A DNA stretch of 64,000 nucleotides, taken from the IMG/VR virus record IMGVR_UViG_2657245143_000002, positions 24,344-88,343 of that record. One strand, 5' to 3'. This stretch comes from a virus (lineage: Duplodnaviria > Caudoviricetes). A program made the translations under genes and the position numbers. Positions 1 through 64,000 of this stretch are shown here, one piece after another (within the stretch, counting starts at the first letter, position 1; each line of letters starts with the position of its first letter). The notes under the pieces were generated by a model. It was not told where the DNA came from, ran no database searches, and worked only from the letters and a program-made list of their open reading frames with translations.

Positions 1-714
1 GACACCGCCGCCGCGCTCAAGTGGGCTGAGGCCGAGATGGACCGCCGCATCAGACTTTATGGCGAGGCAAGGGTCAGCAGCATATGGGCCATGCCGGAGG
101 ATACCCGTCCCAAACCGCTGGCGATACTGGTGGATGAATTCAACAGCCTCCTCCAAAGTGACAAGGCCCCGCGCAACCCGGACGACGACCCGACCATCGC
201 CAATCAGATCATCCAGATCAATGCGGCGAACAAGCTGCGTCAGATGTGCGGCGACAGTGTATCGAAGATCGCGGCCAAGGGTCGCTCCGCCGGCATCACG
301 CTGATGCTCTGCGCACAGGCGCTTAACGCCAATGAGCTCAACCTGCTCTCTGCGGCCGGCACGCTGAAGCGGAATGTCGCCCGGATTTTCCTCGGCTCGG
401 GCAACGCAGCGGGCAATGTCAGCCAGAACAACATCCGCGAGGCCAACCGCATCATCCGCAGCTTCGGCAACATGCCCAAGGGCCGTGGTCTGTATGAGCC
501 GACCGGCGGCCATGTGGTCGGCATCCAGACTTGGTGGTCTGGCGGCGTCGATGCCCTGACCAAGCGGTTCGGCTCCAAACCGGAGGTCCGCAAAATCGAC
601 CTGTCGCCGTACCGGCAGCAGGCGTCCGGCAGGGTCGGCGTCATCGAGCAGCCGGTCGCCATGCCCGATGTGGTGACAGTCGATGACTCCTCCGACGAGG
701 ATTGGGACATCTGA
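1..714 (+). CDS. FtsK/SpoIIIE-family ATPase, C-terminal part (5' end outside window)
   Basis: EMDRR..Y, Walker B LAILVDEF, KGRSAGITLMLCAQ and PKGRG motifs typical of FtsK/TcpA-type ATPases. Confidence 0.8.
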   Translation, partial: DTAAALKWAEAEMDRRIRLYGEARVSSIWAMPEDTRPKPLAILVDEFNSLLQSDKAPRNPDDDPTIANQIIQINAANKLRQMCGDSVSKIAAKGRSAGITLMLCAQALNANELNLLSAAGTLKRNVARIFLGSGNAAGNVSQNNIREANRIIRSFGNMPKGRGLYEPTGGHVVGIQTWWSGGVDALTKRFGSKPEVRKIDLSPYRQQASGRVGVIEQPVAMPDVVTVDDSSDEDWDI

Positions 715-730
715 TCTCGCCTATGAAGAC

Positions 731-762
731 GAAGAGCCTCCTGCCAAGCACAGGGGCTCTTC
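731..762. terminator. Bidirectional intrinsic terminator between convergent genes
   Basis: GAAGAGCCTCCTG/CAGGGGCTCTTC inverted repeat between stops at 714 and 764. Confidence 0.6.
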
Positions 763-763
763 C

Positions 764-2704
764 TTATTCCTTGTTGGCCGCCGCCCTTTTGTGGGCGCAT
801 GAAGGGCAGCCATTCTCCGCGATGCGGTTGGCTATCACCGCAGCCCATGAGCGACCGCAGTATGGGCACAGCCACCAGACCTTGCGCCCGCTGCGTGGCA
901 TCACATCGGCGGGTTTCAGGTCGCCGTTCCTCTCGGAATCCCATTGCAAAGCCAGTTCGGGGTTGATCGTGGCGAGGTCGTTGAAGCCTTGGAGCACCTT
1001 CCGACTGCCGCAGTAGGGACATCCGCCACCCCTGTTGCGGTTGGCTATGGATGCCTGCCACTCGTGACCAAGTTCGTCCTTCCACCAGACCTTGCGATGG
1101 CTGCCCGCCGTGACCTCCGCAGGAGTCAGGACGCCGTTTCTTGTCGGGTGCCACTGGGCGGCGAGCTGCGGATTGCATGTGGCTAGATCGTTGACGCCCT
1201 CGTTGACGACTCGTCCGGCGCAGGCGGGGCAGCCCGTGCTTTTGTCACTTGTGCGGCTGACCACGGTGGCTCGCCACTCATAGCCGCATGCACGGCAGCG
1301 CCACCACACCTTGCGGGAGCTTCCCACGGCCACGCCGGAGGGCGTGAGTTCGCCGTTGCGTTCGGCGTCCCACTCTTGGGCGATGTCGGAGCGTCGGGTA
1401 GCCAGATCGTTGTCCCCGGCGAGGACCTTCCTATTCGCGCAGTATGGGCAACCCGGCTTCAGGCTCGGGTTGGTCCGGGAGTTGATGACCGCCTGCCAGT
1501 GGTGCCCTTTGCCACATGTCCACCAGACGTTGCTGCTTGCGGAGTATGTGAATTGCTCCGGGGTCAGTCCTTCGTTGCGTTCGTAGTCCCATTGCGCGGC
1601 GACATCGGGGCAGCGTGCCGCCAAGGAGTTCTCCCTGCGCATTCGCTCGAACTGCGCGAGGATTTCCGGTTGGTCACGGCGGGTGTCGATGTCCTTGGCG
1701 TCTTCGAGGCCAAGCATGCGCTCCAGCACGGCGATGCACCCGTCAAGGTTCCGCCACTTGTCGTGCTTGACGTCATAGCTGATCGCGTCACCTTCCAGAC
1801 TGTAGGCGTCGGATTCCCTGACGCGGATAAGGCGCACCCCGGCCTTCCTCAGCGAGGCACCCTTCCGTTCGTCGTTGCGTCCTGCGGCCTTGCGGTGGTA
1901 GAAGATTCCGTCATATTCGACCGCCGTGTTCAGCGAGGGCACGTAGGCATCGACCTCCCACACTGTGCCGTCGATCTCTGGTTTCCATTGGTTGATTGTC
2001 CCGGCGTCGATGTCCCGCCGCAGGTAATAGACGACTGCCTGTTCGGGGATGGAGGTGCGGGTGCCCTCCTGACATTTGGGGCATCCGGTTCCTTGGTTTG
2101 TCCTGAGATTCACCGTGGTGCGCCACTCGTGGCCTTTTTCGCAGCGCCACCAGACCTTCCTGATGCTGCCTTTGCCCACCTGACTGGGTGTCAGTGCGCC
2201 GTTGCGGTCGTAATCCCACTCCTTTGCGATGTCCGGGTACAGCGTCGCAAGGTCGTTGAATCCGGGGAGAACCCGTTGGCCGGAGCAATAGGGGCACCCG
2301 TTGCCTTTGTTGTTGCTTCGGGAATTGACGGTCGCCTGCCATTCATGTCCCCGGTCGCATCTCCACCAGACCTTCCGGGCCGTCCCGGCGATGACATCCT
2401 TCGGCGTCAGCCCGTTGTTCTTCGCCGGGTGCCATTGACGCGCAAGCTCCGGGTCCGTCGTCGCCAGATCATTGTATTCGGGGAGCAGCTTTTGGTTGGA
2501 GCAGTAGGGGCATCCGTTGCCTTGCGCCCTTGAGGCCACGGACGCCTCCCACGAGTGTCCCTTGTCGCAGAGCCACCAAGCCTTGCGTTGGGTTCCCAGC
2601 AGAACCTCATTCGGTTTCAGGGTGTTCTTCTCGGCATCCCATTGCTTCGAGAGCTCCGGTCGCCGTGTAGCCAGATCGTTGACACCTCTCGTCAGTCGGC
2701 CCAT
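764..2704 (-). CDS. Zinc-ribbon (treble-clef, DUF4379-like) repeat protein with central PD-(D/E)xK/Vsr-like nuclease domain
   Basis: Seven repeats of NDLAT..P..A..W......KVWW.C..GH.W......R....CP.C; central EVDAYVPSLNTAVEYDGIFYH; start at MGRLTRG after an RBS. Confidence 0.8.
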   Translation of the reverse strand: MGRLTRGVNDLATRRPELSKQWDAEKNTLKPNEVLLGTQRKAWWLCDKGHSWEASVASRAQGNGCPYCSNQKLLPEYNDLATTDPELARQWHPAKNNGLTPKDVIAGTARKVWWRCDRGHEWQATVNSRSNNKGNGCPYCSGQRVLPGFNDLATLYPDIAKEWDYDRNGALTPSQVGKGSIRKVWWRCEKGHEWRTTVNLRTNQGTGCPKCQEGTRTSIPEQAVVYYLRRDIDAGTINQWKPEIDGTVWEVDAYVPSLNTAVEYDGIFYHRKAAGRNDERKGASLRKAGVRLIRVRESDAYSLEGDAISYDVKHDKWRNLDGCIAVLERMLGLEDAKDIDTRRDQPEILAQFERMRRENSLAARCPDVAAQWDYERNEGLTPEQFTYSASSNVWWTCGKGHHWQAVINSRTNPSLKPGCPYCANRKVLAGDNDLATRRSDIAQEWDAERNGELTPSGVAVGSSRKVWWRCRACGYEWRATVVSRTSDKSTGCPACAGRVVNEGVNDLATCNPQLAAQWHPTRNGVLTPAEVTAGSHRKVWWKDELGHEWQASIANRNRGGGCPYCGSRKVLQGFNDLATINPELALQWDSERNGDLKPADVMPRSGRKVWWLCPYCGRSWAAVIANRIAENGCPSCAHKRAAANKE

Positions 2705-2877
2705 TCGCGCACCCTCCTTGTTCTCCATACCATTATGCAGCAAACAGGAACCGGCCCACCAACGCTGACGGGCCGGTTCCTGCCTAGGAGACTTCAGTTA
2801 TTCCGCGTCGGTTCGGAGGGCTCCGGTTCGGCCTCGGCAAGCCTCCTCACCTCGCATGGTCGGCATGGTGCGGATTC

Positions 2878-3207
2878 CTACTCGGCCTCCGTCTCCGGGA
2901 ACTTCCTGAGAATCTGCGCCTTGGTCAGGTTCGGCAGACCGCAGCCCTGACGCAGGAACTCGCGGACGTGCTTCATGGTCGTGGCGCTGTACAGATCGAC
3001 GTTGTGCAGCTCCACGGTCGGCCCCTCTTGGCCGGGATGCTCGGTGATGGTGGCGACCGGCGTCTCGTAGCTCGTCAGGATGAATCCCATGCCGCCGTCC
3101 TTCTGCGGGACCGAGGCGTAGTGCGCCTTGCCGTAGAAGGACCTCTGCGAGAGGAAGTCCGGTCGGAGTTCGTGCGAGCCTGCGTGGTGGTCGAGCGTGT
3201 TGTACAT
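2878..3207 (-). CDS. Small phage-type hypothetical protein
   Basis: SFYGKAH..LTSYETPVA..YSATTMKHVREFLRQ; AAAGGA RBS upstream. Confidence 0.65.
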   Translation of the reverse strand: MYNTLDHHAGSHELRPDFLSQRSFYGKAHYASVPQKDGGMGFILTSYETPVATITEHPGQEGPTVELHNVDLYSATTMKHVREFLRQGCGLPNLTKAQILRKFPETEAE

Positions 3208-3300
3208 CTTCAAGTCCTTTCGACGCCGGACGCATGGGGCGGAGACAGGCTTATGAAAAAAAAGGACTCCCCGAAAGGAGTCCTTGCTGTTCGGCGCGGC

Positions 3301-4515
3301 CTACTTGAGGTGCCAGAGGGTCGGCACGCCGTTGACGCAGGTCTGCAACGCGGTGCCGGTGAACGGGTTGACGTAGCCGTCAACGCTGGGTTCGATGCCG
3401 GACACGGTGTAGGTTCTGCCGCCGACGTTCACCTTGCTGCCGACGCCCAGACCGTAGAGTGCGCTGCCGCCCATGTAGTCGTGCGCCGCGTAGATGGTCT
3501 GGGAGCCGTCCGAAGAGGAGGCGCGTACCCAGCCGCCGGCGTCGATGGCACCTTGGCAGGTGGACGAGTCACCTCTCTGGTAGGTGCAGTTGCGCACGCC
3601 GCTGATGGACGTGATGCCGCTGCCACCGGCGTAGCCGGAGGCGCTGTAGGAGCCGCCACGACCGGAGGTGCCGTAGGAGCTGGCGGACGCGGCTTGGGCG
3701 GCCGCGGCCTCCTGAGCCACGCGGGCGTCATGGGACTTCACCGCGTCGTTCACCTTGTTCTTCGCGTCGTCAAGGGCGGCACGCTTGGCGTCGGCGGTGG
3801 CCCTGTCCGCGGTGTCCTTGACGGAGTTGGCGTCGTCCAGCTTGGCCTTGAGGTCGTTGCGCACGTTCCCGTCATCGACCTTGCCGTTGCTTGAGTCGTA
3901 GACTCCTTGGGCGTCGTTGATGGATTGGGCGAGCGCGGCGCGTGCGTCCTTGTTCAGCTTCTCGGCCTTGGAGGCCTCCACCGCCTTGACGCTCCTGTCC
4001 AAGGCGTCCTTGGCGGTCCTGATGTCGGCCTTGCGTGCCTCGGCGTAGTCGATCACCCTATTGTAGTCGTGCAGGGTGCGCGGTTCCTCCGGGCTGTACG
4101 CCTTGGTCAGTTCCGCGAAGGCGTCGTTGTCGGCGTAGCTCTTCAGGTTGACGAGGGTGTTCGGGTCAGCCACGTCGGTGTCCTTGGTGCCCTCCGCGAG
4201 CTTGTTCGCGGAGTCGATGGCGTCCTTGAGCGCCTTGGAGCTCCTGTTGCTCTCGCCCAGTACCACGGGGTACTCGGCCTTGGCGGCGTTCAGGTTCTCC
4301 ACGCCGTAGGCGGTCGCCACTCCGCCGCCCGCGAGCGCGGCGATGGTCGCCAGCGATGCGGTGGCGGCGATGGCGATGTGCTTGGCGTCGCTGAGGTGGA
4401 GCTTGATCGCGGCGGTGCCGTCGGAGAGGCCTTTGCCGATGGCGTGGCCCTTCTTGGAGAAGGCGTCGTGGGTTCTCTGGGTGCTTTCACCGGGGTTCTT
4501 CCTGAAGTTCTTCAT
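3301..4515 (-). CDS. Membrane-anchored coiled-coil surface protein with compact C-terminal sortase-like domain
   Basis: Hydrophobic anchor, Ala/Lys/Asp-rich helical stalk, Ser/Gly linker, C-terminal YAAHDY...ALQTC. Confidence 0.6.
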   Translation of the reverse strand: MKNFRKNPGESTQRTHDAFSKKGHAIGKGLSDGTAAIKLHLSDAKHIAIAATASLATIAALAGGGVATAYGVENLNAAKAEYPVVLGESNRSSKALKDAIDSANKLAEGTKDTDVADPNTLVNLKSYADNDAFAELTKAYSPEEPRTLHDYNRVIDYAEARKADIRTAKDALDRSVKAVEASKAEKLNKDARAALAQSINDAQGVYDSSNGKVDDGNVRNDLKAKLDDANSVKDTADRATADAKRAALDDAKNKVNDAVKSHDARVAQEAAAAQAASASSYGTSGRGGSYSASGYAGGSGITSISGVRNCTYQRGDSSTCQGAIDAGGWVRASSSDGSQTIYAAHDYMGGSALYGLGVGSKVNVGGRTYTVSGIEPSVDGYVNPFTGTALQTCVNGVPTLWHLK

Positions 4516-4859
4516 GTCGTGTCCTTTTGTTTTGTCGTTTCGATCTTGCGGGGACTTCATGGCGCGGATTCCTCTCCGCTTGGTTGGTGCCCTTGGCCGC
4601 TTGACCTTGTGGCATGGTCATGGTGCGGAAAACGGAAACCGGAGGTCTTCGCCGCCGAAGCCTCCGGTTTTTTGGTGCGCATCAGTGCGGGATGCTGGGC
4701 ACGTAGGGGTTGTCCTCGCCGTCGAGCCGTCGGATGCCTGTGACCGGCGACGGTTCGTCCACGATGTCCTCGGTGACGGGCGCGTACACCATCGCGTCGG
4801 CGCGGGGGCTCCACTGGTCGAAGCGGTGCCCGTCGGTGCCGGGAATCCTCATGGTGGCC

Positions 4860-5246
4860 CTACTCGAATCGTACGGTGCGCTTGGTCATCGGGTCGCCCG
4901 CGAGTTCGAGCAGGCGTTGGAGCTTCGCGTTGCAGTCGGTGCTCAGCACCTCCGCCTTGTACGGGCGTCGCTCCGCGATGGCCTTGTTGAGGATTCCGGC
5001 GACCTGCTCGCGGGGAACGATGTCGTCCTGCACATGGGGGAGAGTCTGGTGCCACGCCTTCGGGCTGAGGCTCACGGTGTGCCATGCCTCGAAGTCGTCC
5101 GTCTTCACGATGCACAGCGCGTCGGTCCACACCGAGAGGTCGTGCGCCTCGCCCACCCTGTACCACTGCGGGTCCTCGGCCGCGAGCTCCCCTGCGAGTC
5201 TGTCGAACTCGGCCTGCTTGGTGATGTTGTTGTCTCCCACGATCAT
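4860..5246 (-). CDS. Hypothetical protein
   Basis: ORF with AAGGAA RBS (MIVGDNN...), co-directional cluster. Confidence 0.55.
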   Translation of the reverse strand: MIVGDNNITKQAEFDRLAGELAAEDPQWYRVGEAHDLSVWTDALCIVKTDDFEAWHTVSLSPKAWHQTLPHVQDDIVPREQVAGILNKAIAERRPYKAEVLSTDCNAKLQRLLELAGDPMTKRTVRFE

Positions 5247-5260
5247 GTCTCGGTTCCTTT

Positions 5261-5602
5261 CTAAAAGAGTGTGGTCTGGGTGTCGCCGTGCTCGTGCCTG
5301 CCGGTCCATGCGGCGGCGAGCACCTTCCACGGCTTGTAGAGCGGGACGCCGCACACGGTGGCGTCCGGCTTGGCGAGCGGGGTCGGGTCCTTGACGAGCC
5401 TCGACAGCTCGGCCTCGGTCAGCGGCGTGCCCAGCTGCCGCATCAGCGGCAGCTTCGTGATAAGCGCGTGCAGTCTGATGATGCTGATTCCGTCGTCGGT
5501 GATGACGAAGAAACCGTGCGCCGCGAGCTGCGGTATGAACGCCTCCGGCACGTCGAGCAGCCTCGCCGCCTGTTCGTTTCCTATGTATCCCGGTCTTGTC
5601 AT
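5261..5602 (-). CDS. Small hypothetical protein, possible HTH DNA-binding
   Basis: MTRPGYIGNEQAARLLDVP resembles an excisionase-type HTH start; AAGGAG RBS. Confidence 0.5.
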   Translation of the reverse strand: MTRPGYIGNEQAARLLDVPEAFIPQLAAHGFFVITDDGISIIRLHALITKLPLMRQLGTPLTEAELSRLVKDPTPLAKPDATVCGVPLYKPWKVLAAAWTGRHEHGDTQTTLF

Positions 5603-5648
5603 GTCCCGCTCCTTTCGTCGAGCTGGGCGGAGCATGGTGCGGAAAATC

Positions 5649-5984
5649 TCAGACGAAACGGAGCGGGCTCCTCTCCGATTTCTTGGCGAGGCGCAGGGCC
5701 TTCTGGAAGAGCTGGTTGGTGTTCGTGCGGAACGCGGTCGCCTTGACGGGTTCGTGGCGTTCGATTGCCTCGTTGAGTCTCTGCGCGACGATTGGCCCGC
5801 GCGTCCTCGATTCGCCGTCGGCGTCGAGCCTGAGCCATCTGCCGTTGTCGTTGTAAGCGCCGAAGCCCTTGGTCTCGACGTCGCAGAGCGCGGCGGTCGA
5901 GACGGCGAGGGTGCCACCATCCCATCCGAAGAGTGCGGGGTCTATGGCGTTGAGTCGTTCGGCCAGCCTGTCGAAGTCGTTCAA
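5649..5984 (-). CDS. Hypothetical protein
   Basis: TTG start with strong purine-rich RBS and motif A upstream. Confidence 0.55.
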   Translation of the reverse strand: MNDFDRLAERLNAIDPALFGWDGGTLAVSTAALCDVETKGFGAYNDNGRWLRLDADGESRTRGPIVAQRLNEAIERHEPVKATAFRTNTNQLFQKALRLAKKSERSPLRFV

Positions 5985-6079
5985 GTCGTTTCCTTCCTTC
6001 CTTGGTCGCGCCGTGCTTGGCGCGGATATGGAAAGGCCCGCAGGCTTGCGCGGCCTGCGGGCCTTCGGTTCGTGTTGTC

Positions 6080-6877
6080 TCAGTCGAGCTGGTCGAGGAC
6101 GCTCAGGTCAATGACCGGCAGCAGCTTGGAGACGTCGAGCGACACGTCGATGTCGTTGCCCTTGCCGTCGCCCACGTTCCCGGCCGCCTCCGGGTCAACG
6201 GCGGCGAGCACCTTCCACACGGCGCGGACGCGGTTGCGTTCCTTCATCGCCATCGACATGACCTTGATGCCCAGTGCGGCGGGGTCGGACTCGGCCTTCA
6301 GCGACTTGGCGTCGGCCACGGCCTTCTTCAGGCCGGTGTCGCCCATGTAGGCCGCGACGATCTGCGCGTCCTCGTCCTTGCCCAGATAGTTGGACAGGAA
6401 CCCGCGCAGGCGCTCGTCGGAGACGGTCTTGTACGCGGCGATGATCTTGCGGATTTCCGCGAGGGTCGGGCCGCTCGGCTTCTTGGCCTTCGGCTTCGCC
6501 TCGGAATCGGCATCGGACGCCTTGGCCTCGGTGCCGGAGAAGTCGGCGTCGAGTTCGGGCTGGACCGCCCCGCCGTCGCCGGTGGCTTCGTCGGTCGTCT
6601 CCACCGGGGCATCGGCGTCGCCATTGCCTTCGGTCTCCTCAGCCGGGGCGTCGGTGTTGCCGTCGCCGGCGGTCTCCTCGGCCGGGGCGTCGGTCGTCGC
6701 GTTCTCGTCGCCGTCGATGGCCGGGGCCTCCACCTGCATGCCGTCGGTCGAAGCGCCCGCGTCGGGGTCGAGGAAGTTGCCGTTGTTGTAGCCGTTGTAG
6801 CCGTAGCCGTTGTCGTTGTCGTTGTTGTAGCTGCTGTCGCCGTAGCCACCCCAGCCGTTGTTGTATTCGTCAGCCAT
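6080..6877 (-). CDS. Acidic low-complexity protein (N/G/Y-rich N-terminus, DAPAEET repeats, helical C-terminal domain)
   Basis: ORF translation; codon bias consistent with neighbours. Confidence 0.7.
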   Translation of the reverse strand: MADEYNNGWGGYGDSSYNNDNDNGYGYNGYNNGNFLDPDAGASTDGMQVEAPAIDGDENATTDAPAEETAGDGNTDAPAEETEGNGDADAPVETTDEATGDGGAVQPELDADFSGTEAKASDADSEAKPKAKKPSGPTLAEIRKIIAAYKTVSDERLRGFLSNYLGKDEDAQIVAAYMGDTGLKKAVADAKSLKAESDPAALGIKVMSMAMKERNRVRAVWKVLAAVDPEAAGNVGDGKGNDIDVSLDVSKLLPVIDLSVLDQLD

Positions 6878-6938
6878 GTCGCTGCCTTCCGTTCGTTCTT
6901 CGGGCCGGTCGTCCGGCCCTTCGTGGAAGGCTGTGCGG

Positions 6939-7396
6939 TCACGCGAGTTCGTTGAGCGACCTCCACGGCCTGACGGGTTCGGGGCGGAAACCGTTCGACC
7001 ATGCGAGCGACATGACCCAAGCGCTCAGCCTGCGTCCGTCGCTCCTCCCGTCGAGCAGCCAGTAGACGGTGAGCGTGCCCATCTTCTCCTCCGGCAATCC
7101 AAGCCAGCGCATCATGCGCCGCAGCGTGGTGACCGCCATGCGGTACGTCGCCCCGGTCAGCGCCTCCTGCAACTGCCAGAGCTTCATCTCGCCCACGGCG
7201 CGGTTCGTCGGCGCTTCGGAGAGGACCCAAGTCAGCGCCTCGCCGCCACGTCCGGTGTTGACGAGCTCCTGACGTGGAAGATGGCCTCGACCCGTTCGCG
7301 CTTGAGCCGTTCCCTCGCCTCATTCATCTTGGCGATGTGCTCCGGCGTCGCCTGAGCACGGCCCCACTCGGCCCGCTTCTCCTGAGTCCACGCCAT
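6939..7396 (-). CDS. Actinobacterial integration host factor (mIHF/H2TH)-like protein, frameshift near 7272
   Basis: Joining two frames gives MAWTQEKRAE..ARERLKRE..GGEALTWVLSEAPTNRAVGEMKLWQLQEALTG, resembling mIHF GGTNLTQVLKDAESDEVLGKMKVSALLEAL; ATG overlaps the parA stop (TGATG). Confidence 0.55.
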
Positions 7397-8216
7397 CAGC
7401 GCCTCCATCCGCGCTTGGCCGACGGCCTCGGCCTTGTCCTCGGCTTCGGCTTGACGCCACGCACCCAAGCCCCCGCGCGTGCGAGCCATGCGGGCTCGTG
7501 GTCGTCGGGGTATCCGGCTTCCGTTCGGCCAGCAGCCTTCCGCTCGCCGGGGTCCAACGGTCGCTGCCCAAGTACCTCCCGAGTCCTTCGAGACGCGACC
7601 GCCATCGTTCGGGCGACGTGTCCAAGGATTCCGCGCCGGGCTGCACGGTCGCCACCACGCCGATGCCGTTCGGGCTGACGCCCGCCCCGACCAGCGCGTC
7701 CAAGGCGTTGCGCCCGTCGTTCAGCGACGAGCCGAGCAGTCCGAGCCTGAACACGACGCCGCATGAGCCGGCTTCGGAACCGTGGAGCAGCCAAGGCAGC
7801 ATCACGCCTCCGGCCACGGTCATGTTGTCGGCCAGAGCCTCCGCGTCGAAACGGTCGGTGTCCACCACAACATAGTCCGCGAGACCGGCAAGCTCCCCGA
7901 TGGAGCGGCCCAAGAGATCGAGCGATTTCGGGTTGTACGAGATCGGACCGGGCAACACCGCGTACCCCGCGCCGTTCGGGAGACGGTCGGGCGTGACGAT
8001 GGCGTTCACCATGCGCTCGCGGGCGTCGCCGCCGACGAGCATGTTCTCCAAGCAGTCGTCGTCGGCCAGTCCGAAGTATTCGCGCTGTGATTGCTGCGTG
8101 AGGTTGCCGTCCACGAGCACGGTGCCGCCGAATCTCGATAGGTGCTGGGCCAGCGCCCTCGCGCCGCTCGATTTGGCGATGCCGCCCGACCCTCCGCTGG
8201 AAAATACGACCTTCAT
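7396..8216 (-). CDS. parA: ParA/MinD-family ATPase, frameshift near 7516
   Basis: N-terminal deviant Walker A SGGSGGIAKSS, VLVDGNLTQ, DYVVVDT; likely true C-terminus (..PAWLARAG..KRGWRR*) lies in another frame ending at 7396. Confidence 0.7.
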
Positions 8217-8384
8217 AACACTGCCTTCCGATTCCGAGGCCTGAAGGCCCCTCGGAGGAGCCTGTGCGGGGCCGGGTGCGAAAATCCACGATTATAGGGG
8301 TCCGTGGCCGGTGGCGGGCGGGTGGTCGGAAAGGGCCAAAATCGTGGTTTTCGTCATGGCGTGGCGGCCCGCTTGGAGATGGCC

Positions 8385-8582
8385 TTTGTATTTGTGATTG
8401 TTGGTTTGTTGTTGTCTTTGTTTTTGTGTTTGTTGGTCTGTCTGTTGATTGATTGTTGATTTGTTGTGTTTGTGTTTTTTGTTGTTGGCTGAGCGAAGAG
8501 AAGGCGGGAAGAGAGGGGAGGAGGGAGTCGAGAGGGGAGAAAAAGGAGGAGAGGTGAGGAGAGGTGCGGGAGGGGAGGAAGG
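8385..8582. repeat. Bipartite low-complexity tract: T/G-rich (8385-8488) then G/A-rich (8491-8582)
   Basis: Directly visible strand-asymmetric composition upstream of parA. Confidence 0.85.
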
Positions 8583-8680
8583 TCGAATCGTCCGGCTCCG
8601 CCCTTGGAGGCCGACGACCCGCGATGCGGGAGACGCTTCGCTGTGAAAAAGAGGCGGGCCGAATGACCCGCCTCCATCGT

Positions 8681-9145
8681 TCAGTCCTCGCGCCACGCGC
8701 ACGCGAGCCACCACCCGGTGTCGTCGTACATGTCGTCCCCATCCGGGTCGGGGTTGCTCCACACGCCGGTGACCGGCATCGACCTGATGGTCGCCGCGTC
8801 GGCCTTCCCTTCGAGGAAGTCCTCGACCGGCGTCAGGTCCTCCCACCGGTTGACGTTCATGGCATTGCGGACCAGATAGGCGTCCGGCTGCTCGCCGTCG
8901 TAGAAGCACAGGCCGTCGAAGTCGCAGCCCTCCTCGGTCACGGGCACCTCCGCGAAGATGCCTCCCATGTCGGCCTCTTCGAGTTCGTACCCGTTGCCGC
9001 CGCGCGTGATGGTGACGCCGCCGTAGTACGACTCGATCTCCTTGGCCGCGTCCAACGCCTCGGCGGCGGTCTCGTACACCCCGCCCAGTTTTTCATCGAG
9101 GTAGGTCTGGAACCTCGCCGCGTTCTCCGCCGTCGCATCGCCCAT
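8681..9145 (-). CDS. Acidic hypothetical protein, paralogous to a domain of the 40411-41769 protein
   Basis: PVEDFLEGKADAATIR vs PVRDFLDGKADSLTIR; AAGGAG RBS; motif A upstream. Confidence 0.7.
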   Translation of the reverse strand: MGDATAENAARFQTYLDEKLGGVYETAAEALDAAKEIESYYGGVTITRGGNGYELEEADMGGIFAEVPVTEEGCDFDGLCFYDGEQPDAYLVRNAMNVNRWEDLTPVEDFLEGKADAATIRSMPVTGVWSNPDPDGDDMYDDTGWWLACAWRED

Positions 9146-9189
9146 ATCGTCTCCTTTGCTTGCCTGCATATCGCATGGCGCGGATTCGC

Positions 9190-10245
9190 TCACAGCGTCC
9201 TCGCCGCCTGAGTGCCGAGCCGGCACACCAGACCCCAGAGCGTCATGCCATGCCTCGCCGCCAAGTTCTCCATGCGCCACTCAAGCTCCGCGTCGTCCCT
9301 CACGCCGCTCTTCGTTGACTGGTCGGCCAGATACATCTTGGCGACGGTCTCCCTGTCGTCGTCCTCCGGCAGCGCGGCCATGAGGTAGCGCAGCGTCCCG
9401 CCGTCGATGGTGTCGGTGAGCTTGGCGAGCATCAGCGCCGTCGCGCGTTCCTCTCCCATCGTCGCGTCCAGCCCGGTCTCGTAGTCGTTGGAGTCAACGA
9501 ACCTGTCGAGTGACCGGTGCCAGTAGCCCGCCTCGCGCAGGTCGTCGGCGGTCACGCGACCCAGAGACAGGAGCTCGCGGCGCTCGCGTCCCATCGGCCT
9601 CGGCACGACGATGTTCGAGTAGCCGTCGAGCAGCGAGCGCGGCGACTCCTTGGATTCCTTGGTCTCGTCAAGCAGGTTGCCGCCGTCCTCGGTGTCGTAC
9701 TTGGAGATCGGCTCGTCCAGACTGCGCAGCGTGCGGGAAGCCACCGAGCGGGTGATGGCCTTGGAGATGCCACGGCACCACGCGCTCACGCTGGTTCCGT
9801 TGAGTGGCTTCCAGAACGAGTTGCCCTTCCACTGCGACACCTTGCTGTCGCCGGTCGAGATGCACAGCACCTTCTCGATGACGCGGCCCTTGACGGCGGG
9901 GACGACGGTGTGCCAGCCGTTCGGCACCCTGCTCGCCACGGTTTCCTCGATCAGTCCGAACGAGTCGAGGAGACCGGCGACCAGCTTGCGTTTCTCCGAG
10001 CCGGGCCGCAGGTCGTCGTCGGTCCATGTGAACGAGGCGACGAACCGGTCGAGCTCCCTCGTGTCCTCGAACGGCACATGCCTCGGCCTCTCCGTCGAGT
10101 GGCGTGTGCCGTCCTCGCCTTGGACCCTGAGCATGGCCTTCCTGACGATCTCGGCGTACTGCCGTGTCTTGCCAAGCTCCTTGGCGCTCAGCCCGGCGGG
10201 TATGTCCGGGTCCCGTTCGATGATCGTGTTCCTGTGGTTAGCCAT
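9190..10245 (-). CDS. Divergent sigma70-like protein (putative)
   Basis: FWKPLNGTSVSAWCRGISKAITRSVA resembles region 2.3-2.4 (FDP..G..FSTYA.WWIRQAITRAIA); RSLDEPI...DGGNLLD resembles region 3.2. Confidence 0.5.
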   Translation of the reverse strand: MANHRNTIIERDPDIPAGLSAKELGKTRQYAEIVRKAMLRVQGEDGTRHSTERPRHVPFEDTRELDRFVASFTWTDDDLRPGSEKRKLVAGLLDSFGLIEETVASRVPNGWHTVVPAVKGRVIEKVLCISTGDSKVSQWKGNSFWKPLNGTSVSAWCRGISKAITRSVASRTLRSLDEPISKYDTEDGGNLLDETKESKESPRSLLDGYSNIVVPRPMGRERRELLSLGRVTADDLREAGYWHRSLDRFVDSNDYETGLDATMGEERATALMLAKLTDTIDGGTLRYLMAALPEDDDRETVAKMYLADQSTKSGVRDDAELEWRMENLAARHGMTLWGLVCRLGTQAARTL

Positions 10246-10301
10246 CGCGCACCAGCCTTTCGTCTCCGAAATTTCACGCGCGGCATGGTGCGGATTCCGG
10301 T

Positions 10302-11120
10302 TCAGATGCCGAGCGTGTTCAGCGCCCTCAGCGCGTCGTCCGCGAACCGTTCGGGGCAGCCGGTCGGCGGCTTCGCGGTGGGGTCCTTCCTTCGGCGTTC
10401 GCGCCAAGCCTTGAACGCCTCGGATTGGGCCGCGATGGCCTCGACCGTCGGCGCGTTCCTCGGGCCGATGGCGTCCTCCGGTCCGATGCGGACCACACCC
10501 ACGGAAGGCTTCCGCCCCTTGACGGGTTCGCCGGTGGCCCAGCGCCATGCGAGGCCGTAGGCGGTCGTTCCCTTCTTGATCGCCCTGCTGATTCCGCTCG
10601 CCGCCGCGCAGGGCCGGCCTTCCTCCCTCAGTGTTTCGACCGCCTCGGCCATGCAACGGTAACGGCGGACGACGCCCTCGCGCGAGACGGACTCGACCGC
10701 GCCCTTGGTGGTCGGTCCGGTCGTCCACACCGTGTTCGACCTCGACCAGCGGGAGCCGGGGTCGAGCCTCGCAAGCCTCGCGTCGTCCGAGTAGCCGTGC
10801 CGGTATGCGTCGTCGCGGAACGAGTCGAAGGACAGCCAGCGCTCCTCGATGCCCTTCGGCTCGTGCAGCAGCCTGCGCCACAGCCGGTGCAGCCGGTCGC
10901 CCGACATGTTCGACTCGCCGCCCTGCGACCTGTGCGCGATGCGGTCGCCGCAGGTCCTCCTGCGCCCGGCGCGGAGTTCGCTCGCGGTCGCACGGCAGGT
11001 TCCGCCGCAGTCGCACCAGAGCACGTACTTCCTGCGGTCGGGGTCCCAGCCATGCACGGTCAGGGTGCCGAAGCGCTCGCCGTCCCTCAGTGGTCTTCCG
11101 CTTGGCCTTCCGTCGTCCAT
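10302..11120 (-). CDS. Phage-type degenerate HNH homing-endonuclease-like protein with NUMOD1-like domain
   Basis: GERFGTLTV..WCDCG..SELRAG..TCG, ERWLSFDSF..LARLDP..WSRSNTVW, C-terminal MAEAV..ISRAIK..TAYGLAWRW. Confidence 0.6.
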   Translation of the reverse strand: MDDGRPSGRPLRDGERFGTLTVHGWDPDRRKYVLWCDCGGTCRATASELRAGRRRTCGDRIAHRSQGGESNMSGDRLHRLWRRLLHEPKGIEERWLSFDSFRDDAYRHGYSDDARLARLDPGSRWSRSNTVWTTGPTTKGAVESVSREGVVRRYRCMAEAVETLREEGRPCAAASGISRAIKKGTTAYGLAWRWATGEPVKGRKPSVGVVRIGPEDAIGPRNAPTVEAIAAQSEAFKAWRERRRKDPTAKPPTGCPERFADDALRALNTLGI

Positions 11121-11207
11121 GCCATCGCCTTTCGTGAGTCGTTTTGAATCGTCCGTTAACACGGGCTGTGCGCGGCATGGCGCGGAAAGGCACAGCCTCA
11201 TCTGACA

Positions 11208-13583
11208 ATGCTTCGATTGAAAGGCGGTGCGCCGTTGCGTTGGTTCACCTTTGACAGGACGCCGGGCGAGAAGATGGACCCGGACGAGTTTCAGAACAGG
11301 GCGTTGCAGGCCGCGACGCTCGCGGGCTTGGTCGATTCGCCGTCGCCGGGGGAGTGGCTGCGCAACATCAACGTCCCCGCGATGATGGTCGTGGCGGAGC
11401 GCCATGACGGCTCGGACAGGCTGCTGGTCTGCTTCCCGCAGTGCGAGGGCGACGAGGCGCTTGAGACGAGGACTGCCCGCGAGCTTGGGGGCGCGGTGCA
11501 GGGCGTGCCGCGCGAGACCGAGCCGCCGTCGAGCATCGGGCGCGGCGACCTGCGGGTCGTCCACAGCCACGTCAAGCGCAACGCCCGATTGTCGCGGGCG
11601 AGTCAGGACGGCGCGGACGTCACCAAGCTGACCGCGCCGGAGGACGGCTTCGTGTGCCTCACCGCGCGTCGTCTGGGCCGTTGGGAGACCGAGCGCGTGA
11701 GGTCTTGGGTCAGCGACGAGACGAACTCGCAGGCCGACGGCAACAAGCTGCGCAAGCCGGGCGTCGCCGCGGTGAGGGTCACGGCGGGCTCGCCGTCCTT
11801 GGCCGACGCCCGCACCGCATGCCAGCAGGGCATGGCGTCGCTGCGCACCGGGCTCGACCACACCGTGTCGTGGAAGTCGCGGCCCGGACTGGGGCTCGTG
11901 CTTCTGTCGGGAGCGCTTTTCACCGCCGTGTTGACGGCATGGCTCATCTACGATCTTCCCATCTGGCCGGCGTTCCCGCTGCTGGCGCTGCTGGTCTACT
12001 CCGTCCTCCGTCTCCTGCGGCTGCGCTCCGACCTGCCCGGCCACGAGATGTTCCGCACGCCACGCCACTACTGGTGGGCCGCGAGGAAGCGCACGGCGGA
12101 CAGCGACGACTTCAAGTCGAGGTTCGGCGGCGACGACCGGGACGAGGGCGCACCGGGCCGCAGGCTGGTGCGGGCGTATGCGTTGCAGCGTTCGAGCCTG
12201 CCGGTGCCGCCGGGAACCTTGGCGGCGCTGTGCGCACCGGAGAGGGGCAAGGCCATGAGCAAATCCGGCGCGACGTTCGCCGCCGACGGCTTCCGTGATG
12301 CCGACGGTCCCCTGATCGGCTACGACGCGGCGAACAACCCGGTGCGATTGAGGAGGGATACGCTCTACGGCGGCGTGGCGATAGTGGGCGAGGCCGGAAG
12401 CGGCAAGACGAACCTGACCGACCTGCTCCAGTCTTGGCTCTGGTCGCACGAGGAGGACAACCAGATGCTCAGCTTCGAGGTGAAGACCGCGAACCGCGTG
12501 CCGCTGCTGAGGGAGCTGTCGCACGGCAGGCTGAAGGTCATAGACATGATGGGCCTGCCGGACGAGCCGGTCATCGACATGCTCGGCCCCGGCGACATCG
12601 AGACGCGGGCGCAGCGATTCGCGGATTTGGTTCGCTTCGCCTATCCGGCGGGTTCCGTCATGGGCGCTTCGCTCGCCCAGTTGCATGACGCGGCGCTTGT
12701 CGGCCAGTGGTTCGTCGCCCAGCCGAAGGCCCGCGAATACGCCGCCAAGGTCGGCATCACGCTCGACGCAGGCGACGGCTGGCTGACCATCGCGCACATC
12801 GTGCTGCTCGGACGCGGCGTGCAGCAGGCGACGATGCTCCTCAAGGCGTCCGACGCCCTGCGGCCGCCGGCGGAGATTCGGGACGCCTACGCCCGTCTTC
12901 TTGGCGAGCGCCGTGGCACCGGCAAGCTGGCGATGTCGGACACGCAGTTGATGAACAAGCTCTCCGCTCCGCTGAACAAGGTGAGCGATCTTCTCAAGGC
13001 ATCGCCCGTGTTCGACGTGAGGCGTCCGAAGGTCACTTGGGACTTTGTGCTCCAGCGTCGCCTCGACATCGCCATCGTGCTGTCCGTCTCGACCCGTGGC
13101 GTTTCCATGCCGGCAGGACTGCCGGACATCCTCGGCCCGATGCTGCTCAAGTCTCTGAGGGAGTCCGTCGAGCGGGTCTGCGGTGGCTGGCAGCGCGATG
13201 GCAGGTCGCTGACCGTGGTGTGCGACGAGCTGTCCATGCTCTCCGCCGACGATGGCTCCGTGGTCGCTTGGATGCGCGAGAAGGGCCGAGAGTTCGGCGT
13301 GGAATGCCTGTTCGCCACTCAGAATCCACGCCAGCTCAACGACGAGGTGCGCAACAGCTTCCTCGGCTACATGACCGTGGCGAGCTTCCTGATCGGCAAC
13401 CCGCAGATTTCCGACGAGGTTGCCGCCGTCCTCGATGACGGCACCGGCGAGTGGACGGGCGCTCGCGTGAGGTCGATAGCCAAGTACCATGTCGCGCTGA
13501 AGACGCGCGGCAAGGACGGCCCGCTGCCGACCGCCGTGGTCAGGGTTCCGTTGGCGAAGTCGAAGTCGGGCCTTACGGCGTGA
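11208..13583 (+). CDS. VirD4/TraD-like type IV coupling ATPase
   Basis: Two TM segments, Walker A GEAGSGKT, Walker B VVCDE, KGREFG..LFATQ. Confidence 0.7.
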   Translation: MLRLKGGAPLRWFTFDRTPGEKMDPDEFQNRALQAATLAGLVDSPSPGEWLRNINVPAMMVVAERHDGSDRLLVCFPQCEGDEALETRTARELGGAVQGVPRETEPPSSIGRGDLRVVHSHVKRNARLSRASQDGADVTKLTAPEDGFVCLTARRLGRWETERVRSWVSDETNSQADGNKLRKPGVAAVRVTAGSPSLADARTACQQGMASLRTGLDHTVSWKSRPGLGLVLLSGALFTAVLTAWLIYDLPIWPAFPLLALLVYSVLRLLRLRSDLPGHEMFRTPRHYWWAARKRTADSDDFKSRFGGDDRDEGAPGRRLVRAYALQRSSLPVPPGTLAALCAPERGKAMSKSGATFAADGFRDADGPLIGYDAANNPVRLRRDTLYGGVAIVGEAGSGKTNLTDLLQSWLWSHEEDNQMLSFEVKTANRVPLLRELSHGRLKVIDMMGLPDEPVIDMLGPGDIETRAQRFADLVRFAYPAGSVMGASLAQLHDAALVGQWFVAQPKAREYAAKVGITLDAGDGWLTIAHIVLLGRGVQQATMLLKASDALRPPAEIRDAYARLLGERRGTGKLAMSDTQLMNKLSAPLNKVSDLLKASPVFDVRRPKVTWDFVLQRRLDIAIVLSVSTRGVSMPAGLPDILGPMLLKSLRESVERVCGGWQRDGRSLTVVCDELSMLSADDGSVVAWMREKGREFGVECLFATQNPRQLNDEVRNSFLGYMTVASFLIGNPQISDEVAAVLDDGTGEWTGARVRSIAKYHVALKTRGKDGPLPTAVVRVPLAKSKSGLTA

Positions 13584-13616
13584 GCTCCGTTCGATAGGGC
13601 GTTAACAATCATCAAC

Positions 13617-13649
13617 GAAGCCCACGGCCTGTGAAAGGTCGTGGGCTTC
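13617..13649. terminator. Intrinsic terminator between convergent genes
   Basis: GAAGCCCACGGCCT/AGGTCGTGGGCTTC stem. Confidence 0.6.
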
Positions 13650-13656
13650 TCTTGTC

Positions 13657-14301
13657 TCAGTGTTGCTTCCGGCTCTTCGAGATTCTGCGGACCCTTTCGG
13701 TCATCGCAGCCATACCGGTTCCGCCGATGTCCAGATCGGCCATCTCCATGAGCAGTTCGGCGGGCGTGCTCCCGTTGCCGATGACGGCTTGGCGCACGTC
13801 CGCGTCCCTGTCCATCGAAAGCGCCCTCAGCGACCTGACCGGGGTGGAGGGGTGTCCCGCCACCGCCTCCCTGATGTCCGAGCGGTCGTCCCTCGCCAGT
13901 TCGGCCAGCCGCTCGGCGGGCAGACGCGGGTTGCGGGCGGCGCGGAGCCGCACAAGCGGGCTGGCGTCGCCCCCTAGACGGTCCAGCGTCTCGACGGGTG
14001 TGCGCATGTTGTCGGCCACGGCCCAGCGCACCTGCGGTTCGGTGTCCTCGGCCAGCCGGACCAGCATCTCGTTGGGGGTGCGGATGTTCCCCGCCACGGC
14101 CCATCGCACCGCCGGGTCGGTGTCGTGCGCGAGCTTCGTCAGCACTTCGGTGGCCGTGCGTGGATTCAGGGCCACCAGCCCCCTGACGCCGCCCGCGCCT
14201 TCGTCGGCCAGCGCCGCCAGCAGCTCCGGGTCGGTCGTCCCCTCACCCGCCAGAGTCTCAAGTTGCTCCTCGGTCAGGTTCCTCAGTTTCTCATTAACCA
14301 T
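13657..14301 (-). CDS. Leucine-rich-repeat-variant (LRV/HEAT-like) repeat protein
   Basis: About 7 copies of L..LA.D....VR.AVA.N..TP. Confidence 0.8.
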   Translation of the reverse strand: MVNEKLRNLTEEQLETLAGEGTTDPELLAALADEGAGGVRGLVALNPRTATEVLTKLAHDTDPAVRWAVAGNIRTPNEMLVRLAEDTEPQVRWAVADNMRTPVETLDRLGGDASPLVRLRAARNPRLPAERLAELARDDRSDIREAVAGHPSTPVRSLRALSMDRDADVRQAVIGNGSTPAELLMEMADLDIGGTGMAAMTERVRRISKSRKQH

Positions 14302-14419
14302 GTCGGCCTCCTAGATCGTACGGGTGCGGCATGGCGCGGATTTCCGTGACCGGTCTTGGCGGGCGTGCTAACAACCGGCACTAGACTGGAGGAAACCCGA
14401 CGAGGACGAGGGGAGCATC

Positions 14420-15369
14420 ATGGGACTGCTTGATTCACTGAGGGGCTTGCTTGGTCGTGGAGCCGCCGCACCGGAAAGCAACCGACCGACGAACATCGAC
14501 CCTTGGCGAACACCTGCGAGCGCGGGCGGTGGAAACCCGTCCCTGAGCGTCACGCTGCGGCTGCCGGACTGCGTGCAGCTCAGCGGCACCACGACGACCT
14601 GCAAGGACGCCATGCTGGGATTCGCCCGGCGTCACGGCATCGACCGGCGGGGCGGTTGCCGCGAGACCGTGGGCCGGCTCCGGCACGAATCGGACAACCC
14701 CAAGAGCGACAAGGCCATCGCCGTGGTGGTCGAGGGTGAGCGCGTCGGCTATCTTCCGGGCGCGTACTTAGAGGGCTTCCGTCTGATCGAGGGTGCCGCC
14801 AAGGAGGTGCCCGTGCAAATCTTCACGGCCCTGCTCCCGAAGGCCTCCGCTGCGAGGCGTGGGTCTGGCTGGGCGACGGGACGCCTGAGTGGCTGTGGTC
14901 GGAGACGAACCATCCGCCCATGTCTCCGCAGGAGAAGGCGGCGGCCAACCACCGGGACAACGTGGAGCTCGTGCGCGAGGGTCTGGCCGAGGGCGGCGGA
15001 CGCGCCGAGGAGTTCAGGCGCGGCACGGTCAACGGCGTGCATTATCTGGAGACGGTCGAACCGATCAAGCAGCTCAAGCGCGAGGGCAGGCTGGACGAGG
15101 CGTTGGCGCTGTGCATGCAATCGGTGCAGGCCGCCGAGAACGAGGCGGTCGCGGAGCGGGCCGAGGGCTTGGGGCGCGAGCCTGCGCCGTGGTACACGGA
15201 GCAGGCGGCCATCGTGCTGCGCAAGCTTGGTCGGCTTGACGAGGAGGAGGCACTGCTGCGCCGGTATCTCGACCATGTGCCGCCGGAGAGCATGGGCAAC
15301 ACCGGGCCGAGGGACATCAGGGAGAGGCTTGACAAGCTGGTGGCGAAGCGGGCGAAGGCCGGCAAGTGA
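14420..15369 (+). CDS. HIRAN-like domain protein with TPR-like C-terminus, frameshift near 14842
   Basis: LRHESDNPKSDKAIAVVVEGERVGYLP (HIRAN-like); adding one G at about 14842 joins it to ORF 14920-15369. Confidence 0.6.
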
Positions 15370-15533
15370 GCGACCTTCGACCGGGTGTTAGCAGCGGGCC
15401 GCATGCGACGGCGGGATGCTGCGGCGCATGCGGCCCGATCATGCGCTCAGCGTGGACGCGGTGGCGGAGCTGCTGAGGCGGTGGATATACAACGGCTCGC
15501 TGCCCCAACGCTGGGGCTTGGTCCGAAAGTGAA

Positions 15534-16889
15534 TCATGACTTCTTCCACAAATCTCTCGGCACCTTTGTCAGGAAGAGATGGTGCGGGTTTACGCAGAGC
15601 GCCTGACCGCATGTGTGGCCTATAAACCAGTACCTAGGGACAGACCCTTTGAAAAGCTCATAGGCATACAGGACAACAGGCCTGACCACACCGCGACGAA
15701 CTTGCAGAGAACCCCGCAACCTGCCTTTCTCATAGTGGCTCGCGCCCTGCCAAATCCAGCAGCCTCTCGGCCCGGCGGTCTTGGCGGCAAGCCTCCTAAA
15801 CCTAGCCTCCACGGTCTCGTCGCTCGGCACTTCGTAGTGAAGGCACAATGGGTCGCGCTCCAAGTGGAAGTCATTGATCGGCTCCATCGGGCCGCGTCGC
15901 ATCAATGACAGGGGTTCCTTGCGGTAACGGACGAGCAGGCGCTCGCACTCCGCTGCGGTCGGCGTCGTGCGGACCATTGGCGAGGCATAGAGGTCGTGCA
16001 TGGCCTTCAGCGATTGTCTCAAGACTTCGAGCACAGGTTCATCCTCCGCCTTCTGAAGCGCGACTGCGGCGGCAAACTCGTTGTCGTCCGAGTCGGGCTG
16101 ATACTTGTGGCGCATGTAGCAGGCGATCTGCTCGGCGTGGGGTAGCTCGGGGAGAAGGTACCGGTGGGTCGAATAGTGGTTCTCTCCAGAGGCATACACT
16201 TTGACGCGGATGTAAACACCATCCGAGGCATATCCACGCTGCTTCTTCGAGATGGTGATGTTTCGCAGCCCGAAGGAAGACCTTTTGCTGGTCGGCACCC
16301 TGTTCTGTGAATTTCCGGTTTTGCTCACGAGGCGCAGATGGTCGGGTTTCACGCACAGCGTGCGGTGGCAGATGTGGTCAACATACATACCTCGCGGAAT
16401 GGGACCGACGAAAGTCTCGTAGGCAAAGCGATGGGCAGGTGTATTGCGCTGGCCTTTCAACCAGAAGTACCCGTAAGGTAGACCGCGCCTTCTACTGCCT
16501 TCATCCGTGTACCCACGCCACAGCCAGCAGCCATCGTCTCCGGGGCACTTCTCCACGAAACGCATGAAACGTTCCTTGGGGTCCTTGGTCTGTCGCAGGC
16601 TTTGGTGCTCCGGCTCGATGCAACAGGGGTTATCCGGGCAACCCAACAAAGGCACGCCCTTCGGTTTCGGCCCGTTTTCGATCTCCCAGAGCGTGTGACG
16701 GATGTCCACCAGCGTCTTCACACCCTTGATTTCCTTGGTGCATAAGGGGCCATGTGGCTGCTTCCTCCCGTCGAGGTACAGAAGATGGCTCCCGCTTCGC
16801 ACAAGATTCAGGTCCTTGCAAAGCTCCTTGGCTTGCAGGCTGGTCAGCCCCAGTGTGAGGGCACCTTTTCCACTTTTCTTTATAGCCAT
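15534..16889 (-). CDS. Multi-domain HNH (HNH_3-type) homing endonuclease-like protein
   Basis: CWLWRG..AHRFAY..DHICHRTLCVKPDHL..N and two further HNH-like units; lower GC than flanks. Confidence 0.8.
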   Translation of the reverse strand: MAIKKSGKGALTLGLTSLQAKELCKDLNLVRSGSHLLYLDGRKQPHGPLCTKEIKGVKTLVDIRHTLWEIENGPKPKGVPLLGCPDNPCCIEPEHQSLRQTKDPKERFMRFVEKCPGDDGCWLWRGYTDEGSRRRGLPYGYFWLKGQRNTPAHRFAYETFVGPIPRGMYVDHICHRTLCVKPDHLRLVSKTGNSQNRVPTSKRSSFGLRNITISKKQRGYASDGVYIRVKVYASGENHYSTHRYLLPELPHAEQIACYMRHKYQPDSDDNEFAAAVALQKAEDEPVLEVLRQSLKAMHDLYASPMVRTTPTAAECERLLVRYRKEPLSLMRRGPMEPINDFHLERDPLCLHYEVPSDETVEARFRRLAAKTAGPRGCWIWQGASHYEKGRLRGSLQVRRGVVRPVVLYAYELFKGSVPRYWFIGHTCGQALCVNPHHLFLTKVPRDLWKKS

Positions 16890-16940
16890 GCAACGTTCCT
16901 TCGGTTGTTGTCCGAAAGAGCCTGTGCAGCCAGCAAAAAA

Positions 16941-16967
16941 TTGAAGACCCCTCTAAGGGGTCTTCAA
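16941..16967. terminator. Terminator hairpin after lysozyme-CHAP gene
   Basis: TTGAAGACCCCT/AGGGGTCTTCAA stem with T-tract on the minus strand. Confidence 0.65.
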
Positions 16968-16974
16968 CGGTGAG

Positions 16975-18339
16975 CTACTTCTTCCATGCCTTGTTCGAGA
17001 TGAAGGGCTTCTTTCCATCCGCCAGTTGCTTGGAAAGCTGGGAGGCGGTGAGCCACCTGCCGTTGTAGCCCGCCCATCGTCCGTCGGAGTGGTAGTTGCC
17101 CTCACTGATTCGTATGCGCCAGCCGCCGTACTGCGCGCCCTCCTGCACCTCCTCCACATACGCGATGTGGCCCGGCGAGCAACCTCCGAAGGGGCCACAG
17201 TATGAGGAGATCAGATCACCGGCGTGCGGGGTCGAGCTGACGTTCCATGCGGGGTCGCCGGCGGCGCACTCGGCTATGTGTCCTCCGCTGCCGCATGGGT
17301 CACCGGTGATTGGCGTCCAGCCTTTGTCGCCGTAGACGAGATAGGCACGCAGCCATGCGTAAAGAACACACTGCCAGCGATATTGGCTCGACACGCCTGC
17401 GAACCCACCATTACCGCCCACGAGCTGCGTCGTCCCCTCGATACAGATGTCGCGCTTGTACTTGTCCTCCAACGCCTTGCAGAGCCAGCCGAAGTCACCT
17501 TCCCCGACCGGGGCGTCGCCTATGCCTTCGCCTCCATTTGTCTGGCCGCTGTCCTCGCTCTTGCACCCCGCCTGCACCACCCCGCCATCAGTGGAGCCTT
17601 CCGTTCCGCCGTCGGTGCCGGCACCCGCGTCCTTGTCCGCCGTCGGGCTGGTCTGGAAGCTGATGCCGTCGAGTTTGTTCCGGTACCAGTCCACGGCGGT
17701 CTGGATGCGGAGCTCCTTGTTGCTCTTCGCCCAGTCGGGGCGCTCCCAGCCGGCCATCCATGCGAACGCCGCCGCCTGCGGCGAGGTGGCGTTGTACCAA
17801 GACTTGTAGAGGTCTCCGCCGATCACCCAGTCGGGATGCTCGGACTGCACGTTGCCGAGGTAATGGTTGTTGAAGTCGCCCTTGGCGTAGTGAATGAGCA
17901 CCTTCACCTGCGTGTCGATGCTGTCCATGTTCTCACCGCCGATGCCCATTCCGTCCATCTTGGCTTGGAGCTTGCTCTTCGGCGTCCACTGCGCTATTCC
18001 GTAGCCGGAGCCGCCGACCTCGCCCCTCGTCGGATTGATGCCCGACTCCGCCACGAGGTTGGCTACCACGCCCGCCGCGCTCTCCTTCGTGTACCCGGCG
18101 TCCGCGAACGCCTGCGCGACCTTCAGGCCGTTGGCGAGCTGGCCGGAGCCGGTGGTCCCCGCCGAATCGGTCTCCGTGGTGTCGGCCACGGTCTTGGTGC
18201 ATGCGCTCGGAGAGTCGTCCGCTGCGTCGTCGTCCCCGCCCATCGAGGAGAGCATCGCCACGACCATGAGCATGGGCAGCGCCACGACCATGAGCGGGGC
18301 CAGCAGGCCCGCCGTCCAGAAAAGTGCCTTTCGTCTCAT
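16975..18339 (-). CDS. VirB1-like peptidoglycan hydrolase (phage tail-type lysozyme + CHAP)
   Basis: N-terminal TM; AAGVVANLVAESGINP..GYGIAQWT..WERP; WQCVLYAW..PHAGD..GHIAYVEEV..ISEGNY. Confidence 0.85.
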   Translation of the reverse strand: MRRKALFWTAGLLAPLMVVALPMLMVVAMLSSMGGDDDAADDSPSACTKTVADTTETDSAGTTGSGQLANGLKVAQAFADAGYTKESAAGVVANLVAESGINPTRGEVGGSGYGIAQWTPKSKLQAKMDGMGIGGENMDSIDTQVKVLIHYAKGDFNNHYLGNVQSEHPDWVIGGDLYKSWYNATSPQAAAFAWMAGWERPDWAKSNKELRIQTAVDWYRNKLDGISFQTSPTADKDAGAGTDGGTEGSTDGGVVQAGCKSEDSGQTNGGEGIGDAPVGEGDFGWLCKALEDKYKRDICIEGTTQLVGGNGGFAGVSSQYRWQCVLYAWLRAYLVYGDKGWTPITGDPCGSGGHIAECAAGDPAWNVSSTPHAGDLISSYCGPFGGCSPGHIAYVEEVQEGAQYGGWRIRISEGNYHSDGRWAGYNGRWLTASQLSKQLADGKKPFISNKAWKK

Positions 18340-18439
18340 GCCCTTGGCTGTCCGGCGACGCCGCCGTGCCAAGCCGCCGTCAAACCCTGCGGCATGCCCC
18401 AGCCGGAGGCGTCGAGTCCGTATGCGGCGGCCGCCTGCA

Positions 18440-19405
18440 TCAGGCGTCCCTGCCGGGGTCGGTGGGTGCCTTCCATGTCGGTCCGGGCTGCGCCTTCGCG
18501 GTGAGCACGTCGAACGTTTCGCCGTTGGGGTAGTGGCATCTGCCGATCTGGCCGTCGGGGCCGAACCAGTCCTCCCAGAGCGCGACCGGCTGGGCGGTGT
18601 CCGCCGCCTTGAACGCGGAGCGCATCTTGGATTCGAGCATCCTCTGGCCCTTGTCGCCCCTTCCGGCGAGCAGCCACACGACCTGCGTCCTCGCATAGGG
18701 ATGCTTGTCCATGTGGCTTTGCCAGCGTGACACCTTGCCCGCGAGGAACGAGCCGGAGGCGGTCAGCTCGATGCACACCCGGAAGCCGTCGGGCCGCACC
18801 AGCGTGACGTCGGGCGAGCCGGAGCCGTCGATGGAATCGTCGTCGTAGAGCAGGTCGAAGCGGGACCAGCCCTCGCCCACGAGCGACCAGCCCAAGTCGA
18901 GGAACGGCAGCGCCGCCTCGACGGTGAGCAGGTTGTGGCGGTCGTACTGGCGCTGCGAGCGCAGCGCCCTCGACGCGGAGAGGGCCGACACCTGAACGGG
19001 GTTCATGCCGAGGTCGAGGAGCTTCTGCGCGATGTCATCGACCGGGAGGCGCAGGGCCATCCAGTCGGCGGACATCGGGTTGTTGTTCGGCCTGCCGTCG
19101 AACGTCATGGGGAAGCCTAGGTCGATCAGTCCGAGCGCGGCGAGGGAGCGGTAGAGCATGACCGCTGGCTTGTCGGGTGTTCCGGGTGCGAGACGGTTGA
19201 GCTGCTTCGTCTCCAGCGTCCTGAACGAGTGGACGAGGCCGATGACCTCGGCCACCCGGTCGAGCTGCCTCGTGACGCAGTTGGTCGCCTCGTCCCGTCC
19301 GGGGAGCCATGCGGGTCTGCGGCCCGCGAGCGCCATGCCGTTGCTGTCGTACCATGACAGCGCCGCGCCCGACAGCCACCATTCGTATCCGAAGAAATCG
19401 GTCAT
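18440..19405 (-). CDS. Replication-relaxation (Replic_Relax)-family protein, putative relaxase
   Basis: wHTH-like start (FRTLETKQL), QYDRHNLL, SPDVTLV..CIEL PD-(D/E)xK core; next to the VirB1-like gene. Confidence 0.6.
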   Translation of the reverse strand: MTDFFGYEWWLSGAALSWYDSNGMALAGRRPAWLPGRDEATNCVTRQLDRVAEVIGLVHSFRTLETKQLNRLAPGTPDKPAVMLYRSLAALGLIDLGFPMTFDGRPNNNPMSADWMALRLPVDDIAQKLLDLGMNPVQVSALSASRALRSQRQYDRHNLLTVEAALPFLDLGWSLVGEGWSRFDLLYDDDSIDGSGSPDVTLVRPDGFRVCIELTASGSFLAGKVSRWQSHMDKHPYARTQVVWLLAGRGDKGQRMLESKMRSAFKAADTAQPVALWEDWFGPDGQIGRCHYPNGETFDVLTAKAQPGPTWKAPTDPGRDA

Positions 19406-19592
19406 GCCTGTGCCTTCCGTCGCCTTTCGCTTGCTGCGGTTGGCTGTCCGCTCTCCGGGGCGTCCGCCGGGTCATGGGAATGCTCTCGTATTTTCGGTTT
19501 TAATCGACGCAGGGTGGTCGGTTGGTCGTCCCGGATAAAGGAAAAACCACCCGGAAAATCGGAGTTTCCGGGTGGCCTTCGTCGTTTTCGGC

Positions 19593-20729
19593 CTATTCTG
19601 CTGGCATCAGGTCCTCGACCTTGGCCCAGTCCTCAGCCGGCGTGGCTTCGGGGAGCTCGTCGGGGACGGTGGGCACGTCGCCCTTGCCGGGCAGTTCGCC
19701 ACGGTCGATCATCGCCTCGATCTCGCCCATGCCGAGGACGCGCAGGGTGCGCACCGGGGTGTCGCGGTCGGCTCCGGCCACGAGCACGTCGCGCATGAGC
19801 TGGGCCCTGCGGAAGCCCACGCGGTCGGCCACGCCTCCGGGCCACGGTCCCTTGATGACGCGGCCTCCCAAGTCGGCGTCCAGTGGTCGCCAGTCGCTTC
19901 TGCGGTAGGTCTTGGGGTTGGCGAGCCATCGTCCTGCGGCGAGGTCCTTTGGTTCGATGGCGGCCTCGCAGCGCACGAGCAGGTCGAGCGCGGAGACCTC
20001 GGATTCCACGGCGTCGCTGGGCAGGGTTCGCTCCAGCGCCCTGCGGTAGGAGTCCCCGTCGTTGATGGGCTCGGTGCGGGCGAGCCTGTAGGCGTCGGGG
20101 GAGCGCTTGATGCGTTCGATGTCCCCGGCGGGCTGGGGCAGTCCCATCGGCGGGCCGGGGATGACCCGGTTGGGTTCGATGTTGCCCCAGTCGCACAGGC
20201 GGACGAGCGCGGCCAGCGTCCTGTTGTCGAGCCGTCCCCACCGGCGTGCCAGTTCGATGGCGTCGAGCCTTGTGGAGGCCGACAGGCAGAACGTGAACGC
20301 ACCCGGCCCCTTGAGCTTGTCGGGGTCGTAGGTCTCGGGGTATGCGTCCGGGTCGCGTCCGGCGGGGTCGTAGATGTGGATGTGCTCGCGGGGCAGCTCC
20401 ACGATCTCGCGTCCGTGCTCGCGTGCGACGGCGGCGAGCAGGTTCACCGCCGCCTGACGTCTGAGCGCCTGAATCGGGATTGCCAAGTCGATGCGTGGTT
20501 CGCCGTCCGCGCCGGTCAGCCACCGGAGCTCGTCGCCGGGCTTGCTTGGCCGCACCCTCGGGTCGATGATGTTGCGCGAGCGCAGGGCGGGGCTCGCGGT
20601 CGCCAAGCCGATGCCCGGTCCGATCAGGTAGCCCCTGCCGTGGCACCTGTTCGCCCAGTCGGCCAGAATGTCGATGCCTTCGAGCCAGCCGTTCTCCCTG
20701 AGCAGGTTCGTTTCCTTGGTGTCGTTCAT
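19593..20729 (-). CDS. Hypothetical protein translationally coupled to the primase-helicase
   Basis: ATGA overlap with the primase stop; long ORF. Confidence 0.65.
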   Translation of the reverse strand: MNDTKETNLLRENGWLEGIDILADWANRCHGRGYLIGPGIGLATASPALRSRNIIDPRVRPSKPGDELRWLTGADGEPRIDLAIPIQALRRQAAVNLLAAVAREHGREIVELPREHIHIYDPAGRDPDAYPETYDPDKLKGPGAFTFCLSASTRLDAIELARRWGRLDNRTLAALVRLCDWGNIEPNRVIPGPPMGLPQPAGDIERIKRSPDAYRLARTEPINDGDSYRRALERTLPSDAVESEVSALDLLVRCEAAIEPKDLAAGRWLANPKTYRRSDWRPLDADLGGRVIKGPWPGGVADRVGFRRAQLMRDVLVAGADRDTPVRTLRVLGMGEIEAMIDRGELPGKGDVPTVPDELPEATPAEDWAKVEDLMPAE

Positions 20730-23700
20730 GCTCTTGCCTCGCTTTCGTTCGTGGTGAATATGTCGTCCTCCTCCGGGTCGTCGTATGGGGCCACGGTGGC
20801 GAAGCCGAGTTGCCCGGCGAAGTCGCGTTCGGCCCTAGCCAAGTCGTGGGAGTCATCGGTGGGCGGTGCCGTGTATCCGGTCGCGTTCCCGCGGCCCGCC
20901 TTCCACGGGTCGTCCGGCGTGACCACGGTCGTGGGTTTCTTGGCCGACGGGGCTCCGACGGGCTCCGGGTCCCAACCGGGTTCCGCGGGCGTCACGGCCT
21001 CCACCGGCTTCGGGGCCTCGACGGGCCTTTCCGTGTCCGGCTTCGCGTCCATCGGACTCGCGCCCTTGGGACCGTCGTCCGTCGGTTCGGGTTCGGGGCC
21101 GTTCCCCGGTTCGTCGCCGTCCTCACCGAACCACACCGCCTCGGGGATGCACAGCATGCGCAGCCTGCGTCCGGCGATGCGTATCTGGCGCACGGGGGAG
21201 TCCTTCTGGTCGTGCATGGTGTAGGGGGCCATCGCGTTCTTCACGTCACTCACAGTCTGTTCGAGCCTCAGCTCGCGTATGAGCGTGTCCGGCGCGAAGC
21301 AGTAGGCGTTGCCCTCGTCCGGGAACGCTTTGACGTAGCCGATGATCGGCTTGTTGCCGTCGTCCGCGCCGTTGACGGGCTGGCCCATCTCGTTGCCGAG
21401 CGTCACGCGCCCGGTCATCACGTAGGAGCGCAGCCTGTCCAGCAGGGAGCCGGTGTCGTTGGCGAGCGAGTCCGCCGCCTTCAGGTGGTTGGCGATGATG
21501 CCCGCCACCGCCGGCTCGCCATGTCCTTGGTCGAGCTTGGCGTGCCACGACTCCTTGGCCGCGTCGCTGAGCCACAGGCCGGTCTCGTCCATGAACTCTG
21601 TCCAGTATTGAAGTCCGGTCAGGATGCCCGCGACCACAAGGGATTCTCGCGTGCTCAGGCGCAGGCCACGCGAGCGCCCGGCCTTCCAAGCCGCCGAATC
21701 GTTGACGTATTCGGCCCACATGTTGCGACGGTCCGCTATCCTCGCGGAGAAATCGCCGCCGTCGGCCTTCTCGGACTCGATGCGCCGGGCCAGCCAGCGC
21801 AGGTACAGCGGTATGACCTGCTGCCACTCGCGGGCGCTGGTCATGCGCTGGATTCCGGTGAGCAGCTTGTTGCCGCCCTCGTCCAGCTCGTCGCACGGCA
21901 GGTACGCGGCCATGAACGACCCGATGACGTCACGCAGGCCCTCGTCAGCCCCGGTGGCCTCATTGAGCTGCTTGGCCGACGACAGGGATTGCGGCGTGTC
22001 CATCGGCACCTGATAGATGCGCGACAGGGCGCTCGCCGCGGCGTCGTCGGGGATGCGCTCGCCCACGATGAACGGCAACGGTTGACTGTCGTCACGGCGG
22101 CGCAGGCCCACGGAGCCGTTCTGCACCTGACCGCGCATGCGCTCGCCGGAACCGTGGGCGCGGCGCACGATGCTGTCGAATATCTCATTGAGCTTGACCC
22201 GCTCCACCCGGCTGGCCGGCATCTTCATGTCGTCCACGAACACGGGGAAGTTGTCGATGCCACGCATGGCGAGGTCGATGGCGTTCGACGTGCTGCTGAA
22301 TGCGAGCATCGATTGGTTGCGGGTCGGACCCCACGCGGAGCCGACCAGCGCGTTGTACGTCTGCATCAGGGTGGACTTGCCATTCGAGAAGCCGCCGAAA
22401 TACGCGACCACGCACGCGGGCGGGGTCGGCAGGAAGCTCAGCGCCAACGCGCCCAGCGAGGCGTCGGAACGCACCGGCTTGGCCCACACGCCCCTTAGAC
22501 CGAGGGTAAGCATGCTCGCGGCCCGGCGCACGTCGTCGTTGACCGCCAAAGGCTCCATGCGAATCTTGCGCATCTCGCCGCCCAGATCGGACTTCGTGAC
22601 GCACGCCGCATCACCTTGAACCCAACCGTCGGCGGTCATGGACCCCTGCGGCAGCGTGAAGCTCGCCCGCCCGCCGTCGGCCGGAATGTCCCAGCCGATA
22701 TGCGCCACCCGATAGGTCTCACGGCTCCCGGTCGAGGACTCCCACAGGGAATCCAGCACCAGCCTGACCGTCCTCGGGTCGCGCGGCACGCGGATGGACG
22801 TCGCCCGGTCGTCCGGCAGGCTCCTGACAAGCGAACCCAAGTCCTCGACCTGCTTGAGAGTGAGATTGCGCATCGGCACCACGGTCGGCCTGCCTCCCGG
22901 ATTGAAGATCGCCGCCTCCACGTCGAACAACGGCTCGCCCAACGGGGCGTCCGGGTCCTTCGGGTTCGCCTTCCAGCGGATAGCGTTCGTCACGCGGACG
23001 GTGCAGCCCATCAGCGCATTGTCCGGCAGCACGGTCGGGCGCTCGCCGGGCGCGAGGCCGTCACTGCCCTCGTCGTCGCGCAGCAACGCGAGGCCGAGGT
23101 CATAGCGCATCACCACCGGCAGGTTGTTCTCCAACGGGACGCACGCGGGCAGGTCGCCCGCGTCCTTCAGCATGTTGCGCATCAGGCGGTCGCGCTCGCC
23201 GTCGGTCAGCTTCCCCATCTCGCCGTCGATGTCGGCCTTCGTGCCGAGCCTGTTCTGCAAGGTGGCGAACAGCACGGTCGGCGTGCCGCCGTTGCCGCGC
23301 AGCACGGGGTAGAGCTCGCGCAGCGACGAGAGCAGCATCGAGGCGGAGCGGTTCACGTTCGGGTTGGAGCTCACGTCGGCGTCGAAGGCGACCACGAAGC
23401 GGGTGGCCTTCGAGTGGCGCAAGAGGTGGTGCAGGTCGTCGCCGGGGAAGCCTTCGGAGGACCAGTTCCAGCAGCCCAGCAGGCCCACGGCGGCGACGCC
23501 ATCGGGCAGGTGCCGGGATGCGGCCATAGTCTGCTTGGTACCCTCTACGAGCATGATGGTGCGGGCGTCGCGCCAGTCGGTCGGCTGGTCCTCCGGGGCG
23601 AACAGGATGCCGCCCTCGCCGCGCTGCTGCACGTATTTCATCGCCCGGCCCTTGGCGTCCTTGCGGGGACGGTCGGGGCGGGCCTGCCACACGACGCCGC

Positions 23701-23884
23701 CGGACACCCGGTGCAGGGCGAACACGAGCGCCGGGGTCGGGCAGTCGATGCGCGGGGGCAGGGAGTCGGGCCGGTCTGCGGTGTACAGGTCGCCTTCCGG
23801 GTAGTCGCGCGGGTCGATGGCGTGGTCCAGCAGGAACCGCCTGTGGACGTCCGCGAGTCTGTGAGTCGTTTGAGTGTCCGTCAT
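20726..23884 (-). CDS. TOPRIM primase (DUF3854-like) fused to P-loop helicase (DUF927-like)
   Basis: MLVEGTKQ..VVAFDADV TOPRIM motifs; GGFSNGKSTL Walker A; VFVDD Walker B; GGAGG RBS. Confidence 0.75.
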   Translation of the reverse strand: MTDTQTTHRLADVHRRFLLDHAIDPRDYPEGDLYTADRPDSLPPRIDCPTPALVFALHRVSGGVVWQARPDRPRKDAKGRAMKYVQQRGEGGILFAPEDQPTDWRDARTIMLVEGTKQTMAASRHLPDGVAAVGLLGCWNWSSEGFPGDDLHHLLRHSKATRFVVAFDADVSSNPNVNRSASMLLSSLRELYPVLRGNGGTPTVLFATLQNRLGTKADIDGEMGKLTDGERDRLMRNMLKDAGDLPACVPLENNLPVVMRYDLGLALLRDDEGSDGLAPGERPTVLPDNALMGCTVRVTNAIRWKANPKDPDAPLGEPLFDVEAAIFNPGGRPTVVPMRNLTLKQVEDLGSLVRSLPDDRATSIRVPRDPRTVRLVLDSLWESSTGSRETYRVAHIGWDIPADGGRASFTLPQGSMTADGWVQGDAACVTKSDLGGEMRKIRMEPLAVNDDVRRAASMLTLGLRGVWAKPVRSDASLGALALSFLPTPPACVVAYFGGFSNGKSTLMQTYNALVGSAWGPTRNQSMLAFSSTSNAIDLAMRGIDNFPVFVDDMKMPASRVERVKLNEIFDSIVRRAHGSGERMRGQVQNGSVGLRRRDDSQPLPFIVGERIPDDAAASALSRIYQVPMDTPQSLSSAKQLNEATGADEGLRDVIGSFMAAYLPCDELDEGGNKLLTGIQRMTSAREWQQVIPLYLRWLARRIESEKADGGDFSARIADRRNMWAEYVNDSAAWKAGRSRGLRLSTRESLVVAGILTGLQYWTEFMDETGLWLSDAAKESWHAKLDQGHGEPAVAGIIANHLKAADSLANDTGSLLDRLRSYVMTGRVTLGNEMGQPVNGADDGNKPIIGYVKAFPDEGNAYCFAPDTLIRELRLEQTVSDVKNAMAPYTMHDQKDSPVRQIRIAGRRLRMLCIPEAVWFGEDGDEPGNGPEPEPTDDGPKGASPMDAKPDTERPVEAPKPVEAVTPAEPGWDPEPVGAPSAKKPTTVVTPDDPWKAGRGNATGYTAPPTDDSHDLARAERDFAGQLGFATVAPYDDPEEDDIFTTNESEARA

Positions 23885-24005
23885 AATAAGCCCTCCAAAA
23901 TTCCAGTTGCCGTATGGCGCGGATTTCGCACGCACGGCTGTCCGGGAAAAACGAAAGGGCCGGCACCCCGTGAAGAGGTGCCGGCCCAAGACCGGTCGGT
24001 TCGTC

Positions 24006-24766
24006 TCAGAAGTCGAGCTCCACGTCATCGCCGCCCGCGATCAGGTCCTCGGCCCTGAGCTCCGTGGCCTCCGGCTTCGGGGCGGCACCGAAGATGCCGT
24101 CCTCCTCGTCGTCGGACTGCCTGCCGACCAGACCGCCGTTGGGCACGTTGGTGCCGGTGAAGGCCGCGAAGTCCTTGTCGGGGTCGGAGGAGCCGCCGAG
24201 GCGGTCGCCGTCGCGCAGCTTCAGCAGGCTGTTGAGGTACAGGCTCACGCCGACCTTGCCCTTCTTGTCCACCCACGCGCGGGCGCTGATGCGGGCGGAG
24301 CCGTAGATGCCGTCGTACCAGTTGTCGGGGTCGCGCTCGGAGTCCTTGGCGATGGTTTTGCTTTCGGTCAGCAGGTAGAGGCCGGGGGCGTAGCGGTCGC
24401 CGGAGGTGGCGGTCAGGACCCAGCTCGACAGATTCTCTTCGTGCTTGCTGTAGGGCTCGGTGTCGCCGTCCTTGATCGGGTCGGAGAAGTTGGCGGGGTT
24501 GAGCGGCAGGCTGATCTTGCCTTCGTCGCGGGCGGCGAGGAGGGCCTGCCTGACGATGTGCTCCAGCGCCTCGTGGGTCGCCTCGTCGCTCTTGGGATGA
24601 TGATTCGCGCGGAATAGCTCTTGTACTCGCTCTTCCTGCGGTCGTCGCCCACGCCGAACCACTGGTAGTCGGGCTCGGTCACCTGTAGGAAGTTCAGGCG
24701 GGCCTCGCCGGTGGTCGTCGCCGTGTCGCGCTTCTTGGTCTTGCTGTTCTTGGCTGGTGCAGCCAT
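24006..24766 (-). CDS. Phage-type ssDNA-binding protein (DUF2815/gp2.5-like), frameshift near 24594
   Basis: GEARLNF..YSARIIIP/KSD..PIKDGD..YDGIYG..GVSLYLN..DGDRLGG and acidic tail ending DDVELDF. Confidence 0.75.
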
Positions 24767-24868
24767 ATTCGCTCCTTTGTGTAGTGCGTTTTCGTTCCAT
24801 CGTGTTCCGATGGCTCCACCGACCGGACGGTCGTTGTGCCGCCGGCATGGTGCGGATTTTCGCCCCGT

Positions 24869-25030
24869 CTAGAAGAAGATCGCGCGGACGACCGCGACCG
24901 CCAGAATCACGACGGCGATGCCCGCCGCCCAAGAACCCCACTGCTCGCCGTTCTCCGCGAAGCTGCGCTCGTAGTGCTCCGGCTTTTCGGCCGCCCCGGT
25001 CCCGGCCTTGGTTTCGTTCTCGTCGCTCAT
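24869..25030 (-). CDS. Small membrane protein
   Basis: MSDENETK..WAAGIAVVILAVAVVRAIFF; start overlaps the upstream stop. Confidence 0.5.
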   Translation of the reverse strand: MSDENETKAGTGAAEKPEHYERSFAENGEQWGSWAAGIAVVILAVAVVRAIFF

Positions 25031-26118
25031 TGCTGTGCTGCTCCTTCCGTGGTCGCGCCTTCGGTATCGGTGCCCGTGTCTGTGCCGCCCGTGGCCCCGG
25101 TCGTTCCGTCGCCTGTGGTGTCTTCGTCCTTCTCGTCCCCGTTCCTCAGCGCGTCGGCCGCCGTCCCGGTGACGGCGTTGCGGTAAGCCCTCAATTCCGC
25201 GCCGGTTCCGACCGCGCCCCAAGCGACGACCTTCGCGGAGCCCGAGTCGGGGTCCTTCAGCAGCACGTCGTAGTCGAGCTGCACGGGCTGCGAGTCCTTT
25301 TTGGCGTTCCAAGGCCGTACCTCGACGCCGACCCTCGCCACGGCCCAGTTGGACGTGGACTCGTTCCGGTTGACATCGCCACGGTTCAGGTACGCGGCCT
25401 TCTGCACCGTGGCGGACTGCACCTCGCCTATGTCGGCGGCGCGGTAGGCGTGCTTGCCGTCGGGGTCGGCCACGAGCACGGTGAGCTGCTGCGAGGAGGA
25501 GCCCATGTACGCCTGCGCCCATTTCTCCACGACCACCCCGGCGGGGTCGGCGCTCTGGATGTTGGTCAACCCCAAGGTGCCGGACCAGTCGGGCGTCTCC
25601 GAGGGCTTGAGCTCCGGGGCCGGGTCCTTCTCCAGCATCGGCTCGGACACGGGGGAGCCGTCGGACCTGCGCACCGTGAGCGTCGCCCTCCACACGTCCC
25701 CGGCCTTGTCCGCGAGCGTGAAGGAGTGGACGACCAAGGGCACGTTCCTCTTCGAGGAGCCGTTGCCCGTCTGCGCCCTTTCGTTGGTCACGCCGTCCCA
25801 AGACAGGATGCGGCCCTCCTCCAGCGGGGAGCCGTCCCTCAGCCAGTTCTCCACGTACATCGTGGCCTGCGTCTTGCCGCTCGGCGCGAAGTCGGCCACC
25901 GGCGTCTCCGGGGTCTCCTGAGCGGGGAACACGAGGCCCGCCAAGCCCAGCATCGGGCCGACCAGCAGCAGGAGGACGACGAATATGCGCCACGGGTTCA
26001 CCCGTTTCCATGCGATCTGCGCCACGCGGCGGGTCTCGCTCAGCTCCTTGGCCTTGTCCGGCTTCCTCTCCCAGAACGGGTCGTTGCCTTGGCCGCGCCT
26101 TGATGTCCTCGATGCCAT
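25027..26118 (-). CDS. TcpC/VirB8-like conjugation membrane protein
   Basis: Single N-proximal TM followed by two putative extracellular domains; T4SS context. Confidence 0.55.
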   Translation of the reverse strand: MASRTSRRGQGNDPFWERKPDKAKELSETRRVAQIAWKRVNPWRIFVVLLLLVGPMLGLAGLVFPAQETPETPVADFAPSGKTQATMYVENWLRDGSPLEEGRILSWDGVTNERAQTGNGSSKRNVPLVVHSFTLADKAGDVWRATLTVRRSDGSPVSEPMLEKDPAPELKPSETPDWSGTLGLTNIQSADPAGVVVEKWAQAYMGSSSQQLTVLVADPDGKHAYRAADIGEVQSATVQKAAYLNRGDVNRNESTSNWAVARVGVEVRPWNAKKDSQPVQLDYDVLLKDPDSGSAKVVAWGAVGTGAELRAYRNAVTGTAADALRNGDEKDEDTTGDGTTGATGGTDTGTDTEGATTEGAAQQ

Positions 26119-26233
26119 GCCATCGCCTTCCTTGTGAACCACATCTGCGGTATGGGCTGTCCCCGCCGCGACTCCGGGCATGGGAAAGGCCACCGCCGAC
26201 GGATGCCGGACGGTGGCCTTGGGTCGCCGTGGG

Positions 26234-26575
26234 TTACTTGTTCAGCCCCTGAACCCACTCGAACAGGCTCTCGAACATGAAGATCAGGCCGTCGGCTATG
26301 AGGCCGACGTACTTCACGAGGCTGGGCGACACGAGGATGGTCGCCACCACGGTGGTCCAGATCAACTGCTTCGCGTCGATGTTGGCGAACATCTGGTTGT
26401 TCGGCAGGAACTTCTTCATCAGCAGGGCCAGCAGCACGAAGCCGAGGCCGAGAGCGCCGATGGCGAACATGATGCTCTTCACGATGGAGGGCAGCACGCT
26501 GTTGACGACGGATTCGAGGGCCGTCTGGACGTCGTTCCTCATGGACGCGGCGAGAACGATTTCTCCGTTGGACAT
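26234..26575 (-). CDS. Small two-TM protein, VirB2/TcpD-like
   Basis: 113 aa with two hydrophobic helices; T4SS context. Confidence 0.5.
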   Translation of the reverse strand: MSNGEIVLAASMRNDVQTALESVVNSVLPSIVKSIMFAIGALGLGFVLLALLMKKFLPNNQMFANIDAKQLIWTTVVATILVSPSLVKYVGLIADGLIFMFESLFEWVQGLNK

Positions 26576-26690
26576 GGTTTTCCTCTCCTTGCGCAAGGTT
26601 GGGACGCGGGGGCTTCGCGGCCTCCGCTCGCGCTTGGCTGTGCGGCGGGACAGACGGGATTGGAAAGCACGCATATATAAGGAGCCGGCC

Positions 26691-27053
26691 ATGTGGGACC
26701 TCACCTTCCTCAACGGACGCGCGATGGAGGACATGCGCGACGAGAAGATTTTCACGGTGTATGTGCGCTGGAACGTGCTCGTCACCGCGGCCGTCTGCTT
26801 CGTCGTCGCCGGGGTCGTCGCCGCGCCGCTCTTCATACTGAACGGCACCATCGCCCTCATGGCGTGGCTCGTGCTCGCCGCCGTGGGGACGCTGGTGTTC
26901 CAACGGTCGAGGACCGATTCGGCCAGAAGGGGCCGCAGCATGTGGAACGACCTCAACGACAAGCGCCGCCTGAAGCCCGGCAGCTTCTTCGTGCCCGGCT
27001 CACCGGAGCGCATCGACCCTACGGAGAGCTATTTCGTCGGGTTGGTCGGATAG
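26691..27053 (+). CDS. Small two-TM protein, VirB3/PrgI/TcpE-like
   Basis: MWDLTFL.., two TM helices, AAGGAG RBS, directly before the VirB6-like gene. Confidence 0.5.
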   Translation: MWDLTFLNGRAMEDMRDEKIFTVYVRWNVLVTAAVCFVVAGVVAAPLFILNGTIALMAWLVLAAVGTLVFQRSRTDSARRGRSMWNDLNDKRRLKPGSFFVPGSPERIDPTESYFVGLVG

Positions 27054-27120
27054 CCCGTGACCCCGCGCCTCCCCGGACAGACGAGGAAGAAACCTCTATA
27101 TATAAGGAAGGTGCGGTCAT

Positions 27121-30100
27121 ATGAATGGATTGGTTCTCGCCGCCAAGGGCTGCGACGGCGCGGGCGCGTGCCTGCCGCTGCTGCGGTGGGGCCCGGTGCT
27201 CGGCTCGATCAACTTCAGGTCGGACAAGGGCGGGCTGTTCTCCGGCATCACGAGCATGTTCGTCAACATGGGCAACAGCCTGTGGCTGTCCGCCGTCAAG
27301 CTCGTGCAGGGCGCGTCGGAGCTCGACCTGATAAAGGACATGGGCTGGCGCATCAACGACATCTTCGCCGGTCTGACCAAGGCCCTCACGTCCAACTACT
27401 ACCTCTTGGCGCTGTTCGCGCTGTTCATACTGGTGTCCGGCGCGGCCATGATTATGCGCCCCAACGGCTCGGCGGCGTCCGGCGCGAAGGTCCTGCTGAA
27501 GAAGCTCGTCGCCTTCGGCTTCGCCGTGGCGATGCTCGTGACGATGGGCAACGCGGCCGCAGCCTCCAGCGGCAAGGGCAGCACGCCCGCCGTCATGAGC
27601 CCCGCGTGGGTCGCCACGAGCATGCAGGACGTGGCCGACAAGGTGACCGAGGGCATGACCTCCGGCGCGAGCGACTGGGGCAAGTCCTCCTTCTACGACG
27701 CCGACGCGGGCAACCTCTCGTGCAGGCGCTACGTGGCGCAGCTCTACAAGGACGCCGACGCCAAGGGCGGCGTCGAGAAGGACGCCGTGGTCCGCGGCCT
27801 CTCCTCCTACTGGGAGGACAGTGCCATGTCGTTCTGGACTGCCACGCAGTTCGGTGACCAAGACGCCGGCGCGACGTTCGACAACCAGACGCAGGCGTTC
27901 TGCCGCGTCCTCGAATCGAGGCTCAACGTCAAGGCTCAGGACCAGATCGACGTGACCGCCAAGGCCAGCGGAAAGTTCAAGTCCGGCGACTTCGACCCGA
28001 ACGCGATAGCGTGGAACGGCCCCGAATACCTCGTGGCGAACAAGGAGAACAGCGCCACGCAGCCCAAGAAGGTTGACCGTCTGGCGACCATCTGGGAGAC
28101 CTGCGGCCTGAAGGACGACGGAACCGGCACGGCTCGCGGCGGCTGGGCCTTCACCAACGGCATCCCCGGCAAGGACAGGGGCGCGAAGGACGGCGGCGGC
28201 GGCAACATAGAACTGAGCTGCGAGGTCGCCCTCCGGGGCACCAAGGCACCCAACGGCGGCGACGCCGAGGGCGACATCGGCAAATACGTGCTCAACGCCG
28301 TGGACGGCGATGACGACAAGGACGGACGGGCCACCGACCAGACCAAGCGCCTCGTCACCAAGTTCGACCTGCCCGAGACCGAGGGCGAGGACGCTTACGG
28401 CTGGCAGCAGTACTACGACAAGAACGACGACGGGGAACGCGCCGCCGCCGTCACCATCAACGCCATGCACGGCGTCAACACCAACGTGAACTTCTGGGGC
28501 GCGGTCTGCATGACCCTCTCCTCGCTGGTGAACTTCGTCATCTTCGGCGGTGTCTACGCATTGGGCAAGGCGCTGCTTCAGGTGATGCTGCTCGTGTGCT
28601 GCCTCGCCTTGGCACCCGCGCTGCTCCTGTACGCGAGCGGCTGGGACAAGGGCTCGCAGGCGATGGCGTCCGCCGTCAAGTGGTGCGCCGGGACCGCGAT
28701 GGGTTCCGCGCTGCTCACCTACGGCCTGATGCTCGTCATGCAGATCAGCACCATCGTCACCAACGCGGTCGGCGGCACCGGCGCGGGCACCGTGCGCATG
28801 ATAATGATGGGCCTGTCCCCGATACTGACGCTCAGGCTGTTCAAGTTCATAGGCGAGAAGGTGCTGCACCTCGGCAACATCTCCGTGCGCGGCCTCATGG
28901 GCTCCATGATCGGCGGCTCCGCCATCATGGCCGGCCTCGGAAAGCTCACCGGCCTCGGCAAGGCGGCACCCGGCATGATCGGCGCGTCCGTCGCCGGAGC
29001 GGTCGGCGGCTACCAGCAGGGTGGCGCACTCGGCGCGTTGCGCGGCGCGGCGGCCGCCAACGGGCGGAACAACAGCCTGTACGACAAGTACTGGACCGGA
29101 CGCAACGCCGCGATGCACGGACGCTGGGCCGACGGCCAGAGCGGAAGGCCGGGCAACCCCGCCGCGGCGGCCGCGATGGGCGGGGACGGGGCCTCCTCCA
29201 CCGTCGTCCCACCGTCCATCGACGCCACGGAGACCAAGGAAGCCACCACCACGCCGACCGCCAACCCGGCGGGCGACGCCGCAGCCTCCACCGCCGCCGA
29301 AACGCCCACCCCGGAGGAGGCCGGCTTCAAGCCGCTGCCCGACGCGGAGCAGACCCTCTCCAAGATGGAGGCTTGGAAGCGCCACCGCGCGAACAACGTC
29401 TCCGACAAGGGCGTGGCGAAGACCCTCGCGGAGGTCCGCAAGGCCAACCGCAGGGCCGGCCGCGGCACACTGGCCGGCAACCGCTGGCGCGAGATTCAGG
29501 CCAGCGGGCTCAAAGGCCGCGCCGCCGTCGGGGAGATGGCGAAGCGCACCGCGCTGAGCGGCCTGACCCGCGCGGGCATGGCATTGACCTCCAAGCCCGC
29601 GAGGACCGCCGCCAAGGTCGGGTTCGTCGCCGCCACCGGCGGTGCCGGACTCGCGGTGCTGGCCGGAGCGGCCGCAGTGGGCAAGGCGCACCGCCTCGCC
29701 GCAGGCGGCAACATGACCTTCGCGGACCACCTGCGCAAGAACCTCGCCGTCTCCCACGCCAAACAGAACGCCGTCGGCTACGCCATGACCGCCGCCGACG
29801 ACGAGAACGGCGCGGTCGCCCGGCAGATGCTCAAGGCGCAGACCCGCGCCGCCAAACGGGTGGTCAAGGCCGAGACCAAGGCCAACAGCGCCGCGAGGAC
29901 GGCGGGCGAGACCTTCGTCGCCGCCACCGAGGGCCATGCGACCGCCGAGCAACTGGCCGGGGCACGCGCCGCCAAGACCGAGGCGAGGCAGGCCGTGAAG
30001 TCCGCGCAGGACAAGCTGGACGCCGCCAAGGCGAAGACCGTCGATCTGCGCACGCTGTCCGACCGTCAGGGCCTCAACGCCCATCAGGAACGGGACGCCC

Positions 30101-30261
30101 GGCGTGTGGACTTCCATGTCACGAAGCGCAGCGCCGACGGCATCAACCGCAACGACGTCGGCACGTTCGAGATCAACGGCAGGCGCTACACCGGCACGCG
30201 CGGTCAGGTGAGCGACTACCTCAACAAGATCGACGCGGCCAAGGGCAAGGCCGGCAGGTAA
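27121..30261 (+). CDS. Large polytopic VirB6/TrbL-like conjugation protein
   Basis: Multiple TM helices around a large loop, followed by a Gly/Ala-rich basic tail. Confidence 0.65.
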   Translation: MNGLVLAAKGCDGAGACLPLLRWGPVLGSINFRSDKGGLFSGITSMFVNMGNSLWLSAVKLVQGASELDLIKDMGWRINDIFAGLTKALTSNYYLLALFALFILVSGAAMIMRPNGSAASGAKVLLKKLVAFGFAVAMLVTMGNAAAASSGKGSTPAVMSPAWVATSMQDVADKVTEGMTSGASDWGKSSFYDADAGNLSCRRYVAQLYKDADAKGGVEKDAVVRGLSSYWEDSAMSFWTATQFGDQDAGATFDNQTQAFCRVLESRLNVKAQDQIDVTAKASGKFKSGDFDPNAIAWNGPEYLVANKENSATQPKKVDRLATIWETCGLKDDGTGTARGGWAFTNGIPGKDRGAKDGGGGNIELSCEVALRGTKAPNGGDAEGDIGKYVLNAVDGDDDKDGRATDQTKRLVTKFDLPETEGEDAYGWQQYYDKNDDGERAAAVTINAMHGVNTNVNFWGAVCMTLSSLVNFVIFGGVYALGKALLQVMLLVCCLALAPALLLYASGWDKGSQAMASAVKWCAGTAMGSALLTYGLMLVMQISTIVTNAVGGTGAGTVRMIMMGLSPILTLRLFKFIGEKVLHLGNISVRGLMGSMIGGSAIMAGLGKLTGLGKAAPGMIGASVAGAVGGYQQGGALGALRGAAAANGRNNSLYDKYWTGRNAAMHGRWADGQSGRPGNPAAAAAMGGDGASSTVVPPSIDATETKEATTTPTANPAGDAAASTAAETPTPEEAGFKPLPDAEQTLSKMEAWKRHRANNVSDKGVAKTLAEVRKANRRAGRGTLAGNRWREIQASGLKGRAAVGEMAKRTALSGLTRAGMALTSKPARTAAKVGFVAATGGAGLAVLAGAAAVGKAHRLAAGGNMTFADHLRKNLAVSHAKQNAVGYAMTAADDENGAVARQMLKAQTRAAKRVVKAETKANSAARTAGETFVAATEGHATAEQLAGARAAKTEARQAVKSAQDKLDAAKAKTVDLRTLSDRQGLNAHQERDARRVDFHVTKRSADGINRNDVGTFEINGRRYTGTRGQVSDYLNKIDAAKGKAGR

Positions 30262-30372
30262 GGACGGCCGAGCCGAACCAACCCGGAACCCCGGAAACCC
30301 AGCGTTTTCCGGGGTTTTCCCTTGCCCCGCGGCGCACAGCCCAGAACGGTACCCAAAGAAAGGAATCCGAAT

Positions 30373-32331
30373 ATGAGACGAATGCTTGCGAAGGCACTCG
30401 CGCTGCTCATGGCGCTGGCGACGCTTTTCGCGCCCGTGGTGGCGGCGCACGCCGCCGTGCCAGCCACCGACGCGGGAGGCGCGGCCGCGGCCGCAGCGGC
30501 GGAGGTCGTCCGAAAGGACGTCAACTGCGACCCGACCGTGCCGGACTACGCCGGCACGGAGGCGTGCGGAAATCCGGGAACCGGCGGCGGGACGCACTGC
30601 TCGATCACATCCTTCGACGCGGCCTCCTCCCATGAGGGCGGGAACGGCTGGAACGACCACTTCCCGCGCTACGACAGCGACAACCCCTGCCTGCCGACCG
30701 GCAAGGCCAAGGTCAGCAAGTCCGATGTGAACGTCGGTGAGAAATTCCACGACGACATCACCATCACGCCGCAGAGGGAGAGCCCCGGCGTCACGGGCAC
30801 CGTGGACTACACGCGCAGGGATTTCTACGTGCGACCCTATGCCTCCGCGCTCCAGCAGGACGGCACCTATAAGGCGCTCGAAGGCTACGCCCCGGAGGAC
30901 ATCAAGCTCACCGACGCGCAGCTCAAGGACCTCTCCGACGGCAAGGACGTCACGGTCGCCACACCCGACGCGACCTACGGCAAGGCCGGGAAAGTGTTGT
31001 GGGGCTTCGCCTTCTACATGGACGGCGGCAAGGAGAAGACGGTGCTGATCGAGCAGGACCCCAGCGCCGACCTGACCGACGCGACCGTGACCGTGACGGA
31101 CAAGGCGAGCCATCCGGGCATCGACGCCGAGAAGCACGACAAGGAATCCGGCCCCGTCGAGGCCGAGCTGGCGACGAGGGCGTCCGTCAAGGGCGGGTAC
31201 TCCGACTGGCACCCCGAGGAAGGTGTCGCCAGCGGCGGCACCTACAACTTTGGCAGTCTGGGTGACTCCTTCGACGACAACATCGCCCTGCGCGGCGACC
31301 TGCCGGAGGGCGGCTACGTCGAGGTCACCGCCTACGAGCCGCAGGCCGGCGACAGGTTCGACCCCGCCAAGGCGAAGCCGATGTCCGGCTTCCCGCAGCG
31401 CATCGACCTCACCGCCCGGCAGATCGCGGACGCCAAGGCCGGCAAGTGGGTGACCTTCGCCTCCAAGGAAACCGGCCCGGTCACCGCCAAGGGCCGCATC
31501 CAGTGGGCCGCCACGCTGTACGATGCCAAGGGCAACAAGGTCACGGACGACACCAAGAGCAAGTACTCGTCCGAATACAACATCGTCTCGGTGCCCTACT
31601 GCACCTATAGGGCGGGCTCAGCGGCCCCCGGCGGGCCGGCCACATCCCTGCCCGCCCTCAGCGAGACCGACTGCGCCCCGACCCTGACCACCAAGACGAG
31701 CAGGGACTCCGTGGGCACCGGCGGGAGGTTCCATGACGTCGTGACGATCACCCTGCCCAAGGTCCCCGACGGCAAGGGCGGCTTCTACGACGAGTACATG
31801 GGCTTCCACTACGACGATGGAAACGACGAGAACTTCTACACGATGGACGGCAGGATGTACCTCTACCTCGACGTGACCGCCTACGAGCCGCAGGACGGCA
31901 AGTTCGACAAGGGCTCCGCCAAGGTGCTCCACAACGAGAAGATCAGGCTGACCGACCAGCAGACGAAGGACCTCCTGAAGAACCACTCCGTCACCATCGA
32001 CACCTCCGACGTCTCCGCCGACAGGGCCGGCAACGTCTACTGGGCCGTGTCGCTCTACACGGACGCCGTGACACCGGAGGGCGGCGAGAAGTTCCTGAAC
32101 CGCTACAAGGGCTGGACCTCGCTCAAGGAGCTTCCCGCCCTGTGGGCCACCCACAAGGTCGGCATCCCGGAGGAGACCACCAAGGTGACCCCGACGCCGG
32201 TCCCCATGAGCAAGGACCTCGCGCAGACCGGCGTAAGCGTGTCCGTCCCCGGGCTCGTCGCGGTGGGTCTGTTGATCGCAGCGACCGTGCTGGGCATCGT
32301 GGCGGCCAAGAGGTCGCGCATCGGCTCCTGA
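30373..32331 (+). CDS. Cell-wall-anchored adhesin with repeated Ig-like domains
   Basis: Signal peptide; repeated FHD.I.IT/VTAYEPQ/YWA units; LAQTG sorting motif, TM and basic tail. Confidence 0.8.
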   Translation: MRRMLAKALALLMALATLFAPVVAAHAAVPATDAGGAAAAAAAEVVRKDVNCDPTVPDYAGTEACGNPGTGGGTHCSITSFDAASSHEGGNGWNDHFPRYDSDNPCLPTGKAKVSKSDVNVGEKFHDDITITPQRESPGVTGTVDYTRRDFYVRPYASALQQDGTYKALEGYAPEDIKLTDAQLKDLSDGKDVTVATPDATYGKAGKVLWGFAFYMDGGKEKTVLIEQDPSADLTDATVTVTDKASHPGIDAEKHDKESGPVEAELATRASVKGGYSDWHPEEGVASGGTYNFGSLGDSFDDNIALRGDLPEGGYVEVTAYEPQAGDRFDPAKAKPMSGFPQRIDLTARQIADAKAGKWVTFASKETGPVTAKGRIQWAATLYDAKGNKVTDDTKSKYSSEYNIVSVPYCTYRAGSAAPGGPATSLPALSETDCAPTLTTKTSRDSVGTGGRFHDVVTITLPKVPDGKGGFYDEYMGFHYDDGNDENFYTMDGRMYLYLDVTAYEPQDGKFDKGSAKVLHNEKIRLTDQQTKDLLKNHSVTIDTSDVSADRAGNVYWAVSLYTDAVTPEGGEKFLNRYKGWTSLKELPALWATHKVGIPEETTKVTPTPVPMSKDLAQTGVSVSVPGLVAVGLLIAATVLGIVAAKRSRIGS

Positions 32332-32454
32332 GCCGGCACCGCATAGACCGGTAAAGGCCACGCTTCCACCAAGGAGGCGTGGCCTTTCCCATGCCGCCCG
32401 CACAGCCCTTCCCGAAAGACCACGAAGGCCCTCCGTCACAGAAAGGCATTTGAT

Positions 32455-33183
32455 ATGTTCAAGTTCAAGAAGGCATCCGCAGCGGTCGCCTCGGCGTTGC
32501 TCGCGTTCGCGGCTCTGGTTCCGTCCACGGCGTTCGCGGCGGGCGGCGGCAGCGCCGACGCGGGCCCGGTCGAATACCCGGTGGGCCTCCCGACGAAGGT
32601 CGCCGGCTCCGCCTACACCGCATCCGTGGGTGATGACCTCTCCTATGACATCACCATGTACTACGTGGACAGCGACTTCGGCACCAACAACACGGTCCCC
32701 GGCAGGAAGGACAACACGAGGATGTTCGTGGACGTCTACTGGTCCGACCAGAAGCCGGATTACGGCGACTTCACCGAGCAGAACCCCGTGGAGGACGCGC
32801 ACCACAAGAAGGTCGCCCACCGCATCTATGACATGGCCCCACTTGTAGCGCCTGCGGTCCAGAAGGACATGGACGACAACTACTACAACGGCCCATACAG
32901 CTCCTACTACCAAGAGCACTACACCCCGGAGGAGTTCAGGGGGACCAGCGCTCCGAACGTGACCTTCACCGCGTTCGGCCCCAACGGCATGCCCACCAAG
33001 AACGGCGTCAAGCCGACCTTGAAGGCCGACAAGCCCGGTTACTACACCGCCGTCGTGACGCAGGACCTCCCCTCCAACTGGAAGGACAGGAGCTCCACGG
33101 TGGTCAAGGACTACTGCGACGCCTCGGACCCCGCCGGCCACACCTCCTACAACAGTTGGAACGCCACCATCGAGGTCAAGTGA
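32455..33183 (+). CDS. Secreted hypothetical protein
   Basis: MFKFKKASAAVASALLAFAALVPSTAFA signal peptide. Confidence 0.75.
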   Translation: MFKFKKASAAVASALLAFAALVPSTAFAAGGGSADAGPVEYPVGLPTKVAGSAYTASVGDDLSYDITMYYVDSDFGTNNTVPGRKDNTRMFVDVYWSDQKPDYGDFTEQNPVEDAHHKKVAHRIYDMAPLVAPAVQKDMDDNYYNGPYSSYYQEHYTPEEFRGTSAPNVTFTAFGPNGMPTKNGVKPTLKADKPGYYTAVVTQDLPSNWKDRSSTVVKDYCDASDPAGHTSYNSWNATIEVK

Positions 33184-33360
33184 CCCCGCGCCGGGCATCT
33201 TGACGAGCGCCTACCCCGTGGGCACCGGCAAGATCACCCCGTGAACGGGGCGACGACCAGAGGAACCGCGCATGCGCCGCAAGGCGGTGCGCGGTTTTCT
33301 CGTATATCCGGTTTCTTTTGCGATTCGACGGCCGACCAACCGTCGGAGGAGGGTTGAAAA

Positions 33361-33915
33361 ATGAGTCTCAGATCGAAAATGTGGAAGGCGTGGCGGGAGT
33401 ACCAATATCTCCGCTGGCTCGCCTACGTCGCGTCGGTGCTGGTGCCGATGCTGTCCCTCGCGGGGGCGTGGCTGTGGAGGCGGACCACGGAGCTCGCCGC
33501 GTCGGCCCCGGAGTTCTCCGGCGGCGACGAGACGTGGGGCGGCCTGTCGAAGGCGGTGGGCACGACCGCCGCGGCGGGTGCCCCTGCGGTCCCGCTGTGG
33601 GTCCTGCTCGCCCCGCTGCCCGTCGTCCTGCCGCTCTGCGTGCTGCTGTGGCCGCAGCCCAAGCCGAAGGTCCCCAAGGACGGCAAGGGTCCACGGAGGT
33701 TCCCGGAGGAGGAGGCCGCCAAGGCGAAGCGGACCTGCCACGGCAGGTGCCAGCGCAGGTCGCTGCTGGGTCTGGGGCCGCGATGCGAGGAGCGCCCGTG
33801 CAGGCTGCTGCATGTGTTCCCGTGGGACAAGGGAGGCCCTTCGACGGCGGACAACGCGATGGCGGTGTGCAGGAGGCACGCCAAGGCGGGGGGAGCGGAG
33901 GCTGAACTGGATTGA
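33361..33915 (+). CDS. Membrane protein with degenerate HNH domain
   Basis: Two TMs; C..RC..HVFPWDKGGPSTADNAMAVCRRH HNH-like. Confidence 0.6.
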   Translation: MSLRSKMWKAWREYQYLRWLAYVASVLVPMLSLAGAWLWRRTTELAASAPEFSGGDETWGGLSKAVGTTAAAGAPAVPLWVLLAPLPVVLPLCVLLWPQPKPKVPKDGKGPRRFPEEEAAKAKRTCHGRCQRRSLLGLGPRCEERPCRLLHVFPWDKGGPSTADNAMAVCRRHAKAGGAEAELD

Positions 33916-33991
33916 GGCGGCGAGGATAAGGCGGGGCGGAAGATCACGCACCATGCGGGAGACGACGAAAAACTAGTTGGAGGAGTGCCAG

Positions 33992-34744
33992 ATGGACAAA
34001 AGGCTTAGTGGTTCCGTATTGAGAGGGAAGCGCCTGCGGGAGTACAAACCCAGCTATCGCACTTATCAGGGGCTCTTACTGAGTGAGGCTCAGGTTGTGG
34101 TGAAGCCGCGAGTCACCAAGGCTGACAGACAGCGATATGGCAAGGGTTTTGTGGCATTTAGCTGTCCCTACTGCCTCTACCACATGGAGCTCCCTCTGGA
34201 CCGTTGGGTGCGGCACTCCTTTTGCAAGGGCTGCAAGAGGCATATCTGCCCGATGGGCTCCTCGTTCATGGAAGTCATGGTGTTCGTAACCCTTCGCAGA
34301 AGGTATCTGGGGGCGCTCTGGCATGACTATTCGCTGATCGGCAGGGAGCTGGACGTTTACCTACCGAATGAAGGCATCGCAATCGAAGTAGGCTCATGGT
34401 ATCAGCACAAGGGCGAACTCAAAGCCGATATGCAGAAACGAGAGCTGTGTGAGGAAAAGGGCGTCAGATTGCTGACCATCTACAATGGCAAAGTCGAGAA
34501 AGGCGACCCAAGGGTGCCGGCAGATTGCTGGTTCTGCCAGCAGGACTTGTTTGCAAACAGCACGCTTTCCGACAAGAGCCTTCGGTACATGATCGAGGCA
34601 ATTCTGGGAGAGCTTGGTGGTCCATCACTAACCTCGGAGGAGTGGTGGCAAGCCAAGCTGGACTGCTTCAAGATGACCTTGGCTGAGAAGGTGCCCTCCG
34701 ACTTCTACTGGGAGGACCTAGAAAAGGCAAGGACCTGCGCCTGA
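33992..34744 (+). CDS. Zn-finger + Vsr/DUF559-like endonuclease
   Basis: CPYC..CKGC; ELDVYLPNEGIAIEVGSWYQH..K..C..KGVRLL; lower GC. Confidence 0.65.
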   Translation: MDKRLSGSVLRGKRLREYKPSYRTYQGLLLSEAQVVVKPRVTKADRQRYGKGFVAFSCPYCLYHMELPLDRWVRHSFCKGCKRHICPMGSSFMEVMVFVTLRRRYLGALWHDYSLIGRELDVYLPNEGIAIEVGSWYQHKGELKADMQKRELCEEKGVRLLTIYNGKVEKGDPRVPADCWFCQQDLFANSTLSDKSLRYMIEAILGELGGPSLTSEEWWQAKLDCFKMTLAEKVPSDFYWEDLEKARTCA

Positions 34745-35169
34745 CCCACACCCAAGACCAAACCCCGGCAATGACGCCGGGGTTTTCCATATACGCGCCC
34801 AGATGCACAGTGTCAGAAAAACTGGGTAAGCAACCTCCCCAAAGTTTCCGACACCGCCTCCCCAGTTTCGTTATCGGATATACCCGAGGGAACCACCGAG
34901 ACCGGATGCCCCGCCCGGCAGGCCGGTGACCGTCGGAGGCCGACCACAGGCCACGGCCTGTGGTCGAAGACCTCTTAGGTCTTTGAGAGGCCGTAGAAGG
35001 CCGCAGAAGGCGGTTCTGTAGGTCCCAGAGGCCTCCGTGCAGCCTCTCAAGCCCTTCGCTGCCCGGGAAAGCCGTCATCCCCATCCGGTGGCCGTCCAAG
35101 ACCATCTAGGACCGGGGACGGGCGTGCCGCCCGCGTGGGAGGCTTCCCGAAGGGACCTCCGAAAGGCCC

Positions 35170-35750
35170 CAAACACGGCCGTGCCACCTCCGTGCCAGCC
35201 CTGTGCCACCCGAAAACGTTGAAATTCCGCCATTCTTGATTTTCGGCCGAAAACGGCCGTGCCACCGGCCCCGGTCGTCCTCGACCGGAGGGCGAAAATG
35301 ACGAAAACCCTTGTGGGAGTAGGGCTGAGGGGTTGTATAAGTAAGTAATAATATATATGAAATATCTATTATTTATATATATATTTGGCACACTTGGCAC
35401 GGCACAACGCATATTTCATCCCCTCGCGCCTATACGCTCCGCCGATTTCATTCCTGAAAATCGCGTCCGTGTAAGACACCCTTCAAAAGCCGTGCCACCC
35501 GTGCCACCGTGCCAGCCCTACTCCCACAAGGGTTTTCGGCATCGACCGGGAAACAGACTGTGCCAGTCGTGCCGGTGTGAAATCACCCCAAAAATCGCCT
35601 CTGAGCCCTACTCCCGCTTGGGTTTTCATGGGGTGGCACAGCGAAAAACGGCGCATGAGCAAAACTGCGAGGCGACTTAACAAATCGTTAACTCTACCTG
35701 TAAAAACAGCTCATGCGATTTTTGGGAAAGTCGAAAACCGTGCCACCCTC
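35170..35750. other. Candidate replication origin: GTGCCA iterons, AT-rich core and 26-bp inverted repeat
   Basis: More than 10 GTGCCA/TGGCAC copies; AT-rich 35335-35385; perfect IR 35302-35327 / 35513-35538; no credible CDS. Confidence 0.65.
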
Positions 35751-35893
35751 CTCCGCTCGCGGGGCCCCGCCCTCCCACATGCGGCACCGGACGGCTTGGC
35801 TACGCATTTTCGGGCCGAAACCTCCCCAGTTTTTCTGCCACTTCGGGTTTTCCGCGCCATGACGTCCATAGAAGCAGAAGGAAAGGAACAGCC

Positions 35894-36844
35894 ATGACCA
35901 TGAGAACCGGAAGCATCAGCAGAATCCTGATCGGCGCGTCCGCCGCCCTCGCCGTGGCGCTCGTCGCCGTCCTCGGCGTCGGCGCTTGGAGGTCGGCCCA
36001 CGAACCGACGCCGGAGGCACCGCAGGCGTCCGAATCCACTGCGGCCGGCCTCAAGGCATCGCAATCGCAGCTCGACCGCGCCGTGGAGTACGAGACGGCG
36101 CTGCGCCAGTGGGGCGTCCAGTACCCCAAGGACCTGAAGGAGTGGTCCGGCCTCTCCACGGAGGACCTGCTCGGCAGGACCCGCACGCCGGATAACCTCG
36201 ACGCCTCCGTGCTCGGCAAGGCCACCGGCTCGGCGCTCCCGGATTCCAAGGACGCGAAGATCGGCCCGCACTCGAAGTCCGACCTCTGCAAGGACTGGGG
36301 CGACGACTCGTGGCAGTGCCAAGAGAGCCCCGACATGCTCGCCTACGAGCGCAACAACCACTGGTCGATGGGCGCGACGTTCATCGAGGGCCCGACCGCC
36401 AAGGACAACGGCGACGGCACCATCGACGTCACGGGCACATTGCGCTGGACGATCTGGTCGGACGCGAGGGACACGCTCTCGCAGGAGGGCCACTGGGCCT
36501 TCGCGCCGCTCCAGTACGACGTGCCCGTGTCCGACCGCCTGAAGGTCGGGGCGGACGGCACTGTGGTCTACAGGAAGGACCTCAAGGCCCAGCCTTGGTG
36601 GGCCGACCCGTTCTTCAGCGATTGGAGGGACCAGTCCGCCACCTCCGCCGGTGCCGGCCTGACCCGCACCCGTATTGTGCTGCCCGTCAGCGGCGACGCG
36701 CCCGACGTGGGTCTGAACGGCGACGCCGACGAGCCGGTGGTGAGGAACCCCGCCGATCAGGGCGACCCGGACATCGACTGGTCGCTGTGGTATGACGAGG
36801 GGCTGCTGCTGCCGTCGGGCGGAGAGGGGAGGCAGGGGCTCTAG
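35894..36844 (+). CDS. Membrane-anchored/secreted hypothetical protein
   Basis: N-terminal TM, RBS, motif A upstream. Confidence 0.7.
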   Translation: MTMRTGSISRILIGASAALAVALVAVLGVGAWRSAHEPTPEAPQASESTAAGLKASQSQLDRAVEYETALRQWGVQYPKDLKEWSGLSTEDLLGRTRTPDNLDASVLGKATGSALPDSKDAKIGPHSKSDLCKDWGDDSWQCQESPDMLAYERNNHWSMGATFIEGPTAKDNGDGTIDVTGTLRWTIWSDARDTLSQEGHWAFAPLQYDVPVSDRLKVGADGTVVYRKDLKAQPWWADPFFSDWRDQSATSAGAGLTRTRIVLPVSGDAPDVGLNGDADEPVVRNPADQGDPDIDWSLWYDEGLLLPSGGEGRQGL

Positions 36845-37019
36845 AAGTCGGCAGCCGACATCGGCATCGAAGCCAAGGCGACCGGGAACGGTCGCCTTCT
36901 TCGTTTCGGGCACCCCTTGGTTCATTCCAAGGGTTCTCTCTTTTTTTGCCTTGGCGATTCCGCACCATGCCGCCTCCGAAGGACAGTCCCCTGTGGACCT
37001 ATTTTTCAGGAGGTAGCCT

Positions 37020-39851
37020 ATGTCCAACGAGGTTTTGAGGGTCGCCAAGCGCGACGGCCGCACCGTCGCCTTCGACCGCACGAAGATAGCGAACGCCATC
37101 CGGCTGGCGTTCGGGGACGTCAAGAGGGAGGTGGGGCCGCAGGAGGCCAAGGACATCGACGGCATCGCCGCCGGCATCGAGGCCAAGCTGAGGGCCGGGG
37201 ACACGTCGGAGCCCGTCGAGATAGCCGACATCCAGACGCTCGTGGAGCGTGCGCTGGTGGCCGGGCACCACTACGACGTGGCGAAGGCGTACACGGACTG
37301 GCGTCTCGCACGCGACGTCGAGCGGGCGAAGGCCACGGACGTGAACGAGGCGGTGCGGCGGTTCATCGACAGGGACCCGACGATCATGCACGAGAACGCC
37401 AACCGCCCGTCCGAAATCTACATCACGCAGCGCGACCTGCTGGCTGGTGCCGTGAGCAAGGCGGCTGCGCTGAGGATGTTGCCGCAGGACGTGGCGAACG
37501 CGCATCAGAAGGGCATCATCCACTTTCACGACCTTGACGTGTCGCCGTTCACGGCGGAATCTAATTGCAGCCTCGTAAATTTCTGGGACATGCTCGGCCA
37601 CGGTTTCTCACTCGGCGGCTCCGAGATGGACTCCCCGAAATCCATCGGCATCGCGGCCACCCAGATATGCCAGATCATGCAGGAGGTCGCCGTCTCGCAG
37701 TACGGCGGTCAGACGGCCAACCGTCTTGACGAGCATTTGGCCGAGTACGCCAAGAAGGATTTCTGGAAGTTCATGGAGGAGGCCCGCGAGGCCATCCCGG
37801 ATGGCACCACCATCGAGCAGGCCAAGCGCGTCGTCGCGGCGGCGAAGGCCAACGAACCGGCCAGACTCCATTTCGAGCGTGACCGCGAACCGCTGCCGAT
37901 GGATGCGCCGTTCCACGAGGACGCCGACGAACTGACGCGGCAACGCGAAGTCCTCGCCAAAATCCGCACCCGCAAGGCCATCTACGACGCGATGCAGACG
38001 ATGGAGTACCAGATCAACAGCAACAGGGTCGGCAGCGGCCAGACGCCGTTCGTCACCATCGGCTTCGGCCTCGGCACCGACTGGTTCAGCCGCGAGATTC
38101 AACGCTGCCTGCTGCTCAACCGCATCATGGGCTTGGGCCGGCACCACCGCACGCCGATATTCCCCAAGCTGGTGTTCACCGTCAGGCACGGCGTCAACAG
38201 CGAGCCGGACGACCCGAACTACGACATCAAGCAGTTGGCGCTGGAGTGCGCCACGAAGCGCATGTACCCCGATGTGGTGTTCTACGAGAACATCGTCAAG
38301 ATCACCGGCTCCTTCAAGGCACCGATGGGTGCCGTGGCCGGATACTCGGGCATCGTCTGCCGTATTGGCGACAAGGCCCCGGAGGACTTCGGTTTCTCCG
38401 AGTTCTGGCAGTACATGAAGGCTGACTACGGCATGAAGCCACAGGGGACGAACGGCGACGACTGGATGGTTGACATCCCGGAGGAGGCGAACGTCCGCAT
38501 CAAGGACTCCGCCTCACCGGACGGCTGGGCCAAGGTACGCCGCGTCATCTCGAACGCATCCCGCGTCTGGCTTCGCATCTCCACCAAGAACTTCACCGTG
38601 GACTGCACGGACGACCACCCGTGGCCCACCAAGCGGGGCCGCGTCGAGACCAAGGACCTCACGTTGTCCGACGTGCTTTTCGATGCCGAAGGCAACGAGC
38701 AACCCGTCATCGCCGTCAAGCGCGTTGACGTCAAAATGCGCTCCTACGACGTCACCACCTCGACCGACCGCTTCGACGTCAACGGCCTGCGGTCGCACAA
38801 CTGCCGCTCCTTCCTTCAGGGCTGGGTCAACCCGGAGACCGGCGAGGACGAGGAGGATGGCCGCATGAACCTCGGCGTCGTCTCCGTCAACCTACCGCGC
38901 ATCGCCCTTGAATCCAACGGCGACAAGGACCGGTTCTGGAAGCTGCTGGACGAGCGCCTTGAGATCGCCCACCACGCGCTTCAGTTCAGGATAAGGCGCT
39001 GCAAAGAGGCCAAGCCGGAGAACGCGCCCGCCCTGTTCGAGTACGGCGCGTTCGGCCGCCTCAAGCCGGGCGACGACGTGGACGCGCTCTTCCGCAACGG
39101 CAGGGCGACCGTCTCGTTGGGCTACATCGGCATCGCGGAGGTCGTGGCCCGCTTCTACGGCAAGGGCTGGATACGCGACCACTCGTGGGACGAGGATGGC
39201 CGTCGGTTCGGTCTGAGCATCGTCAGGCACATGCACGACAAGTGCGTCGAATGGGAGAGGGCGGAGGGCTACCACTACAGCCTCTACAGCACCCCGGCGG
39301 AGAGTCTGACCGACCGCTTCAACAAGATGGACCGCAGGCTGTTCGGCCGCGTCGAGGGCGTGACGGATCACGACTTCTACACCAACAGCTTCCACTACCC
39401 GGTGTGGCTCCGGCCCACGCCGATGGAGAAGCTCGACTACGAGAAGGACTTCCCGTACTACGCTTCCGGCGGCTTCATCCACTACGCGGAGTTCCCGATG
39501 CTCCAGCAGAACCCCAAGGCCCTTGAGGCGGTGTGGGACTACGCGCACGATCTGGGCATCGGCTATCTGGGCACCAACACGCCCATCGACCACTGCTACG
39601 TGTGCGGCTTCGAGGGCGACTTCGAGCCGACCGAGGAGGGGTTCAGGTGCCCGGAGTGCGGCAACACCGACCCGCTGAAAAGCGACGTCACCAAGCGCGT
39701 GTGCGGGTACCTCGGCTCCCCGGTGGCCCGCCCGATGATTCACGGACGCCATGAGGAGATCGCCCATCGCGTCAAGCACATGAGCGGCGAGACCGGCAAG
39801 GTCACGCTGGACGACGGCACCGAGAGGGAGTGGTTCGAGGAGACCGAGTAG
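37020..39851 (+). CDS. nrdD: Anaerobic (class III) ribonucleoside-triphosphate reductase with intein
   Basis: ATP cone (VAKRDGR), HENAN, HFHDLD, NCSL, PMG|CRS, TPAES, Zn ribbon, RVCGYL glycyl-radical motif. Confidence 0.95.
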   Translation: MSNEVLRVAKRDGRTVAFDRTKIANAIRLAFGDVKREVGPQEAKDIDGIAAGIEAKLRAGDTSEPVEIADIQTLVERALVAGHHYDVAKAYTDWRLARDVERAKATDVNEAVRRFIDRDPTIMHENANRPSEIYITQRDLLAGAVSKAAALRMLPQDVANAHQKGIIHFHDLDVSPFTAESNCSLVNFWDMLGHGFSLGGSEMDSPKSIGIAATQICQIMQEVAVSQYGGQTANRLDEHLAEYAKKDFWKFMEEAREAIPDGTTIEQAKRVVAAAKANEPARLHFERDREPLPMDAPFHEDADELTRQREVLAKIRTRKAIYDAMQTMEYQINSNRVGSGQTPFVTIGFGLGTDWFSREIQRCLLLNRIMGLGRHHRTPIFPKLVFTVRHGVNSEPDDPNYDIKQLALECATKRMYPDVVFYENIVKITGSFKAPMGAVAGYSGIVCRIGDKAPEDFGFSEFWQYMKADYGMKPQGTNGDDWMVDIPEEANVRIKDSASPDGWAKVRRVISNASRVWLRISTKNFTVDCTDDHPWPTKRGRVETKDLTLSDVLFDAEGNEQPVIAVKRVDVKMRSYDVTTSTDRFDVNGLRSHNCRSFLQGWVNPETGEDEEDGRMNLGVVSVNLPRIALESNGDKDRFWKLLDERLEIAHHALQFRIRRCKEAKPENAPALFEYGAFGRLKPGDDVDALFRNGRATVSLGYIGIAEVVARFYGKGWIRDHSWDEDGRRFGLSIVRHMHDKCVEWERAEGYHYSLYSTPAESLTDRFNKMDRRLFGRVEGVTDHDFYTNSFHYPVWLRPTPMEKLDYEKDFPYYASGGFIHYAEFPMLQQNPKALEAVWDYAHDLGIGYLGTNTPIDHCYVCGFEGDFEPTEEGFRCPECGNTDPLKSDVTKRVCGYLGSPVARPMIHGRHEEIAHRVKHMSGETGKVTLDDGTEREWFEETE
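38331..38801 (+). mobile_element. 157-aa mini-intein in NrdD, starting with Ala
   Basis: Insert between PMG and CRSF; block B TDDHPW, block F YDVTT, C-terminal SHN|C; no endonuclease domain. Confidence 0.9.
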
Positions 39852-40000
39852 CGCCTTCCCGGACGGAACGTGCGGTTTCGGAGGTCAAAAACGCGAAAAA
39901 ATCGCGGAAAACGACCCCGGAACCGCACGTTTCCGTTTTTCGGCGTCGAAAAACGCCAGCACAGCCAACCCCGGAAACGAACGAAAGGCAAGGACCGGCA

Positions 40001-40348
40001 ATGGCAGCAAACATGAATTTCAAGGCATCCGACGGCATCACCCTGACCGCCGCGGTGATGGGTCGCATGGGCGCGTTGGAGGAGGACGCCCCCGCGTCGC
40101 TGGTCGAACGGGCGACGGACAAGGCGGTCGAGCTGCGCAAGGCGTTGGAAAGGCACCCCGACGTCATCATGATGGTGATGCCCGGCCTCGGCTTCGCCAT
40201 GCGCGTCGAAGGACACAAGAAGCGCATGATTGCCGAGCTTCACGCCGCAGGAGGATGGGGCACGTTCGCCTCGGACGGCGAGACCAACGAATACGGAACC
40301 GCCGGGGAGATGCTTGACGAGGCGGACGAACAGCTCCGCGAGGATTGA
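40001..40348 (+). CDS. Hypothetical protein
   Basis: MAANMNFK.., RBS and GCACAG motif upstream. Confidence 0.6.
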   Translation: MAANMNFKASDGITLTAAVMGRMGALEEDAPASLVERATDKAVELRKALERHPDVIMMVMPGLGFAMRVEGHKKRMIAELHAAGGWGTFASDGETNEYGTAGEMLDEADEQLRED

Positions 40349-40410
40349 TCTGTCGCACAGCCCACCGCAGCAAAAGCGGTAGGCCTTCCCATATTTGAAG
40401 GAGCTTTCTC

Positions 40411-41769
40411 ATGGTCGATGTCTCTAATAGAAGCCGCGTCCCGGCTGGACGCAGGGAGGGTGGAAGGTTCGCGTCAGAGGCCGATGGACCCTCCGATGGC
40501 GTGGCCGACATCTCCGGCTACGGCGAATACGACGCCACGGGCGTCCGCCACTTCGCCCACCGCTCCGAGGCGGTGGAGGCCGCCCTGCAATCCGACTCGC
40601 CCTGCTACCTCACCGCCTCCGGCGACGGCTTCGACCTCGCCTCCGACCCGACCGAATACAGGGACCCGATCTATGTCCCCTACGATCAGGACGGCGACCT
40701 CGTGACCGAGGAGATCGACTTCGGCGGCAGGCCGCACGACGGCTGGATTGTCAACCCCTACGAGGGCATGGACGGCGGCGACATGCGGCCGGTCAGGGAC
40801 TTCCTCGACGGCAAGGCGGACTCGCTGACGATCAGAAGGGAGACCACCGATTCGGTCATCTGGGGCGACGACGAGGACGAGGACGAGACCTTGGACGGCG
40901 AGACCATCGTCTTGGCGTCGAACAGGCCGCCGGAGACCGCCGTCCGCGAGTCGTTCAAGGACAGGGTGAACGGCTTCGACCGCTTCGAGGCGGCGAAGGC
41001 CGTCTGCGACACGAACGCCACCAAGGCCGAGCTGCACTGGGCCGCCGAGAACGCCAATATCGACGTGGCGGGCCGTCTGGCCGTCTCGACCAACGCCGCG
41101 AGGCTCGACCCGGAGGAGTCCGACCGCCTGCTGGAGAGGGTGCTGCGCTCCGACCGCGAGGCGGCGGGCTTCGCGGTGCAACAGCTCAACCTCCCGGAGG
41201 ACTCCAAGCTGTATCTGGCCGAATCGCCCGACCCCGCGCTGCGTGCGGCGGTCGCCAAGAGGAGGGACCTGCCCAAGGAGGCCGAGGCCCTGCTCATGCG
41301 CGACCCCGACGACCATGTGCGGGCCGCGCTGGTGCCGCATCTCGGGGCTCTCGACATGCGGCGTCTGAAGGACGACCCGTCGCCGCTTATCCGGGAGGAG
41401 GTGGCGCGGCACAAACTGACGTCGTTCGACGCGCTTTCGGAGCTCTCGCACGACCCGAACCGCCATGTGCGCGTGGTCGTGGCGAACAACCCGAGGACGC
41501 CCAAGGCGGACTTGGCCCGCATCGCCAACGACGGGAACGAGAACATCTCCGTGCGGTTGCGGGCCTTGGCGAACGAGTCCACGCCGAGGGAGGCCATCGA
41601 GAGCGTGACCGACCGGAAGCTGGCGACCGCGAGGGCCTACGCGCTTGCGGCCAAGGACCGGGGCATCCACTACGGCGACGCGATTCTCTCGTTGAAGAGG
41701 GAGGACCTGAAGCCCTACCTGCCGAAGCCGTCCGCGCAACCGTTCGAGCCCGGCGACGGGCACTTTTAG
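40411..41769 (+). CDS. Leader-tagged protein 1: tag + acidic domain + LRV repeats
   Basis: RVPAGRREGGRFA; middle domain paralogous to 8681-9145; C-terminal LRV repeats. Confidence 0.8.
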   Translation: MVDVSNRSRVPAGRREGGRFASEADGPSDGVADISGYGEYDATGVRHFAHRSEAVEAALQSDSPCYLTASGDGFDLASDPTEYRDPIYVPYDQDGDLVTEEIDFGGRPHDGWIVNPYEGMDGGDMRPVRDFLDGKADSLTIRRETTDSVIWGDDEDEDETLDGETIVLASNRPPETAVRESFKDRVNGFDRFEAAKAVCDTNATKAELHWAAENANIDVAGRLAVSTNAARLDPEESDRLLERVLRSDREAAGFAVQQLNLPEDSKLYLAESPDPALRAAVAKRRDLPKEAEALLMRDPDDHVRAALVPHLGALDMRRLKDDPSPLIREEVARHKLTSFDALSELSHDPNRHVRVVVANNPRTPKADLARIANDGNENISVRLRALANESTPREAIESVTDRKLATARAYALAAKDRGIHYGDAILSLKREDLKPYLPKPSAQPFEPGDGHF

Positions 41770-41781
41770 AAAGGCGGAGCC

Positions 41782-42732
41782 ATGACACCGCAACCAAGGA
41801 TTCCGGCCGGCAGGCGGGACGGCGGCAGGTTCGCCGCGAACGGCGCATCCGGCCATGCCGTCGATGACCTCGGACCGGACGACGCATACGGGTTCCCGCC
41901 CGAGCCGACCGTGACGCGGGAGGGCACCTACACGACGGTCAGCGGCTCCAAGAGCCACCTGCCCTTGGACACGACCGGCAAGGCGAGGGCCATGCGGGCC
42001 GACGTCGGCGGCCAACCCCGCCGCAAAACGAGCAACCCCGAAGACCTCCTCGGAATGGCCTCCGACGGCATCCAGCCGGACAACCTCAACAAATACCAAG
42101 ACGACTACTATGAAGCCGATTATCGGGAGCTCCCCGACCCCGAGCACCCCCTCGACCTCAAACGCCGCAACATGAGCGGGCGGAACCTCCAAGGCAGCGA
42201 GTTCGCCGCCGCACACATCGCCAACACCAGCTTCAAACACGCCGACCTCACCGGCAGCCGCATGACCGCCGACATCAACCACGCGGACTTCACCGGCGCG
42301 AACCTCACCGCCACCTACTGGGGCACGCAGGCGCTCTTCGACACCAACATGCGATGCGCCTACGTACAAAGCACCTCCTTCCGGGACATCAACGGGGAGG
42401 GCGCGGGATTCCAAGGCTCGCACCTGTCCGACTGCGACTTCACCGACGCCCGCCTGCCGGACGCCTATTTCGAGGCCGCCGACCTCACCGACTGCACGAT
42501 GCGCAACGCGGACCTGACCGGCGCGCAAATGGGAGGCGCCACCATGACCCGCGTCAACCTCACCGGAGCCGACTTGAGCGGCGCGGATATGACCACCATC
42601 ACCGCAGATCAAATCTCATTGGACGATGCGAACCTCAAAGGCACTAGGTTCACCAGCATCGAAGGATTCACCATCGACGGGCGGCAAGTCACCGTCAAGC
42701 AACTTCAAGAGCGTGGCGCACGCCTCGACTGA
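41782..42732 (+). CDS. Leader-tagged protein 2: pentapeptide-repeat protein
   Basis: RIPAGRRDGGRFA; long A[DN]L[TS]G repeats. Confidence 0.85.
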   Translation: MTPQPRIPAGRRDGGRFAANGASGHAVDDLGPDDAYGFPPEPTVTREGTYTTVSGSKSHLPLDTTGKARAMRADVGGQPRRKTSNPEDLLGMASDGIQPDNLNKYQDDYYEADYRELPDPEHPLDLKRRNMSGRNLQGSEFAAAHIANTSFKHADLTGSRMTADINHADFTGANLTATYWGTQALFDTNMRCAYVQSTSFRDINGEGAGFQGSHLSDCDFTDARLPDAYFEAADLTDCTMRNADLTGAQMGGATMTRVNLTGADLSGADMTTITADQISLDDANLKGTRFTSIEGFTIDGRQVTVKQLQERGARLD

Positions 42733-42776
42733 CCAGTATGGGAACGGTAGAAGACGGACAGTTAGGAGAACAACCC

Positions 42777-42935
42777 ATGAGACCGTATCGCATCGCCAAC
42801 CCGGAACTGGCGCAAGCCATGCGGGAGAAACGCCGTTCCGGCGCATGTCTGCCGTATGACAGCCGCCCGCACCGGGAGCGGTCGCGCGCCGACGCCAAGC
42901 GCGCCGCCATCAAGTGGAGCATGGCAACCGCGTGA
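42777..42935 (+). CDS. Small basic phage-type protein
   Basis: AMREKRRSGA..RSRADAKRAAI; AGGAG RBS. Confidence 0.55.
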   Translation: MRPYRIANPELAQAMREKRRSGACLPYDSRPHRERSRADAKRAAIKWSMATA

Positions 42936-42969
42936 ACAGCTTTGATTGAAACGATTGAAAGGAAGCGGT

Positions 42970-44097
42970 ATGAACAATGCGAACGACAGGGCTAGGGTCC
43001 CCGCAGGAAGGCGGGAGGGAGGCCGGTTCGCCCCGGAGGACCACGGGACGGAGACCGCCACGGAGCTGGGCGACGCCACCGAGTACGTGACGATGGGCGA
43101 CGTCGGCTCGTATCCGAGCGACGTCAACCGGTTCGTGACGAACGACCAGCTCGCCAAGCGCAAATCGGAGCTGTTCGAGGAGTGGCAGGAGGCCGCCGAC
43201 AGGGCCGTGGACAGGTGGCCCGCCTCGATGCCCACCGACGTGGGTGCCATGTCCGTCATGGAGGGCGCGTTGAACGAGGCCCGCATGAGGAAGGACCCCG
43301 AGTGGGACGGCTGGGACGAGGACACAGCCCCGCACGTCACCAAGGAGGAGCTGCGCGAGGCCATAGGCGACATGGCCTCCGAGGAGGACACCTTCGAGAC
43401 CAACGACCTCATGGAGCGGATGCTGCGGGAGCCGAAGGACCGCGACGACCTGCTGTCCTCCGTGTACACCACCGGCAGGCCGGAGGGCAACATCTGCGGC
43501 GACCGCTGGGAGGACCGCACCGCCCTGTTCGACTCCGCGAGGGACGTCGCCGTGAACGGCACGCCCGCCGACATCGAATCCGACCCGCTGGCGAGCGCCA
43601 TTGCCGACGCCGCGAGGGAGTCCGTGGGCGGGGAGGCCACGGACGAGGACTACCTCGGCTGCGTCGGCGCGATGGAATACGGCGACGACCCGCATCTCTC
43701 CCGGATGGTCGATGACGAGATCGAATCGCTGCGGCAGGACGAGATCGGGAACCTGAAGTCCGCCAAGATCGAGACGCCCGTGGTGGCGTTCGGCAGGGCC
43801 GGGCTTTGGAACGGCAGCGCCGACAACGGCGCGTTCATCGACGCGGACAGCGTGGGCACCCTTATCGGGAACGGCGACCCGTACTCCGGCATGGACGGGT
43901 CCAGTTGGAGCGTGGACGCCCGCAACGAGCTGGTCTGGCACGGCACCCACCACGACGGCTCGAACACGGTCGTGTTCAGGAGACTCAGGCCGGACGTGAC
44001 CCGCGAGCAGGCGGAGGCGATGACGCCCGACGAGCTGGTGTCTCAGGGCACGGTGCCGCTCGGCGGCGCGGTGGTCGGCGTGTACGGCATGCCGTGA
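42970..44097 (+). CDS. Leader-tagged protein 3: very acidic hypothetical
   Basis: RVPAGRREGGRFA; D/E-rich body. Confidence 0.8.
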   Translation: MNNANDRARVPAGRREGGRFAPEDHGTETATELGDATEYVTMGDVGSYPSDVNRFVTNDQLAKRKSELFEEWQEAADRAVDRWPASMPTDVGAMSVMEGALNEARMRKDPEWDGWDEDTAPHVTKEELREAIGDMASEEDTFETNDLMERMLREPKDRDDLLSSVYTTGRPEGNICGDRWEDRTALFDSARDVAVNGTPADIESDPLASAIADAARESVGGEATDEDYLGCVGAMEYGDDPHLSRMVDDEIESLRQDEIGNLKSAKIETPVVAFGRAGLWNGSADNGAFIDADSVGTLIGNGDPYSGMDGSSWSVDARNELVWHGTHHDGSNTVVFRRLRPDVTREQAEAMTPDELVSQGTVPLGGAVVGVYGMP

Positions 44098-44112
44098 CGT
44101 CGGCAGCAGCAC

Positions 44113-44142
44113 AGCCCAAGTCAGCGATGGCTTGGGCTTTTC
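44113..44142 (+). terminator. Terminator-like hairpin overlapping GCACAG motif (near-identical unit at 45613-45640)
   Basis: AGCCCAAGTC/GGCTTGGGCT followed by TTT; second copy AGCCCAAGTCG/CGACTTGGGCT followed by TTT. Confidence 0.65.
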
Positions 44143-44159
44143 CTTTGTGAGGAGGCTTT

Positions 44160-44933
44160 ATGAGTGGCAACGACCAACCCCGCGTCCCGGCGGGCCGCCG
44201 TGACGGCGGGCGCTTCGCCGCGGCCGATTCGGACGTGCGCGTGGACGACCTTGCGCCCGAACCGGCGGCCAACCGTGGGGGCGCGACGCCCGGCAGGGCC
44301 GCCGAAATCCTGTTCCCCGTGGGCATCCGTGGGGACAACGACGTGCAGGCCGAGCTGAGGGAACTTGCGCCGGGGGTCTTCGCCAAGGCGTTCGCGGACA
44401 GGCCCGACATCGGGGTCTGGCCGGGAGGCAGGGACGGCGTGGCGACGTTCGACTCCACGAAGCTGGGCGGCGACGTCACCGTGGAGGCGCGGAACCACGC
44501 GGACCCGATGGGTTCGGGCCGCGACTGCCTCGACGTGCTGTACTCCGACGGCGGGGAGCTGGAATACATGCGCTACGACATTGGCGGGGACCCGGCCAAG
44601 GGCCTTGCCAAGGCCGCGCGGGACATCGAGGCGAGGCTGGAGCCGTTCATGCGCCGCGAGCGCGAGCGCGTGTGGGCCTCCGTGGAAAGGGTCATGGATT
44701 CCGGCGAGGTGGCGGGCGGACTGGTGACGTACCGCAACGAGGTCGGGCCGAACGGCGACGTCGCCTACAGGCCGCTGGTCTCGCTCGACGGCGGTGCGAC
44801 CGATGCCGAGCGGGGCGACGCCGTGCGGAAGGTGTACGAGGCGATGCTCGACGCGGTGGCGGACATGGGCCGGAACGGCTGGAGGTCGCTGAGGCCCGTC
44901 TACCCCGAGATCGCCCGGAAGAACGGAAGATAA
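44160..44933 (+). CDS. Leader-tagged protein 4: hypothetical
   Basis: RVPAGRRDGGRFA; GGAGG RBS. Confidence 0.8.
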   Translation: MSGNDQPRVPAGRRDGGRFAAADSDVRVDDLAPEPAANRGGATPGRAAEILFPVGIRGDNDVQAELRELAPGVFAKAFADRPDIGVWPGGRDGVATFDSTKLGGDVTVEARNHADPMGSGRDCLDVLYSDGGELEYMRYDIGGDPAKGLAKAARDIEARLEPFMRRERERVWASVERVMDSGEVAGGLVTYRNEVGPNGDVAYRPLVSLDGGATDAERGDAVRKVYEAMLDAVADMGRNGWRSLRPVYPEIARKNGR

Positions 44934-44943
44934 GGAGTGCAAC

Positions 44944-45594
44944 ATGGCAGAGAACGACAGGGCTAGGATTCCGGCGGGCTACAGGAACGGCGGGCAGTTC
45001 GCCCCGGAGAGCCACGCCGCCGCAGGCTTGGTGTCCGACATGGCGTCGGCCGGCGAGTATTCGGAGGCCGAGGCGTCCGTCAGATCGCCGGAGCGGTTGG
45101 CCTACGACGGCATCGAGGTGGATTCGCCCGGCAGGATGTACGACTGGGCGAACGGCGTCGAGGGCGAGCTTCAGTCCATCGCCGCTTGGAACTACGCGCA
45201 CAGGGACTCGGCCTTCGAGCCGGGCATGGAGGCGTACCACCTCGGCAACCCGAGCTGGGTGACGCAGGAGCAGATGAAGGCGGTCACGCGGGACGACCCT
45301 TTGGTCCTCGACCGGTATCTGGTCACGGTCAACGGCTGGCTCGACCGGGGCGAACGCGACGGGAACGGCGTCACCGGCAGGGAGCGCGAGGCGTTCGACC
45401 ATTGGGACGACGCCGCATGGTGGGCCGAACAATCCGAACAGATGTTCGACAGCGACGACGGCGTGCCCGACGAGGGCAGCTACCTGACCGAACTCGACCC
45501 CGACGAGATCGACCTAGGCGACTACGACGAGTGCTATTCGGATTCGCCGGAGCGACTGGCGGAGACGGCGCGGAGGTTCGGTCTGGAGTCCTGA
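44944..45594 (+). CDS. Leader-tagged protein 5: very acidic hypothetical
   Basis: RIPAGYRNGGQFA; AAGGAG RBS. Confidence 0.8.
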   Translation: MAENDRARIPAGYRNGGQFAPESHAAAGLVSDMASAGEYSEAEASVRSPERLAYDGIEVDSPGRMYDWANGVEGELQSIAAWNYAHRDSAFEPGMEAYHLGNPSWVTQEQMKAVTRDDPLVLDRYLVTVNGWLDRGERDGNGVTGREREAFDHWDDAAWWAEQSEQMFDSDDGVPDEGSYLTELDPDEIDLGDYDECYSDSPERLAETARRFGLES

Positions 45595-45656
45595 AATCCG
45601 CACCATCAGCACAGCCCAAGTCGGCAACGACTTGGGCTTTACCGTAAGGAGGAATC

Positions 45657-46565
45657 ATGGCGACGGATGGCAGGGCGAGGGTTCCCGCAGGACGACGCGA
45701 AGGCGGGCGGTTCGCAAACGAAAACAGGGAGACCGCGACGTCGGTCTCCGATCTGGCCGGCGGCGAGTACGCCCCTGAAAAGGCGAACCCGTATGCGGAC
45801 GGGCTGCCGGAGAAGCCGGCTTGGCTGCCGATGGACTCCGACATCGAGGACACCGAGGCCAACCGGGAGTCGCTGCTGTCCCTCGCGCAGGACCACGCCG
45901 CCTACTACGGCGAACCCGCGTGGGCCAACACGGTCTCCGTGGACGACCTCGAATACAGCGCACCGGAGCTCTACGGGAAGTGGATGGCCTCGGACGACTA
46001 CGACCCGGACGCCGACACCCTGCGGCCCGACGACTACGGCTCCGGCTATCAGGCCGTGGACCATGAAACGCTGCTCAATGACGCTTGGCACATGCGCTCC
46101 GACATCGTTCAGGAGGCATACGACGAGGACGTGGACGACTTCACGGGCGGCGGCAGCGCGGAGTCGCTGGCCGCCATCACCACGGCGAACGGCCTGACCG
46201 TCGGGGAGCGCGAGCGCCGCATGGCGAAGGTCGCGGCCCTGCCGGATGACTACGAGATGGAGTGGGGCACCCCGACCATGCTCGACGGCACCAAGGGCGA
46301 CGGCTATGTGTCCGACGTGCTCGACTGCGAGGGCGGCGAGCCGGTGCCCGACCGGGGCTGGGAGGTTCTGAGGGGCCACCGCAGCCCCTACGTGTCCGGG
46401 CCCGACAACGGCGTGTTCTCGCCGGACGAGGACGCCTCCGGCAGGCAGATTCTCGGCTGGGCGGTGGCCGGGGGCTACGACGAGGCGGCGCTGTGCGAGG
46501 TCGATGACGAGAACGGCGAGCCTGTCGGCTGGTGCGTGCAGGTGAGGAGACCCGATGGCCGGTAA
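45657..46565 (+). CDS. Leader-tagged protein 6: very acidic hypothetical
   Basis: RVPAGRREGGRFA; AAGGAGG RBS. Confidence 0.8.
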   Translation: MATDGRARVPAGRREGGRFANENRETATSVSDLAGGEYAPEKANPYADGLPEKPAWLPMDSDIEDTEANRESLLSLAQDHAAYYGEPAWANTVSVDDLEYSAPELYGKWMASDDYDPDADTLRPDDYGSGYQAVDHETLLNDAWHMRSDIVQEAYDEDVDDFTGGGSAESLAAITTANGLTVGERERRMAKVAALPDDYEMEWGTPTMLDGTKGDGYVSDVLDCEGGEPVPDRGWEVLRGHRSPYVSGPDNGVFSPDEDASGRQILGWAVAGGYDEAALCEVDDENGEPVGWCVQVRRPDGR

Positions 46566-47139
46566 GCAGGCGAGGGTGCCGAAGGGCCGGCGCGAGGGCG
46601 GCAGATACGCCCGCACGCTGGGCGAGGCGTACGCGGCCACCGCCGATCTGGACGACGAGTACGAGGACGGGGTTCCGCTCCATGCGTCCGACGACGGAGG
46701 GGATGGCCCCGCGTGGAGGCCGCTCAAGTACTACGACGGCTCGTATGAGATCACGGGTGCCAAGGTTATCGACCCGAGACCGCTTGCCGACCGCATCCGC
46801 GGCTGGCTCGACGCCAAGCTGAAGGGCGACGACACCGGCAACCCCTACTGCCGCGACGGGCGGCGCTACCGCAGGGTCGTGGGGGTCAGGGCCTCCGCGC
46901 ACCGGAGGTGGCTGGCCGACCGCGAGCGCTCCGCGAACGGCGGCGAGGAGGCGTTGAGACGCGCCGCAGCACGCCAGCGGGCCGAGGCGGCCGCCGAACG
47001 CGAGGCATGCGAACGCGCCCACGACCCGTTCCACGGGCTGTCGGACGACGAGCGCCACGCACGCATGACGTGGAGCCTCCACGAGGAGGCCGTCGCCCGT
47101 GGCGACACCGAAAACCCCTTCTACGACATGAACATCTGA
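46555..47139 (+). CDS. Leader-tagged protein 7: hypothetical
   Basis: RVPKGRREGGRYA; overlaps the previous stop. Confidence 0.8.
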   Translation: MAGKQARVPKGRREGGRYARTLGEAYAATADLDDEYEDGVPLHASDDGGDGPAWRPLKYYDGSYEITGAKVIDPRPLADRIRGWLDAKLKGDDTGNPYCRDGRRYRRVVGVRASAHRRWLADRERSANGGEEALRRAAARQRAEAAAEREACERAHDPFHGLSDDERHARMTWSLHEEAVARGDTENPFYDMNI

Positions 47140-47324
47140 ACTTGGAGGACAACGTGGAAGACACGAGACCCTTGGGCATCACGCCGTTCGGAATCCCGGA
47201 CGACAAACTCTATGAGGCGTTGCGCCGGTGCGAGACGAGGAACCGCGACCGGGGCCGGATAACGGGCTGAGGCACAGCCACGGACGTAAAAGTCCGTGGC
47301 TTTTCTCTTATAGGAAGGATTCCG

Positions 47325-47450
47325 ATGATTCACGAAGACAGATGGAAGAGCACCAGCGAGGCGCTGGATGGATTGGCTGACGAGCGGCACGGAAAGCTGC
47401 GCGAGCGCCTTGATGGCGCGACGGCGGATTGCGACGCCGAGGAGGGCTGA
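47325..47450 (+). CDS. Small hypothetical peptide (41 aa)
   Basis: AGGAAGG RBS; ends just before the next ATG. Confidence 0.35.
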   Translation: MIHEDRWKSTSEALDGLADERHGKLRERLDGATADCDAEEG

Positions 47451-47453
47451 GGC

Positions 47454-47954
47454 ATGAACCCTTGGCTGAGCTACTTCCTCGGCGTCTTTACGCCATTCAT
47501 CCTGTTCGCGCTCTACCTGATAGGCGGGCTGGTGATCGACGCCTTCACCCCGACGAAGAACTACGGCTACTCCCGCTGCGTGTTCTGCCCTTGGGATTCG
47601 ATTCACCCGGAGGACGCGAAGGCCACGCCGTTCGGGCAGTGGTGCCGCAGGATGGCCCACCTGCACCTGAACCCACGCCACCGGCGCTGGGCGCGGATTC
47701 TCAGGAGGTGGCCGCGCCGGTCGCATGTGGAGGTCACGCTGCCGGACGGCGGGCGCTATACCGGAAAACTTGAGAGGTGGCGTGACGGCGAGATGCCGCA
47801 ATACCTTGACAGGACCACGAACAAGTGGACCAGATCGGGCGACAGGGCCCACGGCTACGGCTTCACGGACGACACGACCGGCAGGTGGTTCGAGTGCTGG
47901 GACGACGACGCCCGTCCGACGGGGTATGCCGGTTTGCTGAAACGGGCCGAGTAG
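47454..47954 (+). CDS. Membrane-anchored hypothetical protein
   Basis: N-terminal TM helix. Confidence 0.6.
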   Translation: MNPWLSYFLGVFTPFILFALYLIGGLVIDAFTPTKNYGYSRCVFCPWDSIHPEDAKATPFGQWCRRMAHLHLNPRHRRWARILRRWPRRSHVEVTLPDGGRYTGKLERWRDGEMPQYLDRTTNKWTRSGDRAHGYGFTDDTTGRWFECWDDDARPTGYAGLLKRAE

Positions 47955-48030
47955 CGAAAAGTGGTCGAAATCGACCACTTTAATGTTTCCGCCCCATGCC
48001 GCCGGCAGATCACTACAGGAAGGCGGCAAC

Positions 48031-49356
48031 ATGGTTGACACGACCAACGGCGACGGCAGGCTCAGGTTCCAGCGGGACGCCGTGCTGGGGCTCAAGTCCG
48101 GCGACGGCATGCTTATCACCGGCGAGGCGGGCACGGGAAAATCGACACTGATAGGGGAGTGGCTTCGACTCCACGGGGAGCGGGCCATGCGCCTCGCCCC
48201 CACGGGCGTGGCCGCGCTCAACTTCGGCGGGCAGACCATCCACCGCGCCATGCACATCTCCCCGAGGGCGTCGAACGGCAGGGTCGTGGCATCGGCCAAG
48301 AACCTGCTGCGCAAGGACCCCTCGACGTGGGCGAACCTCGACACCGTGGTGGTGGACGAGATCGGCATGGTGCGCAGCGACCTGCTCTCGCAACTGGACC
48401 TGTTCCTGCGTGCCGTCAAGGGCGACCCGTCGGTGTTCGGCGGCGTCCGCATGATATTCGTGGGCGACCCGTTGCAGTTGCAGCCCGTCGTCGGCAGGGG
48501 CGAGGCCGACCAGTTCGGCCCCGGAAGGCTCTGGCACTCGCCTTGGTTCTTCGACAGCCCCGCCTTCCGGGAGCTCACACAGTCCGGCGGCATCAGGTTC
48601 GTCAACCTGAAGAGGCCCCACCGCCAGTCCGACGCGGGCTTCCTCGACCTGCTGCACGGCATCCGGCTGGGCGAGCCCGACGGGGGCCTGCTGGCCGACT
48701 TCAACGACCGCCGCGCCGACGGTGCCTTCGCGCCCGACGCGATGACCCTGACGCCCGTCAACAGCATCGCGGACGAACGCAACGCCCGTGGCCTCGCCGC
48801 CCTCGACGCCGACCGGTTCACGGTATGCGCCGATGTCAGCGGCAAATGGCCGACGGGCACCGCGTCCGACCCGGTTCAGCGTGAGCTGACCCTGTGCGTC
48901 GGCGCGAGGGTGATGACGGTCGCCAACGACCCGGACGGCGCATACGTCAACGGCAGCACCGGGACGCTTCTGGAATGGACACCGAACCCCGGCGTGGCGC
49001 TCGTCCGCTTGGACAACGGCCCGGAGGTGGAGGTCCGATGGCACCGCTGGTCGCAAGTGGAGCGCGTGTGGGACGACCGGAGGGACCGCATGGTCAACCG
49101 GTCGGTGGGCGAGTTCGTGCAGCTCCCCCTGAAGCTGGCCTATGCCAGCACCATCCACAAGGCGCAGGGCCTCACGCTGGACGGCATGAATCTGGCGATC
49201 AGGAACACGCAGATTTTCGCGGAGGGTCAGGCATATGTGGCGCTGAGCCGGTGCAGGACCGCCGCCGGCATCCACATGGACCGCCGCATCGCGCCGTTCG
49301 AGTGCAAGGCGTCGGAGCGCGTGCTCGGCTTCCTCAAGGAGGTCGGCTGCCTGTGA
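48031..49356 (+). CDS. Pif1/RecD-like SF1B helicase
   Basis: GEAGTGKS, APTGVAA, VVVDEIGM, GDPLQL, RQSD, TIHKAQG, GQAYVALSR. Confidence 0.92.
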   Translation: MVDTTNGDGRLRFQRDAVLGLKSGDGMLITGEAGTGKSTLIGEWLRLHGERAMRLAPTGVAALNFGGQTIHRAMHISPRASNGRVVASAKNLLRKDPSTWANLDTVVVDEIGMVRSDLLSQLDLFLRAVKGDPSVFGGVRMIFVGDPLQLQPVVGRGEADQFGPGRLWHSPWFFDSPAFRELTQSGGIRFVNLKRPHRQSDAGFLDLLHGIRLGEPDGGLLADFNDRRADGAFAPDAMTLTPVNSIADERNARGLAALDADRFTVCADVSGKWPTGTASDPVQRELTLCVGARVMTVANDPDGAYVNGSTGTLLEWTPNPGVALVRLDNGPEVEVRWHRWSQVERVWDDRRDRMVNRSVGEFVQLPLKLAYASTIHKAQGLTLDGMNLAIRNTQIFAEGQAYVALSRCRTAAGIHMDRRIAPFECKASERVLGFLKEVGCL

Positions 49357-49410
49357 CGGCGGGCCGCACAGACAAAGGGGCCGCACGGGCCACCGACCGT
49401 GCGGACCATT

Positions 49411-49495
49411 GGAGGATTGGCAGAGCAGACTAATGCACCCGTCCCGAAAGCGGGCAGGGGTCAGACCCTCGCGCGTGCAAATCGCGCATCCTCCG
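49411..49495 (+). tRNA. tRNA-Ser(CGA)
   Basis: GGAGGAT/ATCCTCC acceptor, CCCGT-CC CGA AA-GCGGG, long variable arm, atypical T-loop TGCAAAT. Confidence 0.8.
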
Positions 49496-49514
49496 CTCGG
49501 ATAATTGAAGATCG

Positions 49515-49596
49515 GGTGGGTTGGCCCAGCGGCGACGGCAGGAGCCTGTAAATCTCCGACACTGACACATCGCGGGTTCGAGTCCCGCACCCACCA
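49515..49596 (+). tRNA. tRNA-Tyr(GTA)
   Basis: GGTGGGT/ACCCACC acceptor, CT GTA AA loop, GTTCGAGTC T-arm. Confidence 0.85.
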
Positions 49597-49599
49597 CGA

Positions 49600-49707
49600 G
49601 GACGGAATGGACAGTCCCCGGCACGCAAGTAGTTCCCGAATGGGAGTAAGGCAGGTGGCCCGTGCGCGGGCGCTCGGCCGAGAAGACCGAAAGCGCCGGT
49701 TCCGTCC
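49600..49707 (+). ncRNA. Unassigned structured RNA of about 108 nt
   Basis: Terminal helix GGACGGAA/TTCCGTCC enclosing GCACG/CGTGC, TTCCC/GGGAG and GGCGC/GCGCC helices; no cloverleaf. Confidence 0.45.
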
Positions 49708-49734
49708 GAGGCCGGTCGGCGCACAGACCGGATT

Positions 49735-49808
49735 GGCCCGGTAGCTCAGTCGGCTAGAGCAGTTGGTTAACACCCAACCGGTCGGACGTTCGAGTCGTCC
49801 CCGGACCA
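49735..49808 (+). tRNA. tRNA-Val(AAC)
   Basis: Canonical D-arm, GTTGG-TT AAC AC-CCAAC anticodon arm, GTTCGAGTC. Confidence 0.8.
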
Positions 49809-49811
49809 CGG

Positions 49812-49884
49812 AGGCACTTAGCTCAATCGGCAGAGCACCCGTTTGAAAGGCGGGAGGTTGCGCGTTCAAGCCGCGCGGTGCCCA
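49812..49884 (+). tRNA. tRNA-Phe(GAA)
   Basis: TAGCTCAATCGGCAGAGC, CCCGT-TT GAA AG-GCGGG, GTTCAAGC. Confidence 0.8.
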
Positions 49885-49887
49885 CCG

Positions 49888-49958
49888 GGGGCGTCCGTAT
49901 AGGCGGACCAACGGCCTTGCTGGGCTGCTGGTGCCACGTTCGATTCGTGGGGCGTCCA
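49888..49958 (+). pseudogene. Degenerate tRNA-like sequence
   Basis: Intact T-arm CCACG-TTCGATT-CGTGG and plausible acceptor stem; irregular D-arm and anticodon loop. Confidence 0.4.
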
Positions 49959-49959
49959 C

Positions 49960-50032
49960 TCCCGGATGGCGTAACCGGCAACGCGCCGCGCTTTGGACGC
50001 GGAGACCGAAGGTCCGAACCCTTCTCCGGGAA
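49960..50032 (+). tRNA. tRNA-Gln(TTG)
   Basis: TCCCGGA/TCCGGGA acceptor, CCGCG-CT TTG GA-CGCGG, T-loop TCCGAAC. Confidence 0.8.
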
Positions 50033-50157
50033 CTTGGCGGGCGCAGTCGCATGGCAATGCGGTTGCGACCGGACGGGGCTTTGGTGCGCCTCCGCCAAGG
50101 AAGCGCCATGTCCGCCACGAAGGTGCCCGGCTTGCAAGCGGGCGGCCGGCGGACGAT

Positions 50158-50228
50158 ACGGGTCAGGTCCAACGGCAGGACGGCGGTCTCCAAAACCGCA
50201 GACGGGTGTTCGACTCTCCCGGCCCGTG
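50158..50228 (+). tRNA. tRNA-Trp(CCA)
   Basis: GCGGT-CT CCA AA-ACCGC, GTTCGACTC. Confidence 0.8.
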
Positions 50229-50232
50229 CGAA

Positions 50233-50307
50233 GCTCCCAGCCCAACAGGTAGAGGCGGCGGCTCAAGGAGCCGTTCAGTTTCGGTCCGAATCCGAAGGGG
50301 AGCACCA
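50233..50307 (+). tRNA. tRNA-Leu(AAG)-like, short variable arm, slightly irregular 5' part
   Basis: GCTCCC/GGGAGC-ACCA, GCGGC-TC AAG GA-GCCGT anticodon arm. Confidence 0.55.
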
Positions 50308-50356
50308 GCCGCGCGTCGAGACGGAGTTTTCCAGATGAACAAATACGCGCGGCCCA

Positions 50357-50433
50357 GCCCAAGTGGCGCGGCAGGATAGCGCGGTCGCCCCCGAAGCGAC
50401 AGGCCGTCGGTTCGACTCCGGCCTTGGGCACCA
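50357..50433 (+). tRNA. tRNA-Arg(CCG)
   Basis: GCCCAAG/CTTGGGC-ACCA, GTCGC-CC CCG AA-GCGAC, GTTCGACTC. Confidence 0.8.
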
Positions 50434-50485
50434 GCCGCGCGTTGTCGATGAAATTTCCCCAGATGAAAGGATACGCGCGGCCTTT

Positions 50486-50561
50486 GCCGTCGTAGTTCAA
50501 TGAGCAGAACACCGCACCCGTAATGCGGAGGCTGCCGGTGCAAAACCGGCCGACGGCTCCA
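50486..50561 (+). tRNA. tRNA-Thr(CGT)
   Basis: GCCGTCG/CGACGGC-TCCA, CCGCA-CC CGT AA-TGCGG, atypical T-loop TGCAAAA. Confidence 0.8.
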
Positions 50562-50614
50562 AGCCCATCGACGCACAGCCCCTCTTGATCGAAAATCCGA
50601 CGGAAGGTGTCTCT

Positions 50615-50905
50615 ATGTCTCTCGAAACAGTCTCCGAAACCGGTCTGGGGGCCATGCTCGGCTTCCTCACGAGCGGCGGGTTCATCGCCGCCATGATCGT
50701 CGCGCTGGTGGTCTGCATCTCGCTCGCCGTCTTCATGGGCCGTGGCGGTCGCGGGGGCTGGTCGTGGTTCCTGCGGATTCTGTCGGGCATCATCGGCGTC
50801 GGCGTCGTGCTCTCCATCCTTCAGGCCCTCGGCATCCCGGCACTCGCCATCATCATCAACGCCTTCAACTGGCTGCTCGACAACTTGACCGTACCCGTCG
50901 TCTGA
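50615..50905 (+). CDS. Small two-TM membrane protein (pilin-like)
   Basis: MSLETVSE.., two hydrophobic helices. Confidence 0.6.
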   Translation: MSLETVSETGLGAMLGFLTSGGFIAAMIVALVVCISLAVFMGRGGRGGWSWFLRILSGIIGVGVVLSILQALGIPALAIIINAFNWLLDNLTVPVV

Positions 50906-50914
50906 GGCCGCCGC

Positions 50915-52005
50915 ATGGTTGCATCCAATAGCGCGAAGGGCGGCTTCAAGGGGCTGGCCGCCACCGTCGGCACCCTGTTCGTGGCCGTCTGCTGCGTCAT
51001 AGTATTCATCGTATCGGGGATGTGGTCCGGCGTGAGCGACCTCGCCAACCGCATCGCACCCGGCTACGGCGGCAACGGCACCACCGACGTGAACGCCGTG
51101 CCGGAGGCCATGCGCGGCACCGACGCCACGGGGCATTCGCTGCGCAGCGTCCTTGACGAGCTCGCCTCGACCCCGGCCACAGGCTCGATGACCCCGCAGC
51201 AGACCGAATCCCTGCGTCAGGCGCTCGACAAGCTGGACTCGCAGGCGGCCGGCGACCCCGCGAAGGCCACGAAGACCGAATCGCTGAGGCAGCGCCTCCG
51301 GTCGATTCTGAACCAGCAGCGGGCCAAGCAGTCCGAAGGCAAGGCGGACACCGCCGACGACGGGCGGAAGACGCACCAAGATGCACCGAAATACACCGAT
51401 GTGTACGGCGGCGACTGGAGCCTCGCCATCGCGGACCTCGACACGCTGAAGGTCGTCAAGGCCGAACCGCAGGGCTACGACCGCGACAAGCGCTTCCTCT
51501 CCTCGTGGGGCGACGCCGAGATCGAGGGCTGCGATGCCAAGCCGAACAAGGCCACGACCCGCGACCTCATACTCAGACGCGACCTGACCGACACGAAGCT
51601 CGACAAATACTGCCGCGTCGTCTCCGGCACATTGGACGACCCGTACACCGGCAGGAAGATCGCTTTCACGCGCGGCAAGCACAGCGCGGACGTCCAGATC
51701 GACCACCGCGTCAGCCTCGTGGAGGCATGGGCGCTCGGAGCCGACGAATGGACGGACGAACAGCGCAACAGGTTCGCCAACGACCCCGCCGAGCTCGTCG
51801 CCTCGGACGGCCCCGCCAACATGGAGAAATCCGGCGGCTTCGACTTCGACGCGAAGAGCGACCCCGTGTGGCTCCCGTCCAACAAGGCGTATGCGTGCCC
51901 TTACCTCGCCTCGCGTGTGTCCGTGAAGAAGACCTACGGCCTCGGCGTGACCGAGGCGAGAAGGCCCAGACCGAACGCGAGCTGCAAGGCTGCATCGCGG
52001 GGTGA
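50915..52005 (+). CDS. Membrane-anchored DUF1524 (His-Me finger) extracellular nuclease; probable frameshift near 51955
   Basis: TRDLILRRDL..DPYTG..VQIDHRVSL..AW..FANDP..N.EKS..WLP.N; C-terminus EKAQTERELQGC lies in another frame. Confidence 0.8.
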
Positions 52006-52011
52006 TTCTTC

Positions 52012-52725
52012 TTGGCGAAGCATGCTGACACGACCTTGAGGAGACGCAGGGCGTTCGCCGCCCTGCTTCTGACACCCCTGCTCGCGCTTGCCGCGGGCAC
52101 CGCCTGCGTGGCGGCGAACCGGCCACCAGCCGTGGCCTCCGCGACCGAGATGTCGGACTTCGACGGCGACGGCCCGCAGCAGACCAAGACGAGGCCCGCC
52201 GACGCCGCATCCCGCTCCAGCGAGAGGACGCCCGTGGGCGGCGGCTCGTGGGACTTGGGCGACGACATCGACGCCGAACACCTCACCCGCATCATGGCGC
52301 ACAACGACAAGGTGTCCGCGATGATCGACGCGGACGGCGACGCGGTGCCCACGGACTTCGACCCGAACCACACGGTCGAGGACGTCGGCAACATGTACGC
52401 CGCAGCGAACTGCACTTGGGGCGCATACGAGAAGCGGCACGAGATGGGGTTGCCCGTCTCCTCGTGGCTCGGCAACGGCGCGGACTGGTACGACAGCGCC
52501 AAGGCCGAGGGCTACTGGGTCGGCACGCAGCCGAGGCATGTGGGCGACATCATCTCGTTCAAGCGGGGCCAGTTCGGCGCATCGGCCGTCTACGGGCACG
52601 TCGCGGTCATATCCAAGCTGGACGGCGACGGCTCGTTCGAGACCATCGAGATGGGCGACGGACGGTGGTTCTCAAGGCACTTCACCGCCGAGCAGGGAAG
52701 GACGCTCAGATACGTCTACTTCTAA
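52012..52725 (+). CDS. Secreted CHAP-domain amidase
   Basis: NCTWGA..LGNGADW..GDIISF..YGHVAVI. Confidence 0.85.
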   Translation: MAKHADTTLRRRRAFAALLLTPLLALAAGTACVAANRPPAVASATEMSDFDGDGPQQTKTRPADAASRSSERTPVGGGSWDLGDDIDAEHLTRIMAHNDKVSAMIDADGDAVPTDFDPNHTVEDVGNMYAAANCTWGAYEKRHEMGLPVSSWLGNGADWYDSAKAEGYWVGTQPRHVGDIISFKRGQFGASAVYGHVAVISKLDGDGSFETIEMGDGRWFSRHFTAEQGRTLRYVYF

Positions 52726-52908
52726 ATGGTCTCCGTTCGTGGTGCTCCGGTTGCTGGAAAAGCAGGAAAATCTCACGCATACATCCGGTTTCCACCGGTA
52801 ATTGACCCTGCAATCGGTCATCGCACCCCAATTAAAACCGAAAATACGGCAATCCGCGCCATGCCCTCCATAGAAGGTCAGACCGAATGTCACGAAAGGA
52901 AGACCACG

Positions 52909-53295
52909 ATGGCATCGCAAGAATCGGAGACCAAGCTCCACGACTGGTTCCTCAAGTCCGCTCAGGAAGCCTTGAAGACCCGTGAGCCCGGCTGTTGGTA
53001 CCACGTTCTCACAGATCAGGGCTCTTGCTACCCGAATGACACATGGGCGCTTGCGATAGGCTGGCTGCCGGACGAGGAAGCGCCGGACGGATATTCCGCT
53101 TACGCCGGCGTCGTATTCCAACCGGTGAACTCCATCATGCAGTGCGACCTTGATGTGGACTGGCAGATGCCGGTTCTCGACAATGGTGAGGTTGACGACA
53201 CCGAGACCTGCATCGAGGGCTTGTCGGTCGGTGGCCTCGAATCCACGTTCGACTGGCTGCTCAAAGTAGCCGAGTCCTACGGGTTGACGGCTTGA
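52909..53295 (+). CDS. Acidic hypothetical protein
   Basis: AAAGGA RBS and motif A upstream. Confidence 0.6.
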   Translation: MASQESETKLHDWFLKSAQEALKTREPGCWYHVLTDQGSCYPNDTWALAIGWLPDEEAPDGYSAYAGVVFQPVNSIMQCDLDVDWQMPVLDNGEVDDTETCIEGLSVGGLESTFDWLLKVAESYGLTA

Positions 53296-53376
53296 GATTT
53301 CCAATAGGAGGCTCCCGGCGCGGAGGCATTGCACAGTCTTAGTCGAATGAACGAACCCTCAAGATGGAGGCGCAAC

Positions 53377-54177
53377 ATGAAGCCGATTCCCGACATGGGG
53401 CTTTTCTTCCGCACCGAGGTGGGCAATCTGGTCGCGGACAACGAGTACTGGGCGACCCTCGTGGGAGGGGAGACGGCACCGAACCCGTCGCTGGTGGCGG
53501 TCACGCCCAGCGCCTCGGTCCCGGTGCCGGACTACTCCGCCTACGGCGAGGAGCACGACCGTTCGCTGGCCCTCTACCAGTTGCCGTACCCGTATCTGCC
53601 ACCCGTGGCTTGGGGAAGGCAGTTGGGCGAGCCGATGGCCGTCTACCAGACCCGCGTGCTGATCGAGCTCGCCATGCTCGACCTGCTCTCCGTTGACCCG
53701 GCGAGCCGCCGCTTGCAGGCCGTCGCCGTGGTGGACGCCGACACCATCACCTCGCAGGGCGAGCAGGCCGCCGCTTGGCTGGGCGGCGGGGACTGGGACA
53801 CCGGCGACCGGCTCGCCAAGGCGTTCGACGCCCGTTTCGCGGCCACGTTCGCCAACGGCGACGGCGACCAGAGCAAGGTGGGTCTGGCCGACCTCGTTCC
53901 GCTGAGCCGCGAGATCGCCTCCCGTGGCGAGGACGCCTCGCTGGCGATGATGGTCCGCAACATCGCGGTGCATGCCAAGGCGGGCGAGGACGTGTCCGGC
54001 GACGTCGCCGTGCTGTCCTACTGGATACCTGAGCTGCCCGGCATGAAACCGGACGACATGCTGGAGGACTGGCGCGGGCACGCCGACGAGACCCGCGAGT
54101 ACATCGGGTTCCTTCAGGACCTCGGGTTGCAGGCCGAGGGCAGCGTCGAGACGCTTGACGCCGCCGACATGGACTGA
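53377..54177 (+). CDS. Hypothetical protein
   Basis: GGAGG RBS; GCACAG upstream. Confidence 0.65.
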   Translation: MKPIPDMGLFFRTEVGNLVADNEYWATLVGGETAPNPSLVAVTPSASVPVPDYSAYGEEHDRSLALYQLPYPYLPPVAWGRQLGEPMAVYQTRVLIELAMLDLLSVDPASRRLQAVAVVDADTITSQGEQAAAWLGGGDWDTGDRLAKAFDARFAATFANGDGDQSKVGLADLVPLSREIASRGEDASLAMMVRNIAVHAKAGEDVSGDVAVLSYWIPELPGMKPDDMLEDWRGHADETREYIGFLQDLGLQAEGSVETLDAADMD

Positions 54178-54192
54178 CCTCTTCCACAAAAG

Positions 54193-54222
54193 AAAGACCA
54201 CCGTTTCGCAACGGTGGTCTTT
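54193..54222. terminator. Bidirectional terminator
   Basis: AAAGACCACCGTT/AACGGTGGTCTTT. Confidence 0.7.
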
Positions 54223-54228
54223 TGTCGC

Positions 54229-55173
54229 TCAGCTCGCCTTGGCGAAGCCGCTCGCCGCCGCGACCCTCCGCATGGCGCTGCCCGCGTCGCGCAGCCTGTC
54301 GAGGCCACGGCGCTCGTCCTCGGCCCTCCGGGCCGCCGAGACCATCCAGTCCGGCGCGGGGGAGCGGAGCAGCAGCCCGCGGTTCCCGACGGCCCGGTCG
54401 CCCAGACCCTTGCTGAGCCAGTTGGCGACGGTCCTTTTCGCGTCGCCGCGCACCGTTCCCTTCGGGTTCTCCGACCGGAGCCTCTTCGCCGCGAGGGTGA
54501 ACCTCTTGCAGCGGGCCTCGAATCCGTCGTCCAAGGGCAGCGTCGCCTTGCGGGCGCAGGCCCAGAGCCAAGGGTTCGACCAGTCCTCGACGGGTATGCC
54601 CGCGCGGTCGAACGACCGCATGAGCATGTGGACCGACCCGCGCTTGGCCCTGTACTCGTCCTTCGGAATCTCACCCCTGCGTTCCGGGCAGAGCCACGCC
54701 AGACCCTTGTGGAACTCCTCGCGGTGCTGCGCCGCCAATTCCACGCCGTCGAACCTGATGCTTCCCGCGTCGTCCCAGTCGTGGCTCGTCAGGTGCCACT
54801 CGTGGCAGGTGGGGCATCGGTAGTAGGACCTCTCGTGGCGTCGCGGGTCGATGGCGCTGTTCCGTCGGACTATCGCAAGGGCCTTGGCCGCGTTGTCCTC
54901 GCTGGGGTACGCGACCTTCCCGGTGTGCGGGCACAGGCCGTCCGACAGGCTGCGGGGCACCGGCTCGTATCCCAGCGAGTCGGACCCGCGCAGGGTGGGC
55001 CTCGCCCCGATCTCGACCCCCTCCATGAGTCCGCCGTCGCCCGGCAGACCGACCGCCACGTCGCCGTCGGCCGTCTCGCCCGCGTCGGTCAGGTCGCCCA
55101 CCGAATCGAGGGGGCCTCCGTCCTCGTCCGCGAACCTCCCGTTGGGCTCGCGCCTTCTGTTGCTGACATCCAT
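54229..55173 (-). CDS. Leader-tagged protein 8 (variant tag) with C2H-type Zn-finger domain
   Basis: MDVSNRRREPNGRFA..SVGDL; CPHTGKVAY..YRCPTCHEWHLTS. Confidence 0.7.
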   Translation of the reverse strand: MDVSNRRREPNGRFADEDGGPLDSVGDLTDAGETADGDVAVGLPGDGGLMEGVEIGARPTLRGSDSLGYEPVPRSLSDGLCPHTGKVAYPSEDNAAKALAIVRRNSAIDPRRHERSYYRCPTCHEWHLTSHDWDDAGSIRFDGVELAAQHREEFHKGLAWLCPERRGEIPKDEYRAKRGSVHMLMRSFDRAGIPVEDWSNPWLWACARKATLPLDDGFEARCKRFTLAAKRLRSENPKGTVRGDAKRTVANWLSKGLGDRAVGNRGLLLRSPAPDWMVSAARRAEDERRGLDRLRDAGSAMRRVAAASGFAKAS

Positions 55174-55308
55174 AATCCGCCTTTCGACGGAGCCCGCATG
55201 GCGCGGACTCCACCGTGGGCTGTCCGGCAGGCCGTTCGCACAGTCCATGCCGAAAGGTCTGCCGGACCGTCTGTGCGCGTCAGCGCCTTCCGGCAGGAGT
55301 CAACCGCT

Positions 55309-57186
55309 ATGAACAAAGGACTGAAGAAAGGTCTGGGCGCTCTGGCCGCCGTCGCATCGCTGCTCGCCCTCGGCCCGCTGGCCGCAGCCAACGCCACGCA
55401 ACCGACGCGGACACGCATCGACGCCTTCGCCAACGACGGCACCATCGCCGTCGAATCGGCGGACGGCAGGACCGACATCTCGAAGCACACCATCAACGCC
55501 TACCTGCTCGCGCCGTACACCTCCGCGGTGGCGACCGGAGACACCCTGAACGAGTACGCCGTGTCCACCGGCACCGGCTACGCCGACAAGGTGACCGCAG
55601 CCGTCAAGGCCGCGTTCCCCGACGCCGACAAGGGTGCGGACGGCTGGCAGGTGGCTCTGGGCGACGCCACCACGACACTGGACGAGGCCAACCCGATGGA
55701 TTGGGTCGCCCGCAACCTGCTTGACTCGGACGCCTCCCCTTGGGCGGGCGGACTGCGCGACTTCGTGACCAAGCTGACCGCATCGCTGAAGGAGAACAAC
55801 GCCTTCCCCGCCGGTGCCAAGACGCTGACCCCGACCGCAGGCGCACCCACCAAGCAGACCGCGGACGGCCTGACTCCGGGCGTCTACCTGATTCTCGACA
55901 CCGCCATCGGCTCCGAATCAGCCGCCCCGTCGCTGGCCGGCACCACGTTCGGCACCGTGACCAAGTACAGCTTCGCCAAGGATGGACAGGCCCAGCCGGC
56001 CACCGGCGACCTCGGCAAGGTCGAGTACAAGGTGCTGCCGTATGAGACCGCCAAGACCATCGAGTCCGTCAGGGGCTCCGCGACCGCCGAGGTCGCGGAC
56101 GACAGGGCCAGCGCCAAGGCGAACATCGGTGACGTCATCAACTACCGCGTGCAGGTCGGCCCGATCTGGACCACCGGCTACGACGCCGGACGCACCCTCA
56201 AGGCCAGCGACAGCCTGAACGCCGGACAGACGTTCGACATCTCCAGCGTGAAGGCGTACACCTACGACGCCCCGGCGAACGGCGGCGCTCTGGACGAGGC
56301 CACCAAGCAGGCCCTCGTCCCCGCCAAGGCCGACAGGGACGGGAACCGCACCGTCTGGGCCCTTGACGACAAGGGCACCAAGGCCGACTACTCCGTGACC
56401 GCCACCAAGGGCGGCGACGGCACCACGGTCGCCTTCGGCTTCTACAATGAGAACAACCTGCTCGACGCCGACGCCGCGAAGTTCGAGGGCAAGGTCGTGG
56501 TGCTCGAATACTCCGCCAAGCTCAACAGGAACGCCGTCATCGGCGGCACCGGCAACGAGAACGCCGTCACTTGGACCATCGGCAGCAACCCGCAGGACCC
56601 GGCCAGCACCGAAAAGAGGACCGACAAGACCCATGTCTACACATCCTCCGTCCGCATCGCCAAGATCGACAACGCCACCAAGGCCGCCATCGACGGTGCC
56701 GAGTTCGGCGTCACGGACAAGGACGGCAAGGCCGTCAGGTTCACGAAGCTGGACGACGGCACCTACGCCGTGGCCGACTCCACCGACAAGTCCGCGCTCG
56801 ACCGCATCACCGTCAACAGCAAGACGCTGAACGGCGGCGCGACCACCATCAAGGGCCTGTACGGCGGGGACTACACCTTCACCGAGGCCAAGGCCCCGAA
56901 GGGCTACATCGGTCTGCTGCTGCCCTCCTTCAAGGTGAGCGCCACCCTTGACGAGGGGAACGGCAACGCCGCGAAGATGAACGTCACCGATCTGGGCGCA
57001 TCCCGCCTCGTGTCCTTCGACGCCAAGGCCGACGCCAACGCGGGCCGCGTCACCGTCGCCAACGCGAAGAGCCTCAAGGACCTGCCGAAGACGGGTGCCG
57101 CCGGCATCGCGCTGATGTCCTCGGTCGCCGCAGTCCTCATGGCATGCGGAACGGCCCTGATTCTGTCGCGCAAGCGCCGCGCGTAA
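55309..57186 (+). CDS. Sortase-dependent major pilin (SpaH/FimA-like)
   Basis: Signal peptide, IGDVINY, YSAKLN..N, E-box YTFTEAKAPKGY, LPKTG + TM + basic tail. Confidence 0.9.
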   Translation: MNKGLKKGLGALAAVASLLALGPLAAANATQPTRTRIDAFANDGTIAVESADGRTDISKHTINAYLLAPYTSAVATGDTLNEYAVSTGTGYADKVTAAVKAAFPDADKGADGWQVALGDATTTLDEANPMDWVARNLLDSDASPWAGGLRDFVTKLTASLKENNAFPAGAKTLTPTAGAPTKQTADGLTPGVYLILDTAIGSESAAPSLAGTTFGTVTKYSFAKDGQAQPATGDLGKVEYKVLPYETAKTIESVRGSATAEVADDRASAKANIGDVINYRVQVGPIWTTGYDAGRTLKASDSLNAGQTFDISSVKAYTYDAPANGGALDEATKQALVPAKADRDGNRTVWALDDKGTKADYSVTATKGGDGTTVAFGFYNENNLLDADAAKFEGKVVVLEYSAKLNRNAVIGGTGNENAVTWTIGSNPQDPASTEKRTDKTHVYTSSVRIAKIDNATKAAIDGAEFGVTDKDGKAVRFTKLDDGTYAVADSTDKSALDRITVNSKTLNGGATTIKGLYGGDYTFTEAKAPKGYIGLLLPSFKVSATLDEGNGNAAKMNVTDLGASRLVSFDAKADANAGRVTVANAKSLKDLPKTGAAGIALMSSVAAVLMACGTALILSRKRRA

Positions 57187-57206
57187 AACGACCTCCGGGG
57201 CACAGA

Positions 57207-58571
57207 CCGTTGTAGATGACTTTGTTTTAGCTTGTCGCTAGAGCGAAGTCATCTGCATGGCCTCGTTGCCAAGGCCAGCTCCAAGCCTCACGCGACTCTC
57301 GCCGCCGCTTGGTTCACGCTTCATCGGATGCCGCGTTGCCCGACGCGATGCGTCGGCCCGTCTTCCGCTTCCTCCACGCGCGTTTAACGTCTCCGGGGCA
57401 CTCCCGGCGACTTGGATGTTGATGGCCGCGTTCAGGTCGCGGTCCATGTCAAGTCCGCACTTGTCGCAATGGTAGACGCGCTCGGACAGGGACAGTTTGG
57501 CTTTCACCGTCCCGCAGTTCGAGCACGTCTTCGAGCTTGGACACCAGCGGTCGATGACATGGAGCCTCGCGCCGGTGCGTGCGGTTTTGTAGGTCAGTTG
57601 GCGTCGGAACTCCGCGAAGGAGGCGTCCGCGACGGCCTGCGCCAGATGATGATTGCGCAGCATGCCCGCCACGTTCAGGTCCTCGATGCAGACGTCCGAC
57701 CAAGACTTGGCTATCGCCGTGGTCAGCTTATGCATCGAGTCCGACCGCAGGTCGGAGACCCGCTTATATGTCTTGGCGACGCGCAATCGAGCCTTCGCCC
57801 GACGGTTCGAGCCTTTGGTCTTACGGCTCAGATTCCGCTGCTCGTACCTGAGCTTGCGCAGGTTGCGTCTGAGCGCGTGTGGGTTGTGCGCTACGGTGCC
57901 GTCCGACAGCGTTGCCAGTTCCTTGACGCCAAGGTCAATGCCGACCGTGCCACCCTTCAGTGGACTCTTCGGTTCGGCATCCGGTTTTTCAACGCAGATA
58001 CTCGCATGCCAGCGTCCGGCCCGTTGCGAGATGGTCATGCGGACGATCTTGGCGTCACCGACGCGCTTGGCGACGTTCTCGAAGCAGTGGACGCGGCCGA
58101 TCTTCGGGAGTTTTAGTGCGTATGGGTCGTGGTCGATGATGCCGAACGAGCCGGTCGTGTACGCGAATCTGGGAACTGCCTTGTCCTTGGATTTGAAGCG
58201 TGGGAAGCCCATCCTGCGGCCTTTCCGCTGCCCCTTGCGGGACTTGGAGAAGTTCTTCAGGGCGTTGGCCAATGATTCGAGGCCACTGTTGTATGCCTCC
58301 TTGCTGTTCTCGGGCCACCAGACCTCGCCGGACTCCTCGTTGAGCGTCAGCGCGTCTTTCGCTGAGTTCCACCAGTTGCGGAGCGAATAAAAAGACCAGC
58401 CTTGCTTCTCTCCGGCCATGTAAGAGTCTTTTATGTGCGAGAGCGTCACGTTGTATGCGAACCGTGCCGCGCCCGCGTGGCTCTCAAGCCGGCGAGACTG
58501 GCACGGTGTTGGGTCCAAGGCGACCTTGACGGCTTCATACATGCGTGGCTCCTTTATGAGAAGGACTGTGC
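57207..58571 (-). mobile_element. Non-autonomous IS607/IS605-type tnpB element (left end uncertain)
   Basis: Right end ...CTACAACGG at 57207 on the minus strand; no tnpA; lies between pilin and sortase. Confidence 0.6.
57238..58542 (-). CDS. tnpB: RNA-guided endonuclease TnpB
   Basis: MYEAVKVALDP..AGAARFAYN; RuvC GIDLG, IEDL, DRDLNAA; Zn finger CSNC..CDKC. Confidence 0.93.
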   Translation of the reverse strand: MYEAVKVALDPTPCQSRRLESHAGAARFAYNVTLSHIKDSYMAGEKQGWSFYSLRNWWNSAKDALTLNEESGEVWWPENSKEAYNSGLESLANALKNFSKSRKGQRKGRRMGFPRFKSKDKAVPRFAYTTGSFGIIDHDPYALKLPKIGRVHCFENVAKRVGDAKIVRMTISQRAGRWHASICVEKPDAEPKSPLKGGTVGIDLGVKELATLSDGTVAHNPHALRRNLRKLRYEQRNLSRKTKGSNRRAKARLRVAKTYKRVSDLRSDSMHKLTTAIAKSWSDVCIEDLNVAGMLRNHHLAQAVADASFAEFRRQLTYKTARTGARLHVIDRWCPSSKTCSNCGTVKAKLSLSERVYHCDKCGLDMDRDLNAAINIQVAGSAPETLNARGGSGRRADASRRATRHPMKREPSGGESRVRLGAGLGNEAMQMTSL

Positions 58572-58749
58572 AAAACGAACGGCGGAAACACGCATATGAA
58601 AAAGGGGCTCCCCGAAAGGAACCCTTTCTGCGACGTGAACAGCTGAACTTGGAGGACAACATGGACCCGAGACCCCTTCGGAAGCCAAGGCCACGGTTCC
58701 GGGTTCCCCCGGTCGTGGCCTTTTCCATCGCTCGCTTGGAAGGCGGATT

Positions 58750-59601
58750 ATGAAACGTGACATCTACGGATGGCTCGGCGTCGTCCTCCTGCTGCTCGGC
58801 GGGCTGACGCTCAGCGCACCATTCGTCCTGCAAGCCATCGACTCCGCCGGGCAGACCGCGAGCGCCGAGGCCGCGGCCCTGCCCACACCAGACGGCAGGC
58901 GGATGATCGAGGAGGCCAAGGCGTACAACGAGGGCCTTTCGGCAAGGCCGCAGTCGGTGCTTGGCGAGGCCGGGGACACCTTCTCGGGGACCTCGTACAG
59001 CGGGGGAGACAAGGAGTACCGTGGGCTGCTCGACGCGGACGGCGAGGGCACAATGGGGGCGGTCCGCTATCCGAGGCTGCACATCAGCCTGCCGGTGCGC
59101 CACGGCACGGACGCCGCCACGCTGGAGAGGTCGGCGGGGCACCTCTACGGGACGTCGCTGCCGGTGGGAGGCGAATCCACGCACGCGGTCGTCGCGGCCC
59201 ACCGGGGTCTGGCGGACAGGCTGATGTTCACGAACCTTGGGCTCGCCAAGAAAGGCGACCTGTTCGAGATCGACGTGCAGGGGGAGCGGCTGCGTTACAA
59301 GGTGACGGACATCAGGGTCACCGGGCCGGACGACGTGAGGCCGCTCGCCATCGAGAAGGGGCGGGACCTCGTGACCCTCTACACCTGCACGCCATACGGG
59401 GTGAACACGCAGAGGCTCCTCGTCACCGGCGAGCGCACGGATGCTCCTTCGGACGGCGACCCCGGTCCGGTGGAGCGGCTGCCCGACTGGCTGGTGCCAC
59501 TGGTGCCGCTGGTGCCGCTGTGGGGTTTGCTGGGAATGTCGGTCGGCAGGACCATCAGGGGACCGAAGAGACGACCGGGGCGACATGCAAGGAAGAGGTA
59601 A
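58750..59601 (+). CDS. srtC: Class C sortase
   Basis: GHLYGTSLPVGG..HAVVAAHRG..TLYTCTPYGVNTQRLLV. Confidence 0.92.
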   Translation: MKRDIYGWLGVVLLLLGGLTLSAPFVLQAIDSAGQTASAEAAALPTPDGRRMIEEAKAYNEGLSARPQSVLGEAGDTFSGTSYSGGDKEYRGLLDADGEGTMGAVRYPRLHISLPVRHGTDAATLERSAGHLYGTSLPVGGESTHAVVAAHRGLADRLMFTNLGLAKKGDLFEIDVQGERLRYKVTDIRVTGPDDVRPLAIEKGRDLVTLYTCTPYGVNTQRLLVTGERTDAPSDGDPGPVERLPDWLVPLVPLVPLWGLLGMSVGRTIRGPKRRPGRHARKR

Positions 59602-59641
59602 AACGCGCTTTGCCGCGAGCTGTTGTTAGACTGTTGCCATT

Positions 59642-60907
59642 ATGGCAGACACAAGCATGGATACGTCCACCACTTTTGCGGATAACCTCAAGTTACCTAT
59701 CCACCGCTGGTATCGGTATACCGCCGGTTATTCGGGACAGTGGGCCGAGGACGTGATTCGCCAAGACTACGAGCGCAAGGGCAAACCAAAGGGATACAAA
59801 GTGTTGGACCCCTTTGCCGGCAGCGGCACCACTATGCTCGCAGCCGATCAGACCGGCGTGGCATCCTTGGGTTTTGAATCGCACCCCTTGGTCAACAGGA
59901 TTGACGCCGCCAAGCTCTCTTGGAACACGGATGCCTTGGCCTTCGCCGCCAAAGGGCAGGAAATCGCAGACCTTGCGATGTCCATAGACGAACCCCTCTA
60001 CGAGTACCCACCCCTTGTGGAGAAATGCTACAGCCCGGAGAACTTGCTGGAAATTGACCACTTGCGGAAGGCTCTGGAGCGAACCAAGGAGGATTCGCCC
60101 GAGTACTTGCTCGCTTGGGTGGCCTTCGTTTGCATCCTGCGCAGCGTATCCCATGCTGGTACCGCAACGTGGCAGTATGTGTTGCCGAGCAGAACCAAGG
60201 CGAAGGTGTCCGACACCCTTAAGGCGTACCTGCGCCAAATCGACCTGATGGCCGACGACATGATCTTCATGCAGAATAGTGGGGCCCTGAAGCTCTCCCA
60301 AGTGGCCGCGCAGGATTCCCGCGAGCGCTACAGCGGTTTGGATGGTGAGGTGAATTTGGTGCTCACCTCGCCACCCTATGCCAACAATTACGATTATGCG
60401 GACGCCACAAGGCTTGAGCTGAGCGTGCTGGGCGACATCAAGGGCTGGGGTGACCTGCAAAGTCTTGTCCGTAGCAATCTTGTCCGCTCATGCTCCCAAG
60501 CGGTCTCCAAGGAGAAACCGCATACCTATGAGTTCATCGAGGACCCCCTGCTCGCGCCAATCCATGATGAAATTCTGGATGTGTGCAAGCGCATGGAAGC
60601 CGAGCGTGAAAATCATGGTGGCAAGAAGAACTACCACACCATGATCGTGCTGTACTTCCTCGACCTTGCCAAGGTTTTCGTCAACCTTCGCGCCTATTGC
60701 AAACCGGGTTCCCGCGTGTGTTTCGTCATAGGGGACTCCGCCCCTTATGGGGTTTATGTGCCCGTAGATGACTGGCTCGGTCGTTTGGCCCAAGCGGCAG
60801 GCTTTGGCGACTACACCTTCGAGAAGACTCGGGACCGCAACATCAAATGGAAAAACCGCAAGCACAGGGTGCCCTTGAAGGAGGGGTACCTCTGGATGGA
60901 GGGCTGA
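59642..60907 (+). CDS. Amino-DNA methyltransferase (likely N4-cytosine)
   Basis: IHRWY.Y, DPFAGSGTT (motif I), LTSPPY (motif IV); lower GC. Confidence 0.88.
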   Translation: MADTSMDTSTTFADNLKLPIHRWYRYTAGYSGQWAEDVIRQDYERKGKPKGYKVLDPFAGSGTTMLAADQTGVASLGFESHPLVNRIDAAKLSWNTDALAFAAKGQEIADLAMSIDEPLYEYPPLVEKCYSPENLLEIDHLRKALERTKEDSPEYLLAWVAFVCILRSVSHAGTATWQYVLPSRTKAKVSDTLKAYLRQIDLMADDMIFMQNSGALKLSQVAAQDSRERYSGLDGEVNLVLTSPPYANNYDYADATRLELSVLGDIKGWGDLQSLVRSNLVRSCSQAVSKEKPHTYEFIEDPLLAPIHDEILDVCKRMEAERENHGGKKNYHTMIVLYFLDLAKVFVNLRAYCKPGSRVCFVIGDSAPYGVYVPVDDWLGRLAQAAGFGDYTFEKTRDRNIKWKNRKHRVPLKEGYLWMEG

Positions 60908-60908
60908 G

Positions 60909-61778
60909 ATGGCTACATCGCCAACGCATCGTTTTGGGCAGATCATAGGCGACCTTCTGGAAATCGCCACAGTGGAGAAGGTCAGGCCGGTCGTCAGCAA
61001 ACATGGCATGTATCTCGACTCCATTCATCCCCGCCCGGCTCGCGGCAATAGGAGAAAGATTCATGTCGAGGACGCTCTGGGCAACTATCACGACCTTGAC
61101 CTCGTGGTGGAGGAAGGCGGCAGCGAAGAGGTGCTTGGCAAGCCGCGAGCGTTTATAGAAGTCGCTTGGCGTCGATACACCAAGCACTCGAAGAACAAGG
61201 CTCAGGAAATATCCTCGGCTGTACTGGCCTGCGCCAAGAGATTTGCAGACGATGCGCCCTTTATGGGTACGGTGCTCGCTGGCGACTTCACTCAGAACTC
61301 CCTAGATCAGTTGACCTCGCAGGGGTTTGTGGTTGTGCATTTTCCCTTGGAAGCCATCGTTGATGCCTTCGCGGTCGCCGGCATTGACGCCTATTGGGAG
61401 GAGGATACACCCGACGCTCAGGTGAAGGAACAGGTGCGCCGCTATGACGCGCTGTCCAAGGAAAGTATCAACGCCATCAAGGAACGGCTTTTCGATCTGC
61501 AAGCCGACGCCTTCGACACCTTTACGCATGTGCTCGATGCTTCCCTCGACCGACGTGTCAAGGAGGTCCGCGTTCTGACCCTCTGGGGCATCTCGCAAGC
61601 CTTCACCGACCTCGCGGGTGCTCGCGCTTATATAGAATCAGTGAATGAGCGAAGCGCCGGCGAAGCCGGTTTCCTGCGCTATGAGGTTGAAATCGAATAC
61701 ACCAATGGCTCCAAGACGCGCATGACGTTTGCCGACAAGTATGAAGCATTGCGCAAGCTGGCGCTTATGGAGGACTGA
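60909..61778 (+). CDS. Putative type II restriction endonuclease
   Basis: Coupled to the MTase; HDLDLVVE..FIEVAWRRYTKHSKNK PD-(D/E)xK-like. Confidence 0.7.
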   Translation: MATSPTHRFGQIIGDLLEIATVEKVRPVVSKHGMYLDSIHPRPARGNRRKIHVEDALGNYHDLDLVVEEGGSEEVLGKPRAFIEVAWRRYTKHSKNKAQEISSAVLACAKRFADDAPFMGTVLAGDFTQNSLDQLTSQGFVVVHFPLEAIVDAFAVAGIDAYWEEDTPDAQVKEQVRRYDALSKESINAIKERLFDLQADAFDTFTHVLDASLDRRVKEVRVLTLWGISQAFTDLAGARAYIESVNERSAGEAGFLRYEVEIEYTNGSKTRMTFADKYEALRKLALMED

Positions 61779-61882
61779 CGGAGCATTTCTACAGAGCGCT
61801 CGAAGGTGCTGGCTATGCGCTGGACTGCAATATCGTCAACCAACTGGTCACCGGCCTGTCCTATGGAAGGCAGGCCGGTGAC

Positions 61883-62497
61883 TTGTTGCCTTCTTGGCTT
61901 CTGGAGGAGTTGAAGGCGGGCACGCGCGTCGATTATGGCGTGGGTGTCTGTGAGGCTTTCATGCAGCGCACGCACGAACCGAAGTCACAGGCATTGTCCT
62001 ACGCGAGAGAAGTCTTCACACTTCTCGGGTCAGGGGCAGGGGAACGTCCTTCTCTGGAGATCGCCTATGAGAGCCATCTGGCATCATACGCGGCGCTTTT
62101 GGGCTGCCTGTCCCACAGGAGCGTCGCTGCGCACCCCGAAGAGGAGACCTCAAAGTTTATTCATCTTCTGCAAAAGGGCTGTGCCTCTTTCGATCTTAGA
62201 CGTCTCACACATCTCTCAGGCAATGATTCACCAGATGGGATGGCTGCTGCGGCTTGGAACACGGCGTGGGATATGACTCTATTGAGCCACTGCGTCAACA
62301 ATGGCCTCACACTGGTCACACACGACAGAGCCTTGGCCGAATATGCGGAGCTTTTCACGCCGTCATTGGTACTTGACACGACAAAGAAGGCACCCTGCAT
62401 AAAGCCGGGTCTTGTCAAAGCTCTGGAGCAGGAGTTGCAGGTCGCGCAACATTATGACGCCAATCTTCCTTATGCCGGGGGACTGCGCCGACTCTAA
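61883..62497 (+). CDS. Hypothetical protein (start uncertain, possibly degenerate)
   Basis: ORF with NTAWDMT..LVTHDRAL, weakly PIN-like. Confidence 0.35.
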   Translation: MLPSWLLEELKAGTRVDYGVGVCEAFMQRTHEPKSQALSYAREVFTLLGSGAGERPSLEIAYESHLASYAALLGCLSHRSVAAHPEEETSKFIHLLQKGCASFDLRRLTHLSGNDSPDGMAAAAWNTAWDMTLLSHCVNNGLTLVTHDRALAEYAELFTPSLVLDTTKKAPCIKPGLVKALEQELQVAQHYDANLPYAGGLRRL

Positions 62498-62526
62498 GCC
62501 GCTGTAGCACCCGCACAGGCTAAGGC

Positions 62527-62748
62527 ATGACAAGCCATATCGAGGAGCCGCCGTTGCGCGACAGACTGACCCTGACCGTGCCCGAAGCCGGGGCGCTCTC
62601 CGGCATACCCGCGAGGGTGGTGAGGGCCGCCGTGCTCAACGGCGACATGCCCGCCTGCTACGCGGGCTCCACGACCATGCGCATCCGCCGCGCTGATCTG
62701 GACGAGTGGGTGGCGAACCTGCCGGTTGACCCGCCGACGCCCAAGTGA
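62527..62748 (+). CDS. xis: Excisionase-family HTH protein
   Basis: LTVPEAGALSGI..VR..G.MPA..RIRRADLDEW. Confidence 0.8.
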   Translation: MTSHIEEPPLRDRLTLTVPEAGALSGIPARVVRAAVLNGDMPACYAGSTTMRIRRADLDEWVANLPVDPPTPK

Positions 62749-62771
62749 CACAGGAGGCGGGCGATATGCGA

Positions 62772-62807
62772 AAAGGACCGGCCCGTTGACCTACGGGCCG
62801 GTCCTTT
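62772..62807. terminator. Bidirectional terminator between xis and int
   Basis: AAAGGACCGGCCCGT/ACGGGCCGGTCCTTT. Confidence 0.7.
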
Positions 62808-62818
62808 ATATATAAGGA

Positions 62819-64000
62819 CTAATCGGTCAGCCTCAGCGCACCGGTCGCGCCCTCGCTGGCCTTCAGCAGTGCCTCGGTGTCCGCGTGCAGGTACACGCTG
62901 TCCATCGCGCCGTCGCTGTGGCCCATCAGCGCGAGCCGGGCGCTCTCCGGCACGCCGGCGTTGGCGAAGAGCGTGTCCGCCGTGTGCCTCGCGGAGTGCG
63001 GCCTGAGCCTGACGCCATCCTCGCCGTTCACTATGCCGATTCGCAGCAGCGCCTTGTCCCAGTGGAAGTACTCGATTCGCCTGTCGATGGGCGTGCCACG
63101 GCCGGTGACGAACAGCATGGGGGAGTCCACGCCTTTTTGCCTGCGTATGGTGAGCCATTCGTCCAGCGCCCCGCACATCACGTCGTCCAAGACCACGATT
63201 CTCTCGCCGCTGTCCGTCTTGGGCGGGCACAGCCAGAAGCCATTGCCCAGATCGGTCACGTCCTCGCCCAGAGGCCAGTCCGCCTTCCTTGAGTCCGGGA
63301 TTCGCTGCAACTGGTGGTCGATCACCAAGGCGCGCCTGCCGTTCAACGTCGTCAGCTCGTCCATCGTCAGTCCGAGCCGTTCGCCCTGCCTCAGCCCGGT
63401 GGCGAAGGCGAGCAGCCAGTTGAGACGCCACATCGGGTCGGGCTCCGCCTTTATCAGCTCCGCCGCCTGCGCAGGGGACAGGACCTTCATCGGCCTGCGC
63501 CTGCCCGACACCGGGCGGACCATCTTGGCCGGATTCGTTCGTATGAGGTTTTCGTCACGCGCGGCCTCAAGCGCGTTCTTCAGGACGGACCAAGTAAGCG
63601 TGGCCGTCTTCGGGCTGTAGCACTTCAGGCCGTCCTGAATGGCCGCCATGTCCTTGTGGCCCAGCGAGCTGATGCGCCTCGCGCCGGCTATCTTGTTCAG
63701 CCGCACGATGGCGTTCTCGTAGCTTCGCCTGCTGTTCGGACGCAGGTTGGCCTCGGCCCGCTCATGGTACCAAGTCTCCAGCCAGTCCATGAGGCGCGGC
63801 GACGGCGAGTTCGGCGTGAGGCCCTTGCGCACGTATGCGTCCAGCTTCATCCTGAGCCTCGCGTTCGCCACCGCCTTGGTCTTGCCTTGGGCCGTGAGCC
63901 GCCGCCTGCGCCCGGTGGCCCTGTCGGGCTCTATGTCTATCGCGGCGTGCCAGATTCCATCGGCGCTCTTGTATGTCGAGCCGCCGCCACCCATTGCCAT
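62819..64000 (-). CDS. int: Tyrosine recombinase/integrase
   Basis: TGLRQGE, PKT, HSARHT, LMGHS..Y catalytic residues; N-terminal arm-binding region. Confidence 0.93.
   Translation of the reverse strand: MAMGGGGSTYKSADGIWHAAIDIEPDRATGRRRRLTAQGKTKAVANARLRMKLDAYVRKGLTPNSPSPRLMDWLETWYHERAEANLRPNSRRSYENAIVRLNKIAGARRISSLGHKDMAAIQDGLKCYSPKTATLTWSVLKNALEAARDENLIRTNPAKMVRPVSGRRRPMKVLSPAQAAELIKAEPDPMWRLNWLLAFATGLRQGERLGLTMDELTTLNGRRALVIDHQLQRIPDSRKADWPLGEDVTDLGNGFWLCPPKTDSGERIVVLDDVMCGALDEWLTIRRQKGVDSPMLFVTGRGTPIDRRIEYFHWDKALLRIGIVNGEDGVRLRPHSARHTADTLFANAGVPESARLALMGHSDGAMDSVYLHADTEALLKASEGATGALRLTD

Follow-up and report, generated by a model that had tools for sequence, protein, structure and literature searches.

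Gene P0001 lies on the reverse strand of the window, by which is meant the whole stretch of 64,000 nucleotides that was analysed, itself part of an 88-kb virus record. P0001 is a genuine gene. The open reading frame encodes 351 amino acids followed by a TGA stop, has zero internal stops on translation and looks coding by our own frame score (GC3 0.90, GC2 0.47). An HNH-like gene and a gene for a coupling-protein-like ATPase are found on one side, a ParA-like gene and a small gene on the other, and copies of a short sequence, motif A, are dispersed among these and more distant genes (Table 1).

Table 1. Positions in the window of P0001, of copies of motif A and of neighbouring genes
Feature	Position	Strand	Remarks
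P0001, orphan-family gene	9190..10245	-	Open frame, translation, GC3, relatives, alignment A1
Motif A (TCCGCACCATGC)	10283..10294	-	37 nt before the P0001 ATG; lies in the gap of 56 nt behind the stop of the upstream gene
Motif A	9173..9184	-	Just past the P0001 stop; the next gene (8681-about 9145) has its ATG 27 nt further on, read from the sequence
Motif A	11175..11186	-	Upstream of the HNH-like gene, within the divergent region common to the coupling ATPase
Motif A	2863..2874	-	
Motif A	3232..3243	-	Immediately behind a terminator-like hairpin, 3262-3285
Motif A, …ATGA variant	4557..4568	-	
Motif A, …ATGA variant	4618..4629	-	Behind a hairpin
Motif A	5632..5643	-	
Motif A, …CCAAGC variant	6015..6026	-	Behind a hairpin
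Motif A	14329..14340	-	Upstream of an LRV/HEAT-repeat gene, 13657-14301
Motif A, …CCATAC variant	23912..23923	-	Upstream of a 1069-aa gene
Motif A	24845..24856	-	
Motif A	35851..35862	+	
Motif A	36959..36970	+	49 nt before the gene for anaerobic ribonucleotide reductase, 37020-39851
Motif A	47988..47999	+	Upstream of a PIF1/RecD-like helicase gene
Motif A	52853..52864	+	
Motif A	55196..55207	-	
HNH-endonuclease-like gene	10302..11201	-	phrog_374 'HNH endonuclease', E 5.4e-11; flanked by P0001 and the coupling-ATPase gene
T4SS coupling-protein-like ATPase, 791 aa as called	11208..13583	+	tblastn homologues; alternative start at 11274 possible
ParA-like gene	7320..8216	-	Weak NCBIfam EpsG/ParA-type P-loop match, E 3.3e-05
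85-aa gene	6939-7196		Beside the ParA-like gene; in sister elements both are syntenic with the family gene

The record represents a large Bifidobacterium conjugative element; that it is conjugative agrees with the original prediction. It encodes a homologue of T4SS coupling proteins, a VirB4-like ATPase of the AAA_10/FtsK type (925 aa), a cell-wall hydrolase with Phage_lysozyme2 and CHAP domains, and LPXTG pilins; the first three are markers of the conjugative element/megaplasmid class. By tblastn, the coupling ATPase is 27.7-29% identical to genes annotated as 'AAA family ATPase' or 'Yip1 family protein' in six Bifidobacterium megaplasmids and 28-31% identical to 'type IV secretory system conjugative DNA transfer family protein' genes of Curtobacterium and Arthrobacter plasmids. 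Phage matches were found neither for this ATPase nor for P0001. Most proteins of the element are without a family assignment.

P0001 has 28 relatives at E<=0.001, and the family is confined to the Bifidobacteriaceae, where it is present in 8 of 236 genomes (a tally that includes the unpublished genomes G003 and G020, whose loci L012 and L015 were left out of the further analysis). Family proteins of the sister elements, as the other elements carrying such a gene are termed here, display 27-32% identity to P0001 and, two near-identical pairs excepted, 25-52% identity to one another. Six residues, E124, W145, P147, W156, P217 and G240, are invariant in the family alignment, A1. The most conserved segment reads FWKP…SVSAWCRG in P0001 and LWDP…TS(F/V)CGW(V/L)RR in seven of eight sisters; the protein of G214, with TTVAGWARG, is intermediate. 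By eye, an acidic linker appears to lie behind the Trp-rich block, and the C-terminus displays what may be a helix-turn-helix-like pattern (A…G…(E)W.V..RLGT.AARL).

A search for homologous proteins with P0001 and A1 as queries returned only the close cluster and one already known member. P0001 has zero matches among plasmids, phages and viral contigs, and the window DNA from 8000 to 14000 has no plasmid match. In 401 Actinomycetota genomes the A1 profile detected G002 itself and two matches at chance level, one with E 0.0045 and one, in the unpublished genome G384, with E 0.00998. A 641-aa frame, P0064, was considered as a fusion and rejected as a mis-called long frame. No account of the P0001 family or of the boxes described below is found among the results of a literature search or in the accessible text of PMC10832533. 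Judged by sequence, the family appears to be an orphan that cannot be classified.

The presence of motif A upstream of P0001 and its scattered occurrence had both been noted from the sequence, and both were borne out: copies are dispersed, oriented to genes and specific to the element. The consensus is wwTCCGCrCCATGC. With at most one mismatch there are 26 matches in the 88-kb record, versus a mean of 4.2 and a maximum of 9 in 50 shuffles. Twenty of these lie, by eye, ahead of a start codon, and all 20 are oriented to that gene at a distance of 22-54 nt; the downstream start codons are SD-led, and several copies directly follow hairpins. According to automatic gene calls, which are rough, 17 of the 26 are intergenic, where intergenic DNA makes up 20% of the sequence, and for 14 of the 17 a same-strand start is no more than 120 nt away. 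Exact copies of the 13-mer number 8 in the 88 kb, whereas none of the 236 Bifidobacteriaceae genomes has more than 4, and 82 of these genomes have at least one. Motif A is real and private to this element.

The ATG within motif A was rejected as a general start codon, as 11 of 18 ATG-bearing sites open reading frames shorter than 65 aa, the copy before P0001 one of 32 aa; six others open at least 124 aa and one runs off the record. In the output of k-mer counts and of our own EM finder, iterons and GC-rich coding repeats prevailed. With G000 the finder gave acidic-codon repeats, which shows that coding DNA is still counted as 'intergenic' under these gene calls.

Sister elements have a private box of their own, GACGCATA, with the form G(G)ACGCATA, which is situated 7-11 nt before the ATG or GTG of long open reading frames. 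In eight stretches of 17-40 kb, with at most one mismatch and an opened frame of at least 80 aa, 56 such cases were counted, versus 15 for the backwards box. Genome-wide, the arrangement GACGCATA-N8-10-ATG is found 27 times in G090 (23 inside the 162-kb stretch with the family gene; backwards control 1), 20 times in G097 (18 inside 168 kb; control 0), 16 times in G002 (10 inside 110 kb; control 1), 16 times in G001 and 9 times in G214 (backwards 4 in each). The box clusters in islands of ~110-170 kb that contain the family gene, and this gene is present in 9 of 9 elements having a private box. Six of eight sisters (G001, G214, G057, G002, G069 and G077) have the box before the ATG of the family gene itself, which is also compatible with mere membership of the regulon.

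No conserved -35 block was found upstream of the boxes, and the spacing of 7-11 nt would be consistent with leaderless genes that have a -10-type element. The TATGCGTCC box was considered as an operator with inverted pairs and rejected, as a fixed ATG stands 7-11 nt off on its other side; paired boxes are therefore, by position, putative divergent promoters. The enriched words TCTTCACCGAC (G069/G077) and TGTATGCAT (G090) were also rejected as promoter motifs and represent clustered iterons. It is from position that the boxes are presumed to be promoters.

The 88-kb record encodes no recognisable sigma factor or single-subunit (T7-type) RNA polymerase, and an unrecognised reader of the boxes is therefore plausible. 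Among ~50 record proteins scanned against Pfam, NCBIfam or PHROGs, no transcription factor was recognised. The comparative data make the P0001 family a good candidate for this reader. There is also a suggestive pattern of co-variation between protein and box, in that the element with the odd box is also odd in the conserved segment of the protein, a single independent contrast.

The family gene adjoins the coupling-ATPase gene in seven of eight sister elements. At loci L002 and L003 it is directly downstream of the ATPase gene on the same strand, and in the window the two genes are divergent; ParA-like homologues adjoin the family gene at both loci. The HNH-like gene, whose true start is probably near 11121, has no match in any sister stretch by tblastn and no Pfam match. 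The conserved position beside the coupling ATPase suits a transfer function at least equally well. P0001 could be an accessory of DNA transfer, a binder of oriT or the relaxosome or a substrate adaptor working with the coupling ATPase, its gene being transcribed from a box, as are most genes of the element, and the protein itself reading no boxes. This is unlikely in our estimate. Besides the adjacency, invariant Trp, Pro, Gly, Glu and Arg residues are as expected of a binding protein, and in Firmicute-type elements a relaxase gene commonly follows that of the coupling protein. The family, however, has no match to relaxase families or to other transfer families in Pfam and NCBIfam, and a relaxase of the HUH or Rep_trans type is excluded because neither Tyr nor His is found in the invariant or near-invariant columns of A1. 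In addition, G214 retains the family gene and a divergent box pair with no coupling ATPase found within 40 kb, and a transfer accessory leaves the reader of the boxes unexplained.

The related Bifidobacterium megaplasmid pMP7017 offers a comparison. It has in common with this element the coupling ATPase (27-29% identity), the VirB4-like ATPase and other transfer genes. No P0001-family match was found in pMP7017 (E<=1), and the GACGCATA-N-ATG architecture is absent from its first 100 kb. Seven open reading frames neighbouring its coupling ATPase were tried as hidden family members and rejected (hmmsearch E>=0.28 for the six that gave a value, no match for the seventh; hhalign P>=0.1). According to the accessible text of PMC10832533, pMP7017 has canonical promoters, TTGACA-N17-TATAAT, and a dispersed, plasmid-specific 34-bp motif overlaps the -10 at many of them, which the authors interpret as a transcription-factor site. 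The likeness to the present element consists of a dispersed, element-specific motif at many putative promoters; the motif of pMP7017 differs in that it overlaps a canonical -10 accompanied by a -35, stands before SD-led genes and occurs where the family is absent. Dispersed motifs as such therefore appear to need no P0001 family, since pMP7017 has its own without one. The word TATGTCCAC has 12 copies in pMP7017 versus 0 backwards; homology to the sister box is not claimed, because its genes are on the opposite side and have SD leaders.

The 34-bp motif, taken for a transcription-factor site, also lends itself to a reading of P0001 as a repressor or master switch, bound to boxes that overlap core promoters and silencing the integrated element, with the host polymerase reading the promoters alone. 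Repressors classically bind where a box overlaps or abuts the core promoter, and a box before the family's own gene is compatible with negative autoregulation. Yet the motif A sites have no recognisable sigma-70-type -35/-10 sequences: between 2500 and 15000 there is one match to such promoters versus 0.6 in shuffles, and it lies off the motif sites. Moreover, GACGCATA, at its fixed distance from the start, resembles a positioning element and not an operator, and the boxes are directional and non-palindromic, every pre-gene copy being oriented to its gene. A repressor is highly doubtful.

P0001 was originally described as a divergent sigma70-like protein. The three segments quoted as resembling sigma regions do occur in the translation, but the resemblance is not above chance in the sequence tests that were run. 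P0001 has zero matches to Pfam and NCBIfam families and to PDB chains at E<=10, and zero to PHROGs at E<=0.01; at E<=1 none of the 29 members of the family matched a sigma family in any of Pfam, NCBIfam and PHROGs. Across the whole 88-kb record there is no match to Sigma70_r2 (PF04542) at E<=1, to the NCBIfam sigma model TIGR02937 at E<=10, or to the sigma-4 models PF08281 (E<=1) and PF04545 (E<=10), the last two being absent from the 29 members as well. The best match of the A1 profile to PDB sequences is UCH-L1 (E 0.056), and sigma factors do not appear. Nor did profile comparison exceed its controls. A stretch labelled 'region 2' was aligned by hhalign between A1 and our own alignment of 22 ECF sigma sequences with a score of 19.2 (P 0.064), no better than the controls with a reversed ECF alignment (20.8) or a reversed family alignment (20.2).

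Sequence thus gives the sigma reading no support, and only the ESM Atlas neighbours of the predicted structure point there. All ten structural-neighbour rows for the P0001 model are Sigma70_r2 clusters, with the domain in 99-100% of members. The TM scores are 0.21-0.31 by query and 0.30-0.60 by row, where values <0.5 usually signify a different fold; the model is of low quality (pLDDT 0.50, pTM 0.34), and the scores are below the bar for naming a family. The nearest Pfam-named Atlas feature clusters for P0001 and P0005 also contain Sigma70_r2. What stands of the predicted element-encoded alternative sigma factor is the plausibility of an unrecognised reader and the candidacy of the family for that role; the sequence and profile tests were negative or equal to their controls.

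P0001 may instead have another function (structural, anti-defence or in establishment), with the boxes read by the host polymerase or by a different protein of the element. Since most of the element's proteins are unassigned to families, there may be further candidates for the reader, and a tie of P0001 to DNA is presumed. The joint occurrence of family and private box in all nine elements, and the absence of both from pMP7017, nevertheless argue against this, as do the predicted Atlas neighbours, all of sigma or HTH type. We consider it distinctly unlikely.

Known sigma systems provide partial parallels. The P0001 family is like the ECF (group 4) sigma-70 factors in size class and, by eye, in a Trp/Arg-rich block followed by an acidic linker and an HTH-like C-terminal end; like the genes of autoregulated ECF sigmas, that of P0001 has a presumed target site ahead of it, and the modelled neighbours of the protein are Sigma70_r2 clusters. 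It is unlike them in having no Sigma70_r2, r4, r4_2 or TIGR02937 match and an hhalign score equal to reversed controls; there is also no conserved -35 block above the boxes, and no anti-sigma gene was recognised near P0001. The late sigma factor of phage T4, gp55, is sigma-like but has diverged very far, and it recognises one -10-type box with no -35 element. The boxes described here are likewise single blocks at a fixed distance to the gene, whereas the host element is conjugative and not a lytic phage. Orf7 of Tn916 and SigN of pBS32 are element-encoded sigma-like regulators that switch on the element's own genes; both are recognisable sigma-70 members by sequence, unlike the P0001 family.

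We tentatively favour, at somewhat less than an even chance, the reading that P0001 is the element's own promoter-specificity factor, possibly sigma-like. As a DNA-binding protein, it would guide the RNA polymerase of the host to the private boxes of the element, among them the box of its own gene. The boxes read would be motif A in this element, 22-54 nt before SD-led starts, and G(G)ACGCATA in the sisters. That P0001 acts as a very divergent sigma-like subunit is on the unlikely side; alternatively, it may bind at the core promoter and work as an activator. Both the reading of the boxes by P0001 and a sigma fold are presumed in the most specific form of the proposal, which we hold to be improbable. 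Here an extremely divergent sigma-like family, found only in giant Bifidobacterium conjugative islands, would provide the host polymerase with a private promoter code. In most islands this code would be a -10-only box, GGACGCATA-N9-ATG, 8-10 nt before leaderless starts, and it would be re-tuned to TCCGCrCCATGC in the B. bifidum-type element.

Bifidobacteria are key gut commensals, and their sigma complement is small, with two Sigma70_r2 matches in each of two Bifidobacterium genomes checked. The comparative result amounts to a testable regulon map, which consists of island-confined boxes at nearly every transcription unit and one constant orphan gene. If P0001 is the reader, it would give a means of controlling conjugation in bifidobacteria, whose engineering would also gain an orthogonal promoter/factor pair. 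If it is sigma-like, the sigma family would extend past the reach of sequence models. Should the private sigma factor be real, a conjugative element would run nearly all of its transcription units itself, like a lytic phage.

The 88,343-base IMG/VR record (G000), of which the window is bases 24344-88343, is labelled a provirus with a CheckV completeness of 41. This label looks doubtful: the ∼50 record proteins scanned include none of a capsid, portal or terminase family, whereas T4SS-type ATPases, pilins and origin-like iterons are present. The record is read as a putative megaplasmid-class conjugative element in integrated form, and the conjugative setting of the original prediction is borne out by the ATPases, the lysozyme/CHAP protein and the pilin. 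The 791-aa coupling ATPase has counterparts annotated as AAA family ATPase or Yip1 family protein, at 27.7-29% identity, in six Bifidobacterium megaplasmids, of which pMP7017 is one; annotated T4SS coupling proteins from plasmids of Curtobacterium and Arthrobacter are 28-31% identical to it, and it has no phage match. The left part of the record encodes a further ATPase, of AAA_10/FtsK type and 925 aa, together with a homologue of DnaN. Also encoded are a Phage_lysozyme2 + CHAP protein, an Enc34-type ssDNA-binding protein, an LPXTG pilin, NrdD, a PIF1/RecD-like helicase, a tRNA cluster and a weak DUF3854 match.

Coordinates of features in the window and, where marked G000, in the whole record
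Feature	Position	Strand	Remarks
Zinc-finger protein	764-2743	-	659 aa; seven DUF4379 treble-clef repeats (E 1.4e-140); 'zinc ribbon domain-containing' proteins also in pMP7017
Metatranscriptome-run contigs	7185-8611		
Long non-coding region	8250-8680		A/C-rich, low complexity; between ParA-like gene and next gene; could be a partition site or small RNA
P0001 gene	9190-10245	-	351 codons in uninterrupted frame, then TGA
Motif A copy upstream of P0001	10283-10294	-
HNH-endonuclease-like gene	10302-11201	-	Between P0001 and coupling-ATPase genes
Coupling ATPase gene	11208-13583	+	791 aa
Origin-like region	35170-35750		Non-coding
NrdD gene, motif A copy in front	36959-39851		943 aa; insertion between its two matched parts
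Eight tRNA genes	49411-50561		Ser, Tyr, Val, Phe, Gln, Trp, Arg, Thr (ARAGORN); 5/8 above Rfam threshold
'tmRNA*' call	49866-50470		Overlaps tRNA genes; no Rfam support
434-aa gene	57238-58542	-	73% identical copy in G097; 32% match at pMP7017 TnpB gene; with next row, probably an IS605/TnpB unit with guide RNA
Transposase-2 RNA (RF03015)	57254-57322	-	81 bits; at end of 434-aa gene
Sliding clamp, DNA polymerase III beta	G000 1580-2692		Outside window; 25-26% matches in G097, G090, G001
Origin-like region	G000 13150-13750		Non-coding; outside window

Both origin-like regions combine iterons of the CCGTGCCACC type, in clusters, with an AT-rich stretch (TATATATA…AATAATAG) and a conserved segment resembling CTACTCCCAyAAGGGTTT. 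In sister elements, two inverted clusters occur whose iteron words are their own (TCTTCACCGAC in G069 and G077, TGTATGCAT in G090, GCACTGAGGTCG in G002 and GGTCGCAGC in G057), and these clusters adjoin a similar CTACTGCCGATTGGGG / CTACTCCCATAAGGG segment.

The P0001 frame is clearly coding (GC3 0.90, GC2 0.47 by a custom third-position score). Its ATG, preceded by GAAAGG, is 56 nt beyond the stop of the upstream gene. An identical protein is recorded on 72 contigs, the longest of 575,074 bases, and the 90% cluster includes a 351-aa 'hypothetical protein [Bifidobacterium bifidum]'. Relatives are few: when 1.84 billion representatives were searched exhaustively with phmmer, 28 scored at E<=0.001, of which 19 reached E<=1e-10 and one E<=1e-30. 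Named members, from B. bifidum, B. crudilactis, B. adolescentis, B. longum and Bombiscardovia coagulans, are all termed 'hypothetical protein'. The family profile (A1) matches 8 of 236 Bifidobacteriaceae genomes, in single copy per genome; among 401 Actinomycetota genomes it finds G002 itself and two chance-level matches only, one in the unpublished G384. Residues E124, W145, P147, W156, P217 and G240 are invariant. The alignment displays a Trp-rich block (WNxxxLWDPxxxTSFCGWxRxL…NAxRVL), then an acidic stretch followed by a VPRPxG motif and GxWxxSLD. The C-terminal end, …EWxVxxRLGTxAARL, appears by eye to fit the A5/G9/V15 helix-turn-helix pattern. A repressor role for P0001 is improbable.

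P0001 had been proposed as a divergent sigma70-like protein. The three peptide stretches quoted in support are all present in the translation, but the resemblance to sigma regions is not above chance. When A1 was aligned by hhalign with 22 ECF sigma sequences from genomes of the same phylum (unpublished genomes left out), the Trp block fell on region 2 with a score of 19.2 (P 0.064), as against 20.8 for the reversed ECF alignment and 20.2 for the reversed family; the N- and C-terminal halves behave as the whole does. At E<=10, P0001 matches neither a Pfam or NCBIfam family nor a PDB chain, and PHROGs yield nothing at E<=0.01. No sigma model of Pfam, NCBIfam or PHROGs matches any of the 29 family members at E<=1, and each family listed for them is matched by one member alone. 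Among the 14 matches of A1 to PDB sequences at E<=10, of which the best is UCH-L1 (0.056), sigma is absent. The Sigma70_r2, r4, r4_2 and TIGR02937 models find no match anywhere in the record; a T7-type RNA polymerase model finds none there, but none in any control genome either, which leaves that result uninformative. By such tests, sigma identity would be denied, or at best 'not detectable'.

The sole positive sign for sigma, counted as one lead, is from the ESM Atlas. In all ten structural-neighbour rows of the predicted P0001 model, the cluster carries Sigma70_r2 in 99-100% of its members, and the alignments cover 103-156 residues inside residues 10-264. The model is poor (pLDDT 0.50, pTM 0.34), and all ten neighbours are marked 'under the bar', their TM being 0.21-0.31 when taken by query and 0.30-0.60 when taken by row. 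In language-model features, Sigma70_r2 is the nearest Pfam-named cluster both for P0001 (score 0.94, 136 shared features) and for another protein, P0005 (0.93, the family being on 17% of members). A sigma fold for P0001 is possible but less likely than not.

The dispersed motif is real, and the copy noted upstream of P0001 belongs to a clear motif family, in full wwTCCGCrCCATGCcg. With one mismatch or fewer, motif A (wwTCCGCrCCATGC) occurs 26 times in the record, 21 of them inside the window, whereas shuffled sequence gives 4.2 on average and 9 at most. By rough automatic gene calls, 17 of the 26 are in the 20% of the record that is intergenic, and 14 of these 17 have a same-strand start within 120 nt. 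Twenty copies chosen by eye as preceding a start codon all face the gene concerned. They end 22-54 nt short of its start (27-31 nt in most cases), a Shine-Dalgarno sequence lying in the interval, and no second conserved block is seen upstream of them. Several copies are a few bases 3′ of a hairpin. Matches to canonical sigma-70-type promoters number one at window positions 2500-15000, versus 0.6 in shuffles. Motif A is private to the element, since its exact 13-mer has eight copies in the record versus four or fewer in any of the 236 Bifidobacteriaceae genomes. From its position, we infer that motif A is a compact promoter. NrdD, with a copy in front, is therefore a putative member of the element's regulon. 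Each of three consecutive genes has its own copy: the HNH-like gene, P0001 and the gene that follows. That P0001 is an unrelated member of this regulon is unlikely.

Sister elements do not have motif A (0-1 copies of the 13-mer in G001, G090, G097 and G214). They carry another box, TATGCGTC, whose counts in G001, G090, G097, G002 and G214 exceed those of shuffles 6- to 15-fold, and in G001 all 11 copies are in the 13% of sequence called intergenic. When the box is read as GACGCATA, an ATG or GTG opening a long ORF follows 7-11 nt on, mostly 9-10, in 56 cases versus 15 for the backwards control (eight sister stretches). This spacing leaves no room for a leader, and the box is therefore inferred to be a −10-type element of leaderless genes. 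Apparent 'inverted pairs' of the box would become ordinary divergent promoters once these start codons are considered. Across whole genomes, GACGCATA-N8-10-ATG sites are nearly limited to a single island that surrounds the family gene: 23/27 within 162 kb in G090, 18/20 within 168 kb in G097 and 10/16 within 110 kb in G002; in G001 there are 16, of which 7 are within 45 kb adjoining the gene, and in G214 there are 9, of which 2 are at the gene. The box read backwards gives 1, 0, 1, 4 and 4 in the genomes G090, G097, G002, G001 and G214, respectively. The spread in G090 (C1:1.36-1.52 Mb) and G097 (C1:1.08-1.24 Mb) suggests integrated islands of ∼160 kb, the size of free megaplasmids. The family gene has its own box, GACGCATA or GACGCATC, 8-11 nt before the ATG in G001, G214, G057, G002, G069 and G077, a count that omits G090 and G097, where the frame is open upstream and the start is not placed.

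In the 17-40 kb compared around the family gene in eight sister genomes, the gene adjoins the coupling-ATPase gene in seven; in G214 no coupling ATPase is found within 40 kb. Because of this linkage, a transfer accessory protein stays a serious rival for the role of P0001, albeit a less likely one. At two sister loci (L002 and L003) the family gene is directly downstream of the ATPase gene on the same strand, whereas in the window the two are divergent. As the HNH-like gene is found between them in this element only, the window arrangement suggests an insertion with inversion.

The megaplasmid pMP7017 has genes in common with the window element, among them those of the coupling ATPase, a VirB4-like ATPase and the lysozyme. 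It has no family match, also when neighbours of its coupling ATPase are tested, and no Sigma70_r2; its first 100 kb show none of the GACGCATA architecture. Its promoters are reported to be canonical, and 19 of them bear a 34-bp motif specific to the plasmid (PMC10832533). The family and a private box occur together in 9/9 elements, and both are missing from pMP7017. The sister proteins keep LWDP…TS(F/V)CGW(V/L)RR in seven of eight, G214 being intermediate; the window element has a different box, and P0001 departs from this most conserved block of the family. Box and protein have thus changed together once. Such co-occurrence and co-change, in very few independent contrasts, is the pattern expected of a box reader. 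The most likely role of P0001, tentatively proposed, is that of the element's own promoter-specificity factor, possibly sigma-like.

Follow-up and report, generated by a model that had tools for sequence, protein, structure and literature searches.

A conserved N-terminal tag on otherwise unrelated proteins of a Bifidobacterium conjugative-type element, and its possible part in protein hand-over with DNA

We found that seven tandem plus-strand genes of a contig classed as a provirus in IMG/VR (40411–47139 of the window, the 64,000-nucleotide stretch that we analysed), together with one gene elsewhere on the same contig, encode proteins that share the N-terminal tag R-[VI]-P-[AK]-G-x-x-x-G-G-[RQ]-[FY]-[AT]. 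The same tag recurs on other actinobacterial elements that carry transfer genes, and its core precedes the modules of phage polyvalent proteins. The explanation that we favour, with a probability of roughly 45%, is that the tag belongs to a bipartite N-terminal leader that would mark cargo for hand-over with the DNA, tag and cargo together forming a mobile unit.

A first-pass annotation, made from the letters of the window, had proposed a common tag on seven neighbouring ORFs, and the reading frames, the alignment and shuffled controls bear this out. All seven ORFs are present on the plus strand at the positions originally given (Table 1). For gene 3, the first in-frame start is a TTG at 42946; the ATG at 42970 is still the likely start, as it has its own Shine–Dalgarno sequence and the homologue P0007 begins at the same methionine, and the upstream TTG is unlikely. 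GC3 of the seven ORFs (0.85–0.93) matches the expectation for real genes in DNA of 65% GC, and a Shine–Dalgarno-like GGAGG or AAGGA stands a few bases 5′ of the ATG in each. The eighth tagged gene (locus L002, 895–2667; 590 aa) lies on the same 88-kb contig outside the window. The 13-residue tag core, R-x-P-x-G-x3-G-G-x-[FY]-[AT], begins at residue 6–9 in each tagged protein, and its R, P, G and GG are invariant in an alignment of the eight contig sequences. About 8–11 residues after the core follows a hydrophobic-x-[DE]-[LIM] element (VADI, VDDL, TELG and others). The strict pattern occurs eight times in the 88,343-bp contig, and all eight occurrences are located 6–9 residues past a start codon preceded by a Shine–Dalgarno sequence; the mean was 0.18 occurrences (maximum 2) in 200 mononucleotide shuffles of the contig and 0.13 (maximum 3) in 200 triplet-block shuffles.

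Table 1. Tagged genes and neighbouring signals of the array (window coordinates)
Feature	Position	Tag core	Strand	Basis
Tagged gene 1, 452 aa; LRV/HEAT-like repeat cargo	40411..41769	40435-40473	+	GC3 0.92; Pfam LRV E 3.2e-6
Tagged gene 2, 316 aa; pentapeptide-repeat cargo	41782..42732	41797-41835	+	Pfam Pentapeptide E 1.2e-29
Tagged gene 3, 375 aa from ATG 42970; acidic cargo, no family match	42970..44097	42994-43032	+	ORF; Pfam
Terminator-like hairpin between genes 3 and 4	44113..44138		+	Consensus scan only
Tagged gene 4, 257 aa; cargo without family match	44160..44933	44181-44219	+	ORF; family searches
Tagged gene 5, 216 aa, with core variant RIPAGYRNGGQFA; strongly acidic cargo (pI 4.09)	44944..45594	44965-45003	+	ORF; pI
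Promoter-like box, one-mismatch copy of element-wide TCCGCNCCATG, just 5′ of gene 6	45597..45607		+	Match count against shuffles
Tagged gene 6, 302 aa, with an 11-base overlap with gene 7; strongly acidic cargo (pI 4.05)	45657..46565	45678-45716	+	ORF; pI
Tagged gene 7, 194 aa; Arg- and acidic-rich cargo, pI 6.59; core variant RVPKGRREGGRYA	46555..47139	46573-46611	+	ORF; pI
Terminator-like hairpin downstream of the array	47276..47301		+	Consensus scan only

Pairwise comparison of the 13 core codons gave 181 synonymous and 78 non-synonymous differences, and both CGN and AGR codons are used for the core arginines. This synonymous variation indicates that selection acts on the tag peptide, as had been proposed at the outset. 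The first 40 residues of the tagged proteins, read from the alignments, are rich in Arg, Gly, Asp and Glu and have no hydrophobic run. A Sec or Tat signal peptide is ruled out by the lack of a hydrophobic core of about 10–20 residues behind a charged N-region, in agreement with the first-pass annotation.

Past the tag the proteins diverge completely, as had been noted: none of the 28 pairs among the eight contig proteins matched past residue 45 (blastp, E<1e-3), and in a wider set of cargos just 4 of 561 pairs did. Each window protein consists of one tag and one cargo region (194–452 aa), with at most one Pfam domain type per protein. Pfam confirmed the predicted LRV and pentapeptide repeats in genes 1 and 2 and assigned no family to the cargos of genes 3–7. 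The array cargos matched no polyvalent-protein domain family in Pfam, NCBIfam or PHROGs; the fifth-ranked cluster in the ESM Atlas was one of LPD28, whose scores of 0.80 and 0.78 are too low to be meaningful. Very acidic domains had been noted among the cargos; six of the seven have a pI of 4.05–4.96, and the seventh has a pI of 6.59. The suggestion that the cargos are DNA-mimic or anti-defence proteins found nothing in its favour beyond this acidity and the one pentapeptide-repeat protein.

We also observed that the cargo behind the leader is exchanged in nature. In four of four metagenome runs from different studies, 414 other letters take the place of 42006–42950 in the gene 2 region, between flanks that are 95–99% alike. 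P0021, from a B. bifidum cluster of 92 members, equals gene 2 over residues 1–88 only, and P0010 (B. apri) joins a gene-1-like tag to the gene-2 cargo. The exchange joint in gene 2 lies about 55 residues past the tag, not inside it.

The contig represents part of a conjugative-type element from Bifidobacterium that is distantly related to the megaplasmid pMP7017. It encodes a VirB4-like AAA_10 ATPase, an FtsK-like ATPase, a primase, DnaN, an integrase and a tRNA array. No virion family was found in the contig ORFs scanned, and Phage_capsid, Phage_portal and TerL_ATPase had 0 matches in these 88 kb, a fragment that CheckV rates as 41% complete. The best annotated match of the VirB4-like ATPase is that of pMP7017 from B. 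breve (30.9% identity over 94% of the protein), and the contig and pMP7017 have in common an FtsK-like ATPase, a CHAP hydrolase, a GmrSD_C protein and large unknown proteins. A tRNA array, as on the contig, is described for pMP7017 (PMC10832533; pMP7017 and its relatives are also treated in PMC8313286). Identities to pMP7017 are just 24–47%, and the contig therefore belongs to a different element family; unlike the contig, pMP7017 is tagless, with 0 profile candidates and 0 strict-motif matches. The gene for the FtsK-like coupling ATPase of the contig is split by a frameshift, which could reflect an assembly error or a defective machine.

A profile search with the tag recovered about 2,000 proteins, every named one of which is annotated as hypothetical. 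The tag has no describing paper or family model in the literature and family libraries that we searched, within which its presumed novelty holds. On the Pseudarthrobacter plasmid pACHL01, 45 of 46 strict-motif matches are N-terminal and the 46th runs across stop codons; the matches on three other element contigs are likewise N-terminal (G002:C6, 7/7; G003:C36, 5/5; G004:C24, 2/2). All 67 genuine strict-motif matches on plasmid-type elements begin 3–12 codons past a start codon, and G-G-x is invariably followed by F, Y or W. Within any one element the second half of the tag is uniform, but it differs between elements (HxEPxVxL in Pseudarthrobacter, STAEAxLxL in G002, ESxLxL in G003 and VxDL on this contig). 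Taken with the synonymous variation, this pattern is better explained by a tag that co-evolved with an element-specific reader than by gene conversion. The core is conserved across Bifidobacterium, Micrococcales, Propionibacteriales-type and Acidimicrobiia-type elements and phage proteins, while the rest has diverged beyond recognition. On pACHL01, the bases directly 5′ of the tagged genes translate to a recurrent AAHKxGM, which indicates that the ribosome-binding region is conserved too.

Tags co-occur with transfer genes, as a check suggested in the first-pass annotation revealed. Of the 11 elements or genomes that encode a VirB4-like ATPase of this family, 8 are tagged (this contig and pACHL01, which match by construction because the tag model, A4, was built from them; Curtobacterium D40; and G001–G005, which were picked through the ATPase), compared with 0 of 299 same-class genomes without the ATPase (profile, E≤1e-4; 25 candidates scored per genome in a 301-genome control). 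Most tag matches in G001–G005 share a contig with the ATPase gene. The three tagless carriers are pMP7017, the B. longum plasmid CP143940 and G197, and the machine thus does not need tagged cargo. The recurrence of the tag on other elements, its second half with one form per element, the cargo swap and this co-occurrence support the early proposal of a label that is portable and under selection as a peptide. A partner gene peculiar to tagged elements did not emerge: tblastn profiling of a small, partly fragmentary sample found no gene common to tag-bearing and absent from tag-free elements, its candidates being ordinary helicase and nuclease genes.

The tag core stands ahead of each module of phage polyvalent proteins. 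Against 1.84 billion representatives, the tag profile gave 85 matches, 67 of them with internal copies, and 55 of the 85 contain 2–8 core copies at a spacing of 150–400 residues. All five of the matched proteins that we scanned are of multi-domain effector type, with ART-PolyVal, GNAT, NUDIX and Zeta-toxin domains; two begin with a phage portal domain, and one also has Phage_Mu_F. P0001 has a Gly-rich spacer behind every core copy, and a domain behind the spacer. According to Iyer, Burroughs, Anand, de Souza and Aravind (2017, PMC5512222), polyvalent proteins are delivered to a new host along with DNA; the main text of that paper does not mention the tag motif. Polyvalent and window proteins are both encoded by mobile elements, and the contig, with its transfer genes, integrase and provirus class, is of the phage, prophage or conjugative-element origin that characterizes polyvalent proteins. 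The window proteins carry a single cargo, whereas polyvalent proteins combine 2–15 disparate domains per polypeptide.

The scheme that we infer for docking, receptor, transport, cleavage and cargo roles is as follows. The first half of the leader (R-x-P-x-G-x3-G-G-x-aromatic) is universal, and the second half, an acidic residue and then hydrophobic-x-L, 7–10 residues on, is lineage-specific. The leader would dock every cargo to a single shared receptor encoded by the element, be it the Bifidobacterium element, a related actinobacterial megaplasmid or an integrated element. The cargo would then pass into the newly entered cell along with the DNA or just before it, most simply through the VirB4/FtsK-type conjugation machine that the element itself encodes, and the leader may be cut at Gly-Gly as the cargo is handed over or afterwards. 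Phages would have such units joined in one polypeptide, anchored to a portal or MuF head protein and carried in the capsid. An N-terminal T4SS signal would be unusual, however: those described lie at the C terminus or inside the protein and depend on charge. Phage polyvalent proteins have the core but no T4SS; the receptor thus need not be the coupling protein. The core also precedes every module although one address per polypeptide should suffice, an arrangement that fits a cleavage site at least as well. The lack of a gene private to tag-bearing elements in our small profiling sample and the frameshifted coupling ATPase gene of this contig also speak against the scheme. We consider somewhat unlikely the wider generalization that actinobacterial conjugative megaplasmids and integrated elements, some of them in gut Bifidobacterium, inject up to dozens of proteins into recipient cells under a universal N-terminal code, and that phages do likewise for head-packed effector modules.

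One alternative to delivery, to which we give distinctly less weight, is that the tag is a processing site: a protease would cut at or next to Gly-Gly and separate polyvalent modules, and on solo proteins the cut would shed a short propeptide, which might activate the cargo or leave it with a destabilising aromatic N terminus that limits its lifetime. The 55 multi-copy proteins, with a core ahead of every module and one per 150–400 residues, are arranged as this would predict, as are the P0001 copies, each of which leads into a spacer and a domain. The invariable F, Y or W behind G-G-x favours it too, an aromatic residue that fits the bacterial N-end rule, and PMC5512222 discusses how proteases process proteins packaged in the head, P1 DdrB and DarA among them. 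A separator would nevertheless be pointless at the extreme N terminus of single-domain proteins, yet the tag is kept there in dozens of paralogues per element, and tblastn profiling found no protease gene co-occurring with tags. The lineage-specific second half argues for an element-specific partner, which could itself be a protease. Less probable again is that the tag is a short linear motif recruiting cargo to a hub in the cell (incoming DNA, the replisome, RNA polymerase or a chaperone) with no transport. Such a motif would suit a core that is Arg- and Gly-rich and is present in both conjugative-type elements and phage head proteins, which share little in their delivery machines but both act in a freshly invaded cell; moreover, Sigma70_r2 weakly matches one conserved tagged cargo of pACHL01 (E 0.0042, below cut-off), and both G002 and G003 carry homologues of this cargo. 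A conserved host hub leaves the lineage-differing second half unexplained, however, and tags are absent from the chromosomes of the 299 sampled genomes, so that this is no general cellular motif. The tag motif is absent from solved structures, and the matches of the eighth tagged protein were all of low complexity, with no sigma factor among them.

The position of every plasmid-type copy at the start of a reading frame, the conserved ribosome-binding region on pACHL01 and the tight packing of the array (10–12-base gaps and one 11-base overlap) would also fit a control handle in the donor cell, a degron or N-terminal coding element that places all cargo genes under one post-transcriptional or proteolytic regime. 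We think this improbable: the synonymous variation of the core disfavours an RNA element in this case, the copies inside polyvalent proteins cannot serve translation initiation, and the tests run gave no sign of a protease adaptor. Least credible of all is a functionless relic, a junction left by repeated cassette exchange or by common descent. Exchange of cargo behind the N-terminal 75–88 residues does occur, but the joint lies outside the tag, the core is kept across distant elements and phages while everything else has diverged, and synonymous changes exceed non-synonymous ones.

The capsid-targeting sequence (CTS) of phage T4 is removed by the prohead protease after packaging. The tag resembles it as a short conserved N-terminal leader on clustered, otherwise unrelated genes with variable cargos. 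The CTS is a conserved leader and the sole common feature of diverse internal proteins that are co-delivered with DNA, and it sends them into the prohead scaffolding core (PMC3012670). In contrast to the T4 system, the contig fragment is without a capsid, portal or large-terminase match and has VirB4-like and FtsK-like transfer genes instead. Like T4SS substrate signals, for which the introduction of PMC5512222 provides background, the tag would mark unrelated proteins for a conjugation-type machine, and the tags co-occur with one VirB4/FtsK-type gene family. The tag differs from these signals in its N-terminal position and defined Gly-Gly-aromatic core, and three relatives with the ATPase family are tagless. 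Double-glycine leader peptides, which peptidase-domain ABC transporters export, have Gly-Gly at the leader end, conserved hydrophobic residues upstream and a C39-peptidase ABC transporter nearby. The Gly-Gly of the tag, by contrast, has conserved residues behind it, and the cargos are 190–450 aa.

Proteins that enter with foreign DNA decide plasmid and phage survival in the first minutes; few are known, and they are not predictable from sequence. With a delivery tag on some 2,000 uncharacterised proteins, the DNA-co-delivered set would become directly accessible. Such a tag would indicate a large reservoir of candidate anti-defence or take-over factors, gut bifidobacteria included, and it could become a tool to deliver chosen proteins. 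It would also tie the cargo logic of plasmids to the polyvalent-protein logic of phages. If a universal code exists, proteins delivered with the DNA would become legible from sequence across plasmids and phages, and the lineage-specific second half would identify the matching receptor; if the tag is a processing site instead, it would still explain the assembly and dismantling of polyvalent proteins.

An AF2 single-sequence model of the gene 4 protein was poor (mean pLDDT 50, residues 1–63 below 50). The gene 6 protein belongs to a 90% cluster with 112 members. The TCCGCNCCATG promoter-like box has 25 matches in the window, compared with a mean of 8.7 in shuffles.

All seven plus-strand ORFs that the first-pass annotation had placed in a tandem array were present as claimed (coordinates in the table). 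Their GC3 of 0.85–0.93 is typical of true genes in the window DNA, each ATG is preceded by a Shine–Dalgarno-like sequence, and the array is spaced by gaps of 10–12 bases and one 11-base overlap. The shared N-terminal tag was also recovered, as R-[VI]-P-[AK]-G-x-x-x-G-G-[RQ]-[FY]-[AT] starting at residue 6–9 of each protein, and alignments placed the second element, hydrophobic-x-[DE]-[LIM], 8–11 residues downstream of this core. The contig that holds the window (88,343 bp) also encodes an eighth tagged protein of 590 amino acids, which lies 45 kb further upstream and beyond the window. The strict pattern occurred eight times in the contig, whereas 400 shuffles gave means of 0.13–0.18 and never more than 3. 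The divergence described behind the tag was borne out: none of the 28 pairs of the eight proteins was similar beyond residue 45 (blastp, E<1e-3). In gene 1 Pfam, NCBIfam and PHROGs recognised the expected LRV/HEAT repeats, in gene 2 the expected pentapeptide repeats, and in genes 3–7 no family. The description of the cargos, the sequences behind the tag, as acidic held for six of the seven (pI 4.05–4.96) and failed for the remaining one. Across the 13 core codons we counted 181 synonymous and 78 non-synonymous pairwise differences, and the arginine codons alternate between CGN and AGR; this synonymous excess and codon switching indicate selection on the tag peptide, as had been proposed. A Sec or Tat signal was rejected, again in agreement with the earlier claim, because the tag has no hydrophobic core.

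Coordinates of the tagged array and of other features of the contig and of plasmid pACHL01
Feature	Position	Remarks
Tagged genes 1–7 (+ strand), starts	window 40411, 41782, 42970, 44160, 44944, 45657, 46555	array 40411-47139
Segment shared with metagenomic contigs	window 39800-47400	95–99% identical
Replaced segment	window 42006-42950	gene 2 cargo and following spacer
NrdD	window 37020-39851	Pfam model matched in two stretches, consistent with an insertion
Box TCCGCNCCATG, all copies	window 2864-55207	
Box copy before nrdD	window 36959	
Box copy before tagged gene 6	window 45597	one mismatch
tRNA array	window 49411-50561	Ser, Tyr, Val, Phe, Gln, Trp, Arg, Thr; directly after the Pif1-type helicase gene
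GmrSD_C-domain protein, CHAP hydrolase, LPXTG-anchored pilin-like protein (990 aa)	window 50915-57186	after the tRNA array
Transposase, DNA methyltransferase, tyrosine integrase	window 57238-64000	transposase PHROG E 2e-107
Split FtsK-like coupling-type ATPase gene	contig (L001) 8312-10206	upstream of the window
Match to P0242 residues 1–155	contig 8312-8776	one frame, 100% identity
Match to P0242 residues 157–631	contig 8779-10203	other frame, 98.7% identity
Tagged 345-aa protein of pACHL01	L056:17317-18354	
Same-strand runs of tagged genes on pACHL01 (examples)	16-26 kb, 45-51 kb, 201-224 kb	

In four sequencing runs, each from a different study and recorded as animal gut or dung metagenomes, contigs matched the array segment closely except in the gene 2 cargo and the spacer after it, which were replaced by 414 other letters in all four. 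The 24 runs listed included no RNA, which bears neither way on expression. The homologous protein P0021, from a 92-member cluster in which one member is assigned to B. bifidum, coincides with gene 2 across residues 1–88 and differs thereafter, and P0010, from B. apri, carries a gene-1-like tag on the pentapeptide cargo. Because these three observations agree, we conclude that the leader and about 55 further residues are kept while the cargo is replaced. The idea that the tag is itself a recombination junction was rejected, as the exchange joint lies beyond it.

The contig is a virus record of class provirus, and no capsid, portal or large terminase matched in it at an estimated completeness of 41%. 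It encodes a VirB4-like AAA_10 ATPase, a DnaN clamp, a surface protein, an FtsK-like ATPase, a primase-like protein, HNH endonucleases, a transposase, a methyltransferase, NrdD, a Pif1-type helicase, a GmrSD_C protein, an Enc34-type ssDNA-binding protein, a CHAP hydrolase, an LPXTG pilin-like protein, an integrase and eight tRNA genes. The FtsK-like ATPase weakly matched a solved "DNA translocase coupling protein" (E 0.0042), and its homologue on the Pseudarthrobacter plasmid pACHL01 matched Pfam FtsK_SpoIIIE (E 8.6e-9); a 791-aa "VirD4-like" ORF matched nothing in PDB or Pfam. Among annotated proteins, the VirB4-like ATPase was most similar to one on the Bifidobacterium breve megaplasmid pMP7017 (30.9% identity over 94% of the protein), followed by megaplasmids of Pseudarthrobacter, Arthrobacter, Paenarthrobacter and Curtobacterium. 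The GmrSD_C protein and CHAP hydrolase also have homologues on pMP7017. Close relatives of the tagged proteins, which lie in clusters of 92–112 near-identical members and on contigs that reach several hundred kb, carry organism names only from Bifidobacterium (B. apri, B. bifidum). From the gene content, these relatives and the ATPase matches, we infer a Bifidobacterium element of conjugative type, either a megaplasmid or integrated, that is only a distant relative of pMP7017. The array DNA had no near-identical match in plasmid and phage collections. Gene 6 had no match in plasmids by tblastn and no confirmed match in viral_contigs and metagenome_contigs, and a word-based search with its residues 1–40 returned its own cluster only.

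To find the tag elsewhere, we searched 1.84 billion representative proteins with a profile of the eight tags (E≤0.001) and obtained 85 matches. The motif was N-terminal only in 16 of these, which are relatives of the window proteins and a few other actinobacterial proteins; 67 had internal copies, and 55 had 2–8 copies spaced by 150–400 residues. The profile matched 36 times on pACHL01 (Pseudarthrobacter chlorophenolicus), once on the Curtobacterium plasmid D40, and not at all on pMP7017 or a B. longum plasmid. Scoring the strict pattern as N-terminal when it lay 3–12 codons after a start codon, we found all matches N-terminal in this contig (8) and in G002:C6 (7), G003:C36 (5) and G004:C24 (2), which are contigs of genomes carrying the VirB4-like ATPase family. 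On pACHL01, 45 of 46 were N-terminal and the other spans stop codons; pMP7017 and the half of G197:C2 that was covered (100–201 kb), from another carrier, had none. Among 34 tagged proteins, of which this contig supplied 8, pACHL01 25 and D40 1, cargos were similar in only 4 of 561 pairs. A broadened profile, A4, built from this contig and pACHL01, gave 2,092 matches at E≤0.001 among 8,000 candidates scored from 5.8 billion proteins. Among the 120 A4 matches listed, all were named "hypothetical protein" except for the polyvalent protein P0016, which bears a JGI label, just 8 had a Pfam domain (DUF7007, DUF2958, type IB topoisomerase, portal/MuF/Zeta protein), and the motif was N-terminal only in 116 of the 119 with sequence. 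Neither Pfam nor NCBIfam has a model for the tag, and no PDB chain matched its profile at E≤10. In viral_contigs, the tag profile A2 gave 47 pattern matches and none confirmed, and the exact back-translated pattern gave none.

The tag has two halves that behave differently. The first half, which holds the Gly-Gly-x-aromatic core, recurs in every lineage and in the phage proteins, whereas the second half is constant among the tags of one element and changes from one element to another: AxxxHxEPxVxL on pACHL01, xxKSTAEAxLxL in G002, ESxLxL in G003 and VxDL in Bifidobacterium. Co-evolution with one element-encoded reader would produce such a pattern, in which dozens of paralogues agree despite free synonymous variation and the elements diverge.

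We next asked which genes accompany the tag. An alignment-based search located the VirB4-like ATPase family in six GTDB genomes, and all five ATPase genomes searched for tags had them (at E≤0.1, 6, 9, 10, 9 and 38 matches); most lay on the ATPase-bearing contig, and in several genomes they were within a few kb of the ATPase. In a control of 301 genomes of the same class, with 25 candidates scored per genome, the tag appeared at E≤1e-4 in the centre genome alone, and the ATPase in the centre genome and G197 only; in G197 there was no credible tag (best E 0.055). The proposed association with a conserved gene set was thus upheld in part. Of 11 elements or genomes with the ATPase family, 8 had tags, compared with 0 of 299 without it; the carriers in this comparison had been found via the ATPase, two of them had supplied the profile, and three were tag-free. 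When 57 ORFs from this contig and 423 from pACHL01 were compared by tblastn with six element sets, none proved confined to the elements with tags; the sample was small, covering 100–201 kb of G197:C2 and several contigs that were partial. The shared core, comprising VirB4-like and FtsK-like ATPases and proteins of 321, 388, 791, 1046 and 1083 amino acids, is also present in the tag-free pMP7017; the closest partner candidates encode an SNF2 helicase, a PD-(D/E)XK nuclease and an HNH nuclease. AF2 models without alignments (mean pLDDT 35.8 for gene 6 and 50.2 for gene 4) were of too low quality for comparison of folds and said nothing firm on tag disorder, and ESM Atlas best scores of 0.78–0.83 are leads only. 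A clamp-binding motif was rejected, as the tag is unlike the QL[SD]LF consensus of such motifs and pACHL01 and this element share no DnaN.

The five proteins with internal copies that we scanned were all multi-domain; the domains were ART-PolyVal, GNAT, ART-exotoxin-like, NUDIX, Zeta-toxin or pyridine-nucleotide oxidoreductase. Two of these proteins have a phage portal domain at their start, and one also contains Phage_Mu_F. The motif precedes each module, often followed by a Gly-rich spacer. As the main text of Iyer et al. 2017 describes that class (PMC5512222), these are polyvalent proteins, which are argued there to be delivered with invading DNA. They share the motif with the window proteins but differ in architecture. 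The motif is absent from that main text, although its supplementary alignments may show it, and term look-ups in PMC3482391, PMC5576092 and PMC10832533 did not reveal it. The earlier statement that no description was known thus stands for the family libraries and for the papers searched on polyvalent proteins, MuF and its polymorphic toxins, capsid targeting and Bifidobacterium or Arthrobacter megaplasmids.

These observations are best accommodated if the tag is an address or docking leader, for which a T4SS would be the simplest route here; we give this reading a probability of about 0.45. It fits best because of the position of the tag, the selection on its peptide, the lineage-specific half, the confinement to elements that have one transfer-gene family and the free exchange of cargo. 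Tag and cargo form a unit that stands alone on plasmid-type elements and is strung together in phage head proteins, and both settings would involve proteins that enter a new cell along with DNA. The T4 capsid-targeting sequence (PMC3012670) follows the same logic, but a capsid was not found in this contig. Compared with T4SS signals, the association with the machine holds whereas the position of the tag differs, and a role in transfer is putative.

A cleavage site would account at least as well for the repetition of the motif before every polyprotein module and for the invariant Gly-Gly-x-aromatic; on balance we consider this reading rather unlikely. Address and cleavage can be combined, as they are in the T4 leader. 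It is improbable that the tag is instead a recruitment motif working in the target cell, more so that it is a control handle in the donor, and a functionless relic is very hard to credit. An address or docking leader remains our preferred, tentative reading.

Several further features of these elements were recorded. Upstream of many tagged genes of pACHL01 (L039-L060, NC_011879.1), which lie in long same-strand runs, AAHKxGM recurs in translation, so conservation extends to the ribosome-binding region in the DNA itself. The tagged 345-aa protein of this plasmid has a weak Sigma70_r2 match (E 0.0042, below cut-off), and its cargo, unlike most, is conserved on G002:C6 (E 7e-28) and G003:C36 (E 5e-24); it may be a core tagged protein. 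A sigma-like nature of the eighth tagged protein was unsupported, with low-complexity matches to eS6 only. The FtsK-like gene is split where the homologous P0242 (631 aa) is intact, so that either the assembly is wrong here or the transfer gene is disabled. The VirB4-like ATPase, 785–925 aa elsewhere, reaches 1439 aa on the B. longum plasmid and 1218 aa on D40 (L005, L006), and in G005:C45 it is matched in two pieces and is also much longer, which suggests insertions such as inteins. A tRNA array is also found on pMP7017 (PMC10832533), and a tmRNA call overlapping the array here looks spurious. The transposase, methyltransferase and integrase at the window end are consistent with an integrated or integrating element. 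Finally, the box TCCGCNCCATG occurs in 25 copies with at most one mismatch (shuffle mean 8.7, maximum 16), mostly upstream of genes.
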